Shown here: in pieces, positions 1 through 64,000 of the stretch
How the letters are laid out: each line of letters starts with the position of its first letter
Numbering within the stretch: the stretch's first letter is position 1
Assembly (NCBI GenBank): GCA_023701245.1
Contig: JAMPXK010000001.1
Span: 23 to 64,022, forward strand
Source: Elusimicrobiales bacterium
Lineage (GTDB): Bacteria; Elusimicrobiota; Elusimicrobia; Elusimicrobiales; UBA9959
DNA length: 64,000 nt
Reading direction: 5' to 3'
Notes under the pieces: generated by a model
What the model saw: the letters and a program-made list of their open reading frames with translations, nothing else
The model's database searches: none
What the model was told of the DNA's origin: nothing
Made by a program: the position numbers and the translations under genes

Positions 1-264
1 AAGCTCATCCTGGGCCCGGTGTTCAGCGTGATGGCCCCCGGCGGCGAAACGCTGGCGCTGGTGAAGCCGCAGTTCGAACTGCAGGCCGCGGACCTGCGCC
101 GCGGGATAGTTAAGGACGAAGCTACGCGCCTGGGCGTCATGGACGGGATGCGCGCCTTCCTGAAGGAAAGCCTGCCCGTAGTGAAAGAACTGGGGCTTAC
201 CGACTCGCCCATAAAAGGCGCGAAAGGCAACCTGGAATTCCTGTGGTACCTGAAAAAGAAATAG
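1..264 (+). CDS. tlyA: TlyA-family rRNA 2'-O-methyltransferase/hemolysin, C-terminal fragment (5' end outside window)
   Basis: Frame 1 is open from nt 1. C-terminal signature LVKPQFE...SPIKGAKGNLEFL is typical of TlyA/FtsJ-like proteins. Stop TAG at 262-264. Confidence 0.75.
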   Translation, partial: KLILGPVFSVMAPGGETLALVKPQFELQAADLRRGIVKDEATRLGVMDGMRAFLKESLPVVKELGLTDSPIKGAKGNLEFLWYLKKK

Positions 265-1394
265 CCGGCGGCAGGCCCGGGCCCGCCTGCGTGGTCTGGG
301 AACTTACCCTGGCCTGCAATTTGAAATGCCTGCATTGCGGCTCTACCGCCGGCGGCCGGCGCGCCGCCGAGCTTTCCCCGGCGGAGGCGCTGGCCCTTTG
401 CGAGGACTTTAAACGCGCCGGCGCGCGTGGCGTGGCGCTGATGGGCGGCGAACCGCTGCTCCGGAAAGATTTTTTCGGGATCGCGGCCAAGGTGCGGGAA
501 CTTGGCATGGAGCTTTCGGTCATTACCAACGGCACCGTGCACGGCGAAGAGGTTTTCTCCCGGCTGGCGGCGCTGAAGCCGCGGGCCGTGGCCGTGAGCC
601 TGGACGCCGCCGACCCGGCGCTGCACGACAGGATACGCGGCGTGCCCGGGTCTTTCCAAAAAACCAGACTCTTCATGGAGCGCTGCCTGGCCGCCGGGCT
701 GCCGCTCAGCGTGATCACTACCGTCCACAAGCTGAATATAAAGGAACTCCCCGCTTTGCGGGACCTGCTCAAGGGGCGCGGCATAGCCTGGCAGGTACAG
801 ACCGCCGGCGGCGAAGGGGGGCGTTTTTCCCGCGAGCTGCTGCTGGACCGGGAGGAGTTCTACTCGGTGGGCATGTTCGTGGAGGCCTGCCGGCGGGAAT
901 ATCCACCGGAAGAATTGCCGGTCATCGGCGCGCATGACCTGGGCTATCATTCCCTGCTGCTCAAGAACGTTTCGCTGTACGAAAAGTGGGAAGGCTGCCA
1001 GGCCGGCGTTTCGGTGGCCGGCGTGCGCAGCGACGGGGGCGTGCTGGGCTGCCTGGCCATCAATGACGACAGATTCCTGGAAGGGAACGTCCGCGAAAAG
1101 AGCTTTACGGAGATCTGGAACGCCGCGGGCGGCTTCGCCTATACCCGCGGCTTTACCCGGGCCCAGGCGGGGCCCGGCTGTTCGGATTGCGGCCACGCGG
1201 AGTCCTGCCGCGGCGGCTGCAGCGAGATGTCGCTGATGAAGACCGGCCGTCTGCACAACGATCCCTACTGTTTCGCCCGCATAGAGCAGGAACTCTTCCC
1301 GGAAGAGCTGCCCGGCACCCTGCGGCGCCTGGCCGGCCGCGCCGCGGGCTCCTTCGCCCGGCTGGGCCTTTTCTTTTCCGGTAAACGCGGCTGA
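243..1394 (+). CDS. Radical SAM enzyme with C-terminal SPASM-type auxiliary Fe-S domain
   Basis: 383-aa ORF. CNLKCLHCGS is a CxxxCxxC motif near the N-terminus, and GGEPLL is a SAM-binding motif. C-terminal Cys-rich block: CQAG..DGGVLGC...CSDCGHAESCRGGCS...DPYC. The GTG start at 243 overlaps the tlyA stop; exact start uncertain. Confidence 0.85.
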   Translation: MVPEKEIAGGRPGPACVVWELTLACNLKCLHCGSTAGGRRAAELSPAEALALCEDFKRAGARGVALMGGEPLLRKDFFGIAAKVRELGMELSVITNGTVHGEEVFSRLAALKPRAVAVSLDAADPALHDRIRGVPGSFQKTRLFMERCLAAGLPLSVITTVHKLNIKELPALRDLLKGRGIAWQVQTAGGEGGRFSRELLLDREEFYSVGMFVEACRREYPPEELPVIGAHDLGYHSLLLKNVSLYEKWEGCQAGVSVAGVRSDGGVLGCLAINDDRFLEGNVREKSFTEIWNAAGGFAYTRGFTRAQAGPGCSDCGHAESCRGGCSEMSLMKTGRLHNDPYCFARIEQELFPEELPGTLRRLAGRAAGSFARLGLFFSGKRG

Positions 1395-1413
1395 TTTTTC
1401 ATAGAATATCCAC

Positions 1414-2253
1414 ATGCTGATAGTGGCGGGCTCTAAAGCGTACGATGAGGCCGAATGGCTGCTCTCCAACGGGGCGGCCGAGGTCTATTGCGGCGTGCCG
1501 GGCCTGCCCAACCACCGCGACGCGGACCAATGCCTGAAAGACGACGGCGAGTTCGTGAGCATCGCCAAAATGGCCAGGGCCAAAGGGCGTCGGGCGCTGC
1601 TGGCCATGAACGAGGCTTGTTTCGAAGAGGATTATCCCGTGGTGGCGGCCCGGGTAAAAGCCATATTGAAGCAGTGCAAAGTCCCGGTCATAATCCGCGA
1701 ACTGCCGCTGCTGCATTATCTTCGCAAGAACGGCGTGAAGGCTGAGTTCATCATCAGCAGCCTTTCGCTGGTCTTCAATTCCAGGGCGCTGGAATATTAC
1801 AAGAACCTCGGCGTGAAACGGGTCATCCTGCCTTTCCACCTTATGCCTTACGAGGCCGGCCGGATAATAGGCAACCGTTTCGGCATGGAGACCGAGATCT
1901 TTTTTCACGCCGATTTCTGCTGTCCCAATATGGACCCGGCCTGCCGGCTGGACGGCTGGCTTAAGTCCTTCCAGGTCTGCCGTTTTCATTATACTTCCAG
2001 CGGCAAAGCCCACCGCATGCCCGAGGCCAATGTGCCCCAGAAGCTGGACATGGTCTATGACGCTTTCCACGCCGGAATCGACTACCTGAAGATCATCCGC
2101 GTTACCGATTTCAAAGACCAGCAGGAAGTGCTCAGGGAAGCCAGGGTAATGCTGGCCCTGCTGGAGAAAGGCGTGTCCCGAGAAGATTTCAGGAAGTTGG
2201 GCGAGAAGCTCTATTTCTCCGTCTCGCGACACGGCGGGAGGACCGGCCGATGA
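1414..2253 (+). CDS. Peptidase-U32-family protein, UbiU-like (module 1, subunit A1)
   Basis: 279 aa. Layout matches U32/UbiU as I recall it: GAAEVYCG near the N-terminus, KRVILPF, then ETEIFFHADFCCPNMDPACRL resembling the U32 signature. Cys169/170/177/189 are conserved with paralog A2. Confidence 0.7.
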   Translation: MLIVAGSKAYDEAEWLLSNGAAEVYCGVPGLPNHRDADQCLKDDGEFVSIAKMARAKGRRALLAMNEACFEEDYPVVAARVKAILKQCKVPVIIRELPLLHYLRKNGVKAEFIISSLSLVFNSRALEYYKNLGVKRVILPFHLMPYEAGRIIGNRFGMETEIFFHADFCCPNMDPACRLDGWLKSFQVCRFHYTSSGKAHRMPEANVPQKLDMVYDAFHAGIDYLKIIRVTDFKDQQEVLREARVMLALLEKGVSREDFRKLGEKLYFSVSRHGGRTGR

Positions 2254-2957
2254 AGCCCGAAAGCGCCCTGCAGTTGAGCGCGCCCGCCCTGCGGGCCGCG
2301 GCTCCCGCCGCGCTTAAGAAGCACGGGCTCCTGTATCTGGGCGACGAGTTCTGTCAGAACCTGGTGCCTTCGCCCGAAGATTTCGCCCTGGCCCTGCGCA
2401 AATTTCCCGGCCGTGTGGTCCTGGTGACGCCGCTGCTCACCGACGCCGCTTTCGACTCCGTAGAAGCGATCGTTAAAGCTCACTCTTCCCCGCGCCGCCG
2501 CCTGGAGGTGGTGGTCAACGACCTGGGCCTGCTGCATACGTTCAAGGCCCGCTATTCACACCGGGTGCTGGTTTCGCTAGGCCGGGTTTTCGCCCACAGG
2601 GTGAAGGTGATGCCGCGCAAGTTCGCCGCCGGTTTCCTTAAAGAACACAATGTGAAGCGCGTGGAGCTCGACGACCCGGCGCTGCTGCCGCGTTTCGAAG
2701 GCCTCGGCCTGAAATTCTCCTTTCATACGGGATTCCGCTACGTGTCCGTCACCCGCTTCTGCCCGTGGGAACTGCATTGGCCCGGTGCCTGCGGCCATGC
2801 CTGCTCCGGGCGGGTCAAAAAGCTGGAGCACCCGCGCCTCCCAGCCCCGCTGTTCCTGAGAGGGCAGGCTTACGGCCTGAAGACCGGCGCCGCGCCGAGC
2901 CACCCGGCCATAAACAGGCTGGTGCGCGAACCCCTTCCTGCCGGGGGCCGCAAATGA
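2250..2957 (+). CDS. Peptidase-U32-family protein, UbiV-like (module 1, subunit B1)
   Basis: 235 aa. ATGA overlap with A1. LLYLGDEFC resembles the UbiV VIYLGEAVC region, followed by NDLGLL. Four Cys (35, 171, 181, 185) lie in the RFCPWE..W..ACGHAC context. Confidence 0.6.
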   Translation: MKPESALQLSAPALRAAAPAALKKHGLLYLGDEFCQNLVPSPEDFALALRKFPGRVVLVTPLLTDAAFDSVEAIVKAHSSPRRRLEVVVNDLGLLHTFKARYSHRVLVSLGRVFAHRVKVMPRKFAAGFLKEHNVKRVELDDPALLPRFEGLGLKFSFHTGFRYVSVTRFCPWELHWPGACGHACSGRVKKLEHPRLPAPLFLRGQAYGLKTGAAPSHPAINRLVREPLPAGGRK

Positions 2958-3799
2958 AAACCGTGGTGGGGGTTAAGACCTACGACGAAGCGGCCACTAT
3001 GCTGCGCCTCGGGGCCGACGAACTTTACGGCGGGCTGGCCGCCATTCCCAACCACCGCCTGCCCGCCCAGTCCTTCCAGTCCATGGACGAGTTGAAGGCC
3101 GCGGTGCGGCTGGCGAAAAAAATGGGCCGGCGCTTCTCGCTGCTGGTCAACCAGCCTTCCTTCGGGACCAGGTATAAGAAAACTCTGGCCGTGGCGCAGG
3201 AGCTGGACTCCCAAGGCCTGGGCGCCTGCATAGTGCGCGAACTGCCGATGCTGGAAAGCCTGCGCGCCCTGAAGCTGAAGGCGCGGCTTACGGTCAGCAG
3301 CCTCGCACTTTGCTTCAACCTGCCGGCCATGCGCAGGTACAAGCAGTTGGGCGCTTCACGGGTGGTGCTCCCTTTTCAACTGCTGCCGTCCGAAGCGGCG
3401 CCGCTGATAAAGAACCCCTACGGGCTGGAGACGGAGGTGTTCTTCCACGCCGATTTCTGCTGCGCCAATATAGACCCGGCCTGCCGCCTCTGGAACCTGA
3501 CGCACCGGGACCAGACCTGCCGCTTTTCCTACAAGGGCCCCGGCGGCCGCTGGCGCATGCCCGAGGCCAATGCCCGGGAAAAGATGCGCGCCGTCTACGG
3601 CTTTTACCACAGCGGGGCGCAGTACCTCAAGATCATCCGTATGAACGATTTCGCCGAGGAGCTGGAAGTCTTCAAGTTCGCCCGCATCATAGACCGCCTG
3701 CTCAAAAAAGGCCAGTCCGAGGAGGAGTTCTGCCGGCTGGGGGAAAAACTTTATTTCACCGTATCGCGGCACGCGAGGAGCGCATGGAAAAAGCGCTAG
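2954..3799 (+). CDS. Peptidase-U32-family protein, UbiU-like (module 2, subunit A2; paralog of 1414-2253)
   Basis: Internal ATG at 2954 forms an ATGA overlap with the B1 stop. The 281-aa product aligns end to end with A1 (PNHR, RELP, SSL.L.FN, ETEVFFHADFCCANIDPACRL, RMPEAN, YLKIIR, LGEKLYF.VSRH). The upstream part of the 2765 ORF overlaps B1 and is Arg/Pro-rich junk. Confidence 0.7.
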   Translation: MKTVVGVKTYDEAATMLRLGADELYGGLAAIPNHRLPAQSFQSMDELKAAVRLAKKMGRRFSLLVNQPSFGTRYKKTLAVAQELDSQGLGACIVRELPMLESLRALKLKARLTVSSLALCFNLPAMRRYKQLGASRVVLPFQLLPSEAAPLIKNPYGLETEVFFHADFCCANIDPACRLWNLTHRDQTCRFSYKGPGGRWRMPEANAREKMRAVYGFYHSGAQYLKIIRMNDFAEELEVFKFARIIDRLLKKGQSEEEFCRLGEKLYFTVSRHARSAWKKR

Positions 3800-4470
3800 C
3801 GCTGGAGGCCTGCGGGCCCGAAGATATACGCGCCATCCCCGCCGGGTGTAAGGCCGTGGTGATAGGTTCGGAATTCTGCTCCGGCCTGCTGCCGGCCCCG
3901 GCGCAGGCCCGCGCCCTGAGGCAAGCCTTTAAGGGCAAGATAGTACTGGCCACCACGCTGCTGACGCAGGCCGCGCTTGAAAAAGCAATTGCGCTGGTAA
4001 AGATAATTTCAACGGGCGGGCCCGCCGGGGTTATAGCTAACGACCTGGGCCTGCTGGAAGCGCTGCGCGCCCGAAAGAAATCCCCGCCGGTGAACTGCGG
4101 CCGCATCCTGGCGCACCGGGTGAAGATCATGCCGGAGGCTTACGCTAAGGATTTCCTCGCCCGCTATCGCATCGCCGGGTTCGAAGCGGACGACGCCGCC
4201 ATACTCAAGCGGCTCGAACCTTACGGCCTGCCTTTCTCCTGGCATTACCCTTTCCGTTACGCCACCGTCACGCGGTTCTGCCCCTGGGAGAACCGCTGGG
4301 CCGAAGGCTGCGGCCGCTCCTGCCTGGGGCGGGCCCGCAAGTTAACGAGCCCGAGGCTGCCCGGGCCGCTCTGGCTGCGCGGCTGCGCCTACTTCGTGAA
4401 AGGCAACGCCCCGCGGCGCGGCTCGGCGCGCAGCGTGTATACGCCGCCGGCGGCCAAAAATGAAATATAA
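3784..4470 (+). CDS. Peptidase-U32-family protein, UbiV-like (module 2, subunit B2; paralog of 2250-2957)
   Basis: ATG at 3784 (16-nt overlap with A2). The 228-aa product aligns with B1 (GSEFC, NDLGLL, HRVKIMP, TVTRFCPWENRWAEGCGRSC). Cys32/166/176/180 have the same 10/4 spacing as B1. Confidence 0.6.
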   Translation: MEKALALEACGPEDIRAIPAGCKAVVIGSEFCSGLLPAPAQARALRQAFKGKIVLATTLLTQAALEKAIALVKIISTGGPAGVIANDLGLLEALRARKKSPPVNCGRILAHRVKIMPEAYAKDFLARYRIAGFEADDAAILKRLEPYGLPFSWHYPFRYATVTRFCPWENRWAEGCGRSCLGRARKLTSPRLPGPLWLRGCAYFVKGNAPRRGSARSVYTPPAAKNEI

Positions 4471-5446
4471 ACTGAACCTGGGCTGCGGCTATAACCGCCT
4501 GGAAGGCTGGCTCAACCTGGACGCCAGCCCGGAGTCCGCGGCCGACCGGCTGATGCCGGCGCATGACCTGGCCTTCCCGGACGGGTCGGCCGCAGTGGCG
4601 CGGGCCGCGCAGCTGATTGAACACCTGGGCTTTTTTAAAGCGAAATTTTTCCTGTCCGAGTGCTGGCGCGTGCTGGAAACAAACGGCCGGCTGGAACTGG
4701 AGACTCCTGATATAGAAAAAACTTTCAGGATCTTCCTGGCCGGCGGCCACGCGGTGAAAGAAGCGGCGCTGGGCTGGGTTTACGGTTCTGAAACCCCCGG
4801 GATGAACCACCTGTACTGTTTCCCCGCGGCCCTGCTGGAAGAACTGCTGGCGGAAGCCGGTTTTTCCGCCATTAAAACGGAGGAATTCCTGTTCCAGCCT
4901 GCGCGCCCCGCGCTGCGCCTGGAGGCCGTGAAGAAGGAGTGCGAGCAGGCGGCCCTGAACGCCGCCCTGCGCCGCCGCCTGCTGGACGAGGGGACAGCTG
5001 TTTTCTCCGACGAGGAGACCAGCGCCGGCCTGGACCAGGCCATCCGCAGGCTTACCGCCTGCGGCGGAAAGCCCGGGGCCGCTCTGGAGGCCGCGCTTTG
5101 CAGCGCTCCCGCCGCGCTGGCCTATTTTTCCATAACGCAGGAGAACGAACATCACCAGTCTGCCGAGGCGGCCGCCTGCGCCCGGCTTTGCGGCTGGCGG
5201 CTGCAGGGCAGGCTGGCCGCGGCTTATGCAGGCGCGCTGGCCGGCGGTCTTGACGAGGAAAAGGCTTTCGCCGCCGCCCTGGCTGCCGGCCGGCAGATCC
5301 TGGCCGCGGCCCTCGCCGGCGCCGCGCAGGCGCCGGGGCCCGAACCGGCGGCCGGCGCCCCCGGAGCGTTCACGCCAGGGGCCGCCCGCGCCTGGGCCTT
5401 CCGGCGTAAATACGGCGAAACGGGGGATTTGCGGGGGGCAGGGTAA
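4460..5446 (+). CDS. Class I SAM-dependent methyltransferase with ~170-aa Ala-rich C-terminal extension
   Basis: 328 aa. N-terminal LNLGCG motif I-like, FPDGS, VLETNGRLELETP (Methyltransf_11/23-like). The C-terminal half is low-complexity Ala/Leu-rich and helical-looking. The start overlaps B2 by 11 nt. Confidence 0.7.
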   Translation: MKYKLNLGCGYNRLEGWLNLDASPESAADRLMPAHDLAFPDGSAAVARAAQLIEHLGFFKAKFFLSECWRVLETNGRLELETPDIEKTFRIFLAGGHAVKEAALGWVYGSETPGMNHLYCFPAALLEELLAEAGFSAIKTEEFLFQPARPALRLEAVKKECEQAALNAALRRRLLDEGTAVFSDEETSAGLDQAIRRLTACGGKPGAALEAALCSAPAALAYFSITQENEHHQSAEAAACARLCGWRLQGRLAAAYAGALAGGLDEEKAFAAALAAGRQILAAALAGAAQAPGPEPAAGAPGAFTPGAARAWAFRRKYGETGDLRGAG

Positions 5447-5471
5447 ATATTATACGCTTTAGAAATGGAAG

Positions 5472-5498
5472 GGGCGGGCCGTTGTGCCGCCCTTTTTT
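5472..5498 (+). terminator. Rho-independent terminator after the methyltransferase gene
   Basis: GGGCGG / CCGCCC stem (about 5472-5477 / 5487-5492) followed by TTTTTT at 5493-5498. Confidence 0.6.
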
Positions 5499-5559
5499 GT
5501 TTTAGCGCTCGTAAAATACCGGAACTTGTTTCCGGATATACATCACAGGAGAAACTACA

Positions 5560-5748
5560 ATGAAGAAAACGCTGATATTCGCCCTTCCCCTGGTGGCCCT
5601 CATGCTGGCCGCCGCCTGCAAGAAGCAGGAGGCCGCCCAGCCTGAAGCCCCTGCTCTCGAGCAGGTGGCCGGCACCGCTTCCGAGGCCGCGCCCGCCGCT
5701 GCCCCGGCCGCTGCCCCGGCCGCTGCCCCGGCCAAGACCGGGAAGTAA
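5560..5748 (+). CDS. Small lipoprotein (62 aa) with AAAP repeats
   Basis: AGGAG SD 9 nt upstream. MKKTLIFALPLVALMLAAAC is a signal peptide plus lipobox (LAAAC). Flanked by terminators on both sides. Confidence 0.65.
   Translation: MKKTLIFALPLVALMLAAACKKQEAAQPEAPALEQVAGTASEAAPAAAPAAAPAAAPAKTGK
5695..5733 (+). repeat. Perfect 12-bp tandem repeat (GCCGCTGCCCCG x3 plus partial) inside the small lipoprotein gene
   Basis: Read directly: units at 5695-5706, 5707-5718 and 5719-5730, encoding (AAAP)n. Confidence 0.9.
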
Positions 5749-5767
5749 GCCGCTGCCAGGACTGAAT

Positions 5768-5799
5768 GCCGGCGCCGTTCGCGGCGCCGGCTTTTTTTT
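5768..5799 (+). terminator. Rho-independent terminator
   Basis: GCCGGCGCCG (5768-5777), loop TTCG, CGGCGCCGGC (5782-5791), then T8 (5792-5799). Confidence 0.85.
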
Positions 5800-5866
5800 G
5801 CTCTCAAAATTGATTAGACTATTCTTTCGGACGGCGCAGGCGCCGCCGCGGCGGAGGGGTAAACTC

Positions 5867-6169
5867 ATGAGAAAACTTTACGAACTAGGGGCGAAGACCG
5901 GCCTGGACAGGGCCGAAGTGAACCGGATAGCCAAATTCGGCGTGCTGGGGCTGCTGGCCCTGGGCCTGGCTTCGCTGGCCGCCTGTTTCAAGGCGCAGAA
6001 GCCGGCGGAGCCCGCTGCCTCCAAACCTACGCTCCAGGACCTGGTCAACTCGGTCAACGCCAGTACCGATACTTCCAAGCCGCAGGATAATTGCGGCCCT
6101 TACCCCGGGTATCCCTGCGGCACGCGTTATTACACGGTCAGCCGCGGCGATTTCAGGAGGCAGGCATGA
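5867..6169 (+). CDS. Hypothetical lipoprotein (100 aa)
   Basis: ATG at 5867 is preceded by GGAGGGG. Hydrophobic segment FGVLGLLALGLASLAAC has a lipobox. An in-frame GTG at 5918 would give a more canonical signal peptide, so the start is uncertain. Confidence 0.55.
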   Translation: MRKLYELGAKTGLDRAEVNRIAKFGVLGLLALGLASLAACFKAQKPAEPAASKPTLQDLVNSVNASTDTSKPQDNCGPYPGYPCGTRYYTVSRGDFRRQA

Positions 6170-7110
6170 ACTTTTTTCTTAAATCCCTGGCGCTGGTGTT
6201 CCTGCTTTGCAGCCAGGCCGGCGCGCTGGACTGTCCCCGCGGCGAAGAAAAGGCCGAGGACTGCCCCTGGGCCGGCGCCGCGCGCCTTCTGACGGAACGC
6301 GCCGAAAAAAAAGAACCGCTGGAACCGGTCTTTTCGGCGCAGCTGCCCGGCCTGCTGCGGCAGCTGGATATGGACCGCGCCTCCCCGGCGCTGCAGCTCT
6401 GGGGCGAGAGCATAAATTTCGACGAACTGGCCAAAGGCACCATAGTGCACCCAGGGATACTGGAGTTCCTTTCCTCCCGCCTGGGCGCGCCCCAGCCGAA
6501 GGGCAGGATAGCGCACGCCGGCCTGGAGCATACCTACGGGTATCTTTTCAGCCTGCTGCCCACCAAGTTCGGCTTCAAGCGCGCGCGCTGGGTGCGCCCC
6601 GACATAGAGGACGGCCTGGGCCTGCCGCGCGGCAGCGCCGGCCCCGCTCCCTCCGAGGGTACGCTGCTGGCCAATATAACCTGCCTGGCCGGGGGCATAG
6701 CGCTCAAGGACGACCCCGCCGCCGCGGCCCTGCTGCAGCGGATGGCGCCGTATTGCGGTTCCGCCGTGCGGGCCTACGCCGCGCGGCCGCTGAAGCGCGG
6801 CCGGCTCACCGAGGAAGTTTCCCTGCCCGGCGGGCGCCAGGTGACACTGCGCACCGATTTCGCTCCCTTCAAAGCCGTTTACGGCGGCAATACCCACCTG
6901 CTGGTCTATTCCGTCTACGATTCCGCCATCCGCCGGGCCTACCTGGTGACGGCCTTTCCCGTGAACGCGGGTTTTGTGAACAACGCGCTTTCGCCTTCCG
7001 GCCTGGGGGCCGGCAAGCCGGTGCAGACGCGCTATAACGCCCACGTGGAAGGGCTTACCGGCGCCGGCAAGCTGAAGGGCAGCAGGACCGTTACGATCAT
7101 AGAACAATGA
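6166..7110 (+). CDS. Secreted hypothetical protein (314 aa)
   Basis: ATGA overlap with the upstream gene. N-terminal signal peptide MNFFLKSLALVFLLCSQAGA. No family recognised. Confidence 0.6.
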   Translation: MNFFLKSLALVFLLCSQAGALDCPRGEEKAEDCPWAGAARLLTERAEKKEPLEPVFSAQLPGLLRQLDMDRASPALQLWGESINFDELAKGTIVHPGILEFLSSRLGAPQPKGRIAHAGLEHTYGYLFSLLPTKFGFKRARWVRPDIEDGLGLPRGSAGPAPSEGTLLANITCLAGGIALKDDPAAAALLQRMAPYCGSAVRAYAARPLKRGRLTEEVSLPGGRQVTLRTDFAPFKAVYGGNTHLLVYSVYDSAIRRAYLVTAFPVNAGFVNNALSPSGLGAGKPVQTRYNAHVEGLTGAGKLKGSRTVTIIEQ

Positions 7111-8597
7111 GAAAAGCCGCGCTGCTGCTGCCGCTGCTGCTCTCCGGTTGCGGCGGCTATTATTCCGTAAGGGTGCCGTACAACCTGCCTGACATGCCAG
7201 GGGCCGCCTCCGCGCGGCCGGCCCTTTCTTCCCTTTACCTCAAGGTGGTTACGGCTCCGCCGGAGCCTGACAACGCGCTGGGCGCGCTGGCCGGGGCCCT
7301 GATGAACCGCCAGGGGCCGGAGTTCAGGCCTTCCGAACTGGGGCGGCAGGCGGCCAAAGCGCTGAACCGGCCCGGGGCCCGGGTCTGTGCCTGGCGCGTG
7401 GACAAGACCGGAGGAGAGGACCCGTTCACCGCGGGGCTCAAGCCCGCCGGCCTGCTGAAGGTGGAAGCGCTGCCGCCGTCCGTCTCCTCGAAGAAAGAGG
7501 AACGCTCCACGGTCTATTACAACAAGAAGAAACAGGCCCAGACCGTGAAGAATAAGGTCTGGGCCTATTCCGCCTCTTTGTACGCCAAAGTGGCGCTGTA
7601 TGCCCTGCCGGCCATGGAAGAGCTTGATTCCTGGTCCGATACTTTTTCTTTCACGGAAGACCGCCTGGATAATTCCAAGGACGCCGGGGACTGGTACGCG
7701 GACAACGAAGGCAAACTCTATTCCGCGCTGACGGCCAGGCTGACCGGCCGCTACGCGGGCCGCCCGGTAGAAAGAGTGCGGCCCCTGTTCGCCGTGAAGA
7801 AGGATAAGGAGTCCGAAGAGGCGCTGAAACTGGCCCAGCGCAACAGCTGGAACCAGGCTGAGGAGGTCTGGGCCAGGCGGGCCAAGGCCGCCGGCGGCTG
7901 GCGCGACCACCTGGGGCTGGCCGTAGCCGCCGAGCTGAAGAAGGATTACGCCTCCGCCGGAGAACATTACCGGCTGGCGCAGGCGGCCGGCGGGTCCGAC
8001 AAGGACGCCAGATTCGTGCGCTGGGCGGAGATCTTCCGCGACCTGGAAATTTTTTCCTCTACCGCGGCGGCCGGGCGCTGCGGCGGCGAGTGGTTCGGGC
8101 GCCGCACGGCGCTGCTGCCGTTCACGGACCAGACCACCAGCCTGGACGGGCCGCCTCTGGTGCGCGGCCTGGTCTACGAGAGTCTGAAGGCCGCGGGCTA
8201 TGACCTTGTCCCTCTGGAGGAGACCGACGAGACGCTGCGGCGCCGCGGCTTCTCCGACGGCGGCCAGCTGGCGGCCGCCAAGCCGGCGGATATCGCGGCC
8301 TGGCTGGGCGCGGACCGGCTGATCTATTGCGATATCAGCGATTTCGGCGAGATCATGGCCGGCGTCTATAACCGGCGCATGGTGAAAGGGTCGGCCCGCA
8401 TCTGGGAAGCCGGCGCCGGTGAGCTGTCTTTCGAGGAAAGCGTGGTGAAAGTGAAGACGCCCAAGAGTTTCGCCGCCGGGCTATTTACCCAGCTGGCCAA
8501 GGGCCTGGCCGAGCGCATCAAGAACAAACCGCTCGCCTATGAGTCGGCCCTCTTCGCCCGCCAGCTCACCGAAAACCTCCCCAACCTCTCAAAATAA
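7107..8597 (+). CDS. Lipoprotein (496 aa) with C-terminal DUF799/GNA1162-like region
   Basis: ATGA overlap with the upstream gene. MRKAALLLPLLLSGC lipobox. The C-terminal block LLPFTDQT...GYDLVPLEE...LGADRLIYCDISDF resembles the DUF799 lipoprotein pattern from memory. Confidence 0.6.
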   Translation: MRKAALLLPLLLSGCGGYYSVRVPYNLPDMPGAASARPALSSLYLKVVTAPPEPDNALGALAGALMNRQGPEFRPSELGRQAAKALNRPGARVCAWRVDKTGGEDPFTAGLKPAGLLKVEALPPSVSSKKEERSTVYYNKKKQAQTVKNKVWAYSASLYAKVALYALPAMEELDSWSDTFSFTEDRLDNSKDAGDWYADNEGKLYSALTARLTGRYAGRPVERVRPLFAVKKDKESEEALKLAQRNSWNQAEEVWARRAKAAGGWRDHLGLAVAAELKKDYASAGEHYRLAQAAGGSDKDARFVRWAEIFRDLEIFSSTAAAGRCGGEWFGRRTALLPFTDQTTSLDGPPLVRGLVYESLKAAGYDLVPLEETDETLRRRGFSDGGQLAAAKPADIAAWLGADRLIYCDISDFGEIMAGVYNRRMVKGSARIWEAGAGELSFEESVVKVKTPKSFAAGLFTQLAKGLAERIKNKPLAYESALFARQLTENLPNLSK

Positions 8598-8621
8598 TCC
8601 CCCGTAGTCCGCGGGTTCGCG

Positions 8622-8771
8622 GGTGCCGAGGGTATGCCTGCCTCGGGCACGGGGTCGGAAACACCGTTGCCGCCCCTCCTCACACTGCGGTGTCGCTTCG
8701 CTCCACTCGCCCCTCGCGCTGCGCAAGCTCGGGGCTGCGCGAAGGCCCGAGGCAGGCATACCCTCGGTACC
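8622..8771 (-). repeat. Palindromic intergenic repeat element, copy A (inverted relative to copies B and C)
   Basis: Terminal inverted repeats GGTGCCGAGGGTATGCCTGCCTCGGGC / GCCCGAGGCAGGCATACCCTCGGTACC. The interior reverse-complement matches copy C over a 66-nt stretch with one mismatch. Confidence 0.9.
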
Positions 8772-8800
8772 CGCTCCGGTTATTCGGCCTGCCGGGGGGG

Positions 8801-10081
8801 TTAGTCCCGCTCGAAGACCAGGAGAGTTTCGGAGTGGGGGGTGTTGGGGTAGAAGTCGAAACCGGCGGCGCGGATGATCTTGTACTTTTCCAGGAAGAAG
8901 GCCGCGTCGCGGCCCTGCGTGATGGGGTTGCAGGACAGATAGATGACGCGCTTGGGCAGGATCTCCATGATCCGCTTTATCACCTTGGTATGCAGGCCCG
9001 CGCGCGGCGGGTCCAGCACCAGGATGTCCGTCCCCTCGAAGAGGTCGTCCTTCATCTTCTCTGAGAGCGAGCAGACCATCTCGAAGTTCTTGGCGCCGAG
9101 GTCCTTGGCGTTGAGGGCCGCGTATTTGGAGGAGCTTTCGGAAGCCTCCACCGCCAGCACCTTGCCTGCGAGGTCGCGCAGGTGCAGGCCTATCACGCCC
9201 ACGCCGGAATACAGGTCCACCAGCTTGCCGCATTTAAAGGACGCCGCGCGGATCTCCTTGAGCGCTTCGGCGAGCAGTTCCATATTGTTCTGGAAGAAGC
9301 AGTCGAAGCCGTAATAGAATTTGTCGCCGAGGATCTCCTCGGTCACGAATTCGCGCCCCCAGGTCTTCAGTATTTCGTCCACCTGGCTGACCGAACTGAT
9401 GGGGTTGGAATAGATGGCCAGGAAGCCGTCCACGCCTTCCACCTGCATGTCCGGCAGCTCTATGTCCCGGCGCTTCATGAACAGCGCGGCCACGCGCGAG
9501 CCGGGGTTCTTGGCCTCGCGGATCACCAGCGTCTTGAGGTCGGCCGTGGACAAGTTAAGGGAATTCAGGATCTTCAGGATCTTGCCGGCCGCGGCGTTGG
9601 CCTCGGGGCTTATAAGGGCGCAGCCTTCGGGCAGCAGGTATTTTTCGCGGAAGTTGCCGCGCTTGTGGAAGGCGAAGGACAGCGCGCCCGGTTCGCCGGT
9701 GAAACTGTACTCTATCTTGGTGCGGTACCCGAAGGTCTTTTGGGCTCCGTAGAACTTATCCAGCCTTATGGTCTCCTTGGTGGTCTGGTACAGCAGGTCC
9801 TCTATCAGTTCCTTCTTGGTCTCGCACTGGAAAGGGTAGTCCATGACCTGCCAGGGCGAGCAGCTCAGGTAATGGTCCTCTTTCGGGGCCACGCGTCGGG
9901 GCGACGGTTTGATGATCTCCAGCAGTTCCGCTTCCGCGAAGTTCTTTTTTTCGAAAGTGGTCCGGACCCTGGCGGTCTCTTCCGGCAGGACGCCGTAGCA
10001 GAAGACCACCTTGCCTTCGCTCCGGCCCAGGGCTTTGCCCTCGCCTACTATTTTCTTGAATTCGAGTGTTATTTCACGCAT
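8801..10081 (-). CDS. TRAM-domain RNA (uracil-5-)-methyltransferase, TrmA/RlmD family
   Basis: ATG at 10081 (MREITLEF...). DLYSGVGVIG motif I, VLDPPRAGL motif IV, catalytic YLSCNP. The longer 475-aa ORF start lies inside the divergent promoter region. Confidence 0.85.
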   Translation of the reverse strand: MREITLEFKKIVGEGKALGRSEGKVVFCYGVLPEETARVRTTFEKKNFAEAELLEIIKPSPRRVAPKEDHYLSCSPWQVMDYPFQCETKKELIEDLLYQTTKETIRLDKFYGAQKTFGYRTKIEYSFTGEPGALSFAFHKRGNFREKYLLPEGCALISPEANAAAGKILKILNSLNLSTADLKTLVIREAKNPGSRVAALFMKRRDIELPDMQVEGVDGFLAIYSNPISSVSQVDEILKTWGREFVTEEILGDKFYYGFDCFFQNNMELLAEALKEIRAASFKCGKLVDLYSGVGVIGLHLRDLAGKVLAVEASESSSKYAALNAKDLGAKNFEMVCSLSEKMKDDLFEGTDILVLDPPRAGLHTKVIKRIMEILPKRVIYLSCNPITQGRDAAFFLEKYKIIRAAGFDFYPNTPHSETLLVFERD

Positions 10082-10115
10082 AAAAATCGCCTGTTTGCCC
10101 GCGCCGTTTGTTTTA

Positions 10116-10121
10116 TATACT
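10116..10121 (+). promoter_or_regulatory. Putative -10 hexamer TATACT, 9 nt upstream of ATG 10131
   Basis: AT-rich island (TTTTATATACTACATTTAGA) in a GC-rich context between divergent genes. No SD between the hexamer and the ATG. Confidence 0.3.
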
Positions 10122-10130
10122 ACATTTAGA

Positions 10131-11279
10131 ATGGCGCAACTGCAACAGAAACTTGTCGCGTTCATGGGGAAGGAATTCCCCAGGCGGGTCGCCTTCGCGC
10201 TGGCCGCCTCCGCTTTTATCCTCAACATAGCGTCCTGCTGGGACGTTTACCGGCACGAGCCCCTGCGGGAGGCGGCGTCCAGGTCGCTTTTCGCCGCCAA
10301 TTCCTCTTTTTTCTTCGATTCCGGCCTGGCGGAGCCGGTTCCGGTCTTCGCGCTTAAGGCGGCCATGGCCTTTGGCGCCGACCCCGACGCCGCGCTGCGG
10401 GTGGAAGGCCTGATAGTTTTCGCGCTGCTGGGGCTGGTTACCATGTTTTGCGTCAGGCGCCGCCTGGGCGAGACGGCCGGCGTCATGGCAGGGCTTTTCC
10501 TCGGGGCCAACCCGTACTTCGGCTATTACGCCATCCAGGGCGCGTCCCATCTTTACGCGCTGCTGTTCCTGGTCCTGTTCTGGTATTATTTCGACGTTGA
10601 AGGCGGCGGCCGCCGCGAGGCCCTGCTGGCAGGCCTGGCCGGGGGGCTGGCCTGCCTTTCCCGCCTGGATTCCGCCTGGGTACTGCTCCTTATCGCGGTC
10701 TTTTCCTGGGTCCTCCGGCGAGGCGCTTTCGGCCTGAAGCGGGCGGCGCTGTCGCTGGGGCTGGCGCTGCTGCTGACCGCGCCGTACCTGGCCTGGCAGC
10801 AGGCGAAATACTCCAACCTGTTCTACGCCCAGGAATTAAGCCTCCGGCGCTGGAGCAATATAGACAGCTACGGCTACGCCCCCGGCGCCCCGTACCAGGC
10901 GGCGCCGCTGGGCGCCGCCGGCTTCGTTTTCCGCAACGGCGCGGCCGGGGCCACGCGTTCTTTTTTCAGCGGGCTGGGCCGGGCCTTCGCCTACGAACTG
11001 CCGCGCGCGGTCTACTACAAATTCCTTTTCGTACTGATCTTCCTGGGCGTCTACGCGGCCGTTACCCTCAAGAAGGACCCGCCGCTGTTCTTCCTCGCCG
11101 CGGCGCTGCTGCCGGTGCTGCCGCTGGCGGACATCAAACAGGTGCCGGCCGCCGGGGGCATAGAACTCCGGTATTATCTGGCGGCCGTCTGGGCGCTTTT
11201 CGCGCTGGCCGGCCTTGGTTTCCAGGAAATACTCGCCTGGCTGGAACGGACCCTCGCCCGCGCCGCCGCTAAAAAATAA
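10131..11279 (+). CDS. Polytopic membrane protein, GT-C fold (ArnT/PMT_2, GT39/83-like) glycosyltransferase
   Basis: 382 aa from ATG 10131. Many hydrophobic helices. Pattern resembles the other two ArnT-like proteins in the window. Confidence 0.5.
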   Translation: MAQLQQKLVAFMGKEFPRRVAFALAASAFILNIASCWDVYRHEPLREAASRSLFAANSSFFFDSGLAEPVPVFALKAAMAFGADPDAALRVEGLIVFALLGLVTMFCVRRRLGETAGVMAGLFLGANPYFGYYAIQGASHLYALLFLVLFWYYFDVEGGGRREALLAGLAGGLACLSRLDSAWVLLLIAVFSWVLRRGAFGLKRAALSLGLALLLTAPYLAWQQAKYSNLFYAQELSLRRWSNIDSYGYAPGAPYQAAPLGAAGFVFRNGAAGATRSFFSGLGRAFAYELPRAVYYKFLFVLIFLGVYAAVTLKKDPPLFFLAAALLPVLPLADIKQVPAAGGIELRYYLAAVWALFALAGLGFQEILAWLERTLARAAAKK

Positions 11280-11296
11280 AAAAGGACTACTGGACC

Positions 11297-12244
11297 ATGA
11301 ACGGGAGAAACAAATACAAATTCATAGCCGCCGTGGCCGCGCTTTTCCTGGTGCCCTTCCTGATATTGAGCCGGCATTTCATCTACGGCGAAAGGGAACT
11401 GGAGAAGAAGGACGTGCTGCGCTACCTGGAACTGAGGACCCTTACCGGGGCGGGGATAATTTCGGACGTGCTCAATCTCAACTACAGCCTTTCCCGCCTG
11501 ACCGCGTCGGCCAAGGGCCGCGAAGGCGTCCGCGCCGAACTGCAGCGCCGGGTAAAAGAGAATCCCTTCATCTATTCCGAACTGGCCCTGCTGGGGCCTT
11601 CCGGTTCCGAACTGGCCAGGTACTCCGCGGAGAAAAGCGTGAAAGCGCGCCTGGAGTACGCCAAGAGCCAGGTTTTTGCCGAGGCCAGGCAGGCGGGAGG
11701 GGCCGCGGGCGCGGTGGAATACGGCGAATATACCCCGCCGGCCCTGGTGCTCTGCGAAGCGCGCCCCGAGGGCGCCAAGCCGGAGTATTACCTGGCCGGG
11801 CGCCTCAGCCTGGCCTACCTGGGCGAAGTTGTGCGCATGATGGGCAAGAATTCCTCCGGTAATTTCGGCCTGGTGGACGGCGGGGGGCAGATCATCGCCG
11901 ACTCCATGAGCATGTCCATAGTAAAGCCGGGGCTCAAGGCCCCGCCGGAAGTGGTAAAAATGCTTTCCGTGGCCCTGGAAAGGGCCGACGACAATTTTTC
12001 CAGCGAGGTGTATTTCCGCGGGCGCGTCTACCTGGTCTCTGTTTCCGCCGTTGGCGGGACCAGGTGGTGGATGTATGAGATCATGGACGCGGCCGACATG
12101 CCTTCCCGCCGGGCTTCGGCCTGGGCCGTGCGGGTCGTGGTTTCCGGGATACTGCTGATACTTGCCTTCAGCGTACTTACCTGGCTGCTCGCCCTGCGCT
12201 GGCTGAAAGACGGGCCGCCGCCGGCTTCTGGGTCTTTAGGGTAA
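11297..12244 (+). CDS. Membrane-anchored Cache-like extracytoplasmic domain protein without output domain
   Basis: 315 aa. N-terminal TM (FIAAVAALFLVPFLIL) and C-terminal TM (VVVSGILLILAFSVLTWLLAL). The middle region contains a FGLVDGGGQIIADS-type Cache motif. Confidence 0.5.
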   Translation: MNGRNKYKFIAAVAALFLVPFLILSRHFIYGERELEKKDVLRYLELRTLTGAGIISDVLNLNYSLSRLTASAKGREGVRAELQRRVKENPFIYSELALLGPSGSELARYSAEKSVKARLEYAKSQVFAEARQAGGAAGAVEYGEYTPPALVLCEARPEGAKPEYYLAGRLSLAYLGEVVRMMGKNSSGNFGLVDGGGQIIADSMSMSIVKPGLKAPPEVVKMLSVALERADDNFSSEVYFRGRVYLVSVSAVGGTRWWMYEIMDAADMPSRRASAWAVRVVVSGILLILAFSVLTWLLALRWLKDGPPPASGSLG

Positions 12245-12301
12245 ATTCCCGGGGGCCCTTGTTCACTTGCGCCGCCCTGCGGCGCGTGGTATACCTCTAT
12301 A

Positions 12302-14260
12302 ATGGGTTTTTTCCGCCTCCTTTACGGCCTGCTCCCGCTGCTGCTGCTGTCCTCCCGGCTGTTCGCCGGGCCGGAAGCCGACAGGGCGGCCGCGGGCGCG
12401 CTTTTTGACGGGGCGCTGCCTCTGGCCCCTCTGCCGCAGGCCGACGGCGACAAGGCCGGCGCGGAAACGCAGTTCCTGCTCCAGATGAAGGAAGTGCTTT
12501 CCTCAGGCGCCTGGGACGGCGCGTCGCCCCAGCTGCGCCACTTCGTCTTCAGGAACCGGGAGGAAGGCTGGACCGCGCAGGCCCAGAGCGTGGGACTGGA
12601 AGGTTTCCTCTGGACCAAGAAAGAGCTGGAGGGCAAATACGGCGCCGCCGCTTTTGCCGGCCAGACCGGGGATTATTTCGCTTACCTTGACGCCCTGCTG
12701 CAGCCTGTGCCCTGGACGGGCGACCTGCGCCGGGCGCTGGCGGACCTTAAGGCCTCGCCGCTGCCGGAGGCGGACAAGAACGCCCGCCTGAACCTTATCC
12801 TGGAAAATTATGTGGCGGGCCTGCAGGCCAACATGGAGCGCTACGACCTGGCGGCCTGGGCCAAAACGGCCCGCATCTACGAGCTTTTTCCCCGCGCGTA
12901 CAACCTGGCGGGGCGCCGCGGCGCCGGGCCCGCTTCCGGTCCCGGCGGGACCCGGTTCTTCCGGGATTTCAAGGCCGCGGATTTCGAGGTGATAAAGCGC
13001 ATGGGGTTCGACGCGGTCTGGCCCATGGGCATCCTGCCCATAGGCGTGCGCGGCCAGACCGGCACCGGCGGCGGTTCGCCCTATTCCATCAGCGACCACG
13101 CCACGGTTAACCCCGACCTGGGCACCGAGGAGGAGTTCCGCGGCTTCGTGAAAGAGGCGCACAAGGCGGGCCTGAAGGTGATAGTGGATTTCGTGGTGAA
13201 CCACACCTCGCTGGATTCCAGGCTGCTGGCCGAGAACCACGACTATTTCGTCAGCTACCGCTACGACGGGGCCTGCGCGCCGGACTATTTCGACGTGCGC
13301 TGGAACGGCTCCAAGTACTGCGTGCACCACGGCGGGTTCGAATACGGCGGCGGCGTGTCCAGCTGGATCGACACCGCGCAGGTCAACTACGCCAACAGGA
13401 ACCTGCGCGAAAAAATGACCGCCATAGTGAAGAACTGGGTAACCAGGTTCGACGTGGACGGGTTCCGCGTGGATATGGCGTACCTGGCGCTGAACAACGT
13501 TTTCGCCCGCACCTGGCAGAAGAGCATGCCCCGCGAGGAATTCTACCGGCAGCTCATCTGGACGGTGAAAGCGGCCAAGCCTTCGGCGGCTTTCATGGCC
13601 GAGGCTTACGCCTACCAGGAGGACCTGGCGGCGTGCGGGTTCGACACCATCTACAGCAAGCACGAACAGGCCCGCCCCGAGGGCCAGACCGGCTGGTACA
13701 ACGCCTCCGAATCCGGGGACCCGGCGGCCATACAGAGTTCCCTGAACCGCCAGGCCTTCCTGGCCTGGCAGGCGGGTGGCGCGGGGTCGGTCCTGTTCAC
13801 GGGCAACCACGACGAGGCCGCCCCGGAGAAGGTTTACGGCCGCCGGCTGCCGGCGGCGCTGGCCCTCACTTTCCTCTATCCCGGCGCGGTGCTGATGTAT
13901 TCGGGCGCGGAAATAGGCTACGACGCGGCCGTGCCCGCCGAACATAAACCGCTGCCTTTCAGCGTTCCCTGCGAGATCGACTGGAACGGGGGGGACGCGC
14001 AGATAAAGAAAACTTACCAGGAAGTGCTGGCCCTGGCCGCCAGGGTGCGTGCGGAACTGGGCGACTACAGCATAGAGCCCCTCTGGCCGGGTCCAGGCCA
14101 GGCCTGGGCCGGCTACACGCTGAAGTCCAGGACCGTTCCCGGCCTCAGGAAGGCCGTCATCGGCAACGTTACCTGGAACGCCACCCGGGCCGACCTGCCG
14201 CAGGCCGGGTTTTCCGGCACCCTCCAGCCGGGGGAGTACAGGGTTTTAGACCTCCGCTGA
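12302..14260 (+). CDS. Secreted alpha-amylase-family (GH13) glycoside hydrolase
   Basis: Signal peptide MGFFRLLYGLLPLLLLSSRLFA. GH13 regions VDFVVNHTS, GFRVDMAY, MAEAYAY, FTGNHDE. Confidence 0.85.
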   Translation: MGFFRLLYGLLPLLLLSSRLFAGPEADRAAAGALFDGALPLAPLPQADGDKAGAETQFLLQMKEVLSSGAWDGASPQLRHFVFRNREEGWTAQAQSVGLEGFLWTKKELEGKYGAAAFAGQTGDYFAYLDALLQPVPWTGDLRRALADLKASPLPEADKNARLNLILENYVAGLQANMERYDLAAWAKTARIYELFPRAYNLAGRRGAGPASGPGGTRFFRDFKAADFEVIKRMGFDAVWPMGILPIGVRGQTGTGGGSPYSISDHATVNPDLGTEEEFRGFVKEAHKAGLKVIVDFVVNHTSLDSRLLAENHDYFVSYRYDGACAPDYFDVRWNGSKYCVHHGGFEYGGGVSSWIDTAQVNYANRNLREKMTAIVKNWVTRFDVDGFRVDMAYLALNNVFARTWQKSMPREEFYRQLIWTVKAAKPSAAFMAEAYAYQEDLAACGFDTIYSKHEQARPEGQTGWYNASESGDPAAIQSSLNRQAFLAWQAGGAGSVLFTGNHDEAAPEKVYGRRLPAALALTFLYPGAVLMYSGAEIGYDAAVPAEHKPLPFSVPCEIDWNGGDAQIKKTYQEVLALAARVRAELGDYSIEPLWPGPGQAWAGYTLKSRTVPGLRKAVIGNVTWNATRADLPQAGFSGTLQPGEYRVLDLR

Positions 14261-14329
14261 CCGATTTGCTATAATTGACGTGGGGTAGTATTCACAAGTT
14301 TTAAAGATCAGCGATCACAGAGAGAGGCC

Positions 14330-15826
14330 GTGCTTCGTTCCAACCCGCACTTGATAGAAATCAATACCCGGCTGTGGCTCAAACAGCTGCGGGTGAAGTA
14401 TTCCCTTCCCGAAATGACGCTTTCCGCGGTGCCGGACGAAGAGTGGCTGGAGCTGCGCCACCTCGGCATCGACATCGTCTGGCTGCTGGGCGTCTGGGAG
14501 CCCAGCCCGGAGTCGGAGCGCATCGCCAGGCAGGACCGCGTGCTGCTGGAGGAATTGAAAACGCTCCCGCCCGGTTTCGATCCTTCGGCCGTCGGCTCCT
14601 CCCCCTATTCGGTTTACTGGTACCGCCTCAATCCCGAACTGGGCTTCGAATGGGAGCTGAAAGCCCTGCGCGAAAAGCTCAATTCCATGGGCATGAAACT
14701 GATGGTGGACCTGGTGTCCAACCATACCGCCAAGGACAATCCCTACATAAAGGAATGCCCGGACTGTTTCATCAACGGCAGCGAAGAGGATTTTAAGGCG
14801 CATCCCGACTGGTTCTTCGAGCTGCCTGACGGCGAGAAGAAGCGCTACATCGCCTACGGCCGCGACCCCAACTTCCCGGCCTGGACCGACAGCGCCCAGC
14901 TCAACTATTTCAATCCCGACACCAGGGCCCGCATGCTGGACGTGCTGCTGCGCATAGCGGACATGGCCGACGGCGTGCGCTGCGACATGGTGATGCTGAC
15001 CTTGAACGAGATCCACGAAGGCACCTGGGGCTGGCTCCTGGGCCGCGGCGGCTACAAGCGCCCGCAGGACGAGTTCTGGGAAGGCGCCATCAGGGCCGTG
15101 CGTGAGAAGCACCCCGAGTTCGTCTTCCTGGCCGAGGTGTACTGGGGCCTGGAATGGCGCGTGCAGCAGATCGGCTTCGACTATACCTACGACAAAGGCA
15201 CCTACGACCGCCTGCGTTTCCAGGGGCCGCAGGAAGTGCGCGGCCACCTGCGCGCCGAAAAGCTTTACCAGAAGCGCTCCGCGCGCTTCATCGACAACCA
15301 CGACGAGCAGCCTTCGCTCACGGCGTTCGGCAGGCAGAAGGCGCTGGCGGCCGGCGTGGTGGTGTCCACCATAAAAGGCCTGCGTTTCTATAACGACAAC
15401 CAGCTGGACGGCGTAAAAACGCGCGTCCCGCTGCAGCTGAAGGAACTCTACGACCGGACGCCCGACCTGGAGGTCAGGAAGTTCTACGCCAAGCTGCTCA
15501 AGATCACCGACCACCCCGCTTTCCACGGCGGGGAATGGGCGCTGCTGGACGTGCGCCAGTGCGACAAGGAGAACCGCACCAACGCCAATATCCTGGCTTG
15601 GAGCTGGGCCCAGCGCCGCACGCTCAAGGTGGTGGTGGTGAATTATTCCGGGGAAAGGTCCTGCGGCGTGGTGAACGTCTCCATAAAGAGCGAAGGCGAT
15701 ACGACGGCCATCTTCGAGGAACTTTCGGACCGGTTCTTCTCGTTCCGGGCCGAGGACCTGGCCGGCGGCCTGCGCCTGCAGCAGATGGACCCCTACTGCG
15801 CCTATATCTTCGACGTCCAGTTCTGA
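14330..15826 (+). CDS. Cytoplasmic alpha-amylase-family (GH13) enzyme
   Basis: GTG start preceded by AGAGAGG. GH13 regions VDLVSNHTA, GVRCDMVM, FLAEVYW, FIDNHDE. Confidence 0.85.
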   Translation: MLRSNPHLIEINTRLWLKQLRVKYSLPEMTLSAVPDEEWLELRHLGIDIVWLLGVWEPSPESERIARQDRVLLEELKTLPPGFDPSAVGSSPYSVYWYRLNPELGFEWELKALREKLNSMGMKLMVDLVSNHTAKDNPYIKECPDCFINGSEEDFKAHPDWFFELPDGEKKRYIAYGRDPNFPAWTDSAQLNYFNPDTRARMLDVLLRIADMADGVRCDMVMLTLNEIHEGTWGWLLGRGGYKRPQDEFWEGAIRAVREKHPEFVFLAEVYWGLEWRVQQIGFDYTYDKGTYDRLRFQGPQEVRGHLRAEKLYQKRSARFIDNHDEQPSLTAFGRQKALAAGVVVSTIKGLRFYNDNQLDGVKTRVPLQLKELYDRTPDLEVRKFYAKLLKITDHPAFHGGEWALLDVRQCDKENRTNANILAWSWAQRRTLKVVVVNYSGERSCGVVNVSIKSEGDTTAIFEELSDRFFSFRAEDLAGGLRLQQMDPYCAYIFDVQF

Positions 15827-15846
15827 ACCGTTCTGAAGGTTCTGAA

Positions 15847-15872
15847 GGCCGGCCCTGCAGCCGGCCTTTTTT
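15847..15872 (+). terminator. Rho-independent terminator
   Basis: GGCCGGC (15847-15853) / GCCGGCC (15860-15866) stem followed by T6 (15867-15872). Confidence 0.8.
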
Positions 15873-15874
15873 AT

Positions 15875-16603
15875 TTACGGCTCCCGCGCCAGGGTGAAGG
15901 CCGCCACGGACCGCGCGCCGGCCTTTTTAAATTCTCCCGCCAGCGACTCCAGCGTGGCCAGCGTCGTGGCCACATCGTCTATCAGCAGCACGTTCCTGCC
16001 CTTTACCAGCTCCGGCTTATCGGCCGCAAAGGCGCCGGCCATGTTGGCCTGGCGCTCCTTCTTGGTCAGGGAGGTCTGGCTGGGCGTGTCCCGCACGCGC
16101 CTGGCCGCCCCGTCGAGGTGAAAGAGCCCCGCCGCCGGGGCGAGCTCCGCGGCCAGGAGCCGGGCCTGGTTGAAGCCCCGGGCGCGCAGTTTGGCCGGGT
16201 GCAGCGGCACGGCCGCGCAGAAATTGTAAGGCGCCAGTTCCGGCAGGCGGCGCAGGGCGGCGGCCATCTCCCCGGCGAGCCACAGGGCCAGGTCCTCGCG
16301 GCCGCGGTACTTCAGGGCGTGTACCAGGGAGCGCAGCTGGGGGTTGAAGACGAAGGCGGACCTGGCCAGCGCCAGAGCGCCGCCGCGGCGGCCGCGGCAA
16401 TCCGGGCAGGAAGCGCCGCCGCCGGCGAGCGGCAGCCCGCAGACCCTGCAGCTCAGGGCGGGCGGCGGCTCCAGCGCGGCCGCGCAGGCCGGACAGAGCG
16501 GACGGTTCTCCAGGTAATGCAGGTCCAGGCCGCAATGCGGGCAGGCCCGCGGCAGCAGCGCGTTCAGCAGCCATTTCCCGGCTTTTAACAGATAAGGCTT
16601 CAT
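15875..16603 (-). CDS. comF: ComF-family phosphoribosyltransferase-like protein
   Basis: 242 aa. N-terminal Zn-finger-like CPHCG...CPAC...CRVCG...CPDC. C-terminal PRTase motif VLLIDDVATT. Confidence 0.85.
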   Translation of the reverse strand: MKPYLLKAGKWLLNALLPRACPHCGLDLHYLENRPLCPACAAALEPPPALSCRVCGLPLAGGGASCPDCRGRRGGALALARSAFVFNPQLRSLVHALKYRGREDLALWLAGEMAAALRRLPELAPYNFCAAVPLHPAKLRARGFNQARLLAAELAPAAGLFHLDGAARRVRDTPSQTSLTKKERQANMAGAFAADKPELVKGRNVLLIDDVATTLATLESLAGEFKKAGARSVAAFTLAREP

Positions 16604-16636
16604 ATCCCCCCGGATACTCGCGCTATTGCCCGGCCT

Positions 16637-19600
16637 TTAGAACTGGAAGGTCAGCGTGCTGCCCGCCTGGTAGGAGAGGAACTCCTCCTGCTTGAGGTAC
16701 TTGTGCCACAGGCGCTGCAGGCCGGCGTTGAAGGTCAGGCGCAGGTTCTTGGCGGCCTCGTAGTCCGCGCTGGAGTTCAGCGTGAAGAGCCTGGTGTTCT
16801 CCGCTATGGTGATGGGCGACGACTTGAGGGCGTAGCTCAGCGTCGTGGTCCAGACTATGCGGTTGGTGAAAATTATCGTCTGCTTCATGAACGGCAGCTT
16901 GAGGCCCTTGGGCAGCTGGAAGTCCGTCTTGATGAGCATGCTGGGGGTGATGGTGCGGGTGTTCTGCGTCACCACGCCCAGGGCGGCCTTGGTCTTGTCG
17001 GAGGTGTAGTCCACCTTGGGGGTGAAGCGGAATTTGCCCTTGTCGAACGAGCCCTGCAGGGTGGCGTCGTCGTGGCGGGTGGCGCCCGTGCGCTGGTTCA
17101 CGCGCAGGTCGCGCTTGTCGGTCAGGCGCAGGTTATAGCTGGTGGCCGTGTCCATCCAGTTGAGCAGCTTGAAGCGCAGGTCCAGGCCGTAAGTGTCGGA
17201 GGCGTCCAGGGAGATGCGCTTGTTCTCGTTGGTGTTGTGCGAGTACTTCAGGTTGATGGTGGCGCTCTGGGCCCAGCGGCGCGCCCCGGTGAGGATCTCC
17301 AGCTGGGACAGGGACATGATCAGGTCGGGGAAGGTGCGGTTGACGCTCTTGGAGGTGGTGCCGGTCACCTCGGAGCGCTGCACCGAGTTGCTGAAATTAT
17401 TGGTCACGGACAGCGTGTTGAGCGCGGAGGCGCGGTTCTTGAACCCGTAGCCTTCGAAGGGCTGCCAGCGCTGGGAGGAGCTTACCGTGTCGCGCAGAGT
17501 GACGGAGTTGCGCTGCGCCAGCGGGTTGGCCGGCTCCAGCGTGTCCCGGATCCAGAGCTTGTTGCGGGAGTTGAATTCCTTCTCCACGTTCTGCCAGACG
17601 TCGCCGTCCTGGATCTGGTAATTGGAGGAAAGCACCATGGAGCGCAGCAGGCGGTTGGACGGGATGAGGTCGTTCATGCTGATGGTGAGGCTGACGCCGC
17701 CCTGGGCGGTGCGGTTAACGCTCTTGATCTGCCCGGCGGTGAAGACCTGCGAGCTGCGCGCCACCGTGACGGTGGTGGTGTTGAGATTATTGCTTTCCAT
17801 GATGGTCACGGAGTAGTTGACCGACGGGTTGAGCCAGCGCGCCAGCAGGAAGTTGGAATTGAAATCCGCGGTCTGCTGCATGGATTTGGGATAGCGTTCG
17901 AGGGAAGCGGGGTCGGCCACGGGGTAACGTTCCTCGCGGGCCGTCTGCAGGCTGTAGCCGGGGTTGAACGAAGAGCCGTTCCACGGGACGAAGGTCAGTT
18001 TTGCGCCGTAGACGTCGGTGCGCTCGCTGGTGTCGTAAAGTCCGGACAGGTTGAGCAGGCGGGTGGGGTCGTATTTTACCCGGCTCATGCCCAGCGAGTA
18101 GTTGAGGTTGAGCGAGCGCGGCAGCACCGGCACCGCGCCCGGCACCGAGTAGGTGAGGTTGGCGGAGTAAAGGTCCTTGTTGTCCTTGCGGCTGAGCAGG
18201 TTGTAGTCGGTGAGGCCCTTGGTGTAGTTCAGGCCCAGCCGCGGCAGGGCGCCCACGCTCAGGGTGCCGGCCGCGGTGCCGTCGAACTTCTTGACGCGGC
18301 CCTGCTGCAGCGAGTTGACCAGGTTATTGGAGCCGGTGACCAGGGCGTTGGGGGTCACGGTGATCTGGCGCGCGGCCGTGACGTTGACGGGGAAGAAGGG
18401 CATGCGGGTGATGTTGAGGTAGCCCGTCTGCTGTTCGTTGTCCTGGTTGGAGATGGCGGTGACCGGCGTCTGGAAATTCCGGTCCACGAAGCGGTGCTTG
18501 CCGCCGAAGCTGAACCAGCCGGGGATCTCGAAGGCGCCTTCCACCTTGCGGGCGTTGCCCACGCGGGTCAGCGGTTCCGAGACGTGCAGTTCGTTGAAAT
18601 AGACGGTGCCGCTGTGGCCCTGGCCGTCCTTGGCGGAGATGCCGACGATGAACTGCGGCACCTGCTGCAGGCTGGGCGCGCCGGTGGAGGTGATGGTGAT
18701 CCACGGGGCGCCCGGGGTCCAGACGTCCGGCACCGAATCGCCGGTGAGGTCGGTCTGGTCTATGGTCACCAGGCGCCAGCCCGTGAAGTCCAGCGGGAAC
18801 TCGGCCTGGAAGTAGCTGTTCTGGTCGCCGGCCTTGATGTAGAAACTGGCGCCGGAAACCAGGCCGCTTTCGCTCTTCACCAGGAAGCGCAGTTTGGCGT
18901 GCTGCGAGATGTCTATGGCCCGGGAGAACTTGCGGTACACGTAGGCCGTGGCCGTGGAATGGATATTGTCGTAGGTTATCGAGAGCGTCTGCTCGGTAAC
19001 CACGCCGTTGGTCTTTTCCTTCTGCTTGGAGACGGAGCCGTAGAGGTCGTTGTAGACCAGGGTGGCGTCGCCGCCGGCTTCGTAGATGGGGGTGTAGCCG
19101 GGGTTGTCGGTATTGTTGACGGCCGTGGCCTGCATGGTGCCGGCCTGCGTGGCCGTGCCGGCGTTGACCGACCAGGTATTGCCGACGGCGGAGATGCGGG
19201 CGAACTTGATCACGCCGGAAGCGGCGCCGCCCGGCTTCTGCTTCAGCGAGACCCGGACCTGCTTTATGGCGTTCCACTTGTAGGTGTCCGTGGACGCTAT
19301 GGCCAGCGGCATCATCAGGGTATGCCAGCCGGAGAAGTCCACGAAGTTCTTGGTGTTGCCGGAATCGTTGTTGTCGGCGAACTTGGACCCGTTCACGTAG
19401 CCGAAACCGCCGCCGGTGAAGTCCTGGGCGTCCAGGCGGCCGTTGCGGTTGAGGTCCTGCGAGTCCAGGCGGCCGTTGCCGGCGCCGTAGCGGCGCGTGC
19501 CGGCCACGTTGGAGGGGGCGTAGAGCCAGCCTATGTCCTCGGAGCTTCCCACCTGCTCGTCGCAGTTGAGGTCCTCGCTCTTGGGCGAGTGGGTGAGCAC

Positions 19601-22039
19601 CAGGCCCGAGGCGCAGGTGAAGGTCTGGCCGCCGGAGTTGTCGGCGTCCTCGTTGACCTGGCCCAGGTGGATGTTGATCTGCGGGCCCTCGGTGCCGGCC
19701 GCGGTGCCGTTCTGCCCGTAAAGCACCAGCTCCAGCACGTTCTTCTGGGAGAAGTCCAGCCCGGTGGGGGACAGCGGGTAGACTATGGAGACTTCGGAGG
19801 AGACGTTGAAATCGTAATTTACGCTCAGCACCTGCTGGCTGCCGTCCGAGGTGGCGGCCGGGTTGATATCGCGCGACTTGACGCTTTCGGTGTTCCAGTC
19901 CAGCGCTCCGGGGTCCGCCGGGGCCAGGGTGGGGTTGGCCGCGATGAACCAGTAGTTCTTGTCCATCGCCGCGGAATCCTCCTGCTTGGCGCCTTCCATG
20001 TTGTCCACCAGCGCCACGTCGTTGAGGTTGGGGTTGAGGCGGCTCTGGGCCGCCTCGGCGCCCAGCGAGGCGCGCAGGCCCAGCAGGTTCATGTTCTTAA
20101 GCTGGGCGTCGCCTTCGTAGACCAGCATGCTGTTGGTCAGGTCGGTCACGTTGGGCACGGTATTGGACTTGATGCCGCCCTGGTAGAGCAGGGTGGAGCC
20201 CAGCGAGAAGTGGCTGCTGAAATCGTAGGAGATGCGGCCGCCCACCAGCGACTGGTTGCCCACCCCGCCGAACGGCGAGACTTCGTAGGAGATGTCTATC
20301 TTGGAGTCCTGGCCTATGCGCTCCGGGTAGTAGAAGGTGATGAAACCGGAGTCGTAGTCTATGAAGTATTCCTCGTTGCGGCCCAGCTTCTTGCCGTCCA
20401 CGCGCACCACTTCCGACTGCAGCACTATGTTGGGCTCCAGGGTGAAGGTCTTGAAGCGGAAGGAGTATTCCACCCGCAGGATGCGTTTGGACACGGGGGC
20501 GGCCGAGTAGACCTGCGGGTCCTCCACCGAGTTGTCGCTTTCCGAAGCGAAGGGGTTGGTCAGGCGCAGGATGCCCTGTTCGAAATCCACCTCGATGGTG
20601 TCGGGATATTTTACGATGGGGTTGCCCGCGTCGGCGTTGGCCCCTGGCACATTGACCTGGTTGCGGTTGAGGTCCTGCACCTTGAGGATGAAGCTGCCGT
20701 TGCCGTTGTCGCGCACCAGGTTGGTCTGGCCTATGGAATAGTAGGTCTTGAGCTCGCGGTTCCAGCAGGTTTCGGCCGCGGCGGTGAGCGTGTCGGAGGA
20801 GATCAGCGGGATGTCGCTGGGGGTCTTGATGATCTTGGGGCGGCCCGTGCCGCCGGTATTCAGCGCCGAGGGCGAGGTGTTCTGCGCCAGCATGGTGCCG
20901 TTCTGGTTCTGGAAGTCTATGATCACCACGTCCTGCGGGTTGAGCGTGCGGCTGAAGGTCACGAGGCCCTTCACATAGTCCATGATGTAGTCGATACCGG
21001 GGCTCAGCAGTTGGAAGCGGCCGTTATAGGTGACCGTGGAGAGGGCCAGGTCGTCGGCGGTAATGTCGAAAACGGTGACGTTGTCCACCTGGGCCAGGGT
21101 CTGCTGGTCTATATAGATGCGCTCGGTGCCGGACTTTATGGGCAGGCGGTTGCAGACCGCCGTGTCGCAGCCGAAGGTGACGTCGTAATACTTGCGGCGC
21201 AGGTAGTTGATGTCCAGGATATCGGCGCCCTGGAACTGGGTGTTGCCGGTGAACTGGCGGGTCTTGGTCTGGCCCTTGGTGCGCGAGCCCACGAAGGTGA
21301 ACTTGAGGCGGTTGGTCTTGAGGTCGGCGCGGATACCGAAGAGCTGCTTGTTGTAGGAGACGAACTCCGTGGCCGGCAGCGACAGGTCGATGTCGCCGAA
21401 AGAGACGTTCTGCACCACCTCGTTGGGGTCGCCGGTGTAGACCACCGAGATGTCCTGCTTGTCCACTTTGGTGTCGTCGTAGTCCACGTTGACGGTTATC
21501 TTCTGGCCCACCTTGCCCTGCATGCGTACCTGCATCTGCTGGGTGATCTCGAAGAGGCTGAGGCTCTTTGGGCGGGTATTGGAGGTCTGCTCGTAAAGGT
21601 ATTTCTTGCCGCTGTAGTTGAGGGCGATGACCTTGCGCCCGGTCACCGAGAGAGTGGTGCCTGACTCCTTGAACTCCACCTGCGGCTCCAGCGCGGGGGG
21701 GGTGTCCGTGGAAACCTCTATGGCCGGCAGGGGCGCCAGTTCCTCGCGGCGGAAGCGGCCTGTTTCCACGGCTTCTCGCACGGAATTCCAGGCGTCCTCG
21801 GTGTAGGAGAAAGGCAGGTCCCCTGACATCCCGTCCAGGCCCTGGTCCTGGCCGGCGGCCGGGGCCTCCGGCTGCTCTATGACGCGGTCGGGGTCCGGGC
21901 GGTCCAGCAGCAGGAAGCGGCCTCCGCCCGGAGAGGGGACGGCAAAGTCGCCCGCCGCCGCGCCGGTGGCGCAGGAGAGGACCGCTGCAAGGAAGAACAG
22001 TTTTGCCGTCGCTTTCACTTTATATAAAGCCAAAACCAT
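16637..22039 (-). CDS. Very large (~1800 aa) predicted outer-membrane beta-barrel protein, possibly SprA/Sov-like
   Basis: ATG at 22039 gives the signal peptide MVLALYKVKATAKLFFLAAVLSCATGAAAG. The C-terminus is ...GSTLTFQF (OMP-type terminal Phe). The N-terminal block VNVDYDDTKV..VVYTGDPNEVVQNVSFGDIDLSL....NKQLFGIRADLKTNRLKFTFVGSRTKGQ resembles my recollection of the SprA N-terminal family. The coding call is strong; the family call is tentative. Confidence 0.6.
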   Translation of the reverse strand: MVLALYKVKATAKLFFLAAVLSCATGAAAGDFAVPSPGGGRFLLLDRPDPDRVIEQPEAPAAGQDQGLDGMSGDLPFSYTEDAWNSVREAVETGRFRREELAPLPAIEVSTDTPPALEPQVEFKESGTTLSVTGRKVIALNYSGKKYLYEQTSNTRPKSLSLFEITQQMQVRMQGKVGQKITVNVDYDDTKVDKQDISVVYTGDPNEVVQNVSFGDIDLSLPATEFVSYNKQLFGIRADLKTNRLKFTFVGSRTKGQTKTRQFTGNTQFQGADILDINYLRRKYYDVTFGCDTAVCNRLPIKSGTERIYIDQQTLAQVDNVTVFDITADDLALSTVTYNGRFQLLSPGIDYIMDYVKGLVTFSRTLNPQDVVIIDFQNQNGTMLAQNTSPSALNTGGTGRPKIIKTPSDIPLISSDTLTAAAETCWNRELKTYYSIGQTNLVRDNGNGSFILKVQDLNRNQVNVPGANADAGNPIVKYPDTIEVDFEQGILRLTNPFASESDNSVEDPQVYSAAPVSKRILRVEYSFRFKTFTLEPNIVLQSEVVRVDGKKLGRNEEYFIDYDSGFITFYYPERIGQDSKIDISYEVSPFGGVGNQSLVGGRISYDFSSHFSLGSTLLYQGGIKSNTVPNVTDLTNSMLVYEGDAQLKNMNLLGLRASLGAEAAQSRLNPNLNDVALVDNMEGAKQEDSAAMDKNYWFIAANPTLAPADPGALDWNTESVKSRDINPAATSDGSQQVLSVNYDFNVSSEVSIVYPLSPTGLDFSQKNVLELVLYGQNGTAAGTEGPQINIHLGQVNEDADNSGGQTFTCASGLVLTHSPKSEDLNCDEQVGSSEDIGWLYAPSNVAGTRRYGAGNGRLDSQDLNRNGRLDAQDFTGGGFGYVNGSKFADNNDSGNTKNFVDFSGWHTLMMPLAIASTDTYKWNAIKQVRVSLKQKPGGAASGVIKFARISAVGNTWSVNAGTATQAGTMQATAVNNTDNPGYTPIYEAGGDATLVYNDLYGSVSKQKEKTNGVVTEQTLSITYDNIHSTATAYVYRKFSRAIDISQHAKLRFLVKSESGLVSGASFYIKAGDQNSYFQAEFPLDFTGWRLVTIDQTDLTGDSVPDVWTPGAPWITITSTGAPSLQQVPQFIVGISAKDGQGHSGTVYFNELHVSEPLTRVGNARKVEGAFEIPGWFSFGGKHRFVDRNFQTPVTAISNQDNEQQTGYLNITRMPFFPVNVTAARQITVTPNALVTGSNNLVNSLQQGRVKKFDGTAAGTLSVGALPRLGLNYTKGLTDYNLLSRKDNKDLYSANLTYSVPGAVPVLPRSLNLNYSLGMSRVKYDPTRLLNLSGLYDTSERTDVYGAKLTFVPWNGSSFNPGYSLQTAREERYPVADPASLERYPKSMQQTADFNSNFLLARWLNPSVNYSVTIMESNNLNTTTVTVARSSQVFTAGQIKSVNRTAQGGVSLTISMNDLIPSNRLLRSMVLSSNYQIQDGDVWQNVEKEFNSRNKLWIRDTLEPANPLAQRNSVTLRDTVSSSQRWQPFEGYGFKNRASALNTLSVTNNFSNSVQRSEVTGTTSKSVNRTFPDLIMSLSQLEILTGARRWAQSATINLKYSHNTNENKRISLDASDTYGLDLRFKLLNWMDTATSYNLRLTDKRDLRVNQRTGATRHDDATLQGSFDKGKFRFTPKVDYTSDKTKAALGVVTQNTRTITPSMLIKTDFQLPKGLKLPFMKQTIIFTNRIVWTTTLSYALKSSPITIAENTRLFTLNSSADYEAAKNLRLTFNAGLQRLWHKYLKQEEFLSYQAGSTLTFQF

Positions 22040-22107
22040 ATGCCTGCCGGTTTTTCCCGGGCAAGCAAGACCGCGGCCGCCGCGAAGTTTCCACGGCACC
22101 GTCGATA

Positions 22108-22113
22108 TATAAT
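22108..22113 (+). promoter_or_regulatory. Putative -10 hexamer TATAAT, 11 nt upstream of ATG 22125
   Basis: AT island GATATATAATAGAATAAATAA between divergent genes. No SD. Confidence 0.35.
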
Positions 22114-22124
22114 AGAATAAATAA

Positions 22125-23237
22125 ATGGCCGTGCCTATAGCCAGACTTTACCTGCTGAAGGTCTTCTCCAAATTCCTGGGGCTGTCGCTGTTCGTCTTCG
22201 TGTCGCTCCTGGTGATGCTGAATTTCGTGCAGATAGTGAACCAGGGCGTGCTGGCCGGGTTCTCGTTCTACTTCCTGGCCAAGAGCATCCTCTTCCTGCT
22301 GCCCAATATAGTGGCCACCTCGCTGCCGCTGGCCTTCCTGCTCGCCATGCTGCTCTCGCTGGGGCAGATGTCGCAGGACGGGGAGATCATTGCCCTGCGC
22401 GCCGGCGGGTTCTCCTTCCACGAGATCCTGTCCTGCGTTTTCTGGGCGTCGGTAGCGGCGTCGCTGCTGCTGCTGCTGGTCAATAACTGGCTCGGGCCCG
22501 CGGCCCTGCGGCGGTCCACCGATTACACCGTGTCGATGCTCAATCGCGTCACCAAGATAGAACTTAAACCGCGCACGTTCCAGAAGATCTCGGACTGGGT
22601 GCTGTACGCCGGGGAAGTGGACGCCCTCAGCGGGGACATGCGCAGCGTAAAACTGGTGCGGCGCATCAACAAGGGCGAGGCGCCCGCTTTCGTCACCAAG
22701 ATCAACGCCGCGGACGGACGCTACCGCGTGGTTCGCGAGAAAGGGCTGGAGATAGAACTGGCCAGCGGCCAGTTCAGCCAGACGGACTGCGCCGACGCCG
22801 AAAAACTCCTGTACGGGAAATTCTCCTCCTACAAGACCCTGCTGCCTTTCTTCTCCTCCAGCGGGCCGGGCCGCAAGCTCAACCAGCGCGAGATCTCCAC
22901 TCCCGGCCTCCTGGCGCGTCTGCGCGAAGGCATCTCCGACCCGCAGATCGCCGCCAAATACCGCATCGAGGCGGCTTCCCGTTTCGCGCTGGCGCTGGCG
23001 CCGCTGGTGTTCTTCCTGGTGGGGGCCCCGCTGGGCGTGGCGCTGGACAAGCGCGGCCGCTCGGCCGGTTTCGGGCTTACGCTGCTCATAATTTTCTTCT
23101 ATTACGGCCTGACCATAACGGGGATGGTGCTGGCCCGTAAATACGACGCGCTGTTCCCGTGGATAATCTTCGTGCCGGCGCTGTTGACCGGGGCCGCCGG
23201 CGGCTGGCTCTGGCGCAGGCGGCTGTACGCCAAATAA
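22125..23237 (+). CDS. LptF/LptG-family (YjgP/YjgQ) LPS export permease
   Basis: 370 aa. Six-TM layout with a central periplasmic beta-jellyroll-like insert. Paired with a paralog immediately downstream. Confidence 0.75.
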   Translation: MAVPIARLYLLKVFSKFLGLSLFVFVSLLVMLNFVQIVNQGVLAGFSFYFLAKSILFLLPNIVATSLPLAFLLAMLLSLGQMSQDGEIIALRAGGFSFHEILSCVFWASVAASLLLLLVNNWLGPAALRRSTDYTVSMLNRVTKIELKPRTFQKISDWVLYAGEVDALSGDMRSVKLVRRINKGEAPAFVTKINAADGRYRVVREKGLEIELASGQFSQTDCADAEKLLYGKFSSYKTLLPFFSSSGPGRKLNQREISTPGLLARLREGISDPQIAAKYRIEAASRFALALAPLVFFLVGAPLGVALDKRGRSAGFGLTLLIIFFYYGLTITGMVLARKYDALFPWIIFVPALLTGAAGGWLWRRRLYAK

Positions 23238-24326
23238 ATGAACAGGATCTTCTACCGTTATATCGCGCGTTCCTTCTGGGCCCCCTTCGGGTTCGGGCTG
23301 GGCGTGTTCTGCCTGCTGCTGCTGTTCGGCAGCCTGTTCGATAATCTCAACTTTTTCATGAAGAGCGGCGCCGGCGCCGGCGTTTTCCTGAGCTACGTGG
23401 TCTACCAGGCGCCGTATTTCATGGTCAAGATGACGCCTATCGCCACGCTGCTGGCGGTGCTGTTCTCCCTGGGCGGGATGATGGCCAGCGGGGAATGGAA
23501 AGCGGGGCTTGCCGGCGGCTGGCGGCCTTTCGACATGATCAAGCCGCTCCTGGTCTGCGCGGCGCTCGCCGGGGCGGGGCAGTTCGTCCTGCAGGAGACG
23601 GCGGCCCCGGAATTCTTCCTGCGTTCGGAACACCTGTTCGAGGAAAAGTTGCGCGGCCGCGAGGACTGGCGGCGCGTGGTGAAAAAGGACGTTTCTTTTT
23701 CGGCCGGGGACGAAGTGTTCGTGACGGCGCACCTTTTCGACGGCCGCCGCCGGGCCATGGAAAGGGTGATAGTCAACATCTACAAGGAAGGGGCGCTCTT
23801 CCTGGAGGTCAACGCGGCGTTGGCCACCTGGCAGAGCGGGCCGCGCCGCTGGATCTTCCATGACGGCGTAATGATAAAGTACGACGGCGACAAGAAACCG
23901 GTCACCAAACGGTTCCAAGACTACGATTCCGCCATAGCGGTGCCGCCTGAGAACCTGGTGCTGGAGAAACTGGTGCCGGAGGGGGTATCCTCCCTGGACG
24001 TGCTGCGGCGCCTGCACAGGCTCAAGGCAGTGGGCGCGCCCTCCGCCGCGGAGCGCACGCTGCTATGGATAAAACTGTCCGCCCCGCTGGCCAACCCCGC
24101 TATGGCGCTGATAGGCGCGGCCATGGTGCTCCTGATGCGCAGGAATAATAAATTTTTCAGTTTCGGGCTGGCGCTGGGGTTCGGGTTCTTCTTCTGGGCC
24201 GTGATCATAATGGCGCAGGAAGCGGGGAACGCCGAGATCGTGCCCCCCGTCGTGGCCGGTCTGGCGCCGGCGGCGGCTTTCGCTCTGGCCTCGCTGTGGG
24301 GCCTGCGCAAGGCGCGCGCTATTTAG
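23238..24326 (+). CDS. LptF/LptG-family (YjgP/YjgQ) LPS export permease
   Basis: 362 aa. The start abuts the upstream stop. N-terminus MNRIFYRYIARSFWAPF is typical of the family. Confidence 0.75.
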   Translation: MNRIFYRYIARSFWAPFGFGLGVFCLLLLFGSLFDNLNFFMKSGAGAGVFLSYVVYQAPYFMVKMTPIATLLAVLFSLGGMMASGEWKAGLAGGWRPFDMIKPLLVCAALAGAGQFVLQETAAPEFFLRSEHLFEEKLRGREDWRRVVKKDVSFSAGDEVFVTAHLFDGRRRAMERVIVNIYKEGALFLEVNAALATWQSGPRRWIFHDGVMIKYDGDKKPVTKRFQDYDSAIAVPPENLVLEKLVPEGVSSLDVLRRLHRLKAVGAPSAAERTLLWIKLSAPLANPAMALIGAAMVLLMRRNNKFFSFGLALGFGFFFWAVIIMAQEAGNAEIVPPVVAGLAPAAAFALASLWGLRKARAI

Positions 24327-24819
24327 GGTAGGTTACCGCGAGCACTTCCAGTTTCACCAACTGGTTCTTCCTTTCAAAAGAGACCGCCGCGCCGGCTTTG
24401 GCGCCGATAAGGGCGGCCGCCAGCGGCGCCGACCAGTTCAGCTTTCCCGCCGCCGGGTCCGCCTCGTCCTCCCCGACGATAGAGTAGTTGCGCTCCGCCC
24501 CGCCGGCTTCTCTGACCCGCACCGCCGCGCCGAAGCGCACTTCCCCGTCCGTCAGCCCGCGGTTGTCCACCAGTATGGCCCGCTTTATCTGGCCTTCGTA
24601 GTAACTCAGGTCCAGTTCCGCCTGGCGCAGGGGCAGGCCCGAGGGTTCGCCAGGTTTTTTAGCCGCGGCCAGGCGCGCGCGCAGCGCGTTCACCTCCGCG
24701 GCCCTGGCGTGCAGCTGGGCCAGCCCGGCGGGCGTAACGTAGTTGGGGCGGCCGCTGGGCAGCCGTTTCACCGGTTCTTCCGGGGTTTCCCCGTCGTTCT
24801 TTAAAAAAGCTCGGCTCAT
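24319..24819 (-). CDS. GreA/GreB-family transcription factor homolog with non-canonical coiled-coil tip
   Basis: 166 aa. AAGGAG SD. The C-terminal domain YSIVGEDEADPAAGKLNWSAPLAAALIGAKAG matches the Gre C-domain (YRIVG.DEAD....IS..SP.A.ALIGK). The tip sequence is KKPGEPSG instead of DLxENAEY. Confidence 0.7.
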   Translation of the reverse strand: MSRAFLKNDGETPEEPVKRLPSGRPNYVTPAGLAQLHARAAEVNALRARLAAAKKPGEPSGLPLRQAELDLSYYEGQIKRAILVDNRGLTDGEVRFGAAVRVREAGGAERNYSIVGEDEADPAAGKLNWSAPLAAALIGAKAGAAVSFERKNQLVKLEVLAVTYPK

Positions 24820-24821
24820 GC

Positions 24822-25475
24822 TTACTCCTTCCCGGAAAACAGCAGATAGAACTTCCCGCGCGGGCGCAGGCGGCCGGCCGGTATGCTTTTATCCCCGCGC
24901 GCGGCCCTGGCGAAGATCTCCTTCTTGGCCGGCCCTGCGGCCAGCAGCACGGTTACGCGGGCTTGCTCGAGCGCTGCGGGGGTAAGGGTCACCCTGCGCC
25001 CGGGTGTTACTCCGGCAGGGGCTTTTACCTCCAGCGCCAGCCGGCGGGATCTCCAGGCCGCGAAACCGGGGAAAATAGAAGCCGTGTGCCCGTCCGCGCC
25101 CAGGCCTATAAAGGCAAGGTCCAGACGGCCCGCGGCTGGCCTGAGGGCTTTCTCGAAGGCGGCCGGGGACCGCGCCGGGCGCAGGCTGGCGGGCTGGACT
25201 TTGCCGGGAGAGAAAAAAAGGCGGCGGGCCGCGCCGAAGTTGCTGTGGCGGGAAGTGAACGGGACCAGGCGTTCGTCGGACATAAGGAACACGGCTTTAT
25301 GCCAGGGCAGCCGCGCCGCGCTCAATTCTTTGAACAGCCGCACGGGCGTGGCGCCGCCGGGCAGGGCTACGGTGACCGTCCTGCGGGTTTTTTTCAGCGC
25401 GAGTTCAAGCAGTTGCGCGGAGAAGCGCGCCATGCCGGCGCCAGAGCGAAAGCGTTTTACTATCCTTACACCCAT
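24822..25475 (-). CDS. pgl: 6-phosphogluconolactonase
   Basis: LPGGATP, SDERLVP and GLGADGHTASIFPG motifs. ATG at 25475 was chosen (10-nt overlap with zwf); an alternative ATG lies at 25433. Confidence 0.8.
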   Translation of the reverse strand: MGVRIVKRFRSGAGMARFSAQLLELALKKTRRTVTVALPGGATPVRLFKELSAARLPWHKAVFLMSDERLVPFTSRHSNFGAARRLFFSPGKVQPASLRPARSPAAFEKALRPAAGRLDLAFIGLGADGHTASIFPGFAAWRSRRLALEVKAPAGVTPGRRVTLTPAALEQARVTVLLAAGPAKKEIFARAARGDKSIPAGRLRPRGKFYLLFSGKE

Positions 25476-26950
25476 ACCCTGCCGTCCTTCGTTATCAACT
25501 CGTCCGCCGCCGCCGGGCCCGGGGCGCCGTCCGGGTAAACGTGCAGCGGGTTGCCGGCAGCGTCTTCCCGCCAGGCGGTCAGTATGGGGGAGAGGAAACG
25601 CCACATGCCGCTCATTTCCGCGGAACTGAGGAAGAGCGTCTGGTCTCCGGACATGGCGTCTATCAGCAGGCGTTCGTAATCCGTGGGATAACTTGCGGCC
25701 TCGCCGCCCTCCGGGCGGTAATCCAGGCCCATGGAACGCCGCGCGAAGCAGAGCTTGGGCCCGGGGTGCTTGCTTATCAGCGAGAAACTTACCGTTTCCT
25801 CCGGCTGGATGCTGAAGGAGAAGACATTGGGGTAGCCGATGTCGATGTGGCGGAAGATGCCCTGCTCCGGCTTTTTGTAGACGATGTCCAGGCGAGTTCG
25901 TTTGACGCCGCTTCTCTTGCCGGCCCGGACGTAAAAGGGCACCCCGCGCCAGCGGTCGCTGTCGATCAGCAGCTTCAGGGCCAGGAAAGTCTCCGTTCGC
26001 GAACCGGCGGCCACGCCGGACTCTGCCGCGTACCCGGCGTACTGTCCGCGCACCACGCTGGTTCTAACCTCCTGCGGGGAAAGAACGCGGAGGCTTTCGA
26101 AAAATCGCCGCTTGGAGGCTTTGAAGTCGGTGTCGCGGAAGGTTTCGGGCAGGTCCATGCTGATTATGGCGGCCAGCTGGAGGATGTGGCTCATCATGTC
26201 GCGCGCCAGGCCCAGCTTTTCGAAGAAGGCCGCGCGGCCTTCCAGTCCCAGTTCCTCGAAGACGGTCAGCTGCACGTGGTCCACGAAGCGGTTGTTCCAG
26301 GTATTGTCGAACACGGCGTTGGCGGAGCGCAGCGCCAGCAGGTTCTGGACGGTTTCCTTGCCGGTGAAATGGTCTATGCGGTAGACCTGGTCTTCGGGCG
26401 CGGCCTGCTTAAGGCCGGCGTCCACGGCGGCGGCGCTTTCCAGGCTGGAGCCGTAGGGCTTTTCTATGATGACACGCGACCAGCATTTGCAGTCTTTCGG
26501 GTCGAAAAGCAGCCCGGCGGTCTTGAGGCTGGCGGTGATGCCTTCGAAGGCCTCCGGCGGCGTGGCCAGGTAGAAAAGCCGCTTGTTCTTCACGCCGAAT
26601 TTCCCGTCGAGCCTGGTCAGCGCGGCGGCCAGGCGGCCGAAAAAAGCGGGGCTGGCGTAATCCGCCTGCAGGTATTCCAGGCGCCCCAGGAAGGAACTGA
26701 AGACCTCCGGAGAGGGGGAGAACCCGGCGCGCGTCAGGGTGTTCCAGAGGCGGTTTTCCAGGGCGGGGCGGTCCTGCGGGGTGCGGGCCGCCAGCACCAG
26801 GTAGAAGTTGCCGGGCGCGATCTTCTTTTCGCAGAGCCCGTAGAGGGCCGGGAGGATCTTGCGGGCGGCCAGGTCGCCGGTGGCTCCGAACAGCACGAAG
26901 CCGCAGCTTTCGGGGCGCATCTCCTGGCAGAAGCCGAGGGTTTCCGTCAT
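25466..26950 (-). CDS. zwf: Glucose-6-phosphate 1-dehydrogenase
   Basis: 494 aa. FGATGDLA NADP motif. RIDHFTGKETVQN active-site signature. Confidence 0.9.
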   Translation of the reverse strand: MTETLGFCQEMRPESCGFVLFGATGDLAARKILPALYGLCEKKIAPGNFYLVLAARTPQDRPALENRLWNTLTRAGFSPSPEVFSSFLGRLEYLQADYASPAFFGRLAAALTRLDGKFGVKNKRLFYLATPPEAFEGITASLKTAGLLFDPKDCKCWSRVIIEKPYGSSLESAAAVDAGLKQAAPEDQVYRIDHFTGKETVQNLLALRSANAVFDNTWNNRFVDHVQLTVFEELGLEGRAAFFEKLGLARDMMSHILQLAAIISMDLPETFRDTDFKASKRRFFESLRVLSPQEVRTSVVRGQYAGYAAESGVAAGSRTETFLALKLLIDSDRWRGVPFYVRAGKRSGVKRTRLDIVYKKPEQGIFRHIDIGYPNVFSFSIQPEETVSFSLISKHPGPKLCFARRSMGLDYRPEGGEAASYPTDYERLLIDAMSGDQTLFLSSAEMSGMWRFLSPILTAWREDAAGNPLHVYPDGAPGPAAADELITKDGRVWV

Positions 26951-26964
26951 AAACTTTGCCCGGG

Positions 26965-27876
26965 CTACTTGCCGGCGGCTTTCTTAACGGCGTGGCCGCC
27001 GAATTCGCTGCGCAGGGCGGCCGAGAGCTTGTCGGCGAAATTGTCCTTCATCTGCGAGCGGAAGCGTTTGAAGAGCGAGACGGAGATGGCTGGCAGGGGC
27101 ACGCCCAGCCGCGCGGCCTCTTCCACGGTCCAGCGGCCTTCGCCTGAATCCGGCACCACCCCCTCGACCTTTTCCAGCCCCGGGTCCTTGTCGAAGGCGT
27201 TCTGCGCCAGCTCCAGCAGCCAGGAGCGGATGACGCTGCCGTTGTTCCACAGGCCGGCCACGGCGGACATGTCCATGCCGCCGAAGGGGGAGGCTTTGAG
27301 AAGTTCGAAGCCTTCGCCGTAGGCCTCCATCAGGGCGTACTCTATGCCATTATGGACCATCTTGGTGAAGTGGCCGGCGCCGGCGGCGCCGCAATGCAGG
27401 TAGCCGCCTTCCTGGCAGAGCGCCTTGAGGAAGGGTTCGGCCCTTTTGAAAGAGGCTTCGGGGCCGCCTGTCATGATGCAGTAGCCTTTCTCCAGCCCCC
27501 AGATGCCGCCGGAGACGCCGGCGTCCAGGAAGTCCACGCCGCTTTGCGCGGCCTTTTTGGAGCGGCGCACGGCGTCGTTCCAGTTGCCGTTGGCGCCGTC
27601 TATTATCAGGTCGCCTTTTTCAAGCAGGGAGAGCAGGCCCAGGAAAAGGGCTTCGGTGGCTTCGCCGGCGGGGATCATCATCCAGACCACGCGGGGGGCC
27701 TTCATTTTGGAGACCAGTTCCGTGAGGGTGGCGGCGGTGACGGCGCCGGCTTTCTCCAGCGGCGGCAGTTTTTCGGGTTCCCGGTTCCAGACCGCGGGTT
27801 TGATGCCTTTGGCGAGCAGCCGGCGGGCCATGTTGGCCCCCATCCTGCCCATCCCGGCGATAGCGATAGAATCCAT
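26965..27876 (-). CDS. gnd: 6-phosphogluconate dehydrogenase, short (about 300 aa) decarboxylating type
   Basis: ATG at 27876 (MDSIAIAGMGRMGANMARRL is a Rossmann GxGxxG). GHFTKMVHNGIEYALMEAYGEG signature. The upstream part of the 359-aa ORF runs through repeat copy B. Confidence 0.85.
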   Translation of the reverse strand: MDSIAIAGMGRMGANMARRLLAKGIKPAVWNREPEKLPPLEKAGAVTAATLTELVSKMKAPRVVWMMIPAGEATEALFLGLLSLLEKGDLIIDGANGNWNDAVRRSKKAAQSGVDFLDAGVSGGIWGLEKGYCIMTGGPEASFKRAEPFLKALCQEGGYLHCGAAGAGHFTKMVHNGIEYALMEAYGEGFELLKASPFGGMDMSAVAGLWNNGSVIRSWLLELAQNAFDKDPGLEKVEGVVPDSGEGRWTVEEAARLGVPLPAISVSLFKRFRSQMKDNFADKLSAALRSEFGGHAVKKAAGK

Positions 27877-27929
27877 ATATTGTCCCCCTGAAAACCCAAA
27901 TCTGTCCGCCGCATCTTTGCGCCGGAGGG

Positions 27930-28056
27930 GCGGCAAGGGTATGGGTTCGCCGGGCCTTCGCGCAGGCCTGAGCTTGCGTAAGCGCGAAGGCCGAGTGAGG
28001 AGCGGCGGCCCCGGTGTGGCCGACCGCGTGCCCGACGGGCCCATACCCTTGCCGCA
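27930..28056 (+). repeat. Palindromic intergenic repeat element, copy B (shortest, internal deletion)
   Basis: TIRs GCGGCAAGGGTATGGGTTCGCCGGGC / GCCCGACGGGCCCATACCCTTGCCGC. Shares the core GGGCCTTCGCGCAGGCC.GAGCTT.CGTAAGCGCGA.GGCCG and ...CCGACC.CGTGCCCGA with copy C. Lies between tkt and gnd on the coding-opposite strand. Confidence 0.85.
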
Positions 28057-28066
28057 CCGACTTCTG

Positions 28067-30031
28067 CTACTTTACGAGCTTCCTGGCCGCGGCGGCTATC
28101 TTTTCGGGCGTAATGCCCAGGGCCGCGTAGGCGTGGCCCGCCGGCGCCGACTTGCCGAAAGTCTCCACGCCTATGGTGGAGACCTCCGTGCCCAGCAGCT
28201 CCGTCCAGCCGACTGAGCGGCCAGCTTCCACCGCCAGCTTGGGCAGGTTCGGCAGGAACACGGAGTCCTTGTAAGCCTGTTCCTGCTCGCGGAAAAGTTC
28301 GAAAGAGGGCACCGAGATGATGCGCGCCGCTATGCCGTCCTTCTCCAGCAGGGCGGCCGCCTCGAAGAGCATGGACACTTCCGAGCCGGAGGCTATCAGC
28401 TCCACCGACGGCACCGTGGACGGGCCGCGCAGCAGGTAGGCGCCGCGCTTGAGGCCGGCGGCTATCTTCTCCCGGTACTGCGTCATCAGCGGCAGCTTCT
28501 GCCGCGACAGGGCCAGGCAGGCGGGGCGCCGGCTGCGCACCGCGAGTTCCCAGGCGTAAAGCGTTTCCCAGGCGTCGGCCGGGCGCAGCACCAGCAGGCC
28601 CGGGATCAGGCGCAGGCTCATCAGGTGCTCCACCGGCTGGTGGGTGGGGCCGTCCTCGCCCACGCCGATGCTGTCGTGCGTGAACACGAACACCGCCGGG
28701 GTCTGCATCAGGGCCGCCAGGCGCAGCGCCGGGCGCATGTAGTCGGAGAACACCAGGAAAGTGGCGCCGAAGGGGATCAGCCCGCCGTGCAGGGCCAGGC
28801 CGTTGAGAATGGCCCCCATGGCGTGCTCGCGTATGCCGAAGTGCAGGGTGCGTTCCGGCTCCTTGGTGAAATCCGTCTTGGTGGACGGGCCCAGGTCCGC
28901 AGAACCGCCCGTGAGGCCGGGCAGGCCGGCGGCCATAAGGTTGATGACCTTGCCGGAGGCCTCGCGCGTGGCCATGGGCTTGTCGAAGAAAGCGGCGTCG
29001 GGCGCGAAGAGGCCTTCGGGGATCTCGCGGCCCAGCAGGGCCTTGGCGAGGTCGGCCTTTTCCGGGCTGGCCTCGGAATATTTTTTCCAGAGCTTCAGCC
29101 AGCGCTTGCGGTCCTTCTCGCCGGCCTCGGCCTGCTCGGCAAAGCGCGCCTTCGCCTCTTCAGGTACGAAGAAGGGCTCCTGCGACGGCCAGCCCAGCGC
29201 TTTCTTGGTGGCCAGGATCTCTTCGGGTTTGAGCGGTTCGCCGTGCACGGAATTCTTGTCCTGCTTGGGGCTGCCGAAGCCTATATGGGTCCTGGCGATG
29301 ATGATGGAGGGCTGCTCCGTCTCACGCCGGGCCTTGCGGATGGCGGCGTCCACTTCGTCGAGGTCGTTGCCGTTTTCCACCTCTATGACCTGCCAGTTCT
29401 GCGCCTGGAAGCGCTTCTTAACGTCTTCCGTGAAGGCCAGGTCAGTGGAGCCTTCTATGGTGATGCCGTTGGAATCGTAAAGGCAGATGAGCTTGCCCAG
29501 CTTCATGGTGCCGGCCAGCGAGGCCGCCTCGTAGGAGACGCCTTCCATCAGGTCGCCGTCGCCGCAGAGCACGTAGGTGCAGTGGTCCACCAGCTGGAAC
29601 TCCGGGGTGTTGAGCTTCTGCGCCAGCAGCTTTTCGGCCAGGGCCAGGCCCACGGCGTTGGCGAAGCCCTGCCCGAGGGGGCCGGTGGTGGTTTCCACGC
29701 CTTTGGTGTGGCGGTACTCGGGGTGGCCGGGGGTCAGGCTGTCGAGCTGGCGGAACTTCTTGAGCTCGTCCATTTCCAGGCCGAAGCCGTAAAGGTGCAG
29801 CAGGGAGTAGAGCATGGACGAGCCGTGCCCGGCGCTGAGCACGAAGCGGTCGCGGTCGAACCACTCCGGGTCCGAGGCTGAGAATTTAAGCGAGCCGGCC
29901 CAGAGGGCGTAGGCCAGCGGCGCCGCGCCCAGGGGCAGGCCGGGATGGCCGGAGTCGGCCTTGCCTACCATGTCTATAGAAAGGGTCCGGATGGTGTTCA
30001 CGCACAGGTTGTCGGTCGTGTCGAATTTCAT
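28067..30031 (-). CDS. tkt: Transketolase
   Basis: ATG at 30031 ([31 protein letters not shown]). GDGDLMEG ThDP motif. 654 aa. Confidence 0.9.
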
Positions 30032-30582
30032 TTTCGCTCCAGTAGTTTTATTTTCCACGCCTGCAAAGCTATTATGGTCTTGGCGTCCCTGATGGCGCCG
30101 GCCTCGAACAGCCGCCACGCTTTTTCGAAGGGGATGACCTCGGTGCGCACGAACTCGTCCTCGTCGGGAGAGGCGGGCCCGGGGCGCAGCCCAAAGGCGG
30201 TAAAGATGTGCAGCACCTCGTTGGAGAAGGCGGTGGTGGGCCAGAAGGCGACCAGCGGTTTTATGCTCCTGGCGGTGTAGCCGGTCTCTTCCTGCAGTTC
30301 GGCCTTTACCCGCGCGAGCGGCTTGTCGGCGGCGGAATGCAGCTTGCCGGCCGGGATCTCCAGGGTGGCTTCGCCCACAGGGTAGCGGTACTGCCGCACG
30401 AAGATTATACTGCCGTCGGGCAGCACCGGCAGCACGGCCACCGCGCCGGGGTGCGCCATAAAGGCCCGCGTGGCCTTCCTGCCGTTGGGCAGCACCACCG
30501 TGTCGGCGCGGAAATCCACCGTCCCGGAGAACACCAGGCGCTTCTTGTGGAACCGCTCCGTCAATCCCGCGTGCTTCTTCAT
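30028..30582 (-). CDS. NUDIX hydrolase (ADP-ribose pyrophosphatase-like)
   Basis: 184 aa. ATGA overlap with tkt. Nudix-box-like [25 protein letters not shown], slightly divergent from GX5EX7REUXEEXGU. Confidence 0.75.
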
Positions 30583-30588
30583 CCCCCC

Positions 30589-30599
30589 ATTATATAATT
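30589..30599 (-). promoter_or_regulatory. AT box ATTATATAATT; minus-strand TATAAT (30589-30594) only 6 nt (GGGGGG) upstream of the nudix ATG
   Basis: Read directly. The geometry suggests a leaderless or near-leaderless transcript for the pentose-phosphate operon. Confidence 0.35.
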
Positions 30600-30668
30600 T
30601 CCGCGGGAGCGGCGTATCCTGCGGTCCCGAACCCGGTTGCCCGGAAAATTCCTTAAGGGCTATATTAA

Positions 30669-30684
30669 TTTATATAATTAAAGG
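30669..30684 (+). promoter_or_regulatory. AT box TTTATATAATTAAAGG upstream of dnaE (putative -10 TATAAT at 30672-30677)
   Basis: Shares the exact 15-mer TTATATAATTAAAGG with 50627-50641. Lies about 55 nt upstream of the dnaE ATG. Confidence 0.4.
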
Positions 30685-30732
30685 ACGCGGGTTATTTGGG
30701 CCGCGGGCGGTTTCGCTTTATTCCGGGTATAG

Positions 30733-33700
30733 ATGCAAACAAAGTTCGTACATCTTCATAATCATTCCGAGTACTCGCTGCTCGACGGCATGCTGCGCCT
30801 CAGCGACGGGCACGGCGGCCCCTCGGACTTCCTCAAGGGCCTGGGCGCGCATCCCGGCAACGCCCTGGCCATCACCGACCACGGCAACATGTACGGCGCC
30901 ATGGAGTTCTACTTCATGGCCAAGGCCGTGAACCTCAAACCCATAATCGGCTGCGAATGCTATATCACCCGCGGCTCGCGCAAGGACCGCGACAAGAGCA
31001 CCGGCCGCCGCGACAACGGCCACATGACCGTGCTGGCCAAGAACGACGCCGGCTACCGCAACCTCATGAAGCTGGTCTCCGCCTCCTACATAGAAGGCTT
31101 CTACCACGACCCCCGCATAGACGCGGAACTGCTGGCCAAGCACGCCGAGGGCCTGGTGTGCCTGTCCGGCTGCCTCAAGTCGCATATAGCGCGCAACTGC
31201 GCCGAGAACAAGCTGGACGAGGCCGCCAAGATAGCCATGGAGTACCAGGATATCCTGGGCAAGGGCAATTTCTACCTCGAGCTGATGGACCACAATATCC
31301 CCGAGGAGACCGCCGCCATGGCCGGCCTCATAGAAGTGGCCAAACGCACCGGCATCCCGCTCGTGGCCACCAACGACTGCCACTACCAGAAGAAGGACGA
31401 CTGGGAAGCGCACGACGCGCACATCTGCATCTCCACCGGCTCGCTCATGGACGATCCGGACCGCATGCGAATGACCACCCACGAACTCTACTACAAGTCT
31501 CCCGACGAGATGATAAAGCTCTTCTCGCACACCCCGGAGGCCGTAAAGAACACCCTGGCCATCGCCGAGATGTGTAATGTCACCATAGACACCAGCAAGC
31601 TGCACCTGCCCGCTTTCGACATCCCCGCCGATTATAAAGCCAAACATCCCGGGGGCGACGGGGACTTCTATTACCTGAAGGACCTCTGCGAGGCCGGCCT
31701 GAAGAAAAAGGTGCCCAACGCCGGGGCCGACTACCATAAGCGCCTGGAGTTCGAGCTGGACACCATCAAGAAGATGGGTTTTTCCAGCTACTTCCTGATA
31801 GTCATGGATTTCATCAACCACGGCCGCTCCATAGGCGTGCCCGTGGGCCCCGGCCGCGGTTCCGGCGCCGGCGCGCTGGTGGCCTATACGCTGGATATCA
31901 CCAGGGTGGACCCGCTGCCCAATTCCCTGCTGTTCGAGCGCTTCCTGAACCCTGGCCGCAAGAGCATGCCGGACCTGGACATCGACTTTTCCGACGACGG
32001 CCGGGAAAAGGTGGTGCAGTACGTGCGCGAGAAGTACGGCTCTTCGCGCGTGGCCAATATCATCACCTACGGCACCATCAAGGCCAAGAGCGCCATCCGC
32101 GACGTGGGCCGCGTGATGAACATCCCGCTCACCGAGGTCAACGCCATCGCCAAGCTGATCCCCGGCGACCCCAAGGCCACCCTGTTCAAGGCCATGAGCG
32201 AAGTGGGCGAGCTCAAAGATTTCATGCGGGACCCCAAGCTTAAGAAGATGTTCGACATCGCCCTTAAGGTGGAAGGCCTGCGCCGCCACACCGGCGTGCA
32301 CGCGGCCGGCGTGGTGATCTCCAAGGACGAGGTCACGGACTACGTGCCGCTGTCCAACCGCAACACCAAGGAGATCGTCACCACGCAGTACGACGGCAAC
32401 ATGCTGGGGAGCCTCGGCATGCTCAAGGTGGACTTCCTGGGCCTGCGCACGCTCACCATCATAGAGACCGCCAGCGAATTCATCCGCAAGCTGCCGGATA
32501 AGAAGGATTTCGACATCTATTCCGTACCGATGGACGACAAGAAGACCTTCGACCTGCTGTGCGAAGGCAGGACCACCGGAGTGTTCCAGCTGGAAAGCGA
32601 GGGGATGAAGAAGCTGGTGAAGGGCCTGAAGCCCTCCGCTTTCAGCGACATCGCGGCCCTGGTGGCGCTCTACCGCCCCGGACCCATAGAAAGCGGCATG
32701 CTGGAGATGTTCGTGGAGCGCAAGCACGGCCGCAAGAAGATCGTGTACGACCACCCGCTGCTCGAACCCATCCTGAAGGACACCTACGGCACCATGGTGT
32801 ACCAGGAACAGGTCATGGAAATTTCCAAGAAGCTGGCCGACTTCACGCCCAGCGAGGCCGACGACTTCCGCAAGGCCATGGGCAAGAAGAAGCTGGACGT
32901 CATGGAGAAGCTGCGCGTGAAGTTCGTGGAGCAGTCCAAAAAATTCCACGACGTGCCCAACAAGCTTTCCAGCAAGATCTTCGACGACATGGCGAAGTTC
33001 GCCGGCTACGGCTTCAATAAGTCCCACTCGGTGGCTTACGCCCTGGTGGCCTATCATACCGCCTGGCTCAAGGCCAATTACCCGGTGGAGTTCATGGCCG
33101 CGCTGCTGACGAGCGAGATCGGCAAGAGCGCCGTCAATTCCGAAGAGAAAGAAAATAAGCTGGTCACCTACATAGGCGAAGCCCAGGACATGGAGATAGA
33201 GATAGCCGGGCCCAGCGTCAACCGCTCCTACAAGAAATTCTCCATCGAGGACCATAACGGCCGGCCGGCCATCCGCTTCGCGCTCACCGCCGTCAAGAAC
33301 GTTGGCGAAGGCGTGGTGGAGGCCATAGTGGCCGAACGCGCCAAGAACGGCCCCTTCCGCTCTTTCGAGGAATTCACCCTGCGCGCGGATTCCAAGCAGC
33401 TCAACAAGCGCGTCATCGAGTCCCTGGCCAAGGGCGGCTGCTTCGACTGTTTTTATCCGGCGGAAAAGCCCGAGATCTCCCGCACCAAGGCCATGGAGGC
33501 GGTGGAGCTGTTCTGCGGCGGCAAGAACCGCGACTGCAATCAGACCATGCTCTTCGGCGAGGAGAAGAAGGCCGCGCCCGTGATGAGCGAGCACGCCCTG
33601 CTCAAGAACGAGCACGAAGTGCTGGGGTTCTATTTCTCCGGCCACCCGCTCAACAGCTACCGCCGCCACCTCGGCATGGTGTCCAACGCGCAGGTGGACA

Positions 33701-34245
33701 AGGTGCTGGCCGGCGGCTACGAGGAAGGCGCCATAGTGCGCGTGGCGGGCATAGTCACGCAGTTCAAGAACATGCAGACCAAGAAGACCGGCGAGGCCAT
33801 GGCCAAGTTCGAGGTGGAGGACCTGACCGGCAACATAGGCATCTGCCTGTTCCCCAAGAAGTACAAGATCTACGGCTCCCAGCTGGGCCCCAATAAAGTG
33901 GTGGTGGTCACCGGCAAGGTGCAGAAATCCGATTTCGGCGAGCAGAATTTCGAACTGATAGCCGAGGAGGCCTACGGGCTCTTCGACGCCATGAACAAAT
34001 GGGCCCGCGGGCTGGTGGTGAACCTGCCGGAGGGCATACTTTTCGACGAGAAGCAGCTGCACGAGCTTAAGAGCGCGCTGGGGCGCAGCCACGGCACGTG
34101 CCCGGTGTATTTCCAGGTGAACGCCAAGGGGCGGGGCACCTACATGATAGAGACCACGGAACGGGTGGGGCTGACGGAGCCTCTGCTGCACGACATAGAG
34201 AAACTCCTGGGGGATAAAACATGGAAAGTGGAAAGCGGATCCTGA
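30733..34245 (+). CDS. dnaE: DNA polymerase III alpha subunit
   Basis: 1170 aa. N-terminal PHP domain (FVHLHNHSEYSLLDG). PDLDIDF and GLLKVDFLGL-type motifs. OB-fold C-terminus. Confidence 0.95.
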   Translation: MQTKFVHLHNHSEYSLLDGMLRLSDGHGGPSDFLKGLGAHPGNALAITDHGNMYGAMEFYFMAKAVNLKPIIGCECYITRGSRKDRDKSTGRRDNGHMTVLAKNDAGYRNLMKLVSASYIEGFYHDPRIDAELLAKHAEGLVCLSGCLKSHIARNCAENKLDEAAKIAMEYQDILGKGNFYLELMDHNIPEETAAMAGLIEVAKRTGIPLVATNDCHYQKKDDWEAHDAHICISTGSLMDDPDRMRMTTHELYYKSPDEMIKLFSHTPEAVKNTLAIAEMCNVTIDTSKLHLPAFDIPADYKAKHPGGDGDFYYLKDLCEAGLKKKVPNAGADYHKRLEFELDTIKKMGFSSYFLIVMDFINHGRSIGVPVGPGRGSGAGALVAYTLDITRVDPLPNSLLFERFLNPGRKSMPDLDIDFSDDGREKVVQYVREKYGSSRVANIITYGTIKAKSAIRDVGRVMNIPLTEVNAIAKLIPGDPKATLFKAMSEVGELKDFMRDPKLKKMFDIALKVEGLRRHTGVHAAGVVISKDEVTDYVPLSNRNTKEIVTTQYDGNMLGSLGMLKVDFLGLRTLTIIETASEFIRKLPDKKDFDIYSVPMDDKKTFDLLCEGRTTGVFQLESEGMKKLVKGLKPSAFSDIAALVALYRPGPIESGMLEMFVERKHGRKKIVYDHPLLEPILKDTYGTMVYQEQVMEISKKLADFTPSEADDFRKAMGKKKLDVMEKLRVKFVEQSKKFHDVPNKLSSKIFDDMAKFAGYGFNKSHSVAYALVAYHTAWLKANYPVEFMAALLTSEIGKSAVNSEEKENKLVTYIGEAQDMEIEIAGPSVNRSYKKFSIEDHNGRPAIRFALTAVKNVGEGVVEAIVAERAKNGPFRSFEEFTLRADSKQLNKRVIESLAKGGCFDCFYPAEKPEISRTKAMEAVELFCGGKNRDCNQTMLFGEEKKAAPVMSEHALLKNEHEVLGFYFSGHPLNSYRRHLGMVSNAQVDKVLAGGYEEGAIVRVAGIVTQFKNMQTKKTGEAMAKFEVEDLTGNIGICLFPKKYKIYGSQLGPNKVVVVTGKVQKSDFGEQNFELIAEEAYGLFDAMNKWARGLVVNLPEGILFDEKQLHELKSALGRSHGTCPVYFQVNAKGRGTYMIETTERVGLTEPLLHDIEKLLGDKTWKVESGS

Positions 34246-34592
34246 TAGCGGACGACGACCCGGATATAATAGACCTGCTGGAAGCCTATTTCAAGCGCGC
34301 CGGCTACAATGTCACCGTGAAGGTGAACGGCAAAGAGGCCCTGCAGGCCGCAGAGGCGGAGAAGTTCGACCTGGTGCTGCTGGACGTGATGATGCCCTAC
34401 ATAGACGGCTACCACGTCGCGAGCGAGATCTCCTCGCGCCTGGGCTCGGAAGCGCCCAAGATCATCATCATGACCTCGCGGGACGTGGCGGCGGAGAAAG
34501 GTATAGCCATGCTCAGCGGCGCCACCGACGCCGTGCAGAAACCGTTCTCGCTGGAAGAGCTGGAGGCCAAGGTGAAGGCGGCGCTCGGCTGA
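34221..34592 (+). CDS. Stand-alone response-regulator receiver domain (CheY-like)
   Basis: 123 aa. ILIADDDP acidic pocket, phospho-acceptor in LVLLDVMMP, MTSR Thr, QKPF Lys. Overlaps the dnaE 3' end by 25 nt. Confidence 0.85.
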   Translation: MESGKRILIADDDPDIIDLLEAYFKRAGYNVTVKVNGKEALQAAEAEKFDLVLLDVMMPYIDGYHVASEISSRLGSEAPKIIIMTSRDVAAEKGIAMLSGATDAVQKPFSLEELEAKVKAALG

Positions 34593-34634
34593 AGGATTTA
34601 GTCTCGAAGTAAACTTACTCTAAGGAAGGTTAAA

Positions 34635-35384
34635 ATGAAAAAACTCAACATCGTTCTGACACTGCTGCTGCTGGCCGCGGTTCCCGCCCTGGCCGCCAAG
34701 GACAAGGACAAAGGCGAAGCGGTAGTGCTGCCCGACGTGGAAATGATAGACATTCCCACCGCGGGCATCCTGGACTACTACGGCTTCATGGTCAAGACCC
34801 GCGCTTATTCCGGCGGCGGCGTGCTTACCGGGCTTAATTTCGGCGTGCTGGAGCGCCTCAATCTGGGCGCCGCCATGACGGTGGACAAGTTCATCGGCTC
34901 GGATTCCGGCATAAAGATGCGCAAACCGGAGATCCAGGTGAAGTTCCGCTTCTACGACGGCGGGTACTACATCCCAGCCGCGGCCGTGGGCTACGACGGC
35001 CAGGGTTACTTCTACAACCCGGACAGCAAGAAATACCTGGAAAAGGGCAAGGGTCTCTACCTGGTGGGCTCCAAGGAGATCGGCGTGCCGAGCCTGGTGC
35101 TCCACGGCGGCTTCAACGTGCCGGACTTCGACAACAACTACCTGTTCGGCTTCCTGGGGATGAACTACACCCTGGAGGACAAGATCGCCTTCATGCTGGA
35201 ATACGACAGCATGTTCCATTCCGACGACCCGTCCCGCTTCAACGCCGGCACGCGCATCTACATCACGCCTTATTTCCAGCTGGACTTCGCCCTGCGCGAA
35301 ATAGGCCGCAACGGCACCTTCGCCAACGGCTTCCCGCGCAAATCCGAGCGCATAGTGCAGATGCGCTACAACACCAGCTTCTAA
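34635..35384 (+). CDS. Small outer-membrane beta-barrel protein (hypothetical)
   Basis: Signal peptide MKKLNIVLTLLLLAAVPALA. Alternating beta-strand pattern. C-terminal ...RYNTSF. Confidence 0.6.
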   Translation: MKKLNIVLTLLLLAAVPALAAKDKDKGEAVVLPDVEMIDIPTAGILDYYGFMVKTRAYSGGGVLTGLNFGVLERLNLGAAMTVDKFIGSDSGIKMRKPEIQVKFRFYDGGYYIPAAAVGYDGQGYFYNPDSKKYLEKGKGLYLVGSKEIGVPSLVLHGGFNVPDFDNNYLFGFLGMNYTLEDKIAFMLEYDSMFHSDDPSRFNAGTRIYITPYFQLDFALREIGRNGTFANGFPRKSERIVQMRYNTSF

Positions 35385-35410
35385 CTTTACACCAAGGAGA
35401 CCAGACCTCT

Positions 35411-36451
35411 ATGAAAAAGAAGATAGGCATACTCACCGGCGGCGGCGACTGCCCCGGCCTTAATCCCGCGATCCGCGGCTGCGTCTACGCCGCCGAGCGT
35501 TTCGGCTTCGAGTGCGTCGGCATCACCGACGGCTGGAAGGGCATGCTCGAGGGCACCACGACCCCCCTGACCCGCGAGATCACGGAGTATATCATCATGA
35601 AGGGCGGCACGATGCTGGGCTCATCGCGCACCAACCCGTTCAAGAAGGACGACGGCTCCAACGTGAAAAAATGCCTGGAGACCTTTAAAAAACTGGACCT
35701 GTACGCGCTCGTGGCCATGGGCGGCGACGACACGCTGGGCGTGGCCACCAGGCTCTACCGCGACCATAAGCTCAACGTCGTGGGCGTGCCCAAGACCATG
35801 GACAATGACCTGAACGTGACTGACTATACCTTCGGCTTCGACACCTCGGTGACCCGCGCCGTGGAGGCCGCCCAGGCCCTTCAGGACACCGGCAACAGCC
35901 ACCACCGCGTGATGGTGCTGGAGGTGATGGGCCGCCACGCCGGCTGGGTGGCGCTCTACACGGGTATCGCCGCCGCGGCGGACTATGTCTGCATTCCCGA
36001 GCGCAAGATAGACACCGCCGACATGCTCAAGAAGATCAAGGCGGCCCACGCCCGCAAGCGCTACGCGCTGGTGGTCACCAGCGAGGCCGCAGAGCTGCCC
36101 GAGGTGGGCGAGGGGCAGTCCAAGCGCGAGGTGGACCAGTTCGGCCACGCGATCCTGAAGGACCGCGGCATGGGCGAGCGAATCGCCAACTTCATAGAGG
36201 CTCAGACCGGCATAGAGACGCGCCACGCCGTGATCGGGCACATGCAGCGCGGCGGCGCGCCGACGCTGTTCGACCGGATGCTCGCCACCCGCGTGGGCAT
36301 CAAGGCCGCCGAGCTCGTGCGCGACGGCGATTTCGGCAAGATGAGCGCCCTCGTGGGCAATAAGTACATGGGCGTACCCCTCGAGAAGGCCACCGGGCAG
36401 CTCAAGACGGTGGACCAGGAGTGGTTCGACCTGATGGAAGTGCTGTTCTAA
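35411..36451 (+). CDS. pfk: 6-phosphofructokinase, residues suggest the PPi-dependent type
   Basis: GGDCPGLN, MGGDDTLG, PKTMDNDL, MGRHAGW. Asp in GGDD and Lys in PKTMDND are the positions classically associated with PPi rather than ATP use. Confidence 0.85.
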   Translation: MKKKIGILTGGGDCPGLNPAIRGCVYAAERFGFECVGITDGWKGMLEGTTTPLTREITEYIIMKGGTMLGSSRTNPFKKDDGSNVKKCLETFKKLDLYALVAMGGDDTLGVATRLYRDHKLNVVGVPKTMDNDLNVTDYTFGFDTSVTRAVEAAQALQDTGNSHHRVMVLEVMGRHAGWVALYTGIAAAADYVCIPERKIDTADMLKKIKAAHARKRYALVVTSEAAELPEVGEGQSKREVDQFGHAILKDRGMGERIANFIEAQTGIETRHAVIGHMQRGGAPTLFDRMLATRVGIKAAELVRDGDFGKMSALVGNKYMGVPLEKATGQLKTVDQEWFDLMEVLF

Positions 36452-36460
36452 AGGACGTTT

Positions 36461-37003
36461 ATGGAAAACACGCAAAACAAAGCCGCGCCGCAGTTCCAGC
36501 GCAAGACCATACTCATAAAGAAGCACCTGCAGTACCGCTACATGGCGCTCATCTTCGCGAGCGTCCTGCTGGCCTTCATAGTGGTGGGCCTCGACGTGCT
36601 CTGGACCATCTCCAAGGTGGTCAACGAACACCCCATGATGCAGCCCCTGCTGGAAGAGATGTCCGCCATGATGCCGCTGTTCGGCATCAAGATCGTGATG
36701 TACATGATCATGGTGCTGATAGTTTCCGCCGTGGTGTCGCACCGCATGGCCGGCCCCATCTTCAAGTTCGAGAAGAGCTGCGCCACGGTGGCGGAAGGCG
36801 ACCTGGCGCACCGGGTCTACCTGCGCAAGGGCGACCAGCTGACCGAGCTGCAGGACCAGTTCAACAACATGGCCGGCGCCGTGAACGAAGTGGTGAAGGA
36901 ATACGAGGCGCTCCGCCAGGCGGCGGCCGCCGCGGGCCTGCAGGACCAGGCCGCGGCCGTGCAGAAGAAAGTGGCGGAGATAATGCCGAAATTCAAGGTG
37001 TAA
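36461..37003 (+). CDS. Membrane protein with HAMP domain only
   Basis: 180 aa. Two TM segments, then SHRMAGPIFKFEK...GDL..RV.LRKGDQLTELQDQFNNMA (HAMP). No kinase/MCP/GGDEF output. Confidence 0.65.
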   Translation: MENTQNKAAPQFQRKTILIKKHLQYRYMALIFASVLLAFIVVGLDVLWTISKVVNEHPMMQPLLEEMSAMMPLFGIKIVMYMIMVLIVSAVVSHRMAGPIFKFEKSCATVAEGDLAHRVYLRKGDQLTELQDQFNNMAGAVNEVVKEYEALRQAAAAAGLQDQAAAVQKKVAEIMPKFKV

Positions 37004-37004
37004 G

Positions 37005-38288
37005 ATGCTATTTGCCAGGTTAGCCGCCGCGCTGCTGCTGGCCCTGCCGGCGGCGGCCGCGGCGCAGGGCGCCGAGCCCCTCTCCATAGACGACGCGGTC
37101 TCCCTGGCCGTGAAGAACAGCCCCGCGGCCCTGGCCGCGGAGCAGGACATCATCATCGCCCGCCAGCGCGTGCGCGAGGCGCGCTTCATGGCCCTGCCGC
37201 AGTTCACCCTGTCGGGCATAGCCAGCCGCGCCAGCCTGGAGTATCCCGCGGTGCTGGGCGCGGAACTCGGAGAAAGCTACCTCTCGCCCGTCATCGACAA
37301 CTCCTTCTATACCCTGCGCGCGCAGGCGCTGCAGCCTCTTTATACCGGCGGCAAGAATACCAACACGCTGAAGCTGGCCAAGACCGCGCATAACCAGGCC
37401 AAGATGAATTATGAGACCGCCAAGGCGGACGCTTCCCTGGCGGCCAAGAAAGCTTTTTATACGCTCCTCTACCAGCGGCGCCTGAGCGAAGCCGCCCGGG
37501 AGTGGCTGCGGCGCGCGCGCGCCCTGGAGGCCGCCCTGCGCAAGGACCCCTTCGAGGAACTCGAGGCCTCCATGCTGCTGGCGGGCCTGGAAGATAAGGC
37601 CCGGCAGGCCGGGGGGGAGCAGGAGGCCGCCGAGGCCGACTTCCTCCGGGCCCTCAACCTGGAGCCGGGCGCGCTGCCCCGCCTGGAAGGCGCTTTCGAA
37701 CCGCTGCCGGTGGAAGCCGACCCCACGCGCAGCCTGGTGACGGCCATGGAGCTGCGCCCCGAGCTCAAAAGCGAGATCTACAAGGCGCAGATGGACGACA
37801 TCGCCGTGAACATGGCCATGGTGCGCCGCTACCCTACCATCTACCTCGGCGCCAGTTACGACGCCAACGCCTACCGCCTGCAGGACCTGGGCGACGCGGC
37901 CCGCCGTTCCAATAACTGGCTGGCCTCGCTGGCCATCAGGTTCCCGCTTTCCTACGACGTCTGGACGCAGGTTCAGCAGCGGCGCGCCCAGCAGCGGCAG
38001 GGCGAATTGAAGCGGGCCGAACTGCAGGACAAGGTGCGTTTTGAAATAATGTCCGCGCATAAGGAAGCTTCCTCCTGGCAGGCCGAGGCCCTTAAACTGG
38101 CCGGGGAAACGGCGCGCATGAAAGCCGGCTATGAAGCGGCCCTGCGTACGGCCAGGCCGTCCATGGCGGCGCTGCGCGCCCTTTGCGCCCTTTGCGAACT
38201 GGACCGCAAGGCGCTGGACGCCGTCTACCGCCAGCTGCTGGCCAGGATACGCCTGGAGTGGGCGCGCGGCCGCGACCTGCCGCGCTGA
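37005..38288 (+). CDS. TolC-family outer-membrane efflux protein
   Basis: 427 aa. Signal peptide. Duplicated OEP-type helical/barrel repeat (LSIDDAVSLAVKNSP..., second repeat LVTAMELRPELK...). Confidence 0.8.
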   Translation: MLFARLAAALLLALPAAAAAQGAEPLSIDDAVSLAVKNSPAALAAEQDIIIARQRVREARFMALPQFTLSGIASRASLEYPAVLGAELGESYLSPVIDNSFYTLRAQALQPLYTGGKNTNTLKLAKTAHNQAKMNYETAKADASLAAKKAFYTLLYQRRLSEAAREWLRRARALEAALRKDPFEELEASMLLAGLEDKARQAGGEQEAAEADFLRALNLEPGALPRLEGAFEPLPVEADPTRSLVTAMELRPELKSEIYKAQMDDIAVNMAMVRRYPTIYLGASYDANAYRLQDLGDAARRSNNWLASLAIRFPLSYDVWTQVQQRRAQQRQGELKRAELQDKVRFEIMSAHKEASSWQAEALKLAGETARMKAGYEAALRTARPSMAALRALCALCELDRKALDAVYRQLLARIRLEWARGRDLPR

Positions 38289-38307
38289 ACAGCCCGGCCC
38301 TTTTTCG

Positions 38308-39255
38308 ATGCCTACTAAACTTCTGCTTGCCTTAAGCCTGTTCTGCCTGCCGCCCGCTTTCGCGGCCGCGCAGGAGTCCGACGACGAGATCTTCAGGGAA
38401 GCCCTGTGGACCAGGGCCTCTACGGCCAAGCCGCCGGCCAGGCCGCTGGTGGGCCTGGCCCTGTCCGGCGGCGGCGCGCGGGGATTCGCCCATACCGGAG
38501 TGCTGGAGGCGCTGGAATACGCCGGCTTCCCGGTGGACTACGTGGCAGGCACTTCCATGGGCGCGCTGATAGGGGCCATCTACTCTTCCGGCCAGTCGAT
38601 AGAGGAACTCTGGGGCTTCGGCCGCGACGCCGCCCGGCTCAAGGTCGGCCGGGATTTCGGCGGCATCAAGATGCTGCCGCTGCTGATCGCCGACAAACTG
38701 ATAACCCCCAAGCACATCACGCGGTTCATAGAAAGCCGCCTCTCCGGCCTGACCTTCGAGAAACTCCGGAAGCCTTTCGCCTGCACGGCCATGGACATCC
38801 GCACCGGGGAGAAAGTGCTGTTCACGGAGGGACCGCTGGATATCGCTGTGCGGGCCAGCGTCAACCTCCCGGGGGTTTTTGCCCCGGTGCAGTACCGGCA
38901 CCGCTACCTGGTGGACGGCGGCGTGGTGGACAATGTCCCGGTGCACGCCGCCCGCGGCATGGGGGCGGACTGGGTACTGGCCAGCGTAATGGAGAATTCC
39001 GTCAACAAGAATCCGGAAAGCGTGCTGACCACGCTTCTGCAGGTCATAGACATCCGCGGTTCCCTGCTGGCGAAGGAATCCGAACGGGCGGCCAACTTCG
39101 TGATGCGCTCCCAGGTGGGGGACATGGGCGTGGCCGATTTCGAGCGCTGCACCGAGGCCGGCGAAGCCGGGCTTACGGCCGCTTCTTCGGAGATGGCCGC
39201 GGCCCGGGAGAATTACCTTATTTACGCCGCGCCGCTGCTGGTGGAGAAACTATGA
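38308..39255 (+). CDS. Patatin-like phospholipase with signal peptide
   Basis: ATG at 38308. GLALSGGGARGFAH oxyanion motif, GTSMGA (GxSxG), VDGGVVDNVP (Asp dyad). Confidence 0.85.
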   Translation: MPTKLLLALSLFCLPPAFAAAQESDDEIFREALWTRASTAKPPARPLVGLALSGGGARGFAHTGVLEALEYAGFPVDYVAGTSMGALIGAIYSSGQSIEELWGFGRDAARLKVGRDFGGIKMLPLLIADKLITPKHITRFIESRLSGLTFEKLRKPFACTAMDIRTGEKVLFTEGPLDIAVRASVNLPGVFAPVQYRHRYLVDGGVVDNVPVHAARGMGADWVLASVMENSVNKNPESVLTTLLQVIDIRGSLLAKESERAANFVMRSQVGDMGVADFERCTEAGEAGLTAASSEMAAARENYLIYAAPLLVEKL

Positions 39256-40226
39256 GGCCCGCGCTGGCGCTGCTCCTGCTGCTGGCGGCCGGGCCCGCCG
39301 ACGCCTTCCTCTTCGGCAAGGCCTCGGACGTTAAGGCCTCTGTCATCCTGGCTGAAATGCGGGCCGCCCATGAGCGCGGGGATTGCCCGGCGGCTACGGC
39401 CCTCTCCGAAACCTTCCTGGCCCAGAAACCTCCGGCGGCCATGCGGGAAGAGGCCTATGCCTATATGGGTGACTGCTACGAGCGTGGCGGCCTTACGGAC
39501 AAGGCCATAAGTCTCTATAAACTGGCCATAGGCCTGTACCCGGGGAATCCCCGGTTCTCGGCGCGCCTGGCCGGCATCTACAACAACTCCGGCTTTTATT
39601 CCGACGCGGTGCCGCTGCAGCTGGAGGTGCTGCGCCTGCGCCCCGACGACGTGGAGGCCAACCTGGGCCTGGCGCGCGCCTACGCGGCGCTCGGCTTCTA
39701 CGGCAGGGCCAAGACTTATTTCTCGCGGGGCGTGGTCCTGAAGGAATTTTCGGACCCGGCGGCGCTTAAGGAATACGCGGTCTGCCTGCTGCGCAAGCGC
39801 GACTGGGACGAGGCGCTGTTCATAGCCGGCAAAGGGGCGCTGGCCCAGCCCGGCTCTTTCTACTGGCCGCTGACGCGGGCCCGGGCGCAGGCCGGCCGCG
39901 GGGATTATCACAAGGCCCTGCCTGAACTGGAAGCGGCCATAAAACTGCAGCCTTCCCGCCAGCTGCGCCTGGAGCGCGCGCTTTACCTGCTGCTGGGCGG
40001 CCTGCCGCGGCGCGCCATAGCGGCGGCGGAGCCCGAACTGGCGGCCGATCCCAAAGATCCCCTGGCCTCCGCCGTAAAGGGTATGGCCTTGTACAATCTC
40101 GGGGAAAAAGGCGCCGCGGCCGTTTATTTCGAAGCTGCCCGCGCCGGCGGGCCGTTCACGGCCAAAGTGGCGGCCTCTTTCCTGGACAAGAAGCCCGAGG
40201 CGGCGGTGGAAGCATGCAAAAACTGA
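39252..40226 (+). CDS. Secreted TPR-repeat protein
   Basis: ATGA overlap with the patatin gene. Signal peptide MRPALALLLLLAAGPADA. TPR-like A..Y..A......A...Y..AL periodicity. Confidence 0.7.
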   Translation: MRPALALLLLLAAGPADAFLFGKASDVKASVILAEMRAAHERGDCPAATALSETFLAQKPPAAMREEAYAYMGDCYERGGLTDKAISLYKLAIGLYPGNPRFSARLAGIYNNSGFYSDAVPLQLEVLRLRPDDVEANLGLARAYAALGFYGRAKTYFSRGVVLKEFSDPAALKEYAVCLLRKRDWDEALFIAGKGALAQPGSFYWPLTRARAQAGRGDYHKALPELEAAIKLQPSRQLRLERALYLLLGGLPRRAIAAAEPELAADPKDPLASAVKGMALYNLGEKGAAAVYFEAARAGGPFTAKVAASFLDKKPEAAVEACKN

Positions 40227-41017
40227 AATTCTGGAAAATGTCCGGCGCGGGCAACGATTTCGCGCTGCTGACCGGCGGCCGCCGCGGCACGGCCGCCCTT
40301 AAAAAACTCGCAGTTAAGCTCTGTGCGCGCCGCTCGGGCGTAGGCGCGGACGGCCTGCTTTACGTGAGGCCGGCCGGCCGCGGCGCGGTGTCGGTGCGCT
40401 ATTTCAATTCCGACGGGTCCGAGGCTTTCTGCGGCAACGGTTCGCGCTGCGCCGCCTGGTGGGCGTATTCCCGGGGGCTGGCGGGGAAAAAATTCGACCT
40501 CTATACCGCGGCTGGCGTCCTGCCGGCGGCTATCGTCGGGCGCGAGAGCGTTCGCATGCGCATGCCCGACGTGGACGGCGCGTCCCTGGGCCACAAGGGC
40601 AGGTACCCGCGCGGCATAGGCGGCGTCCATTTCCTGAATACCGGCGTGCCGCACGCGGTGACCGTGGTACGGGGGCTGGAGGCGACGGATGTGAGAGGGC
40701 TGGGCCGCCTGCTGCGGTTCAACCGCGTTTTCGGGCGCGCGGGCAGCAACGTGGATTTTGTGGAACTGAAAGGCGGGCGCGCGGGTATCCGCACTTACGA
40801 GCGCGGCGTGGAGGACGAGACCCTGGCCTGCGGCACCGGTATTACGGCCGCGGCCGTGGCGCTGGTCCTTACCGGCCAGGCGGCGGCGCCGGTCACCCTG
40901 ACGGCCCGCAGCGGAGAAAAGTTCAAGGTCTGGCTGAAGCCGGTCAAGGCGGGCGCGCGAGAGATCTTCATCCAGGGGCCGGCCAGGATAGTTTTCCAAG
41001 GAGAGATAAAATGCTGA
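40214..41017 (+). CDS. dapF: Diaminopimelate epimerase
   Basis: MSGAGNDF, NSDGSEAFCGNGSRC and ETLACGTG catalytic-Cys motifs. Confidence 0.9.
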   Translation: MQKLKFWKMSGAGNDFALLTGGRRGTAALKKLAVKLCARRSGVGADGLLYVRPAGRGAVSVRYFNSDGSEAFCGNGSRCAAWWAYSRGLAGKKFDLYTAAGVLPAAIVGRESVRMRMPDVDGASLGHKGRYPRGIGGVHFLNTGVPHAVTVVRGLEATDVRGLGRLLRFNRVFGRAGSNVDFVELKGGRAGIRTYERGVEDETLACGTGITAAAVALVLTGQAAAPVTLTARSGEKFKVWLKPVKAGAREIFIQGPARIVFQGEIKC

Positions 41018-41895
41018 AACTCAAGGGCGTCTATACCGCGATAGTAACTCCTTTCAGGCAGGGGAAGCCGGACCTGGCCGCCCTGAAGCGGATAGTCCGG
41101 TTCCAGTTGGACGGCGGGGTGGCGGGCCTGGTGCCCTGCGGCTCCACCGGCGAGGCGGCCACCCTGGCGCCGGAGGAATACCTGGCCGTCATCAAGACGG
41201 TGGTGGCGGCCGCCAAGGGTAAAGTGCCGGTGATCCCCGGCGTGGGGACCAATTCCACTGAAAAGTCGGTGGAGATGGTGCGCAAAGTTTCGGCCCTGGG
41301 CGTGGACGGGCTGCTGGCCATAGTGCCTTACTACAACAAACCCACGCAGGAGGGCATGACCGCGCATTTCTCTCAGCTGGCGCGCGCTACCCGCCTGCCG
41401 GTGATCCTTTACAATATTCCCGGCCGCACCGGCGTCAATATGCTGCCCGCCACGGCCCTGGGGCTGCGCGCCAAATTCTCCAATATCGCCGGCATCAAGG
41501 AAGCGTCCGGCAGCCTGGACCAGGTGAGCGAGCTCCTTGCCGGGGCGGACGGGGACTTTGCCGTGCTGAGCGGCGACGACTCCCTGACGCTGCCTATGAT
41601 GGCGGCGGGGGCCCGCGGCGTGATCTCCGTGGCGGCCAACGTGGCGCCGGCCCAGACCGTGCGGATGTGCGAGCTTTTCATGCGGGGGGACGTCGCGGGC
41701 GCGGCGGCGCTGCACCGCATGCTGTTCCCGCTGGTAAAGGCGCTTTTCTGCGAGACCAATCCGATCCCCGTCAAATACGCGGCTTCGCTGCTGGGCCTGT
41801 GCTCACCGGAGCCGCGCCTGCCGCTGTTGCCGCTCTCCGCGGCCCGCCGCGCGCCGCTGAAAGCTGCAATGATAAAGGCAGGAATACTCGATTAG
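41011..41895 (+). CDS. dapA: 4-hydroxy-tetrahydrodipicolinate synthase
   Basis: ATG at 41011 with GGAGAG SD. GVYTAIVTPF, CGSTGEA, YNIPGRTG, GIKEASG (Schiff-base Lys). Confidence 0.9.
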   Translation: MLKLKGVYTAIVTPFRQGKPDLAALKRIVRFQLDGGVAGLVPCGSTGEAATLAPEEYLAVIKTVVAAAKGKVPVIPGVGTNSTEKSVEMVRKVSALGVDGLLAIVPYYNKPTQEGMTAHFSQLARATRLPVILYNIPGRTGVNMLPATALGLRAKFSNIAGIKEASGSLDQVSELLAGADGDFAVLSGDDSLTLPMMAAGARGVISVAANVAPAQTVRMCELFMRGDVAGAAALHRMLFPLVKALFCETNPIPVKYAASLLGLCSPEPRLPLLPLSAARRAPLKAAMIKAGILD

Positions 41896-41939
41896 TCAGG
41901 TCGCCTGGTGCAGGTTCGGGGGCCTGCCGCCAAGTTAAC

Positions 41940-42104
41940 ATGCGTGGACGGAGAGGGTAAGCCTTCTGAGGGCCTTCGCGCAGGCCCGAGCTTACGTAAG
42001 CGCGAGGGCCGGGTGGAGCGAAGCGACACCGCAGTGTGAGGAGGGGCGGCAACGGTGTTGCCGACCCCGTGCCCGAGGAAGGCTTACCCTCTCCGTCCAC
42101 GTGC
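41940..42104 (+). repeat. Palindromic intergenic repeat element, copy C (longest)
   Basis: TIRs GCGTGGACGGAGAGGGTAAGCCTTCTGAGGGC / GCCCGAGGAAGGCTTACCCTCTCCGTCCACGTGC. The core matches copies A (reverse complement) and B. Lies between convergent dapA and mtgA. Confidence 0.9.
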
Positions 42105-42131
42105 TTAAAGTTGGACCGGCAGTAAACCTGA

Positions 42132-42959
42132 TCAGTCCTGGGGGATTTCGCCAGCGGCGGCGGGGGTGCTTACAGCTATTACGGTGGAATTTATCACTTC
42201 GAAGGAGTCCTGCAGGGCTTCGTCTTCGGCTTCGTCGGGCAGGTAGCCCGAGGCGCGCATGCGGCCGATGATGCGGCTCTTCTGGCGCTCCATGAAGCGC
42301 GTCCCGCCGGTGGGGTTGTAGCGGCGGGGGCTGGGCAGGGCCGCCGCGAGGGCCGCGGATTCTTCGGGGGTGAGGTCCGCCGGGCTCTTCCCGAAATAGG
42401 CCTGGGCCGCGGCGCCGGCGCCGTAAATGCCTTTGCCCCACTCCGCCACGTTCAGGTAAAGCTCGAAGATGCGCCGCTTGCCCAGTTCGCGTTCCAGCCG
42501 GCGGGCTATCAGTATTTCCTTGATCTTGCGCAGCGGGTTCTTGGAGGGGGAAAGGTAGAGGTTGCGCGCCAGCTGCTGCGTGATGGTGCTGCCGCCCTTG
42601 GCAAAACGGCGCTGCTTCCAGTCCTCGGCCAGGGCGCGCTGGGTGCTCTCCCAGTCCACCCCCTTGTGCCGGTAGAAGCCGTCGTCTTCCGCCACCAGCA
42701 CCGCGTGCTTGAGGTTCTCCGAAATATCCGCCCACGGCGTCCAGACCATCTGCCGCACGGGCTTTTTGCCCTGGGCCCTGGCCTGGCGTTCCTTCAGCCG
42801 CATGAAAGAGGTTTCCGCGGGGTTGTGCTTTTTCAGGCCGGAGACGTCGGGCAGCCAGAGAACATAGCCGGCGCTGGCTGCCAGCAGGAGGGCTATGACG
42901 GCCGCGATAAGCTGCAGCTCGCGGCCGGCGAGAGGATAAGAGGTCTTGCCGCTTCTCAT
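42132..42959 (-). CDS. mtgA: Monofunctional peptidoglycan glycosyltransferase (GT51)
   Basis: 275 aa. N-terminal TM. AEDDGFYRHKGVD, GGSTITQQLARN, RKIKE, PSPRRYNP motifs. Confidence 0.9.
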   Translation of the reverse strand: MRSGKTSYPLAGRELQLIAAVIALLLAASAGYVLWLPDVSGLKKHNPAETSFMRLKERQARAQGKKPVRQMVWTPWADISENLKHAVLVAEDDGFYRHKGVDWESTQRALAEDWKQRRFAKGGSTITQQLARNLYLSPSKNPLRKIKEILIARRLERELGKRRIFELYLNVAEWGKGIYGAGAAAQAYFGKSPADLTPEESAALAAALPSPRRYNPTGGTRFMERQKSRIIGRMRASGYLPDEAEDEALQDSFEVINSTVIAVSTPAAAGEIPQD

Positions 42960-42977
42960 GATGCCTTAAGTCAGTGC

Positions 42978-44270
42978 CTACAGGAGAGCGTCGGCGGCCT
43001 CGAGGCCTTCTTTGACGCTTTCTTCCATGAAAGAGTATTTCCAGCCGCCGTAACGGCCTATGCTCTGCGCCTTCCGGGCCTTCAGCCAGGCCGTGATGAC
43101 CGGCAGCGCGGCGGCGCGCTCCTTGTTGTAGATCACGTAGGCGCAGGGGATCTTGAGCCAGAGCTTCTGGACCACGCGCGCGCCGGGACCGAGCAGCCCG
43201 CAGGCCTTCAGGCCTTTAAGGGCCGCGGTTTCGGCCGAGGCCAGGTCCAGGGCCTCTCCGGCGGTGGAGAACTCCACGTAAAACGAGGCGCAGCCGCGCG
43301 GGGCCAGTTCCCGCGAAAAATTGGTGGCCAGGCCGGCCCGGTAGAAAGCGAACTCCGGCCCCGGGAAATAGCCCCAGTGCATATCCGACTTTACGCCTTT
43401 CACGCCCAGGTTGAGCACGTAGACGGTATTGTGGCGCAGCGCCGCCGCCGCGCGCTTTACCGCGGCCGGCGCGTCCTGCGCCATGCCCACGAAGCTGTCC
43501 AGCGGCGAGGTGTTGATGAGGCGCTTGAAATGCACCGGCCCGAAGTGCCGTACCATGGCCACGCCCGCTTTAAGGTTGACGCTCTCCACTTCCAGGCCCA
43601 GGCGCAGGCCGGAGGACTTCATGGCCAGGGCGTTGGCCAGCGCGCCTATGCCGCCGCGGCGCGGGTAGTGAAAGACCGTGTTGTAGCCCAGGCCCTCGGA
43701 TCTTTTGCCGTAAGCGCCTTCTATGACTTCTTCTGGGCGAGGCATGGGCACGAAAGGCGCGCACCATTCCGTGGTGAGGCGGGCCAGCGGGTAGCGCCAG
43801 AGCTTGGCGTTGTAGGGCACCATGAAGTGCCTGGAGATGCCCGCGCCGAAGACGCGGCTGGTCCAGCGGCTGAACGGCTCCGTGCCGTCGCCGGGGCCGC
43901 CGCCGGCGCTGTAGGCCTTCAGGAAGCCGCTCACGCATTCCGCCTTGACCTTGCCGGGCATGCCTGCCAGGTTGGCCTGGAAAGGGTAAGGGGTCCAGCG
44001 CCGGTGGGCGAAGACGCGCGCGTCGCGCTTGAGGCGCAGGCAGTTGCCGCCCAGCGCGCCCAGGATGAACCTGGAGGTCTTGGGCCAGCGCAGGTGCAGC
44101 AGGTGGCCGGAATAGTCGAAGTGGAAGCCGCCTTTCGTTACGGTGGCGGACAGGCCGCCGGGGCGGTTCTCCCGTTCGGCGACGATATGGCTTTTTTTGC
44201 CTTCCAGGGCCTTGGCCGCGGAAAGCCCGGCCAGGCCGCCGCCGATTATGAGCACGTCTGTCTTAAGCAT
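42978..44270 (-). CDS. FAD/NAD(P)-binding oxidoreductase (amine-oxidase / UDP-galactopyranose-mutase-like fold)
   Basis: 430 aa. N-terminal DVLIIGGGLAGLSAA dinucleotide motif, ERENRPGG, YPFQANL. Substrate not inferable. Confidence 0.65.
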   Translation of the reverse strand: MLKTDVLIIGGGLAGLSAAKALEGKKSHIVAERENRPGGLSATVTKGGFHFDYSGHLLHLRWPKTSRFILGALGGNCLRLKRDARVFAHRRWTPYPFQANLAGMPGKVKAECVSGFLKAYSAGGGPGDGTEPFSRWTSRVFGAGISRHFMVPYNAKLWRYPLARLTTEWCAPFVPMPRPEEVIEGAYGKRSEGLGYNTVFHYPRRGGIGALANALAMKSSGLRLGLEVESVNLKAGVAMVRHFGPVHFKRLINTSPLDSFVGMAQDAPAAVKRAAAALRHNTVYVLNLGVKGVKSDMHWGYFPGPEFAFYRAGLATNFSRELAPRGCASFYVEFSTAGEALDLASAETAALKGLKACGLLGPGARVVQKLWLKIPCAYVIYNKERAAALPVITAWLKARKAQSIGRYGGWKYSFMEESVKEGLEAADALL

Positions 44271-45339
44271 TCGCGGTTTCTCCGGTGAGGCTGGCGGCCG
44301 CGGCCTTGAGCCGGGCCAGGTCGATATCGTGCAGGCATTCGCGGCCGCCGCATTTAAGGCGCATGCGGGTGCTGGCGTAAGGGTAATCGTAGCAGGGGGC
44401 GCAGGGCAGCTTTGGGCCTACCACGGCGTTGCGCCGCCCGTAAGGGGCTGTCATAGCCGGATTGGAGGGGCCGAACACGGTTACCGACGGCACGCCTACG
44501 GCGGCCGCCAGGTGGCCCAGGCCGGAGTCCGTGTTCACGAACAGCGAACAGCGCTTTATAAGGGCCGCGGCCTGGGTTACCGAGGCGCCGGCGCAGAGCG
44601 CGGGCCGCTGCGCCGCGTTGGCCAGCACGGCCGCGGCTGCCTCTTTTTCGTCGGGGCCGCAGAAAACTATGACTTTCAGGCCGCGGTCGGCGCAAAGCCA
44701 GTCCGCCAGCGCGGCCAGGGTCTTGAGTACGGAGGGGGCCCAGGCCTTATAGATCTGCGCCGGGTTCACCGCCGGGTGCAGGCCGGCCAGCCTGGCGCCG
44801 CCCAGGCCGTTCTCCCGGATGAAGGCCTCCGCGAAAGCTTCGTCTTCGGCCGTCAGCCAGGGCGCCAGGTCCCTGGGCGCCTCCGGGTCCAGGGCCAAAC
44901 CGGCCAGCAGGTCCATGTTGTGTTCCACTTCGTGCTTGTGCGGCTCGGCCGGGATTCTGAGGTTCTGCAGTGCCGCCAGCGTGGCCAGCGGCGCGTGGGC
45001 GTAGGAGTGGGTTATGCGCCTTGGCGCCCCGGTCCAGCGGGCGAGCAGGTTGTACCAGAGCTTGTTGGATGGAAAGGTGGTTATGGACGCGTCGAATTTT
45101 TCCCGGCGCAGGAAAAACAGGAGTTTAAGCGTTTCCGGGAGGAGCGCCGGGCGCGGGTGTCTGAACCCTACTTTTACCGCGCGGACGAAGGGGCAGTTGC
45201 GCAGGGCGTCTTCGCAGGCGCTGTCGGGCACCAGCACGGTAAGGCGGGCGGCGGGCAGGGCGCGGTTGATGGCCCGCAGCAGCGGTATCATCATGAGCGT
45301 GTCGCCCAGGCCCTTGAGGGAAAGTATCAGTATTTTCAT
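44263..45339 (-). CDS. Glycosyltransferase family 9 (heptosyltransferase-like)
   Basis: 358 aa. MKILILSLKGLGDTLM... N-terminus and C-terminal VNTDSGLGHLAAAVGVPSVTVFGP motif typical of GT9. Confidence 0.8.
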   Translation of the reverse strand: MKILILSLKGLGDTLMMIPLLRAINRALPAARLTVLVPDSACEDALRNCPFVRAVKVGFRHPRPALLPETLKLLFFLRREKFDASITTFPSNKLWYNLLARWTGAPRRITHSYAHAPLATLAALQNLRIPAEPHKHEVEHNMDLLAGLALDPEAPRDLAPWLTAEDEAFAEAFIRENGLGGARLAGLHPAVNPAQIYKAWAPSVLKTLAALADWLCADRGLKVIVFCGPDEKEAAAAVLANAAQRPALCAGASVTQAAALIKRCSLFVNTDSGLGHLAAAVGVPSVTVFGPSNPAMTAPYGRRNAVVGPKLPCAPCYDYPYASTRMRLKCGGRECLHDIDLARLKAAAASLTGETANA

Positions 45340-45368
45340 CTTGACCGCAGACTGACGGACCGCGGCGC

Positions 45369-47312
45369 TCAGGCGCCGGCGGGCTTCCTGGCCAGCACGG
45401 CGATGCGCCGCCGCGCCAGCGGGCAGTACGGCAGCAGCGCTTTCTCCAGAAGCGAAAAGACCGGGATATGGGACTCGGCGTAATACGCCTTCTCCGTGGT
45501 GAAGCCCGCCGCGGCCAGGCTGGCCTTGAGGCCTTCCAGCGTCTTGTAATCCACGTGGGCGACGTCCTTGGCGAGGAAAATGTCGTTCTCGCGCAGGATG
45601 GTCAGCAGGCTGTCGCGGCAGTCGGTCCAGATGACCAGGCGGCCGCCGGGTTTAAGCAGGCGCCGGCATTCCGCCAGCATCTTCTCGAAAACTTCCGGGT
45701 AGAGGTGCTCCACCAGGTCGGCGCAGAACACGGTGTCGTAGGCCGCGGAGTCCAGGCCGGTGGCGGAGGCGTCCGCCCTGACGAATTTGACGTTGGGCGC
45801 GGCCAGCCCTTTAAAGGCCCGCTCGCAGAGCTCTATGCTCTTGGCGCTGTAGTCCACGCCGGTTATCTCCCGCACGCGGGAATGCAGAACTTTTTCCATG
45901 GTGCCCCAGCCGCAGCCGAGGTCCAGCACCGCTTCGCCGGGGCCCGGGTCGTAGATGCCGAGTATTTTGGAGATCCGGTAGCGCTGAAAGGGGGTATCGG
46001 GGCTGCCTATCTCCCCGAAGTTCTTTTCGCTGGTGAAGTAATCCGTGCTGTCGTAGAATTCGCGGATCTGCTCCTGCCTGGCGAAATCCCCGCCCGGGCT
46101 TGGGGCCCGCCGGGCCGCCGGGCCAAGGCGCAGGGCGGACAGCCTGGCCAGGGCGTAGGCCGCGAACATTATGATGTAGGGATCGACCGGGACCCGGTAG
46201 CGCAGCGTCACCACGAACAGCATATGCACCAGGGTGTAGAGCAGCAGCAGGCCGATAAGCAGCGAAGTCTTGCGCAGGGCCCCCAGGGACAGGAGGATGC
46301 CGAGGAAACAAAGAGGGATATAAAGGCCGGAGGTGGCCATGGCGGCGTACTTCTGCCATTTGTAGGCCATCATGGGGTAGAGGCGCCAGAAGTGCAGCGC
46401 CCTCAGGTACAGCAGGTAGCTGAAGGTGTCCGGGTTCTCCCGCAGCCATTCCAGGGACTTTTCCCTGCAGTACTTGTCGCGCTCCGGCAGCGGCAGGTTG
46501 GTGACGTAGTCCCAGTCCTTGGGGGAGATCTGGGCTATCTGCGGGGAATCCTGCTCTCCCATCATCTCCACCCTTACGGCGGCGTCGGAACAGGAACCGT
46601 AGAAAGTGTACCAGGGCGTCGAGACCGGCATAACGTAGCCGTCGTGGTGCAGGTAGTTGCGCAAGGTCCAGGGCATGATGGCCAGGGCTGTGAAAAGTCC
46701 CGCGAGGAGCGCCGCTTTGAGCTTGCCGCTCTGCCACCAGAGCCAGCCGCAGGCGAGCAGCAGGAAGGGCAGCGTGGTGGACTTGGTGAGGGCGGTAAAG
46801 CCCATCACCACGCCGGCTGCGGCGAGGTTGGGCAGGGAGGCGCGCTCGCCGGCCCGGGCCAGCGCGTAGACCGCCGCGGACAGGATGAAGGTGAGGAACG
46901 TTTCGCTGAGCAGGTCCCCGGTGTAGGCGATGAAGTAGGGGTAGAAGCTCATCAGCGCCGCCGTGATCCGCGCGGTCCGCCCGTCAAAGAGGCGGCCTGC
47001 GGCCAGGTAGGCCAGCAGCACGGTGGCCGTGCCCAGCAGCACGTTCAGCAGTTTGGCCGCCATCACGGATTTGCCGAAGACCGCGAAGACCCCGGCCAGG
47101 TAGAAGGCGTAGCCGGGCGGGCGCCAGGAGCCGCCGAAACCTTCCCCGGAGGCTATGCGCCAGGCCGTGTTGAGCCAGTCGTAGGCGTCGGGCGAGAGGC
47201 CGCCGGTACCGGTCTTGAGCACCCAGGCCAGCCGCAGCAGCGCGGCCAGGCCCAGCCAGAAAAACAGGAAGTTGCGTTCAACGTCGAACCACGCGGCCAG
47301 TTTCTTGATCAT
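45369..47312 (-). CDS. Fusion: N-terminal GT-C (ArnT/PMT_2-like) membrane glycosyltransferase + C-terminal class I SAM methyltransferase
   Basis: 647 aa. About 380 aa of polytopic membrane domain (SPDAYDW...GYAFYLAG...). Then a cytoplasmic domain with VLDLGCGWG motif I and RLLKPGGRLVIW. Confidence 0.75.
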   Translation of the reverse strand: MIKKLAAWFDVERNFLFFWLGLAALLRLAWVLKTGTGGLSPDAYDWLNTAWRIASGEGFGGSWRPPGYAFYLAGVFAVFGKSVMAAKLLNVLLGTATVLLAYLAAGRLFDGRTARITAALMSFYPYFIAYTGDLLSETFLTFILSAAVYALARAGERASLPNLAAAGVVMGFTALTKSTTLPFLLLACGWLWWQSGKLKAALLAGLFTALAIMPWTLRNYLHHDGYVMPVSTPWYTFYGSCSDAAVRVEMMGEQDSPQIAQISPKDWDYVTNLPLPERDKYCREKSLEWLRENPDTFSYLLYLRALHFWRLYPMMAYKWQKYAAMATSGLYIPLCFLGILLSLGALRKTSLLIGLLLLYTLVHMLFVVTLRYRVPVDPYIIMFAAYALARLSALRLGPAARRAPSPGGDFARQEQIREFYDSTDYFTSEKNFGEIGSPDTPFQRYRISKILGIYDPGPGEAVLDLGCGWGTMEKVLHSRVREITGVDYSAKSIELCERAFKGLAAPNVKFVRADASATGLDSAAYDTVFCADLVEHLYPEVFEKMLAECRRLLKPGGRLVIWTDCRDSLLTILRENDIFLAKDVAHVDYKTLEGLKASLAAAGFTTEKAYYAESHIPVFSLLEKALLPYCPLARRRIAVLARKPAGA

Positions 47313-48005
47313 TCAGGTCCCCGCCGCCCCTCCGCGCCTGCGGGCGAGCACGCAGAGTTCCGTGTAGGCGCTTTTGAAAGGGATGGTCTTCAGGGGCGGG
47401 TCGAAAGAGAGGTTCAGCAGCTTCATGACCGCGCCCTGCGCGCTGAACGGGTCCAGCCCGGTGTACTCCAGCACCTCGTAGCCGGTCGTTCCAAAAAGCG
47501 TCATCAGCCCGCCGTGGGTGTAGGATTTCTCGTAACCGTGGGAGAGCAGACAGAAGAACAGCAGCTGGTGCAGGCGCCACAGGGTGTAGCGGCCGGGAAC
47601 GCAGGTGAGCATAACGCCGCCGTCCTTGAGGAGGCGGCGCATTTCCAGGAGGAAAGGTTTTTCGTCGGGGAAATGTTCCATGAGGCCCGCGCTGTAAATG
47701 AGGTCGAACTTGCCGCTTTCGAAGGGGGAGCGTTCGCAGTCGCCCAGGACCGCGTTGGGGAAATCCGCTTTTACGCGGCTGATGGCTTCCTGGCTGTTGT
47801 CCAGGGCGTAGCAGGTCACGTCCCGGCGGCGCCGCTGCAGCAGGCGCAGGTTATTGGCGGAACCGCAGCCTACCTCAAGTACGTTCTTGGGGCCGGGGGG
47901 GAGGGCGTCCAGGCAGCGGTTGAGCAGCTTGTCGCGCTCCAGCATGAGCCAGGTCTCGGCCTTGGAGGCCTTGTGCCCTTTCCAGAAATCGTCCCAGTCG
48001 TACAT
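47313..48005 (-). CDS. Class I SAM-dependent methyltransferase
   Basis: 230 aa. VLEVGCGSANN motif I, DLIYSAGLMEHF, LLKDGGVM. Confidence 0.8.
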   Translation of the reverse strand: MYDWDDFWKGHKASKAETWLMLERDKLLNRCLDALPPGPKNVLEVGCGSANNLRLLQRRRRDVTCYALDNSQEAISRVKADFPNAVLGDCERSPFESGKFDLIYSAGLMEHFPDEKPFLLEMRRLLKDGGVMLTCVPGRYTLWRLHQLLFFCLLSHGYEKSYTHGGLMTLFGTTGYEVLEYTGLDPFSAQGAVMKLLNLSFDPPLKTIPFKSAYTELCVLARRRGGAAGT

Positions 48006-48020
48006 CGGCCTCTGTTGCGC

Positions 48021-48881
48021 TCAGGCGCGCTTGCGGGTGGAAACCACCACCAGGTCCGCCAGCAGGCCTATCATCACCACGTTGAAGGTGAAGATGAGCA
48101 TCATCATGCCGGTCTGGCTTAAGTGGGAATAGGCGCAGATGTCGAAGGCGCACTTGGCCGCCGAAAGCGCGGCGGAGACGATCGTAAGCGGGATGAAAAT
48201 GCGCAGCGGGTTGAAATACATCACGGTGCGGATGACCAGGCTGATGTAATTATACGTGTCGCGGAACGGCGTGAACGAGGACTTGCCGCCCAGGCGCTTG
48301 TAATAATCCACGGGCACGAACTTCACCGGGTGGTTATTGAAGAGGAAGGACAGGGTGATAGTGCTCTCCCAGGAATGCGAGTCCGGCAGCAGGTAGAAGT
48401 ATTTCAGCGCCACGTCCTTCTTGAACACGCGCAGGCCGCTGTTGAGGTCCGGGATCTCGTGGCGGGTCAGGTAGGCCGCCAGCTGGCGGATAAGGTACTT
48501 GGGCAGCCAGCGGATCCAGGAGGTGTAGACCTTGCTGCCCGTGCGCGCGCCCACCACCATGTCGTATTCTCCCACCAGCCGGGCCAGGCCGGGCATCTCG
48601 TGGTTGGGGTAGGTGCCGTCGCCGTCGGTGGTGGCCACGATGTCGTACTTGGCCTCCATGATGCCGGTCTTGCGCGCGCCGCCCACGCCCTTGTTGCGCT
48701 TGTGCGTTATCACCCGCACGCCCTTGGCGCGGGCCGCATCCCCGGAGCCGTCCGTGGAGGCGTCGTCGATGACCAGCAGCTCGTAGACCAGGCCGGTGCC
48801 TTCGAAGGCTTTGTGGACGGAATCTATGTCGTGGGCTATGGATTCGGCTTCGTTGTAAACGGGAATTATGACGCTTATCAT
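48021..48881 (-). CDS. GT2 polyprenyl-phosphate glycosyltransferase (GtrB/ArnC/Dpm1-like) with C-terminal TM helices
   Basis: 286 aa. ISVIIPVYNE, VIDDASTDGS, TDGDG (DxD). Two C-terminal hydrophobic helices. Confidence 0.8.
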   Translation of the reverse strand: MISVIIPVYNEAESIAHDIDSVHKAFEGTGLVYELLVIDDASTDGSGDAARAKGVRVITHKRNKGVGGARKTGIMEAKYDIVATTDGDGTYPNHEMPGLARLVGEYDMVVGARTGSKVYTSWIRWLPKYLIRQLAAYLTRHEIPDLNSGLRVFKKDVALKYFYLLPDSHSWESTITLSFLFNNHPVKFVPVDYYKRLGGKSSFTPFRDTYNYISLVIRTVMYFNPLRIFIPLTIVSAALSAAKCAFDICAYSHLSQTGMMMLIFTFNVVMIGLLADLVVVSTRKRA

Positions 48882-50599
48882 TATTTTCTCCGGGCTATGT
48901 AATTTTCCAGTATGACGTGATCCAAATGCGAATTGAGCAGGGTGCGGACGGCGTCGTCGGGGGTGTTGACGATGGGGTCGCCGTGCAGGTTGAAGCTGGT
49001 GTTAAGGAAGGCCCCCATGCCGGTCAGGCGCTCGTAGTTCTTGAGGATGCGGTAGTAGCGCGGGTTGGTCTTCTCCTCCACCAGCTGCGGGCGGCAGGAG
49101 AGGTCCATGGGGTGCAGGGCGGACACTATATCCTTCTGGGCCTTTTCCCGGCTGGGGAAAGCCAGGATCATGAACTTGGCCTTGAAGTTGCGGGGGTTGT
49201 CCACGTAGTCCGCCTGGCGCTCGGCCAGCATCGACGGCGCGAAAGGCATCCAGAAGTCGCGCATCTTGATGGCGCGGTTGAGCTTGTTGAGGTTGCCGGG
49301 GTTGGCGGCGTTGGCGATGATGGAGCGGTTGCCCAGGGCGCGCGCGCCCCATTCCATGCGCCCGAAGAAAGTGGCCACGATGTTGTCCTTGGCCACCAGC
49401 TCCGCGATGCGCTCTTCCACGGCCTCCACGCGCTCGTACTCTATAAGGCCGCGCTTCTTGTAATCGGCCAGCACGGTCTCTATTTCCTGCTCGGAATAAG
49501 TCGGGCCGAAATAGGTGTTCTCGAAAGGCTCTATCGGCGCCTTGCCGCCGGCGGCCAGGTAGGTGAGGAAGGCCGCGCCGGCCGCCAGGCTCTCGTCGCC
49601 GCCGGAGGGCATGAAGAAAGCGTCGCTCACTTCCGGCTGCTGGGTGATGAGCATGTTCAGTTTCACGTTCATGAAACAGCCGCCGCCGCAGGCCACGCGG
49701 CTTATGCCGGTCTTCTTTATCCAGGCCTTCACGAAGCCCAGCACCAGCTCCTCGAAATGCTTCTGCAGGCCCCAGGCCACGTAGTCGAAGCGGAGATTGG
49801 CGAAATCGCGGTTGATCCTCTGCAGCAGGGCAGGCCCGAAGGAGGCCTTGTTGATTATGCTGAGCCCGTCGTCGGAGAGGGTCATGTAGCGGCGGAAGAG
49901 CTGGTAGGCCTTTTCGCCGCCGGCGCCGTGGCCGTAGGGGGCCAGGCCCATCACCTTGTATTCGTGGTCCCAGGGGCGCATGCCGAGGTGCATGGTGGCG
50001 CGGGTATAAAGTTCGCCGGGCGCGTGAAAGCTGGGCAGGGAGAAGACGCGTTCCAGTTTGTCGCCTTCGGCTATGCTGACGCTGCCGCCAAGGCCGTCGC
50101 CGGAACCGTCGAGGGTTATCACCAGGGACTTCTGGCCGTCGGCCCTGAAGCCGGAGGCGAAATAGGCCGCCGCGACATGCGCCGGGTGATGCTCTACCAC
50201 GCGCAGTTTATCCTTGCTGATGCCGTACTTGGCGAAAAATTTGTCGGATTCGGAGAAGTCCCGGAATTTGCTGAAGAACTTCATGTAGGGCGCCACCCAC
50301 AGGCGCGACCCCATCACCATGGCGGGCAGGTGCCTGACCAGGGAAAAGAACACTCCGCGGCGTACGGACGGCTCGGCTATCTCGGAAGTGGGCTGTACGA
50401 TGCCGGCCAAGGCTACCAGGTCTATGTCCCTGGGGTCGGTTTTGGTGCTGGCCAGCAGCCATTCTATCGTCAGCCAGGGGAAACCGCCGCAGTTCTTGCG
50501 CTTGTTGAAGCGCTCCTCGCTGGCCATGCCGAGCAGCTTCCCGTCCTCGAAAAGGCAGGCGGTGGCGAGGTGGCCTTCGTGTATGCCGAGTATTTTCAT
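48881..50599 (-). CDS. Carbamoyltransferase, NodU/CmcH family
   Basis: 572 aa. N-terminus MKILGIHEGHLATACLFEDGKLLGMASEERFNKRK is typical of the family. C-terminal LNTSFNLHGDPIV. Confidence 0.85.
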   Translation of the reverse strand: MKILGIHEGHLATACLFEDGKLLGMASEERFNKRKNCGGFPWLTIEWLLASTKTDPRDIDLVALAGIVQPTSEIAEPSVRRGVFFSLVRHLPAMVMGSRLWVAPYMKFFSKFRDFSESDKFFAKYGISKDKLRVVEHHPAHVAAAYFASGFRADGQKSLVITLDGSGDGLGGSVSIAEGDKLERVFSLPSFHAPGELYTRATMHLGMRPWDHEYKVMGLAPYGHGAGGEKAYQLFRRYMTLSDDGLSIINKASFGPALLQRINRDFANLRFDYVAWGLQKHFEELVLGFVKAWIKKTGISRVACGGGCFMNVKLNMLITQQPEVSDAFFMPSGGDESLAAGAAFLTYLAAGGKAPIEPFENTYFGPTYSEQEIETVLADYKKRGLIEYERVEAVEERIAELVAKDNIVATFFGRMEWGARALGNRSIIANAANPGNLNKLNRAIKMRDFWMPFAPSMLAERQADYVDNPRNFKAKFMILAFPSREKAQKDIVSALHPMDLSCRPQLVEEKTNPRYYRILKNYERLTGMGAFLNTSFNLHGDPIVNTPDDAVRTLLNSHLDHVILENYIARRK

Positions 50600-50624
50600 G
50601 GTCTGTCCTCAAAAAACTTATCCT

Positions 50625-50641
50625 AATTATATAATTAAAGG
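50625..50641. promoter_or_regulatory. Palindromic AT box AATTATATAATT + AAAGG in a divergent control region
   Basis: The 12-bp perfect palindrome contains TATAAT on both strands. On the minus strand it sits 26 nt upstream of the carbamoyltransferase ATG, with GAGGA SD in between. The 15-mer is identical to 30670-30684. Confidence 0.45.
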
Positions 50642-50784
50642 CCCCGCCAGAAGAAGACCGTGCCGGAACAAAGGGCCTAGCCCTTGCTGGGCCAAAAGAG
50701 GCCGGAGCGGGGGGCTTTGGGCTCATTCGCCCGCGGCGGCTTTTTTGTTCTAATAGTGATGAAATGAACTTAAGGAGAGTTGTA

Positions 50785-51450
50785 ATGGCTACCGTTAAGG
50801 CCGTCCCCGCCCTGCTGCTGCTCTTTCTGGGCAATGCCCTGGCATTCGACCTGCCCGGCCTGGAGAAAGGCCCGGCCCCTTCCCGCCTGCCCGAAGTCGG
50901 CCAGCCCGCCTCGGCTTACGGGGAAGAAGCCGGCCTGGCCGCCCTGCGCGCAGAGGCCGCGGCGGACCCCGTGAAATTCCTGGACGAACATTCCCCCGCC
51001 GAGATCGGCCTGGCCTATGGCCTGCCGCCGGTCAGCCGCTTCCGCATAGATAATGAAGCGGCCGCGAAAGCTTCCGTGCGGCTCATAGTGAACCTGACTG
51101 ACCAGCGGCTGCTGGTGCTCTCCCCGGAGTTTAAGGGGCTTTTCAAGATCTCCAGCGGCCTGGGCCCCGACAATATCACTCCCGGCAGCGGCCGTTGCTA
51201 TGCGCCGGACTTCATCGAGGAAATGCATTACTCCAGCCTTTACAACAAAGCGCCCATGCCCAATTCCATCTTCTTCAACGGCAATATCGCCATGCACGGG
51301 ACCAACGCCGAGCAGCTGCTGGGCCAGCCGGCCTCGCACGGCTGCGTGCGGCTCTCCAAGGCCGACGCCAAGGCCGTCTACGACGCGGTCAAAGCCCACG
51401 GCAAAAGCAACGCCAGCATCTGCGTTACCGGCACGACCCCCGCCAGGTAG
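50785..51450 (+). CDS. L,D-transpeptidase (YkuD domain)
   Basis: ATG at 50785 is preceded by AAGGAGAG. Signal peptide MATVKAVPALLLLFLGNALA. Catalytic HGT...ASHGCVRL. Confidence 0.85.
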   Translation: MATVKAVPALLLLFLGNALAFDLPGLEKGPAPSRLPEVGQPASAYGEEAGLAALRAEAAADPVKFLDEHSPAEIGLAYGLPPVSRFRIDNEAAAKASVRLIVNLTDQRLLVLSPEFKGLFKISSGLGPDNITPGSGRCYAPDFIEEMHYSSLYNKAPMPNSIFFNGNIAMHGTNAEQLLGQPASHGCVRLSKADAKAVYDAVKAHGKSNASICVTGTTPAR

Positions 51451-51468
51451 AAAAACGCGCGCCAAAGA

Positions 51469-51503
51469 GAAGGGCCGGCGTCGAGCCGGCCCTTCGCTTT
51501 TTT
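51469..51503. terminator. Bidirectional rho-independent terminator between convergent genes
   Basis: 11-bp perfect stem GAAGGGCCGGC (51469-51479) / GCCGGCCCTTC (51485-51495) followed by GCTTTTTT. A weaker T-rich tract is present on the other strand. Confidence 0.8.
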
Positions 51504-51513
51504 CCGCCGCCGG

Positions 51514-53373
51514 TTACAGGTATTCCGTCTGCCAGAGGAACAGCGAGATGAGGCAGGTGAGCTTGCGCGTATTGTCGCTGCGGCCGTCCAGGTGGTCCTG
51601 CAGAAGTTTCTCCGCGTAGGCGTAATCGCAGAAATCCGGGTGGCGGGCGCGCGCCCCGGCGATAGAGTCCCGGGCGAAGTCCTTGAGTTCCTTCTTCAGC
51701 CACTGCCCGGTAGGCATGTTGAAACCCTTCTTGGGCATCTTCAGGATCTCTTCGGGCAGGTACTGGCGCAGGGCCTTGCGGATGATGTGCTTGGTGGTGA
51801 AGCCCTTTATCTTCAGGTTCAGCGGGATCTCCTCCGAGAGGGTTATCATCTCGTTGTCGAGGAAAGGCACCCTGGCCTCCTGCGAGTTGAACATCGTCAC
51901 CAGGTCGGTGGCGTGCAGCGAGCAGTAGGGCAGGAAGACGTTGAGGTCCAGGTACAGCAGGCGGTCCAGCAGGCGGCTGGAGGCCACGGCGGGCAGGTGC
52001 TGCGCGAACACTTCGAAAGGGTCCGCGTGCTTTAGGCCTGGCAGGAGGGCTTTGATGTCCTGCGGGGTCAGGATCTCCTTGTACTTCATGTGCGCCACTT
52101 CGGGCCTGAAGGCGGCGCCGCGGGTGAAGGACTTCACCTTGAAATCCAGGCTGAGCCGGCGCGTGGAGACGGGCAGGCGCTCCGCGGCCGCCCTGATGGC
52201 CGCTTTCACCGGGCCTGGCAGGTACTGGTAGAAACGGCCCACCTTGGCCGCGGTCAGCGTCGGGTACCCGGCGAAAAGTTCGTCGCCGCCGGCCCCCGTG
52301 AGGGCCACGGTTATGTCCGCTCGCGACTGGGCCGACACGTGGCCCATGGCCAGGTAGGTCCAGTCCCCGTGCGGTTCCGCGAAGCCGTGCGCCGCCTTCG
52401 GCAGCTGCTCTATTATGTCGGCGGGCCCCAGCAGGCAGTCGTGGTGGTCCGTGCCGTATTTCTTCGCCACCAGGCGCGCTTCGGCCAGTTCATTGTAGGT
52501 GCCGCCGTCCTCGTAGCCTACGGTGTAGGTTTTGGGTTTCACGCCCAGCTTGGACATCATGGCCACTATGGCCGTGGAGTCCAGGCCGCTGGAGAGGAAG
52601 ACTCCCAGCGGCACGTCGCTGACCAGCTGGCGTTTCACCGAAGAGAGCAGGGCCGCCTCCACGCGGGCGGCGGCGTCGGCCTCGGTCATGCGGTGCGGGC
52701 GGAACCGGTAATGCCAGTACTGCCTGATCTCGGCTTTCTTGCCGGCCACCTTGATGCAGTGCCCCTGCGGCAGGCGGCGGATATGCTTGAAGATGGAACG
52801 GGGGGAGGAGACGTAATAGAAAGAAAGATAATTGGCCAGCGCCTGCTGGTCGATGTCGCGCGGCATGCCGTTGAAGGCCAGCAGCGACTTCAGCTCCGAG
52901 GCGAAGTAGAGCGAACCGCCCAGGTCCGCGTAGAACAGCGGCTTCACGCCGGCGCGGTCGCGCGCCACGAAAAGCTCGCCCCGGCGCGCGTCCCAGACCG
53001 CCAGCGCGAACATGCCGTTGAGCTTCTCCAGGCAGCGCTCGCCGTATTCTTCGTAGAGGTGGACCAGCACTTCGGTGTCGGAGTTGGTGGAGAAACGGTG
53101 CGCGCCTTCCAGTTCCCGGCGCAGTTCCCGGTAATTGTAGATCTCGCCGTTGAGGACCACCGCGATGGTGCGGTCCTCGTTGAAGACCGGCTGGTGGCCG
53201 CCTTCCAGGTCTATGATCTTGAGCCGGCGCATGCCCAGGCCGCAGTTGCGGTCGGTCAGGACGCCTTCGTCGTCGGGGCCGCGGTGCAGCATCTCGAACA
53301 GAGGCCGCTTAAGTTCGGACTCGCGCACCGGCGCGCCGGAGGCGTAGTTGATCTTGCCGAGTATTCCGCACAT
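51514..53373 (-). CDS. asnB: Asparagine synthase (glutamine-hydrolysing) family amidotransferase
   Basis: 619 aa. N-terminal MCGILG nucleophile. LSSGLDST PP-loop. Confidence 0.85.
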   Translation of the reverse strand: MCGILGKINYASGAPVRESELKRPLFEMLHRGPDDEGVLTDRNCGLGMRRLKIIDLEGGHQPVFNEDRTIAVVLNGEIYNYRELRRELEGAHRFSTNSDTEVLVHLYEEYGERCLEKLNGMFALAVWDARRGELFVARDRAGVKPLFYADLGGSLYFASELKSLLAFNGMPRDIDQQALANYLSFYYVSSPRSIFKHIRRLPQGHCIKVAGKKAEIRQYWHYRFRPHRMTEADAAARVEAALLSSVKRQLVSDVPLGVFLSSGLDSTAIVAMMSKLGVKPKTYTVGYEDGGTYNELAEARLVAKKYGTDHHDCLLGPADIIEQLPKAAHGFAEPHGDWTYLAMGHVSAQSRADITVALTGAGGDELFAGYPTLTAAKVGRFYQYLPGPVKAAIRAAAERLPVSTRRLSLDFKVKSFTRGAAFRPEVAHMKYKEILTPQDIKALLPGLKHADPFEVFAQHLPAVASSRLLDRLLYLDLNVFLPYCSLHATDLVTMFNSQEARVPFLDNEMITLSEEIPLNLKIKGFTTKHIIRKALRQYLPEEILKMPKKGFNMPTGQWLKKELKDFARDSIAGARARHPDFCDYAYAEKLLQDHLDGRSDNTRKLTCLISLFLWQTEYL

Positions 53374-53376
53374 GGG

Positions 53377-54960
53377 TCAGCCTTTTGCCGGCCTGGCGTA
53401 GATGCGCAGCCAGTCCGGGATGAAGAACATTTTAGGGACACGGGCCCTGAGTTTAAAACCGAAAAGAGAGAAGTCCGCCCTGAATCGCGCCGCGGGAGAA
53501 TAGCCGGCCCCGGCGAGCGCCGCCTCCAGCGCGGCTTCGTCGAGGTAGCCCGCCTCGGTGCTGGAGACTATCACCAGGCCGGGCTTTTGGGCGGCAAGGC
53601 GGTCGTAGCCCGGCGAACTGGCCCATTCTCCCGAGGTGAGCCGCGCAAAACTCGCGCCAGGCAGGACGGGGGACAGCGGATGGCGGTATTTCAGTTCCAC
53701 TACCCCGGGCCCGAACCAGGAGGGTTCCCGCAGGAGGCCGATAACCGCTCCCGGGCGGGCGTTCTCGGCCAGCCAGCGCGAGGCGGCGTCCCGGAGGTCC
53801 TCGGCCAGCAGCAGGCGCGCCGTGGCGGCCTGGAAAAGCAGCAGTTCCGCCAGGATGAGCGCGGCGCCGGCGCGGCGCACGGAGGGGAACTTTTCGCCGG
53901 CGGCCGCCAGGGCGCGGGCGGCGTATAAAGCCAGGAACGGGAAGAGCGGCAGCATCCTGCCGGCCGAAGCTGCCGCGGCCGCTTTCACGAAGATCGCGAG
54001 CAGCGGCAGCGTCCAGGCGGCCAGCAGCAGGTCGTCCTTGGTGCGCCGCCAGAGGGAAAAGACCAGACCTCCCAGCCCGGCCGCGGCCAGCAGGCCGCCG
54101 GTACCGTCGCAAAAAGCCGCCGCCAGGGTCCGCAGGCCGCCCGTGCCCTGCGTCACCACTCCGGCGATGGCGCCGGTGCCCCGCTGGAAAGCGGCGAAGT
54201 CCAGGACCGAATAAGGCGTCCCGATAAGGAAAGCGGCCGCCATGGCCAGCAGGCCGAGCAGCGGCTGCCTGAGGTCCAGCGCCCGGCGGGGCCCCAGCAA
54301 ATGCGCCGCCAGCAAAGGCAGCACCAGGGGGGCGGCGGAATAGCGCGTGGAAACGGCCAGGCCGGCCGCTATGCCGCCCAGCCAGTAGAAGCGGCTTTCC
54401 CCTGTGTCCATCAGCCGCTTGAACAGGAATATGGCGAGGATGATCCAGAAAAGCCCGGGGCCGTTCATCAGCAGGTAGCGCGAGAAGGCCGTGTGCGCCG
54501 GCGCCAGCGCCAGGAACAGAGCCGCCAGCGCGGCGGCCGCCGGGCCGAACATGGCCCGCCCCAGGAAGTAGAGGACCACTACGGACAGCGCGCCGTACAG
54601 AGCGGACAGGCCCCGGCCCGCCAGGTAGAAACGCGCCCACTCGGCGGGATTGGCGTAGTAGAACTCCTTATCCGGGACCAGGGTAAGGGCTTTTGCCAGG
54701 GCCAGGGCTTTAAGCGAGACCGCGAAGGTGTAGAGGTGGAAGGTGCCCTCGCCCAGGGCGTTGGGGGTTCTTTCTCCTACGGGGCTGAAGTCCAGGCGGG
54801 CCGGGTCCATGGCCTGCAGGTGGGCCATGGGCGTGTTCTCGTCGCAGTTGTAAGTGTTGAGGTGGTAAGGGCCGGGCAGCGCCCAGCGCAGGCCGATCAG
54901 TACGGGGATGGCGCCGGCCAGGACTATGGCTGCGAGCCGTAATTTTTCTGATCTTTGCAT
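53377..54960 (-). CDS. GT-C fold (ArnT/PMT_2-like) membrane glycosyltransferase
   Basis: ATG at 54960 (the track start at 54990 is a TTG). Polytopic membrane N-terminal two-thirds plus a soluble C-terminal domain. Confidence 0.6.
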   Translation of the reverse strand: MQRSEKLRLAAIVLAGAIPVLIGLRWALPGPYHLNTYNCDENTPMAHLQAMDPARLDFSPVGERTPNALGEGTFHLYTFAVSLKALALAKALTLVPDKEFYYANPAEWARFYLAGRGLSALYGALSVVVLYFLGRAMFGPAAAALAALFLALAPAHTAFSRYLLMNGPGLFWIILAIFLFKRLMDTGESRFYWLGGIAAGLAVSTRYSAAPLVLPLLAAHLLGPRRALDLRQPLLGLLAMAAAFLIGTPYSVLDFAAFQRGTGAIAGVVTQGTGGLRTLAAAFCDGTGGLLAAAGLGGLVFSLWRRTKDDLLLAAWTLPLLAIFVKAAAAASAGRMLPLFPFLALYAARALAAAGEKFPSVRRAGAALILAELLLFQAATARLLLAEDLRDAASRWLAENARPGAVIGLLREPSWFGPGVVELKYRHPLSPVLPGASFARLTSGEWASSPGYDRLAAQKPGLVIVSSTEAGYLDEAALEAALAGAGYSPAARFRADFSLFGFKLRARVPKMFFIPDWLRIYARPAKG

Positions 54961-55057
54961 AGGGTGCTGGGCGGCAGTTGCGGGCGCCAATTAAATATAC
55001 AATAATTAACATAGCGTAACAACCCGGCGGCGGCGCGCCGCTCCGGGCGGAAAACTA

Positions 55058-56491
55058 ATGAGGATCCTGCTTATAAACCTGCCGCGTGTCGACGGCTTCC
55101 CGGTGATCCGGGAGGAGCGGTTCGAACACAAGGATTTCGAGATGGTCCAGCCTCCGCTGGGCCTGCTCTACTGCGCGTCCATGCTGCGCGCGGCGGGACA
55201 CGCCGTGGCCCTTATAGACGCCAACGCGCTGGACCTTTCGCAGGCAGAGACGGAGCGCAGGGCGGCCGCCTTCGCGCCGGGGATCATAATCGCCAGGGTG
55301 GCTTTCGACGCGCAGGACCAGGACGCGGCGGCGCTGGCCCGCATAAAAGCGGCCGTGCCCGGCGCCCTGGTGCTTACCCGAAATAAAATACTTTCCGACG
55401 TTCCGGCCCTGCGCGACGCTTTCATGGCGCGGCACCCGCAGCTGGACTACTTCCTGCTGATGGAACCTGAATCCGTAGTGGGCCAGGTCTGCGCGGCCCT
55501 GGCGGCCGGGCAGCGCCCGCCCGCCGCCGCCTGGCTGGAGAAAGGCGCGGTCACGGAAGGCGCCCCCGCCCAGCTGCCCGCCGCCCTGGACGAGTTCCCT
55601 TTCCCGGCCTATGACCTGCTGGAGACCATGGCGCCGTACAAGACCAGCATGTTCGGCCCCGTCTATACGCTGGTGCTTTCCAGCCGCGGCTGCCCGTTCC
55701 AGTGCACTTTCTGCGCCTATTGCCGTTCCAAGTACCGCGAGCGGTCCGCCGCCAACGTGGTGGCCGAACTGAAATGGCTCAAGGAGACCGTCGGGCTCAA
55801 GAATTTCGTGTTCTTTGACGACACTATCTCGCTCAAGCGCGAGCGCACCATGGAGATCTTCCGGCTCATGCGCGAGAGCGCCCTGGACCTGAAGTTCGGA
55901 GTCTGCACCCGGGTGGACCTGATAGACGACGAGATGGTGGCCGCGGCCAGGGCCGCCGGCTGCGTGGAGATCGGTTTCGGGGTGGAGTCGGGCTCCCAGA
56001 AAGTGCTGGACCTGGCCAAGAAGGGGATAAAGCTCGACCAGGTGCGCGCCGCCTTCGCCCTCTGTAAAAAACACGGCATAAAATCCATCGCCTCGGTGAT
56101 CCTGGGCCTGCCCGGGGAGACCGAAGAGACCGTCCGCGAGACTTTCCGCTTCATCTCCGAATTGAACCCGTATTACTGCCAGTACGCCATCGCGGTACCC
56201 TTTCCCAATACGGAAGTGTACCGCTATTACGACGAGCGCGGCCTTATCCTTACCCGCGACTGGACCAAATACAACCCGCTGGAGGTCTCCCCGGTGTTCC
56301 GCACCGAGGCGCTCAGCGCCGAGCGTCTTACCGAACTGAAACGCCAGGGCTACATAAAGTTCCTGCTGCGCCCCTCGTTCATACTTTCCAAGATAGAACC
56401 GTTCAACCTGCTGTGGAACATAAAGGGTTTCTTCATGTACGCTCACCGGCTGGCCGGGCTGCTGCTGAGCGGCAGGAAGTACGTCCGCTGA
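55058..56491 (+). CDS. B12-binding-domain radical SAM enzyme (class B), paralog 1
   Basis: 477 aa. N-terminal Rossmann-like B12 domain (MRILLINLP...PPLGLLYCASMLR). SSRGCPFQCTFCAY is a CxxxCxxC motif. Confidence 0.85.
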   Translation: MRILLINLPRVDGFPVIREERFEHKDFEMVQPPLGLLYCASMLRAAGHAVALIDANALDLSQAETERRAAAFAPGIIIARVAFDAQDQDAAALARIKAAVPGALVLTRNKILSDVPALRDAFMARHPQLDYFLLMEPESVVGQVCAALAAGQRPPAAAWLEKGAVTEGAPAQLPAALDEFPFPAYDLLETMAPYKTSMFGPVYTLVLSSRGCPFQCTFCAYCRSKYRERSAANVVAELKWLKETVGLKNFVFFDDTISLKRERTMEIFRLMRESALDLKFGVCTRVDLIDDEMVAAARAAGCVEIGFGVESGSQKVLDLAKKGIKLDQVRAAFALCKKHGIKSIASVILGLPGETEETVRETFRFISELNPYYCQYAIAVPFPNTEVYRYYDERGLILTRDWTKYNPLEVSPVFRTEALSAERLTELKRQGYIKFLLRPSFILSKIEPFNLLWNIKGFFMYAHRLAGLLLSGRKYVR

Positions 56492-57609
56492 TGAAATTCT
56501 GCGTCCTCTCCTCTCTGGCGTCCCGCAGCGGCAGCTCCATCCGCAACCGCGGGATCTGCCGCGCGCTGGCCGGGCTGGGCCACCAGGTGGAGTATCTCGA
56601 GCCCGTGGTTCCCGGCGACGAGCCCCCGGCGGGAGAGGGGTTCGGCCAGCTGCCGTACCGCGCCTCCTTCGCCAGCCCGGCGCTGTGGACCATACCTGCC
56701 CTATTCCATAACGCCGGCCGCCTGCTGGAACTGAAGCCGGACATGGTCATGGTGATGAAGCCTTTCGCGCATACCGCGCTGCCCGCCCTGCTGGCCCGTC
56801 TGGCGCACGGCGCCAGGGTAGTAATGGATTTCGACGACCTGGACTGCGGCTACTTTTCCGGCGGCGCCGCGCAGGCGCTGGTGGAACAGCTGCAGTTGTT
56901 TTTCCTGCGCCGCGCGGACAGGGTCTGCGTTCATAATCCTGCCCTGCGCGCCTACCTGGAAGAGAACGGCGTAAAGCCCGGGCGTATAACCTTCCTGGGC
57001 CAGGGCATAGACCCGGAGAAGTACCGCCTTGGCGCCGCCCCGGCGCCGGCCCTGCCCAAAGACTGGGAAACGGCGACGGTGCTGCTTTACGCGGCGCATC
57101 TCGGGCCGGCCGCGGCGCTGGAACCCATCCTTAAACTGACCGCGGAACTTCCGGGTAATTTCCGCCTGCTCGTAGTAGGCGGCGGCGCCAGGCTGGAAGA
57201 GTTCCGGCTGGCGGCCGGGCGCCTTGGCATAGAGGGCCGGACCCTGTTCACCGGCTACCTGCCGCACGCCGAAGCCCTTGGCTGGCTGCGGCGCGGGCAG
57301 ATAGCCCTGAACTATCTCTGGGAGAACGAGCCGCGAGAAAAATTCCGCTCGCAGATAAAGCTACGGGAGTACCTGGCGCTGGGCCTGCCGGTGGTGTCCT
57401 CCCGCGGGGGCGACGTGGAACTTTTCGGGGAATTCCTGGAGATAGCCGCCGACGACGCGGATTTCAGGAACAAGGTGCTCAAGACCGCGGCCGGCCTGCC
57501 GGCGGCCGCGGCCCGGGCGGCCCGCGGGCGGGCCTGGGTGAACGAAAAATTCTCCTGGGCCGGGCTGGTCCGGGAATGGCTGGCCGCCGCGGAGCTGGAA
57601 AAGTTATGA
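56491..57609 (+). CDS. GT4-type (GT-B fold, Glycos_transf_1) glycosyltransferase
   Basis: ATG at 56491 overlaps the upstream stop. C-terminal E..K..EYLALGLPVVSS motif. Confidence 0.75.
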   Translation: MKFCVLSSLASRSGSSIRNRGICRALAGLGHQVEYLEPVVPGDEPPAGEGFGQLPYRASFASPALWTIPALFHNAGRLLELKPDMVMVMKPFAHTALPALLARLAHGARVVMDFDDLDCGYFSGGAAQALVEQLQLFFLRRADRVCVHNPALRAYLEENGVKPGRITFLGQGIDPEKYRLGAAPAPALPKDWETATVLLYAAHLGPAAALEPILKLTAELPGNFRLLVVGGGARLEEFRLAAGRLGIEGRTLFTGYLPHAEALGWLRRGQIALNYLWENEPREKFRSQIKLREYLALGLPVVSSRGGDVELFGEFLEIAADDADFRNKVLKTAAGLPAAAARAARGRAWVNEKFSWAGLVREWLAAAELEKL

Positions 57610-58580
57610 CAAAAGTATCGGTGGTAGTTCCCGTATATAACGGGGCCAGGACCATAGGCCTGGCCCTGGACGCGCTGCTGGCGCAGACAGTGAAGGACCT
57701 CGAGATCATAGTGGCCGACGACGGGTCTACCGATAATACGGCGGAACTGGTCAGGGCGCGCCCCGTTAAATACCTGCGTCAGGAGAACGCCGGGCCCGCC
57801 AAGGCGCGCAACCTGGGCTGGCGCGCGGCCTCCGGAGAGATCATTTTTTTCACCGACTCGGACTGTGTGCCCGAGCCGGAGTGGGTGGCTAAGCTCTTGC
57901 GCGCTTTCGCGGACCCGGCTGTTTCCGCCGCCGGCGGCACTTACGGCATAAAGAACCCGGAAAGCCTGGTGGCGCAGTGCATCCATTACGACATCCAGTA
58001 CCGTCACGCGCGTCTGGGCACCGAGGTGGCCTACCTGGGCTCCTTCAGCCTGGCCCTGCGCCGCACCGCCCTGGAGGCGGCAGGCGGCTTCGACGAGAGT
58101 TTCCGCATAGCCTGCGGCGAGGACGCCGACCTCTCCTACCGCCTCTACAAGGCAGGCCACCGCTTCCGTTTCGACAAGAACTGCCTGGTCTTCCATCATT
58201 TCCCGGTCGGTTTCACCCATTTCTGCCGTCAGCAGTTCTGGCGCGGCTACTGGATCATGAAGCTGCTGGCCCGGCACGGCAGCACCGGCGCTCCGGGATA
58301 CAGTAATTTCCTGGACGCGCTGCAGCCGCCTCTTTTCGCGCTGGCCCTGGCCGCGCTGGCGGCGGCGCCGCTGCTGCCGGCCGTCAGAACCGCGGCGCTG
58401 GTCCTCAACCTGCTGGCGTTCGCCGTGAACCTGCCCTCGGCGCTGTTCGGCGTCCGCGCGTCGGGGTCGCCCCGCCTGCTGTTCTCCCTGGTTCTGTTCT
58501 ATTTCAGGGGTTTCGCCTGGGTGCTGGGCCTGGCTTACGGCTCTGGCTTCCTGCTTTCCCGCGGCGGTGACAAGAAATGA
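57606..58580 (+). CDS. GT2 glycosyltransferase with C-terminal TM helices
   Basis: ATGA overlap. VSVVVPVYNG, VADDGSTDNT, FTDSDC (DxD), QQFWRGYW (QxxRW-like). Confidence 0.8.
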   Translation: MTKVSVVVPVYNGARTIGLALDALLAQTVKDLEIIVADDGSTDNTAELVRARPVKYLRQENAGPAKARNLGWRAASGEIIFFTDSDCVPEPEWVAKLLRAFADPAVSAAGGTYGIKNPESLVAQCIHYDIQYRHARLGTEVAYLGSFSLALRRTALEAAGGFDESFRIACGEDADLSYRLYKAGHRFRFDKNCLVFHHFPVGFTHFCRQQFWRGYWIMKLLARHGSTGAPGYSNFLDALQPPLFALALAALAAAPLLPAVRTAALVLNLLAFAVNLPSALFGVRASGSPRLLFSLVLFYFRGFAWVLGLAYGSGFLLSRGGDKK

Positions 58581-59992
58581 AAATACTGCTCCTTAACCCG
58601 CCGGCCGGCACCAGCCTTTCTTCCACGCTGCCGGATAAGTACACCTCCGTGGAGATAGGATATTACCCGCCGCTGGGCCTGATGTACCTGGCCGGTTACC
58701 TGCGCGCCCGGACCGCCCACACGGCCGTGATAGCCGACATGGTGGCCCAGCGCCTGGTGCTGGGCGACCTGGCCGGCCTGCTGGAACGCCACCGTCCCGA
58801 CGCGGTGGGCGTTTACTCGGCCAGCGCCACCGCCAACAGCGTGTACAAGATCTGCGCCAGGCTAAAAGAGCTCGCCCCGACGCTGCCGGTCATAGTGGGC
58901 GGTCCCCACGCCGACATTTTCCCGGCGGAAACCGTGGCCTGGCCCGCGGTGGACTACGTGGTGCGCGGCGAGGGCGAGCTGACCCTGGCCGAACTGCTCG
59001 ACCGCTTGGCCGGCGGCGGGGACCCGGCCGGGGTGGCCGGGGTGTACAGCAAGAAGGACGGGGTTGCGGTTTCCGGCGGCGACCGGCCGCCCGTGGCCGA
59101 TCTCGACGAACTGCCTTTCCCGGCCCGGGACCTGACCGAGTATAAGAAGTACCATTCCGCCATAGGCAAGGACAAGGTGGCCACCACGCTGATGACCAGC
59201 CGCGGCTGCCCTTACCGCTGCAATTTCTGCTTTGTGCAGTACGGCGGGCGCTACCGGGCCCGCAGCGCGGCCAACGTGCTGGCCGAGATAGAGGAATGCC
59301 TGAAGCTGGGTATCCGCGAGTTCTTCTTCTTCGACGAGATCTTTACGGTGGACAAGAAGCGCGTGCTGGCCATCTGCGACGAGATAGTCAGGCGCAAGCT
59401 GGATATAACCTTCGAGGTGCGCTCCCGCATCAATACCATGGACGCGGAGATGCTCGCCGCCCTGAAGAAGGCCGGCTGCGAGCGGATCTCCTACGGCGTG
59501 GAGTCCGCCTGCGACGAAGTGCTGAAGGCCATGAACAAGCGCATTACCGCCGCGCAGGCCCGCGAGGTGACGGCGCTGACACAGCGGGCGGGGATAGAGG
59601 TGTTCCTGGATTTCATGCTGGGCTACCCCGGAGAGACCAGGGAGCAGATGCTGCGCACCATGGCCTTCGCGCGCGAACTGGACCCCGACTACGTGCAGTT
59701 CGCCATAACGGTGCTTATTCCCGGCACTACCATTTACGACGAGGCCCTGGCCTCCGGGCAGCTTAAGTCGGATTTCTGGCGCGAGGTGGCCAAGAACCCG
59801 CCTGACCTGATAGTGCCGCCGCTGGCATCGGATAAATACGGCCGCGAGTTCCTGGAGGAGATGTTCAGGAAGGCTTACAGGGGGTTCTATTTCCGGCCGG
59901 CCTACGTCCTGAAGCGGCTCAAGAAGATCTCGTCGCTGACGGAGCTGGGCAGGCACATAAAAGGCGCCTTCCAGCTTTTCAGGGACAGTTAG
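58577..59992 (+). CDS. B12-binding-domain radical SAM enzyme (class B), paralog 2
   Basis: 471 aa. ATGA overlap. MKILLLNPP...PPLGLMYLAGYLR. TSRGCPYRCNFCFV. Confidence 0.85.
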   Translation: MKILLLNPPAGTSLSSTLPDKYTSVEIGYYPPLGLMYLAGYLRARTAHTAVIADMVAQRLVLGDLAGLLERHRPDAVGVYSASATANSVYKICARLKELAPTLPVIVGGPHADIFPAETVAWPAVDYVVRGEGELTLAELLDRLAGGGDPAGVAGVYSKKDGVAVSGGDRPPVADLDELPFPARDLTEYKKYHSAIGKDKVATTLMTSRGCPYRCNFCFVQYGGRYRARSAANVLAEIEECLKLGIREFFFFDEIFTVDKKRVLAICDEIVRRKLDITFEVRSRINTMDAEMLAALKKAGCERISYGVESACDEVLKAMNKRITAAQAREVTALTQRAGIEVFLDFMLGYPGETREQMLRTMAFARELDPDYVQFAITVLIPGTTIYDEALASGQLKSDFWREVAKNPPDLIVPPLASDKYGREFLEEMFRKAYRGFYFRPAYVLKRLKKISSLTELGRHIKGAFQLFRDS

Positions 59993-59995
59993 AGG

Positions 59996-61417
59996 TCAGG
60001 CTTTTTTCCTGCCGAGCAGGTAGGAGAAGAAACTGCGCGCGCCGTAGAGCTTGCGCATCAGGTCCGACGGGGAAGTGAAAAGCATCCGCAGTATCTGCAG
60101 GGGGCGCAGGTAGAATTCCTTCAGGCCCCTGTCTATAAAATAATCTATTTCTTCCTTGGACAGCTGGGGATAGCTGAGCAGGGTCACCTGCTCGCAGTTC
60201 GGGCTCACCCACTCGCGCCAGTCCTTTGGCACCAGGTAGCCTTTTTCCCTGGCCCAGTCGTAAAGTTCCGTGCCAGGGTACACGCAGATGCCGGAGAACT
60301 GCACCGTGTCCAGGGGGAGGCTCTTGGCGAACTCTATGGTGGCCTCCGCCGATTCCCTGGTCTCGCCGGGCGCGCCTACCATGAAGCAGCCGTGCAGGGT
60401 AAAACCCAGCCGCGAGGCTTCGGCCGCGAAACTGCGGGACTGCTCCAGCGTTATCCCTTTCTTTACCGCGTCCAGGGCGGCCTGGGTGCCGAATTCGAAC
60501 CCTACCATCAGCATGCGGCAGCCGGCCTTTTTCATGAGCGGCAGCAGGGAGAGGTCCATGTCCACCCGGGTATTGCAGCTCCAGGTGACCTTGAGACCGC
60601 GCTTGAGGATCTCCTCGCAGAGCGCCTTCAGGTGGACGGCCGAACCGGTCAGGGTATCCGTTTCGAACATGAGCTCGCGCAGCCGGGGGAAAAGCTTCAG
60701 GTCGTATTCCATCTCGTCCACGATAGCCCGGGCGGAGCGCAGGCGCATGTGGCGGCCGTGCATGGACTCGGTGGTGTCGCGGCAGAAGGTGCAGCGGCCC
60801 AGGCAGCCGCGCCCGGAGATGATGGTGAGGAAAGGGACGCGCTTGGCCACGTCCTTGTAAAGTTCCGGATCGATGTGGCGCCAGGCGGGGAAAGGCAGGG
60901 AGTTCACGTCCACCGGCGCGCCGTAGGGGTTGTTGACGGCCTTGCCGTCCTTGAGGTAGCTCAGGCCGGCTATCGATGCCGGGTCCTTGCCGTAGGCCAG
61001 GTCCAGGAGGACGTAGTCGTATTCTCCGCGCGCTACGTAGTCCGCGGCGCCGCCGGCGAGGGCCAGGGTCTCGGCGGGCAGGGCGGTGACATGGGGGCCT
61101 ACCAGCACGGTGCGGCAGCCGCAGGTCTCCTTGAGCATCCTGGCGTGGTCGATGTCGGAATAAATGGAGGGGGTGGTGGTATGGACCACGGCCAGTTCCG
61201 GGCGGAAGTCCGCGGCTATGGCGGCCACTTTCTTCATGTCCAGGTTGAGGGCCGCGGCGTCGGTGAACACGACCTGGTGGCCGCCGCGCTCCAGCACGGC
61301 CACGGCGGTGAGCAGCCAGTCGGGGTGGCGCTGCACGCGGCCGCGGGATTTGGCGGCCCACCTGGCGGAGCGGCAGAAATCTTCGCCGTAGAAAGGGTTG
61401 AGTACCAGGACTTTCAT
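59996..61417 (-). CDS. B12-binding-domain radical SAM enzyme (class B), paralog 3
   Basis: 473 aa. MKVLVLNP.... SGRGCLGRCTFCRD. The N-terminal FCRSARWAAKSRGRV segment is reminiscent of HpnJ-like members (from memory). Confidence 0.8.
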   Translation of the reverse strand: MKVLVLNPFYGEDFCRSARWAAKSRGRVQRHPDWLLTAVAVLERGGHQVVFTDAAALNLDMKKVAAIAADFRPELAVVHTTTPSIYSDIDHARMLKETCGCRTVLVGPHVTALPAETLALAGGAADYVARGEYDYVLLDLAYGKDPASIAGLSYLKDGKAVNNPYGAPVDVNSLPFPAWRHIDPELYKDVAKRVPFLTIISGRGCLGRCTFCRDTTESMHGRHMRLRSARAIVDEMEYDLKLFPRLRELMFETDTLTGSAVHLKALCEEILKRGLKVTWSCNTRVDMDLSLLPLMKKAGCRMLMVGFEFGTQAALDAVKKGITLEQSRSFAAEASRLGFTLHGCFMVGAPGETRESAEATIEFAKSLPLDTVQFSGICVYPGTELYDWAREKGYLVPKDWREWVSPNCEQVTLLSYPQLSKEEIDYFIDRGLKEFYLRPLQILRMLFTSPSDLMRKLYGARSFFSYLLGRKKA

Positions 61418-61429
61418 GTTTTAAAAAAC

Positions 61430-62110
61430 TTAGTCGAACCTGTTCTTCACTACCACGCGCAGCGATTTGAACCCGTCGCGCCAGCTGATCTTCTTGCCTT
61501 CGCCGTAGGTGCGGGGATTGTAACTGATGGGGATCTCCAGTATCTTAACGCCCTTGCGGATGAGCTTTACCGCCAGCTCGCAGTCGAAATCGAAGCCTTT
61601 GCACTCGAAGGCAAGCCCCTCCAGCGCCGAGGCGCGGAAAACCTTGTAGCAGGTGAGGATGTCGGTGAGCGAGGTGCCGTAGAGGAGGTTGGCCAGGGTA
61701 ATGAGGACCTTGTTGGCGAGCAGGCTGGCGTAGCGGAATTTGGCCTTGCCCAGGAAGCGCGAACCGAACACCACGTCCGTTTCGTTGGCGACGATATGCT
61801 TGAGCAGGGCCGGGTATTCTTCGGGGCTCACTTCCAGGTCCGCGTCCTGTATCAGCACTATGTCCCCGGCGGCGTGCCGCAGGCCTTTCTGGACGGCCGC
61901 GCCTTTGCCTTCGCGCCGGTCTTCGTAAATTATGCGGGTGTCGGGCCTGCCTTCCTCCTGCCTGAGCCGGTCGCGGGTGCCGTCGGAAGACGCCCCGTCC
62001 ACCACAATTATCTCTTTCTCCATGCCTACCTGCACCTGCCGCACCCTGGAGATGATCTCCAGGATGGTGCCGGCTTCGTTGTAGACAGGGATGATGACGG
62101 AAAGTTTCAT
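61430..62110 (-). CDS. GT2 glycosyltransferase (Dpm1/polyprenyl-phosphate sugar synthase-like, soluble)
   Basis: ATG at 62110 (ATGA overlap with the upstream gene). LSVIIPVYNE, VVDGASSDGT, QDADLE. Confidence 0.8.
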   Translation of the reverse strand: MKLSVIIPVYNEAGTILEIISRVRQVQVGMEKEIIVVDGASSDGTRDRLRQEEGRPDTRIIYEDRREGKGAAVQKGLRHAAGDIVLIQDADLEVSPEEYPALLKHIVANETDVVFGSRFLGKAKFRYASLLANKVLITLANLLYGTSLTDILTCYKVFRASALEGLAFECKGFDFDCELAVKLIRKGVKILEIPISYNPRTYGEGKKISWRDGFKSLRVVVKNRFD

Positions 62111-62802
62111 GCGCCGCAGGTCCAGGCCTTGGCGGCGCGCCCGGCTTCTTCCAGCTGGGAGACGCGTTCTATGGCGAGCCACGGGTCCTTGAATTCGTAT
62201 TTAAGCACGCGCTTGCCGCCGCGCAGGAGGGCTTTTACCAGGTCCGGCATGGTGAAGAAGCGGCCGCGGGGCACGGCCGCGAGTGCCGCGCCGCCCAGCA
62301 CGTAGATGCCGGCAGAGATGAGGTATTCCTTCACGGGCTTTTCGGTGATGCCGGTAACGGCGTCCCCGGCTATCTCCAGCGTGCCGAAGGGCAGCTGGTC
62401 GGAGTATTTGCGCACGGCGATGGTCAGGTCCGCGCGGTTCTGCGCGTGGAAGCGGCGCAGGCGGTTGAAATCCAGCTTGGTCAGGATGTCGCCGTTCATG
62501 ACCAGGAAGGGGGGCTTGAGGCCGCGGATGAGCTTGAGCGGGCCCGCCGTGCCCAGGGGCTTCTTTTCCCTGGTATAGGCGATGTTCACGCCGAACTTGC
62601 GCCCGTCGCCGAAGTAGGCCTCGATGAGTTCCGCGCCGTAGCCCAGCGTCAGGGTGACGCTTTTTATGCCCTGCGAGCGCAGGCGCATCAGGATGTGTTC
62701 CAGGATGGGGCGCTCGCCTACGGGCAGCAGCGGCTTGGGAATGGAAAAAGTGAAAGGCTGCAGGCGGGTACCGCACCCGCCAGCCACTATGACGGCCTGC
62801 AT
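62107..62802 (-). CDS. Sugar-1-phosphate nucleotidyltransferase
   Basis: ATG at 62802. MQAVIVAGGCGTRLQPFT..PKPLLPV is the G-G-x-G-T-R-L signature. Confidence 0.85.
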   Translation of the reverse strand: MQAVIVAGGCGTRLQPFTFSIPKPLLPVGERPILEHILMRLRSQGIKSVTLTLGYGAELIEAYFGDGRKFGVNIAYTREKKPLGTAGPLKLIRGLKPPFLVMNGDILTKLDFNRLRRFHAQNRADLTIAVRKYSDQLPFGTLEIAGDAVTGITEKPVKEYLISAGIYVLGGAALAAVPRGRFFTMPDLVKALLRGGKRVLKYEFKDPWLAIERVSQLEEAGRAAKAWTCGA

Positions 62803-62812
62803 GGGCCGCGCC

Positions 62813-63802
62813 TCAGATCTGGTATTTGTCCGGGTCATAGCCTTCCATGTGGGCGCGCATCCAGTCCACGGTATGCCGCAGCCCCGCTTCCAGGGAAGTT
62901 TTGGGCTCCCAACCTATCAGTTCTTTGGCCCTGGAGTTGTCGCAGAGCAGCTGCATCACTTCGCTGCCCTTCGGGCGCTTGCGGGCGCTGGTGGTGACTA
63001 TCCGGGCCTTCTTGCCGGTCACCTTGAGGATGGCCGCGGCCAGTTCGCCCACGGAAATATCCCGGCCGGTGCCGATATTGATAGCCTGGCCTATGGCCTT
63101 GGGGGATTCCGCCGTTTTGATGAACCCGTCCACGGTGTCGAGCACGTAGTTCATGTCCCGGCGGGGGGTGAGCGAGCCCAGCGTTATCTGCTTCTTGCGC
63201 AGCGCCTGGATGATGATAGTGGGGATGATGGCCCGGTCGGACTGGCGGGGGCCGTAGGTGTTGAACGGCCGCAGGGTGGCCACGGGCACGCCGTAGGTCT
63301 TGTGAAAGGCCTCCGCCACTTTATCCGCGGCTATCTTGCTGGCCGAATAGGGCGACTGGGCCTGCAGGGGGTGGTCCTCGTCGATGGGGGTGTAGAGGGC
63401 CGTGCCGTACACTTCCGATGTGGAGGTGGTCACCACTTTGCTGGCGCCGGCGTCGCGCGCGGCCAGCAGCAGGTTGAGGGTGCCGGTGGCGTTCACTTCG
63501 AAAACCTCGCGCGGGTTGACGTAGGAGTACGGGATGCCTACGAGCGCCCCGAGGTGGAACACCACGTCCTTGCCGCGCAGCAGCTTCTTGATCATCTCCG
63601 GGTCGCGCAGGTCGCCCGGGGCCAATTCTATGTGGGAGAGGACGCTTTTGGGGAGGTGGCGCAGGCAGCCCAGGTCGTTGTACGGCGTGTATTCCAGCAG
63701 GGCCGTTACTTTGGCCCCGCTGGTCACCAGCCGCTCGGTCAGGTGGCTGCCTATGAAGCCGCTGCCGCCCGTTATGAATACCTTTTGCCTGCGCCAGTTC
63801 AT
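62813..63802 (-). CDS. NAD-dependent NDP-sugar epimerase/dehydratase (extended SDR)
   Basis: 329 aa. ITGGSGFIGSHL; catalytic YSASKIAADK (YxxxK). GGAGG SD upstream. Confidence 0.85.
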   Translation of the reverse strand: MNWRRQKVFITGGSGFIGSHLTERLVTSGAKVTALLEYTPYNDLGCLRHLPKSVLSHIELAPGDLRDPEMIKKLLRGKDVVFHLGALVGIPYSYVNPREVFEVNATGTLNLLLAARDAGASKVVTTSTSEVYGTALYTPIDEDHPLQAQSPYSASKIAADKVAEAFHKTYGVPVATLRPFNTYGPRQSDRAIIPTIIIQALRKKQITLGSLTPRRDMNYVLDTVDGFIKTAESPKAIGQAINIGTGRDISVGELAAAILKVTGKKARIVTTSARKRPKGSEVMQLLCDNSRAKELIGWEPKTSLEAGLRHTVDWMRAHMEGYDPDKYQI

Positions 63803-63816
63803 CGTGCCTCCGGGGG

Positions 63817-64000
63817 TCAGACCGCGACTTTTACGGATTCTTTGACCGCGTCGGTCACGGCCTTGATCTGCTCGTCGGAGAGTTCCGGGTACATCGGCAG
63901 CGAGAACACGGTGTCCTGCACCGCGTCGCAGACCGGCAGGTCCCCGCGCTTGTAGCCGAGGTGCTTGTAGGCCTCCTGCAGGTGCAGCGTGATCGGGTAA
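63817..64000 (-). CDS. DegT/DnrJ/EryC1-family PLP aminotransferase, C-terminal fragment (5' end outside window)
   Basis: Hand translation of the minus strand gives YPITLHLQEAYKHLGYKRGDLPVCDAVQDTVFSLPMYPELSDEQIKAVTDAVKESVKVAV*. This is the typical DegT-family C-terminus. Stop (TCA on the plus strand) at 63817-63819. Confidence 0.75.
   Translation of the reverse strand, partial: YPITLHLQEAYKHLGYKRGDLPVCDAVQDTVFSLPMYPELSDEQIKAVTDAVKESVKVAV

Follow-up and report, generated by a model that had tools for sequence, protein, structure and literature searches.

Three anciently diverged radical SAM enzymes in a candidate envelope-glycan locus of an Elusimicrobiales bacterium

In the Arn pathway (ArnB, ArnA, ArnC, ArnD, ArnT), as in the PpgS/Rv3632/Rv3779 system of mycobacteria, an aminotransferase and an SDR supply an NDP-4-aminosugar, a small GT2 transfers it to polyprenyl phosphate, a modification follows, and a GT-C enzyme performs the export transfer. 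Another described system is the bacteriohopanetetrol cyclitol ether cassette, HpnI-HpnJ-HpnK(-HpnL), of Burkholderia, Mycetohabitans and Methylobacterium, which combines a membrane-associated GT2 with a class-B radical SAM enzyme (rSAM) of about 470 aa. The function of HpnJ was assigned by knockout alone (PMC13459092), and HpnJ and the Sulfolobus calditol synthase Cds are both proposed to contract the rings of lipid-linked hexoses or hexosamines (PMC13459092, PMC9092360). In similarity networks, HpnJ clusters with Fom3 and with the moenomycin enzyme MoeK5 (PMC9204698). MoeK5 is listed as a C-methylase, as are GenK and GenD1 of the gentamicin pathway, while hexose-ring contraction is proposed for Cds (PMC13459092, PMC9204698). 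The apramycin enzyme AprD4, a radical SAM 1,2-diol dehydratase (PDB 6FD2), acts on an aminosugar, and its Rossmann-like N-terminal domain binds no cobalamin (PMC12931638).

Layout of the locus

We analyzed a window of 64,000 nucleotides from an uncultured bacterium in which three genes for radical SAM proteins of about 470 aa, each with an N-terminal Rossmann domain, are interleaved with genes for a GT4 and a membrane GT2 (Table 1). This arrangement is that of the original prediction, and it is borne out by the coding frames, which are real (GC3 0.84-0.86), and by Pfam Radical_SAM matches with E-values of 8e-29, 1e-27 and 3e-16 for rSAM-1, rSAM-2 and rSAM-3, respectively. The predicted 1-nt and ATGA overlaps are likewise present. 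The rSAM-1 and GT4 genes overlap by 1 nt within TGATG at 56489-56493, with the GT4 ATG at 56491, and ATGA sequences join GT4 to the membrane GT2 (57606-57609) and the membrane GT2 to rSAM-2 (58577-58580). Given the overlap at 57606-57609, the start of the membrane GT2 is 57606 and not 57576. The rSAM-2 and rSAM-3 genes are convergent and nearly abut, only 3 bp separating their stops at 59992 and 59996, as had been claimed, but rSAM-3, instead of heading an operon, closes a minus-strand unit that runs from the DegT-type aminotransferase through the SDR, the nucleotidyltransferase and the small GT2.

Table 1. Features of the locus, in window coordinates
Feature	Coordinates	Strand	Evidence
PMT_2/ArnT-like GT-C, polytopic membrane glycosyltransferase	53377..54990	-	Pfam PMT_2 6e-14, PMT 1.6e-13
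rSAM-1, degenerate Rossmann (B12-like) domain, AprD4-like fold	55058..56491	+	Radical_SAM 101 bits
GT4 glycosyltransferase, 372 aa, soluble or peripheral	56491..57609	+	Pfam Glyco_trans_4_4, Glyco_transf_4, Glyco_trans_1_4
Membrane GT2, ~324 aa, 3-4 C-terminal TM helices	57606..58580	+	Glycos_transf_2 117 bits; Glyco_transf_21 weak
rSAM-2, canonical class-B (B12-binding) radical SAM	58577..59992	+	B12-binding 82.5 bits, Radical_SAM 97.5 bits
rSAM-3, HpnJ-like class-B radical SAM, final gene of minus-strand operon	59996..61417	-	HpnJ TIGR03471 348 bits
Dpm1/ArnC/AglJ-like small GT2, putative polyprenyl-phosphate sugar synthase	61430..62110	-	Glycos_transf_2 112 bits
Sugar-1-phosphate nucleotidyltransferase	62107..62838	-	NTP_transferase 115 bits
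Extended SDR, LegB-like NDP-hexose 4,6-dehydratase	62813..63802	-	GDP_Man_Dehyd 231 bits
DegT/PseC/WecE-type NDP-4-keto-6-deoxyhexose 4-aminotransferase, 3' part	63817..64000	-	ORF = contig 63839-65032

The GT-C gene runs divergent to the plus-strand operon; its product has about 7-8 hydrophobic segments, and its true start probably lies downstream of the TTG. The TM segments of the membrane GT2 span residues 245-319, and its top NCBIfam match is MftF (164 bits vs a cut-off of 280). The Dpm1-like GT2, in which no TM segment was found, lies 12 nt upstream of rSAM-3, and its longest ORF reaches 62182. Its NCBIfam scores all fall below the respective cut-offs (AglJ 123, ArnC 72, Dol-P-hexose transferase 64 and PpgS 54 bits), as do those of the nucleotidyltransferase (mannose-1-P guanylyltransferase, 149 bits, the top match), the SDR (LegB TIGR04180, 400.6 bits vs 475) and the aminotransferase (PseC 244, WecE-like 222, LegC 207 and ArnB 199 bits), which runs past the window to contig position 65032 (window coordinate 65010). 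The wider envelope context includes a GT9 heptosyltransferase, a WecA-like transferase, RmlD and further GT-C genes.

Family placement of the three radical SAM enzymes

The cluster motifs are SSRGCPFQCTFC in rSAM-1, TSRGCPYRCNFC in rSAM-2 and SGRGCLGRCTFC in rSAM-3. A B12-type Rossmann domain had been predicted at each N-terminus. The Rossmann domain is present in all three, and rSAM-2 and rSAM-3 (37.5 bits) pass the Pfam B12-binding cut-off, but the domain of rSAM-1 is degenerate (29.0 bits vs a cut-off of 32.1). With a mutual identity of 28-34% and three separately supported clades in the tree, the enzymes represent three old, anciently diverged families rather than recent paralogs, so that they are paralogous in a distant sense only. 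None reaches any curated family cut-off in an NCBIfam scan. The top curated match of all three is HpnJ (161, 212 and 348 bits for rSAM-1, rSAM-2 and rSAM-3, vs 577.6), the AprD4 model gives 80-134 bits where 500 are required, and the top PDB sequence match of each is AprD4. We found no characterized enzyme from any of the three families in the literature. Methylation, rearrangement, dehydration and epimerization may all be compatible with their sequences and folds.

In rSAM-1, the B12 domain has lost its GGPH motif and has RNKI in its place. Its AlphaFold model (pLDDT 93.8) has AprD4 (6fd2) as its top fold in the PDB (E 1e-30, TM 0.82, 26% identity). The majority of the 249 matches in its family lack a Pfam B12 match, and the clade has a support of 100/100. 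As an AprD4-like enzyme, rSAM-1 probably works without cobalamin, and a reaction of the deoxygenation type is possible.

The nearest representative of rSAM-2 among 1.8 billion proteins is just 49% identical. In the Elusimicrobia loci L008 and L009, orthologs (52-58%) come after the membrane GT2, rSAM-2 is absent from locus L006, and the locus of the nearest relative is otherwise identical but lacks it. The enzyme is a generic class-B member and a variable accessory component of the locus, probably an optional cobalamin-dependent tailoring enzyme and most likely a C-methylase.

The third enzyme, rSAM-3, aligns with HpnJ TIGR03471 from end to end. Its identity to true HpnJ is 35-36%, it is the reciprocal best hit in this genome, and phylogenetic trees place its clade (100/100) as the sister of three true HpnJs (100/96). 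Both share an N-terminal R-W/Y-x-A-K, GPHVTALP and an insertion after CxxxCxxC, but rSAM-3 has five conserved cysteines that are absent from HpnJ. The rSAM-3 family is tight, with more than 2000 homologs at 60-68% identity across phyla, archaea included, and its N-terminal motif RSARWAAKSRGRVQRH, rich in Arg/Lys, is invariant. One genome (G018) carries a true HpnJ (714 bits), which lies beside shc and between HpnB, a GT2, and a PseC-like aminotransferase, as well as a distinct ortholog of rSAM-3 (328 bits); of 20 other genomes that carry rSAM-3, 18 lack shc. These results identify rSAM-3 as a member of a highly conserved, unstudied sister family of HpnJ. The top fold for its model (pLDDT 86.9) is AprD4 (TM 0.78), itself an enzyme that binds no cobalamin.

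Conserved partners and genomic context

The commonest partner of rSAM-3 is the membrane GT2, a homolog of which lies at most 6-10 kb away in 19 of 60 and in 31 of about 80 loci; among 20 carrier genomes, 18 have such a homolog. In a 151-genome phylum sample, the membrane GT2 is adjacent in all four genomes with an rSAM-3 at least 57% identical and occurs in just one of the 138 genomes without rSAM-3. At least 10 loci from several phyla and archaea have a Dpm1-like GT2 immediately upstream of rSAM-3. A module of GT-C, small GT2, DUF2304, rSAM-3, second rSAM, GT4 and GT2 recurs in Elusimicrobia and in Deltaproteobacteria MAGs, and a GT4 of about 385 aa belongs to it in other phyla. A GT-C ortholog adjoins the module in L006 and L007, where, as here, the aminosugar cassette shares one operon with rSAM-3; in an Elusimicrobia locus, too, the module has a PMT_2 gene at its border, and a DegT gene adjoins more distant rSAM-3-like genes. 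The claim that three such enzymes in one envelope-glycan locus are uncommon does not hold, since related loci have 2-6 class-B rSAM genes each, the 2.5-Mb genome has about 20, several of them in tandem, and the module occurs in many phyla.

Squalene-hopene cyclase, DUF2304 and homologs of HpnI, HpnK and HpnL were not found in this genome, nor was an HpnK-type deacetylase, and the membrane GT2 does not resemble HpnI specifically (27 bits). The locus matches no characterized pathway, and a literature search found no paper on the module. The genome does have a cobalamin supply, which had been raised as a check, and this supply is by import only.

Proposed pathway and comparison with known systems

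From gene content, family placements, conserved partnerships, the absence of a hopanoid pathway and B12 import, all observed directly, we infer substrates, step order and every reaction type as follows. We hold with moderate confidence that this is an accessory, horizontally mobile envelope glycan or glycolipid locus whose three rSAMs tailor sugars attached to a membrane lipid; polyprenyl phosphate or a glycolipid would serve as the carrier. That a sugar or lipid-linked glycan undergoes radical tailoring, as originally predicted, is the most reasonable reading because the closest relatives, characterized or structural, act on sugars: HpnJ on a lipid-linked glucosamine and AprD4 on paromamine. 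The further suggestion that B12 enzymes install several C-modifications is overly specific, since the B12 domain of rSAM-1 is degenerate and its fold AprD4-like, and the closest relative of rSAM-3 is a proposed non-methylase. In the minus-strand operon, the nucleotidyltransferase, the LegB-like 4,6-dehydratase and the DegT-type aminotransferase would produce an NDP-4-amino-4,6-dideoxyhexose, which the Dpm1/ArnC-like GT2 would load onto polyprenyl phosphate. This lipid-linked aminosugar would then undergo radical rearrangement or C-methylation by rSAM-3, which would occupy the position of ArnD in the Arn pathway and of HpnJ after HpnI. Another lipid-linked sugar unit would be built and tailored by the products of the plus-strand operon (rSAM-1, GT4, membrane GT2 and rSAM-2), and the adjacent GT-C would pass the product to an envelope acceptor at the outer membrane face. 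Several points weigh against this scheme. A ring-contracted sugar on polyprenyl phosphate would no longer be a glycosyl donor, which is a poor fit with transfer by GT-C; about half of the rSAM-3 loci have no glycan neighbors; and the genome has neither an HpnI-like membrane GT2 partner nor an HpnK-type deacetylase.

The rSAMs could instead act on soluble NDP-sugars before lipid transfer, giving C-methyl-branched or deoxygenated donors for the glycosyltransferases. Fom3, which works on a CMP-activated substrate and groups with HpnJ in similarity networks (PMC9204698), is the model for this route, and the NDP-aminosugar cassette is co-operonic with rSAM-3. No TM segments were found in the three rSAMs or in GT4, and the Arg/Lys-rich RSARWAAKSRGRVQRH motif could serve as a (di)phosphate-binding element. 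However, HpnJ, the nearest characterized relative, is proposed to use a lipid-linked sugar, the most conserved neighbors are the membrane GT2 and the GT2 of the polyprenyl-phosphate sugar synthase type rather than NDP-sugar enzymes, and the NDP cassette is missing from most rSAM-3 loci. We therefore regard this route as unlikely. Modification of the lipid itself, in which an alkyl or isoprenoid chain would be methylated, cyclized or cross-linked (like HpnP/HpnR, GrsA/B or the ladderane enzyme) and glycosylated afterwards, appears decidedly improbable. Class-B rSAMs do often modify lipids (PMC13459092), and all three proteins match TIGR04072, the B12 rSAM model for lipid biosynthesis (85-135 bits), and HpnR (55-117 bits) below threshold, but HpnJ outscores both models for each protein, rSAM-3 clusters with HpnJ, a head-group enzyme, at 100/96, the sugar-acting AprD4 is the best fold of both modeled enzymes, and lipid-synthesis genes were not found in the locus.

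Very little probability attaches to the idea that the rSAM genes have no functional link to the glycan genes and were placed among them by chance or operon shuffling. The class-B rSAM genes of this genome are indeed scattered over many contigs, and about half of the rSAM-3 loci, mostly from Omnitrophota, have housekeeping surroundings and no glycan neighbors; in loci of this type the GT2 partner of rSAM-3 sits elsewhere in the genome. This idea is already disfavored by the translational coupling to glycosyltransferase genes (TGATG and ATGA overlaps), by rSAM-GT adjacency repeated in many phyla and in archaea, and by the significant co-occurrence of rSAM-3 with the membrane GT2. Returning to tailoring of lipid-attached sugars, the placement of rSAM-3 in an unstudied sister family of HpnJ suggests that the locus probably makes an unusually remodeled lipid-linked sugar, by chemistry that nobody has described.

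The locus resembles the Hpn cassette in its pairing of a membrane GT2 with a class-B rSAM of similar length and in its probable substrate, a lipid-linked aminosugar whose amine is free. It differs in its partners, which are a Dpm1-like GT2, a different membrane GT2, a GT4 and a GT-C, and in the lack of squalene-hopene cyclase, HpnI, HpnK and HpnL. Cds, MoeK5, GenK and GenD1, rSAMs linked to glycolipid or aminoglycoside pathways, are analogs of the present enzymes in chemistry alone. AprD4, the closest fold of rSAM-1 and rSAM-3, does not bind cobalamin, and rSAM-1 likewise lacks GGPH, but AprD4 belongs to an aminoglycoside cluster whereas the present genes form an envelope-glycan locus; an AprD3-type partner reductase was not found adjacent to the rSAMs. 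The gene logic matches that of Arn and PpgS, with matches to ArnC, ArnB and PpgS that stay below the family cut-offs, and DUF2304, the usual partner of PpgS, is found in related loci, although not in this genome. In contrast to the Arn pathway, a radical SAM enzyme here would take the place of the deformylase step, and the sugar would be of the 4,6-dideoxyhexose type rather than L-Ara4N.

Gene organization and family placement of the three enzymes

The window spans positions 23-64022 of a 128-kb contig of a 2.5-Mb assembly (96 contigs, 92.8% complete, ~64% G+C), and its locus encodes three ~470-aa radical SAM proteins, here called rSAM-1, rSAM-2 and rSAM-3. All three predicted ORFs are upheld by Pfam Radical_SAM matches (PF04055, the radical SAM core; 101, 97.5 and 60.7 bits, respectively) and by GC3 values of 0.84-0.86, the codon-position G+C pattern of genuine genes. 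The cluster motif described for them, [ST][SG]RGC..xC.FC with CxxxCxxC inside, is seen in each. The 1-nt and ATGA overlaps of the plus-strand block were likewise confirmed as one TGATG and two ATGA junctions, and the ATGA between GT4 and the membrane GT2 places the start of the latter at 57606. As predicted, rSAM-3 is convergent with rSAM-2 and abuts it, with 3 bp between their stops. However, rSAM-3 does not head its own operon, as had been proposed, but is the last gene of a minus-strand operon in the order DegT-type aminotransferase (PseC/WecE/LegC/ArnB type, beginning outside the window), LegB-like SDR, nucleotidyltransferase, small GT2 and rSAM-3. Judging from sequence, the LegB-like 4,6-dehydratase and the DegT-type aminotransferase point to an NDP-4-amino-4,6-dideoxyhexose as their putative product.

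Coordinates of the locus, of related features elsewhere in the genome (contigs C4 to C94) and of selected loci in other genomes (L numbers)
Feature	Position	Strand	Sequence
GT9 heptosyltransferase-like gene	44263-45339	-	
GT-C/class I methyltransferase fusion	45369-47312	-	
GT-C (PMT_2/ArnT-like)	53377-54990	-	
rSAM-1	55058-56491	+	CPFQCTFC
rSAM-1/GT4 junction	56489-56493	+	TGATG
GT4	56491-57609	+	
GT4/membrane GT2 junction	57606-57609	+	ATGA
Membrane GT2	57606-58580	+	
Membrane GT2/rSAM-2 junction	58577-58580	+	ATGA
rSAM-2	58577-59992	+	CPYRCNFC
rSAM-3	59996-61417	-	CLGRCTFC
Small GT2 (Dpm1/ArnC-like)	61430-62110	-	
DegT-type aminotransferase, start	contig position 65032	-	
Cobalamin riboswitch	C38:7728-7854	-	
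Cobalamin riboswitch	C71:34008-34123	+	
B12-type rSAM site	C4:7807-12106		
B12-type rSAM site	C15:743-4235		
B12-type rSAM site	C94:1-3617		
B12-type rSAM site	C59:25131-28271		
B12-type rSAM site	C76:109133-110509		
Further B12-type rSAM sites	C52, C79, C26, C33, C81		
L008, Elusimicrobiota MAG	JAZDKR010000032.1, 4102-15200		
L021, Brachyspira catarrhinii Z12	NZ_SJDU01000021.1, 4179-9156		
L090, Deltaproteobacteria MAG bin617	CP070692.1, ~679889-681295		
L094, Lawsonia intracellularis PHE/MN1-00 plasmid 1	NC_008012.1, 7082-26518		

The membrane GT2 has three to four C-terminal TM helices, and no TM segments were found in the three rSAMs, GT4 or the small GT2s. Promoter and terminator scans gave counts no different from the shuffled-sequence level. 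Envelope genes around the locus in the window include a GT9 heptosyltransferase, a GT-C fused to a methyltransferase, a carbamoyltransferase, further Dpm1-like GT2s, an RmlD-like reductase and a WecA-like phosphotransferase. The first two lie in the adjoining minus-strand operon and suggest that the glycan acceptor of this region is LPS core or lipid A.

The original prediction called the three enzymes paralogous. They are indeed homologs, albeit distant ones (28-34% pairwise identity), but they fall into three separate old clades, which rules out recent paralogs. These clades come from a quick IQ-TREE of 80 sequences and a careful tree of 53 sequences with ultrafast bootstrap and SH-aLRT, sampling family members, other class-B enzymes of the same genome and three true HpnJs (HpnJ is the hopanoid radical SAM enzyme). 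In the 53-sequence tree each of the three clades has 100/100 support. The sister group of true HpnJ (100/96) is the rSAM-3 clade together with a Lawsonia plasmid protein; rSAM-1 and its relatives attach to this assemblage at 96/96, and the rSAM-2 clade lies outside.

The B12-binding domain (PF02310, Pfam threshold 32.1 bits) is matched above threshold by rSAM-2 (82.5 bits) and rSAM-3 (37.5 bits) and below threshold by rSAM-1 (29.0 bits). The GGPH of this domain is RNKI in rSAM-1; a Rossmann fold is nonetheless present in its predicted model (AlphaFold, pLDDT 93.8). Homologs of rSAM-1 number 249, mostly 40-58% identical, and the majority have no Pfam B12 match. Those from Goldbacteria (42-43%) occur in a different setting, with genes for a polysaccharide deacetylase and an acetyltransferase and a further rSAM nearby, and give no clear lead. 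By a clear margin, the top PDB fold match of rSAM-1 is the apramycin enzyme AprD4 (E 1e-30, TM 0.82, rmsd 3.4 Å), which is also the best fold match for rSAM-3. The substrate of AprD4, a radical SAM diol dehydratase, is the aminosugar paromamine, and the enzyme does not bind cobalamin (PMC12931638). As modelled, rSAM-1 resembles a dehydratase. We predict that rSAM-2 binds cobalamin and that rSAM-1 does not. On predicted structures, fold searches confirm the class-B architecture and leave reaction types inseparable.

rSAM-2 is a generic class-B member. Among 1.8 billion representatives the closest is only 49% identical, and matches at E <= 0.001 number 69,181. Orthologs (52-58% identical) come after the membrane GT2 in two Elusimicrobia loci, and the gene is missing from the locus of the closest relative, which is collinear apart from rSAM-2. 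It behaves as an optional tailoring gene.

Relationship of rSAM-3 to HpnJ

A scan of NCBIfam profiles, a check proposed with the original prediction, showed that none of the three rSAMs reaches a curated family threshold. The HpnJ model TIGR03471 is the best for all of them (160.9, 211.9 and 348.1 bits for rSAM-1, rSAM-2 and rSAM-3) against its curated equivalog cut-off of 577.6 bits, and no other curated NCBIfam model comes near its own threshold for any of the three. Contraction of hexose rings has been proposed for HpnJ and calditol synthase (Cds) (PMC13459092, PMC9092360), and similarity networks also place HpnJ with Fom3 and MoeK5, enzymes listed as C-methylases in a review (PMC9204698).

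rSAM-3 is 35-36% identical to true HpnJ, with which it has in common an R-W/Y-x-A-K motif, GPHVTALP and an insertion after the cluster motif. Its clade (100/100) lies beside, not within, that of the three true HpnJs (100/100). Outside the radical SAM motif, six cysteines are invariant or nearly so throughout the rSAM-3 family; C281 alone is common to HpnJ, and C15, C267, C300, C344 and C378 are missing from it. C281, C300, C344 and C378 are on consecutive predicted barrel strands in the model. The six cysteines could serve as an auxiliary cluster site or as hydrogen-atom donors. Across 39 diverse members ~110 columns are invariant, the N-terminal FCRSARWAAKSRGRVQRHPDW among them, and identity stays at 60-68% from Elusimicrobiota to Asgard and DPANN archaea. 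The rSAM-3 family is conserved far more, and spread far wider, than HpnJ.

The canonical HpnI (GT2)-HpnJ-HpnK (YdjC-type deacetylase)-HpnL cassette occurs in Burkholderiales records, but the partners of HpnJ are absent here: HpnI, HpnK and HpnL gave no tblastn match against the genome at 1e-4. Nor does the 92.8%-complete genome have a TIGR01507 match for squalene-hopene cyclase (gene shc). These absences and the sub-cut-off HpnJ scores rule out a hopanoid pathway. In 20 other carrier genomes, the rSAM-3 orthologs all score 300-380 bits against TIGR03471, and shc is missing from 18 and present in two. A true HpnJ accompanies rSAM-3 in only one of the 20, a complete Deltaproteobacteria MAG (bin617), where it scores 714.9 bits and lies near shc; the rSAM-3 ortholog scores 328 bits and occupies a separate locus. 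On these grounds, rSAM-3 is not HpnJ. A Deferrisomatales MAG protein (P0100) publicly named "hopanoid biosynthesis associated radical SAM protein HpnJ" reaches only 321.6 bits, well short of the 577.6 required. It shares 63-64% identity with rSAM-3 and falls in its clade; the name is probably an over-annotation.

The true HpnJ of bin617 (L090) is flanked by HpnB (GT2, 398 bits) and a PseC/LegC-like aminotransferase. A bona fide HpnJ can therefore occupy a GT2 and aminotransferase context like that of the rSAM-3 operon, without HpnI or HpnK.

Conserved partners, distribution and cobalamin supply

More than 2000 homologs of rSAM-3 were found. The best 120 of these are 60-86% identical, and their named sources include Elusimicrobiota, Nitrospirota, Deltaproteobacteria, Acidobacteriota, Planctomycetota, Latescibacteria, Bacteroidota and a Promethearchaeota MAG. 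A genome scan adds carriers from Omnitrophota, Nanoarchaeota, Methanosarcinales and the cultured Brachyspira catarrhinii Z12.

We compared the window proteins with 84 fetched loci by tblastn, clustered the neighbours within 6 kb of rSAM-3 in 60 loci without prior labels, and read the Brachyspira and Omnitrophota neighbourhoods from ORF calls and Pfam; the recurrent neighbours reported are those outside Omnitrophota. An ortholog of the membrane GT2 lies within 6 kb of rSAM-3 in 19 of 60 loci and within 10 kb in 31 of ~80. Extra B12-type rSAMs accompany it in 13 loci, with up to five additional copies (L008), and a small Dpm1/ArnC/AglJ-like GT2 is immediately upstream in at least 10, archaeal loci included. 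The complete module, found in Elusimicrobia and Deltaproteobacteria MAGs, comprises a GT-C (PMT_2), a small GT2, DUF2304, rSAM-3, a second rSAM, a GT4 and a ~330-aa GT2. In Omnitrophota, the neighbours of rSAM-3 are housekeeping genes (aconitase and leuCD, for example), and these genomes have one membrane GT2 ortholog, located elsewhere. Overall, 18 of 20 carrier genomes have this ortholog.

A sample of 151 genomes of the phylum includes 13 with rSAM-3 and five with the membrane GT2; wherever rSAM-3 is at least 57% identical (four genomes), the membrane GT2 is adjacent. Both genes are missing from a genome of the same genus. This patchy distribution indicates that the module is accessory and patchily inherited, as surface-glycan loci usually are.

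Three of the fetched loci merit description. L008 contains a run of six B12-type rSAM genes, the largest array among the fetched loci, with the membrane GT2 and a GT-C. L094 is a related module on a 27-kb plasmid of a cultured pig pathogen; it encodes an HpnJ-like rSAM (34% identical to rSAM-3, 376 bits against HpnJ), a second rSAM, GT2, GalE, a small GT2, two DUF2304 proteins, a SIS-domain protein, five SAM methyltransferases, and further GT2, HAD and GHMP-kinase genes, all annotated only generically. In L021, genes for a 343-aa GT2 and for three SAM methyltransferases come after an rSAM-3 ortholog (59% identical, 352 bits against HpnJ). The host of L021, B. catarrhinii Z12, is the sole cultured carrier in the set of 80 genome loci that have such an ortholog, which puts rSAM-3 function within experimental reach.

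A check on cobalamin supply found import genes and neither CbiC nor CobS, which rules out de novo B12 synthesis. Two cobalamin riboswitches (33.3 and 32.4 bits, barely over the gathering score) precede uptake genes, one a BtuF-like binding protein with permease and the other a TonB-dependent receptor. The genome therefore looks like that of a B12 auxotroph dependent on cofactor uptake. Its genome has 24 B12-binding-domain matches, 22 of them in ORFs with a CxxxCxxC motif, and tandem rSAM sets on contigs C4, C15, C94 and C59; brief inspection revealed no GT cluster beside these sets. This rSAM load is unusually high for an organism unable to make cobalamin. Three such enzymes in one locus, which had been considered uncommon, are thus not unusual here, given 24 matches of which several are in tandem.

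Candidate pathway and comparison with known systems

We consider it moderately probable that the three rSAMs tailor sugars in the synthesis of a lipid-linked envelope glycan or glycolipid. The minus-strand operon would make an NDP-aminosugar, the sugar of which the small GT2 would place on polyprenyl phosphate in the manner of ArnC or PpgS. rSAM-3 would alter this lipid-linked aminosugar, in the position of ArnD in the Arn pathway and of HpnJ after HpnI. The plus-strand operon (rSAM-1, GT4, membrane GT2 and rSAM-2) would assemble and tailor another lipid-linked unit, and the divergent GT-C would move the product outside the membrane.

rSAM-3 occurs in hopanoid-lacking bacteria and archaea, tied to polyprenyl-phosphate glycosylation genes. 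Three other readings were considered. The operon that ends in rSAM-3 also carries the putative NDP-aminosugar genes, and action of the rSAMs on soluble NDP-sugars is improbable, though the most credible of these readings. That they act on the lipid chain is less credible still; HpnJ itself, the nearest characterised relative of rSAM-3, is proposed to act on a hexose. Although the Omnitrophota copies lie among housekeeping genes, membrane GT2 and small GT2 genes recur beside rSAM-3 in other groups, and mere chance proximity to glycan genes is very improbable.

Within the sugar-tailoring reading, ring contraction specifically is a doubtful choice of reaction. A carbocycle on polyprenyl phosphate could not be donated by the GT-C, so if rings are contracted, the substrate is more likely the glycolipid of the membrane GT2. 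Equally speculative is a wider proposal, that the rSAM-3 family forms the core of an unrecognised, widespread pathway in which a hexosamine-type sugar on polyprenyl phosphate or a membrane glycolipid undergoes HpnJ-type radical ring contraction. Many anaerobes would then have carbocyclic residues, either aminocyclitols or carba-sugars, in their envelope glycans or glycolipids, with the AprD4-like rSAM-1 and the B12-type rSAM-2 adding deoxygenation and C-methylation. To our knowledge, few examples exist of lipid-linked sugars being tailored by radical SAM enzymes (HpnJ, Cds, MoeK5 and those of aminoglycoside synthesis), and we know of no head-group rearrangement by such enzymes that has been reconstituted. 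Once known, the rSAM-3 reaction would reveal a new envelope sugar modification in many uncultured anaerobic phyla, offer a handle on the mechanism of HpnJ and Cds, and correct database over-annotation as HpnJ.

A match to a characterised pathway would have refuted the original prediction, and the locus shows none; literature searches that paired DUF2304 with radical SAM enzymes, or B12 rSAMs with glycosyltransferases and polyprenyl carriers, turned up no account of the module. Of known systems the HpnI-HpnJ-HpnK cassette comes closest, yet the locus departs from it in all four HpnJ membership features tested. AprD4 is a relative of rSAM-1 and rSAM-3 by fold only, its model NF033070 giving 133.9, 131.2 and 79.6 bits for the three rSAMs against a 500-bit cut-off. 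A small GT2 and GT-C pair, as in the ArnC-ArnT, GtrB-GtrC and PpgS-Rv3779 systems, is also present: the small GT2 has sub-threshold AglJ, ArnC and PpgS matches, the divergent GT-C matches PMT_2, and further such pairs lie inside the window. The small membrane partner DUF2304 is present in related loci, but tblastn did not detect it in this genome. With the Arn and PpgS systems the analogy is one of logic, and the locus is a well-ordered instance, with an aminosugar cassette attached, of a widespread candidate variant of the radical tailoring of lipid-linked sugars.
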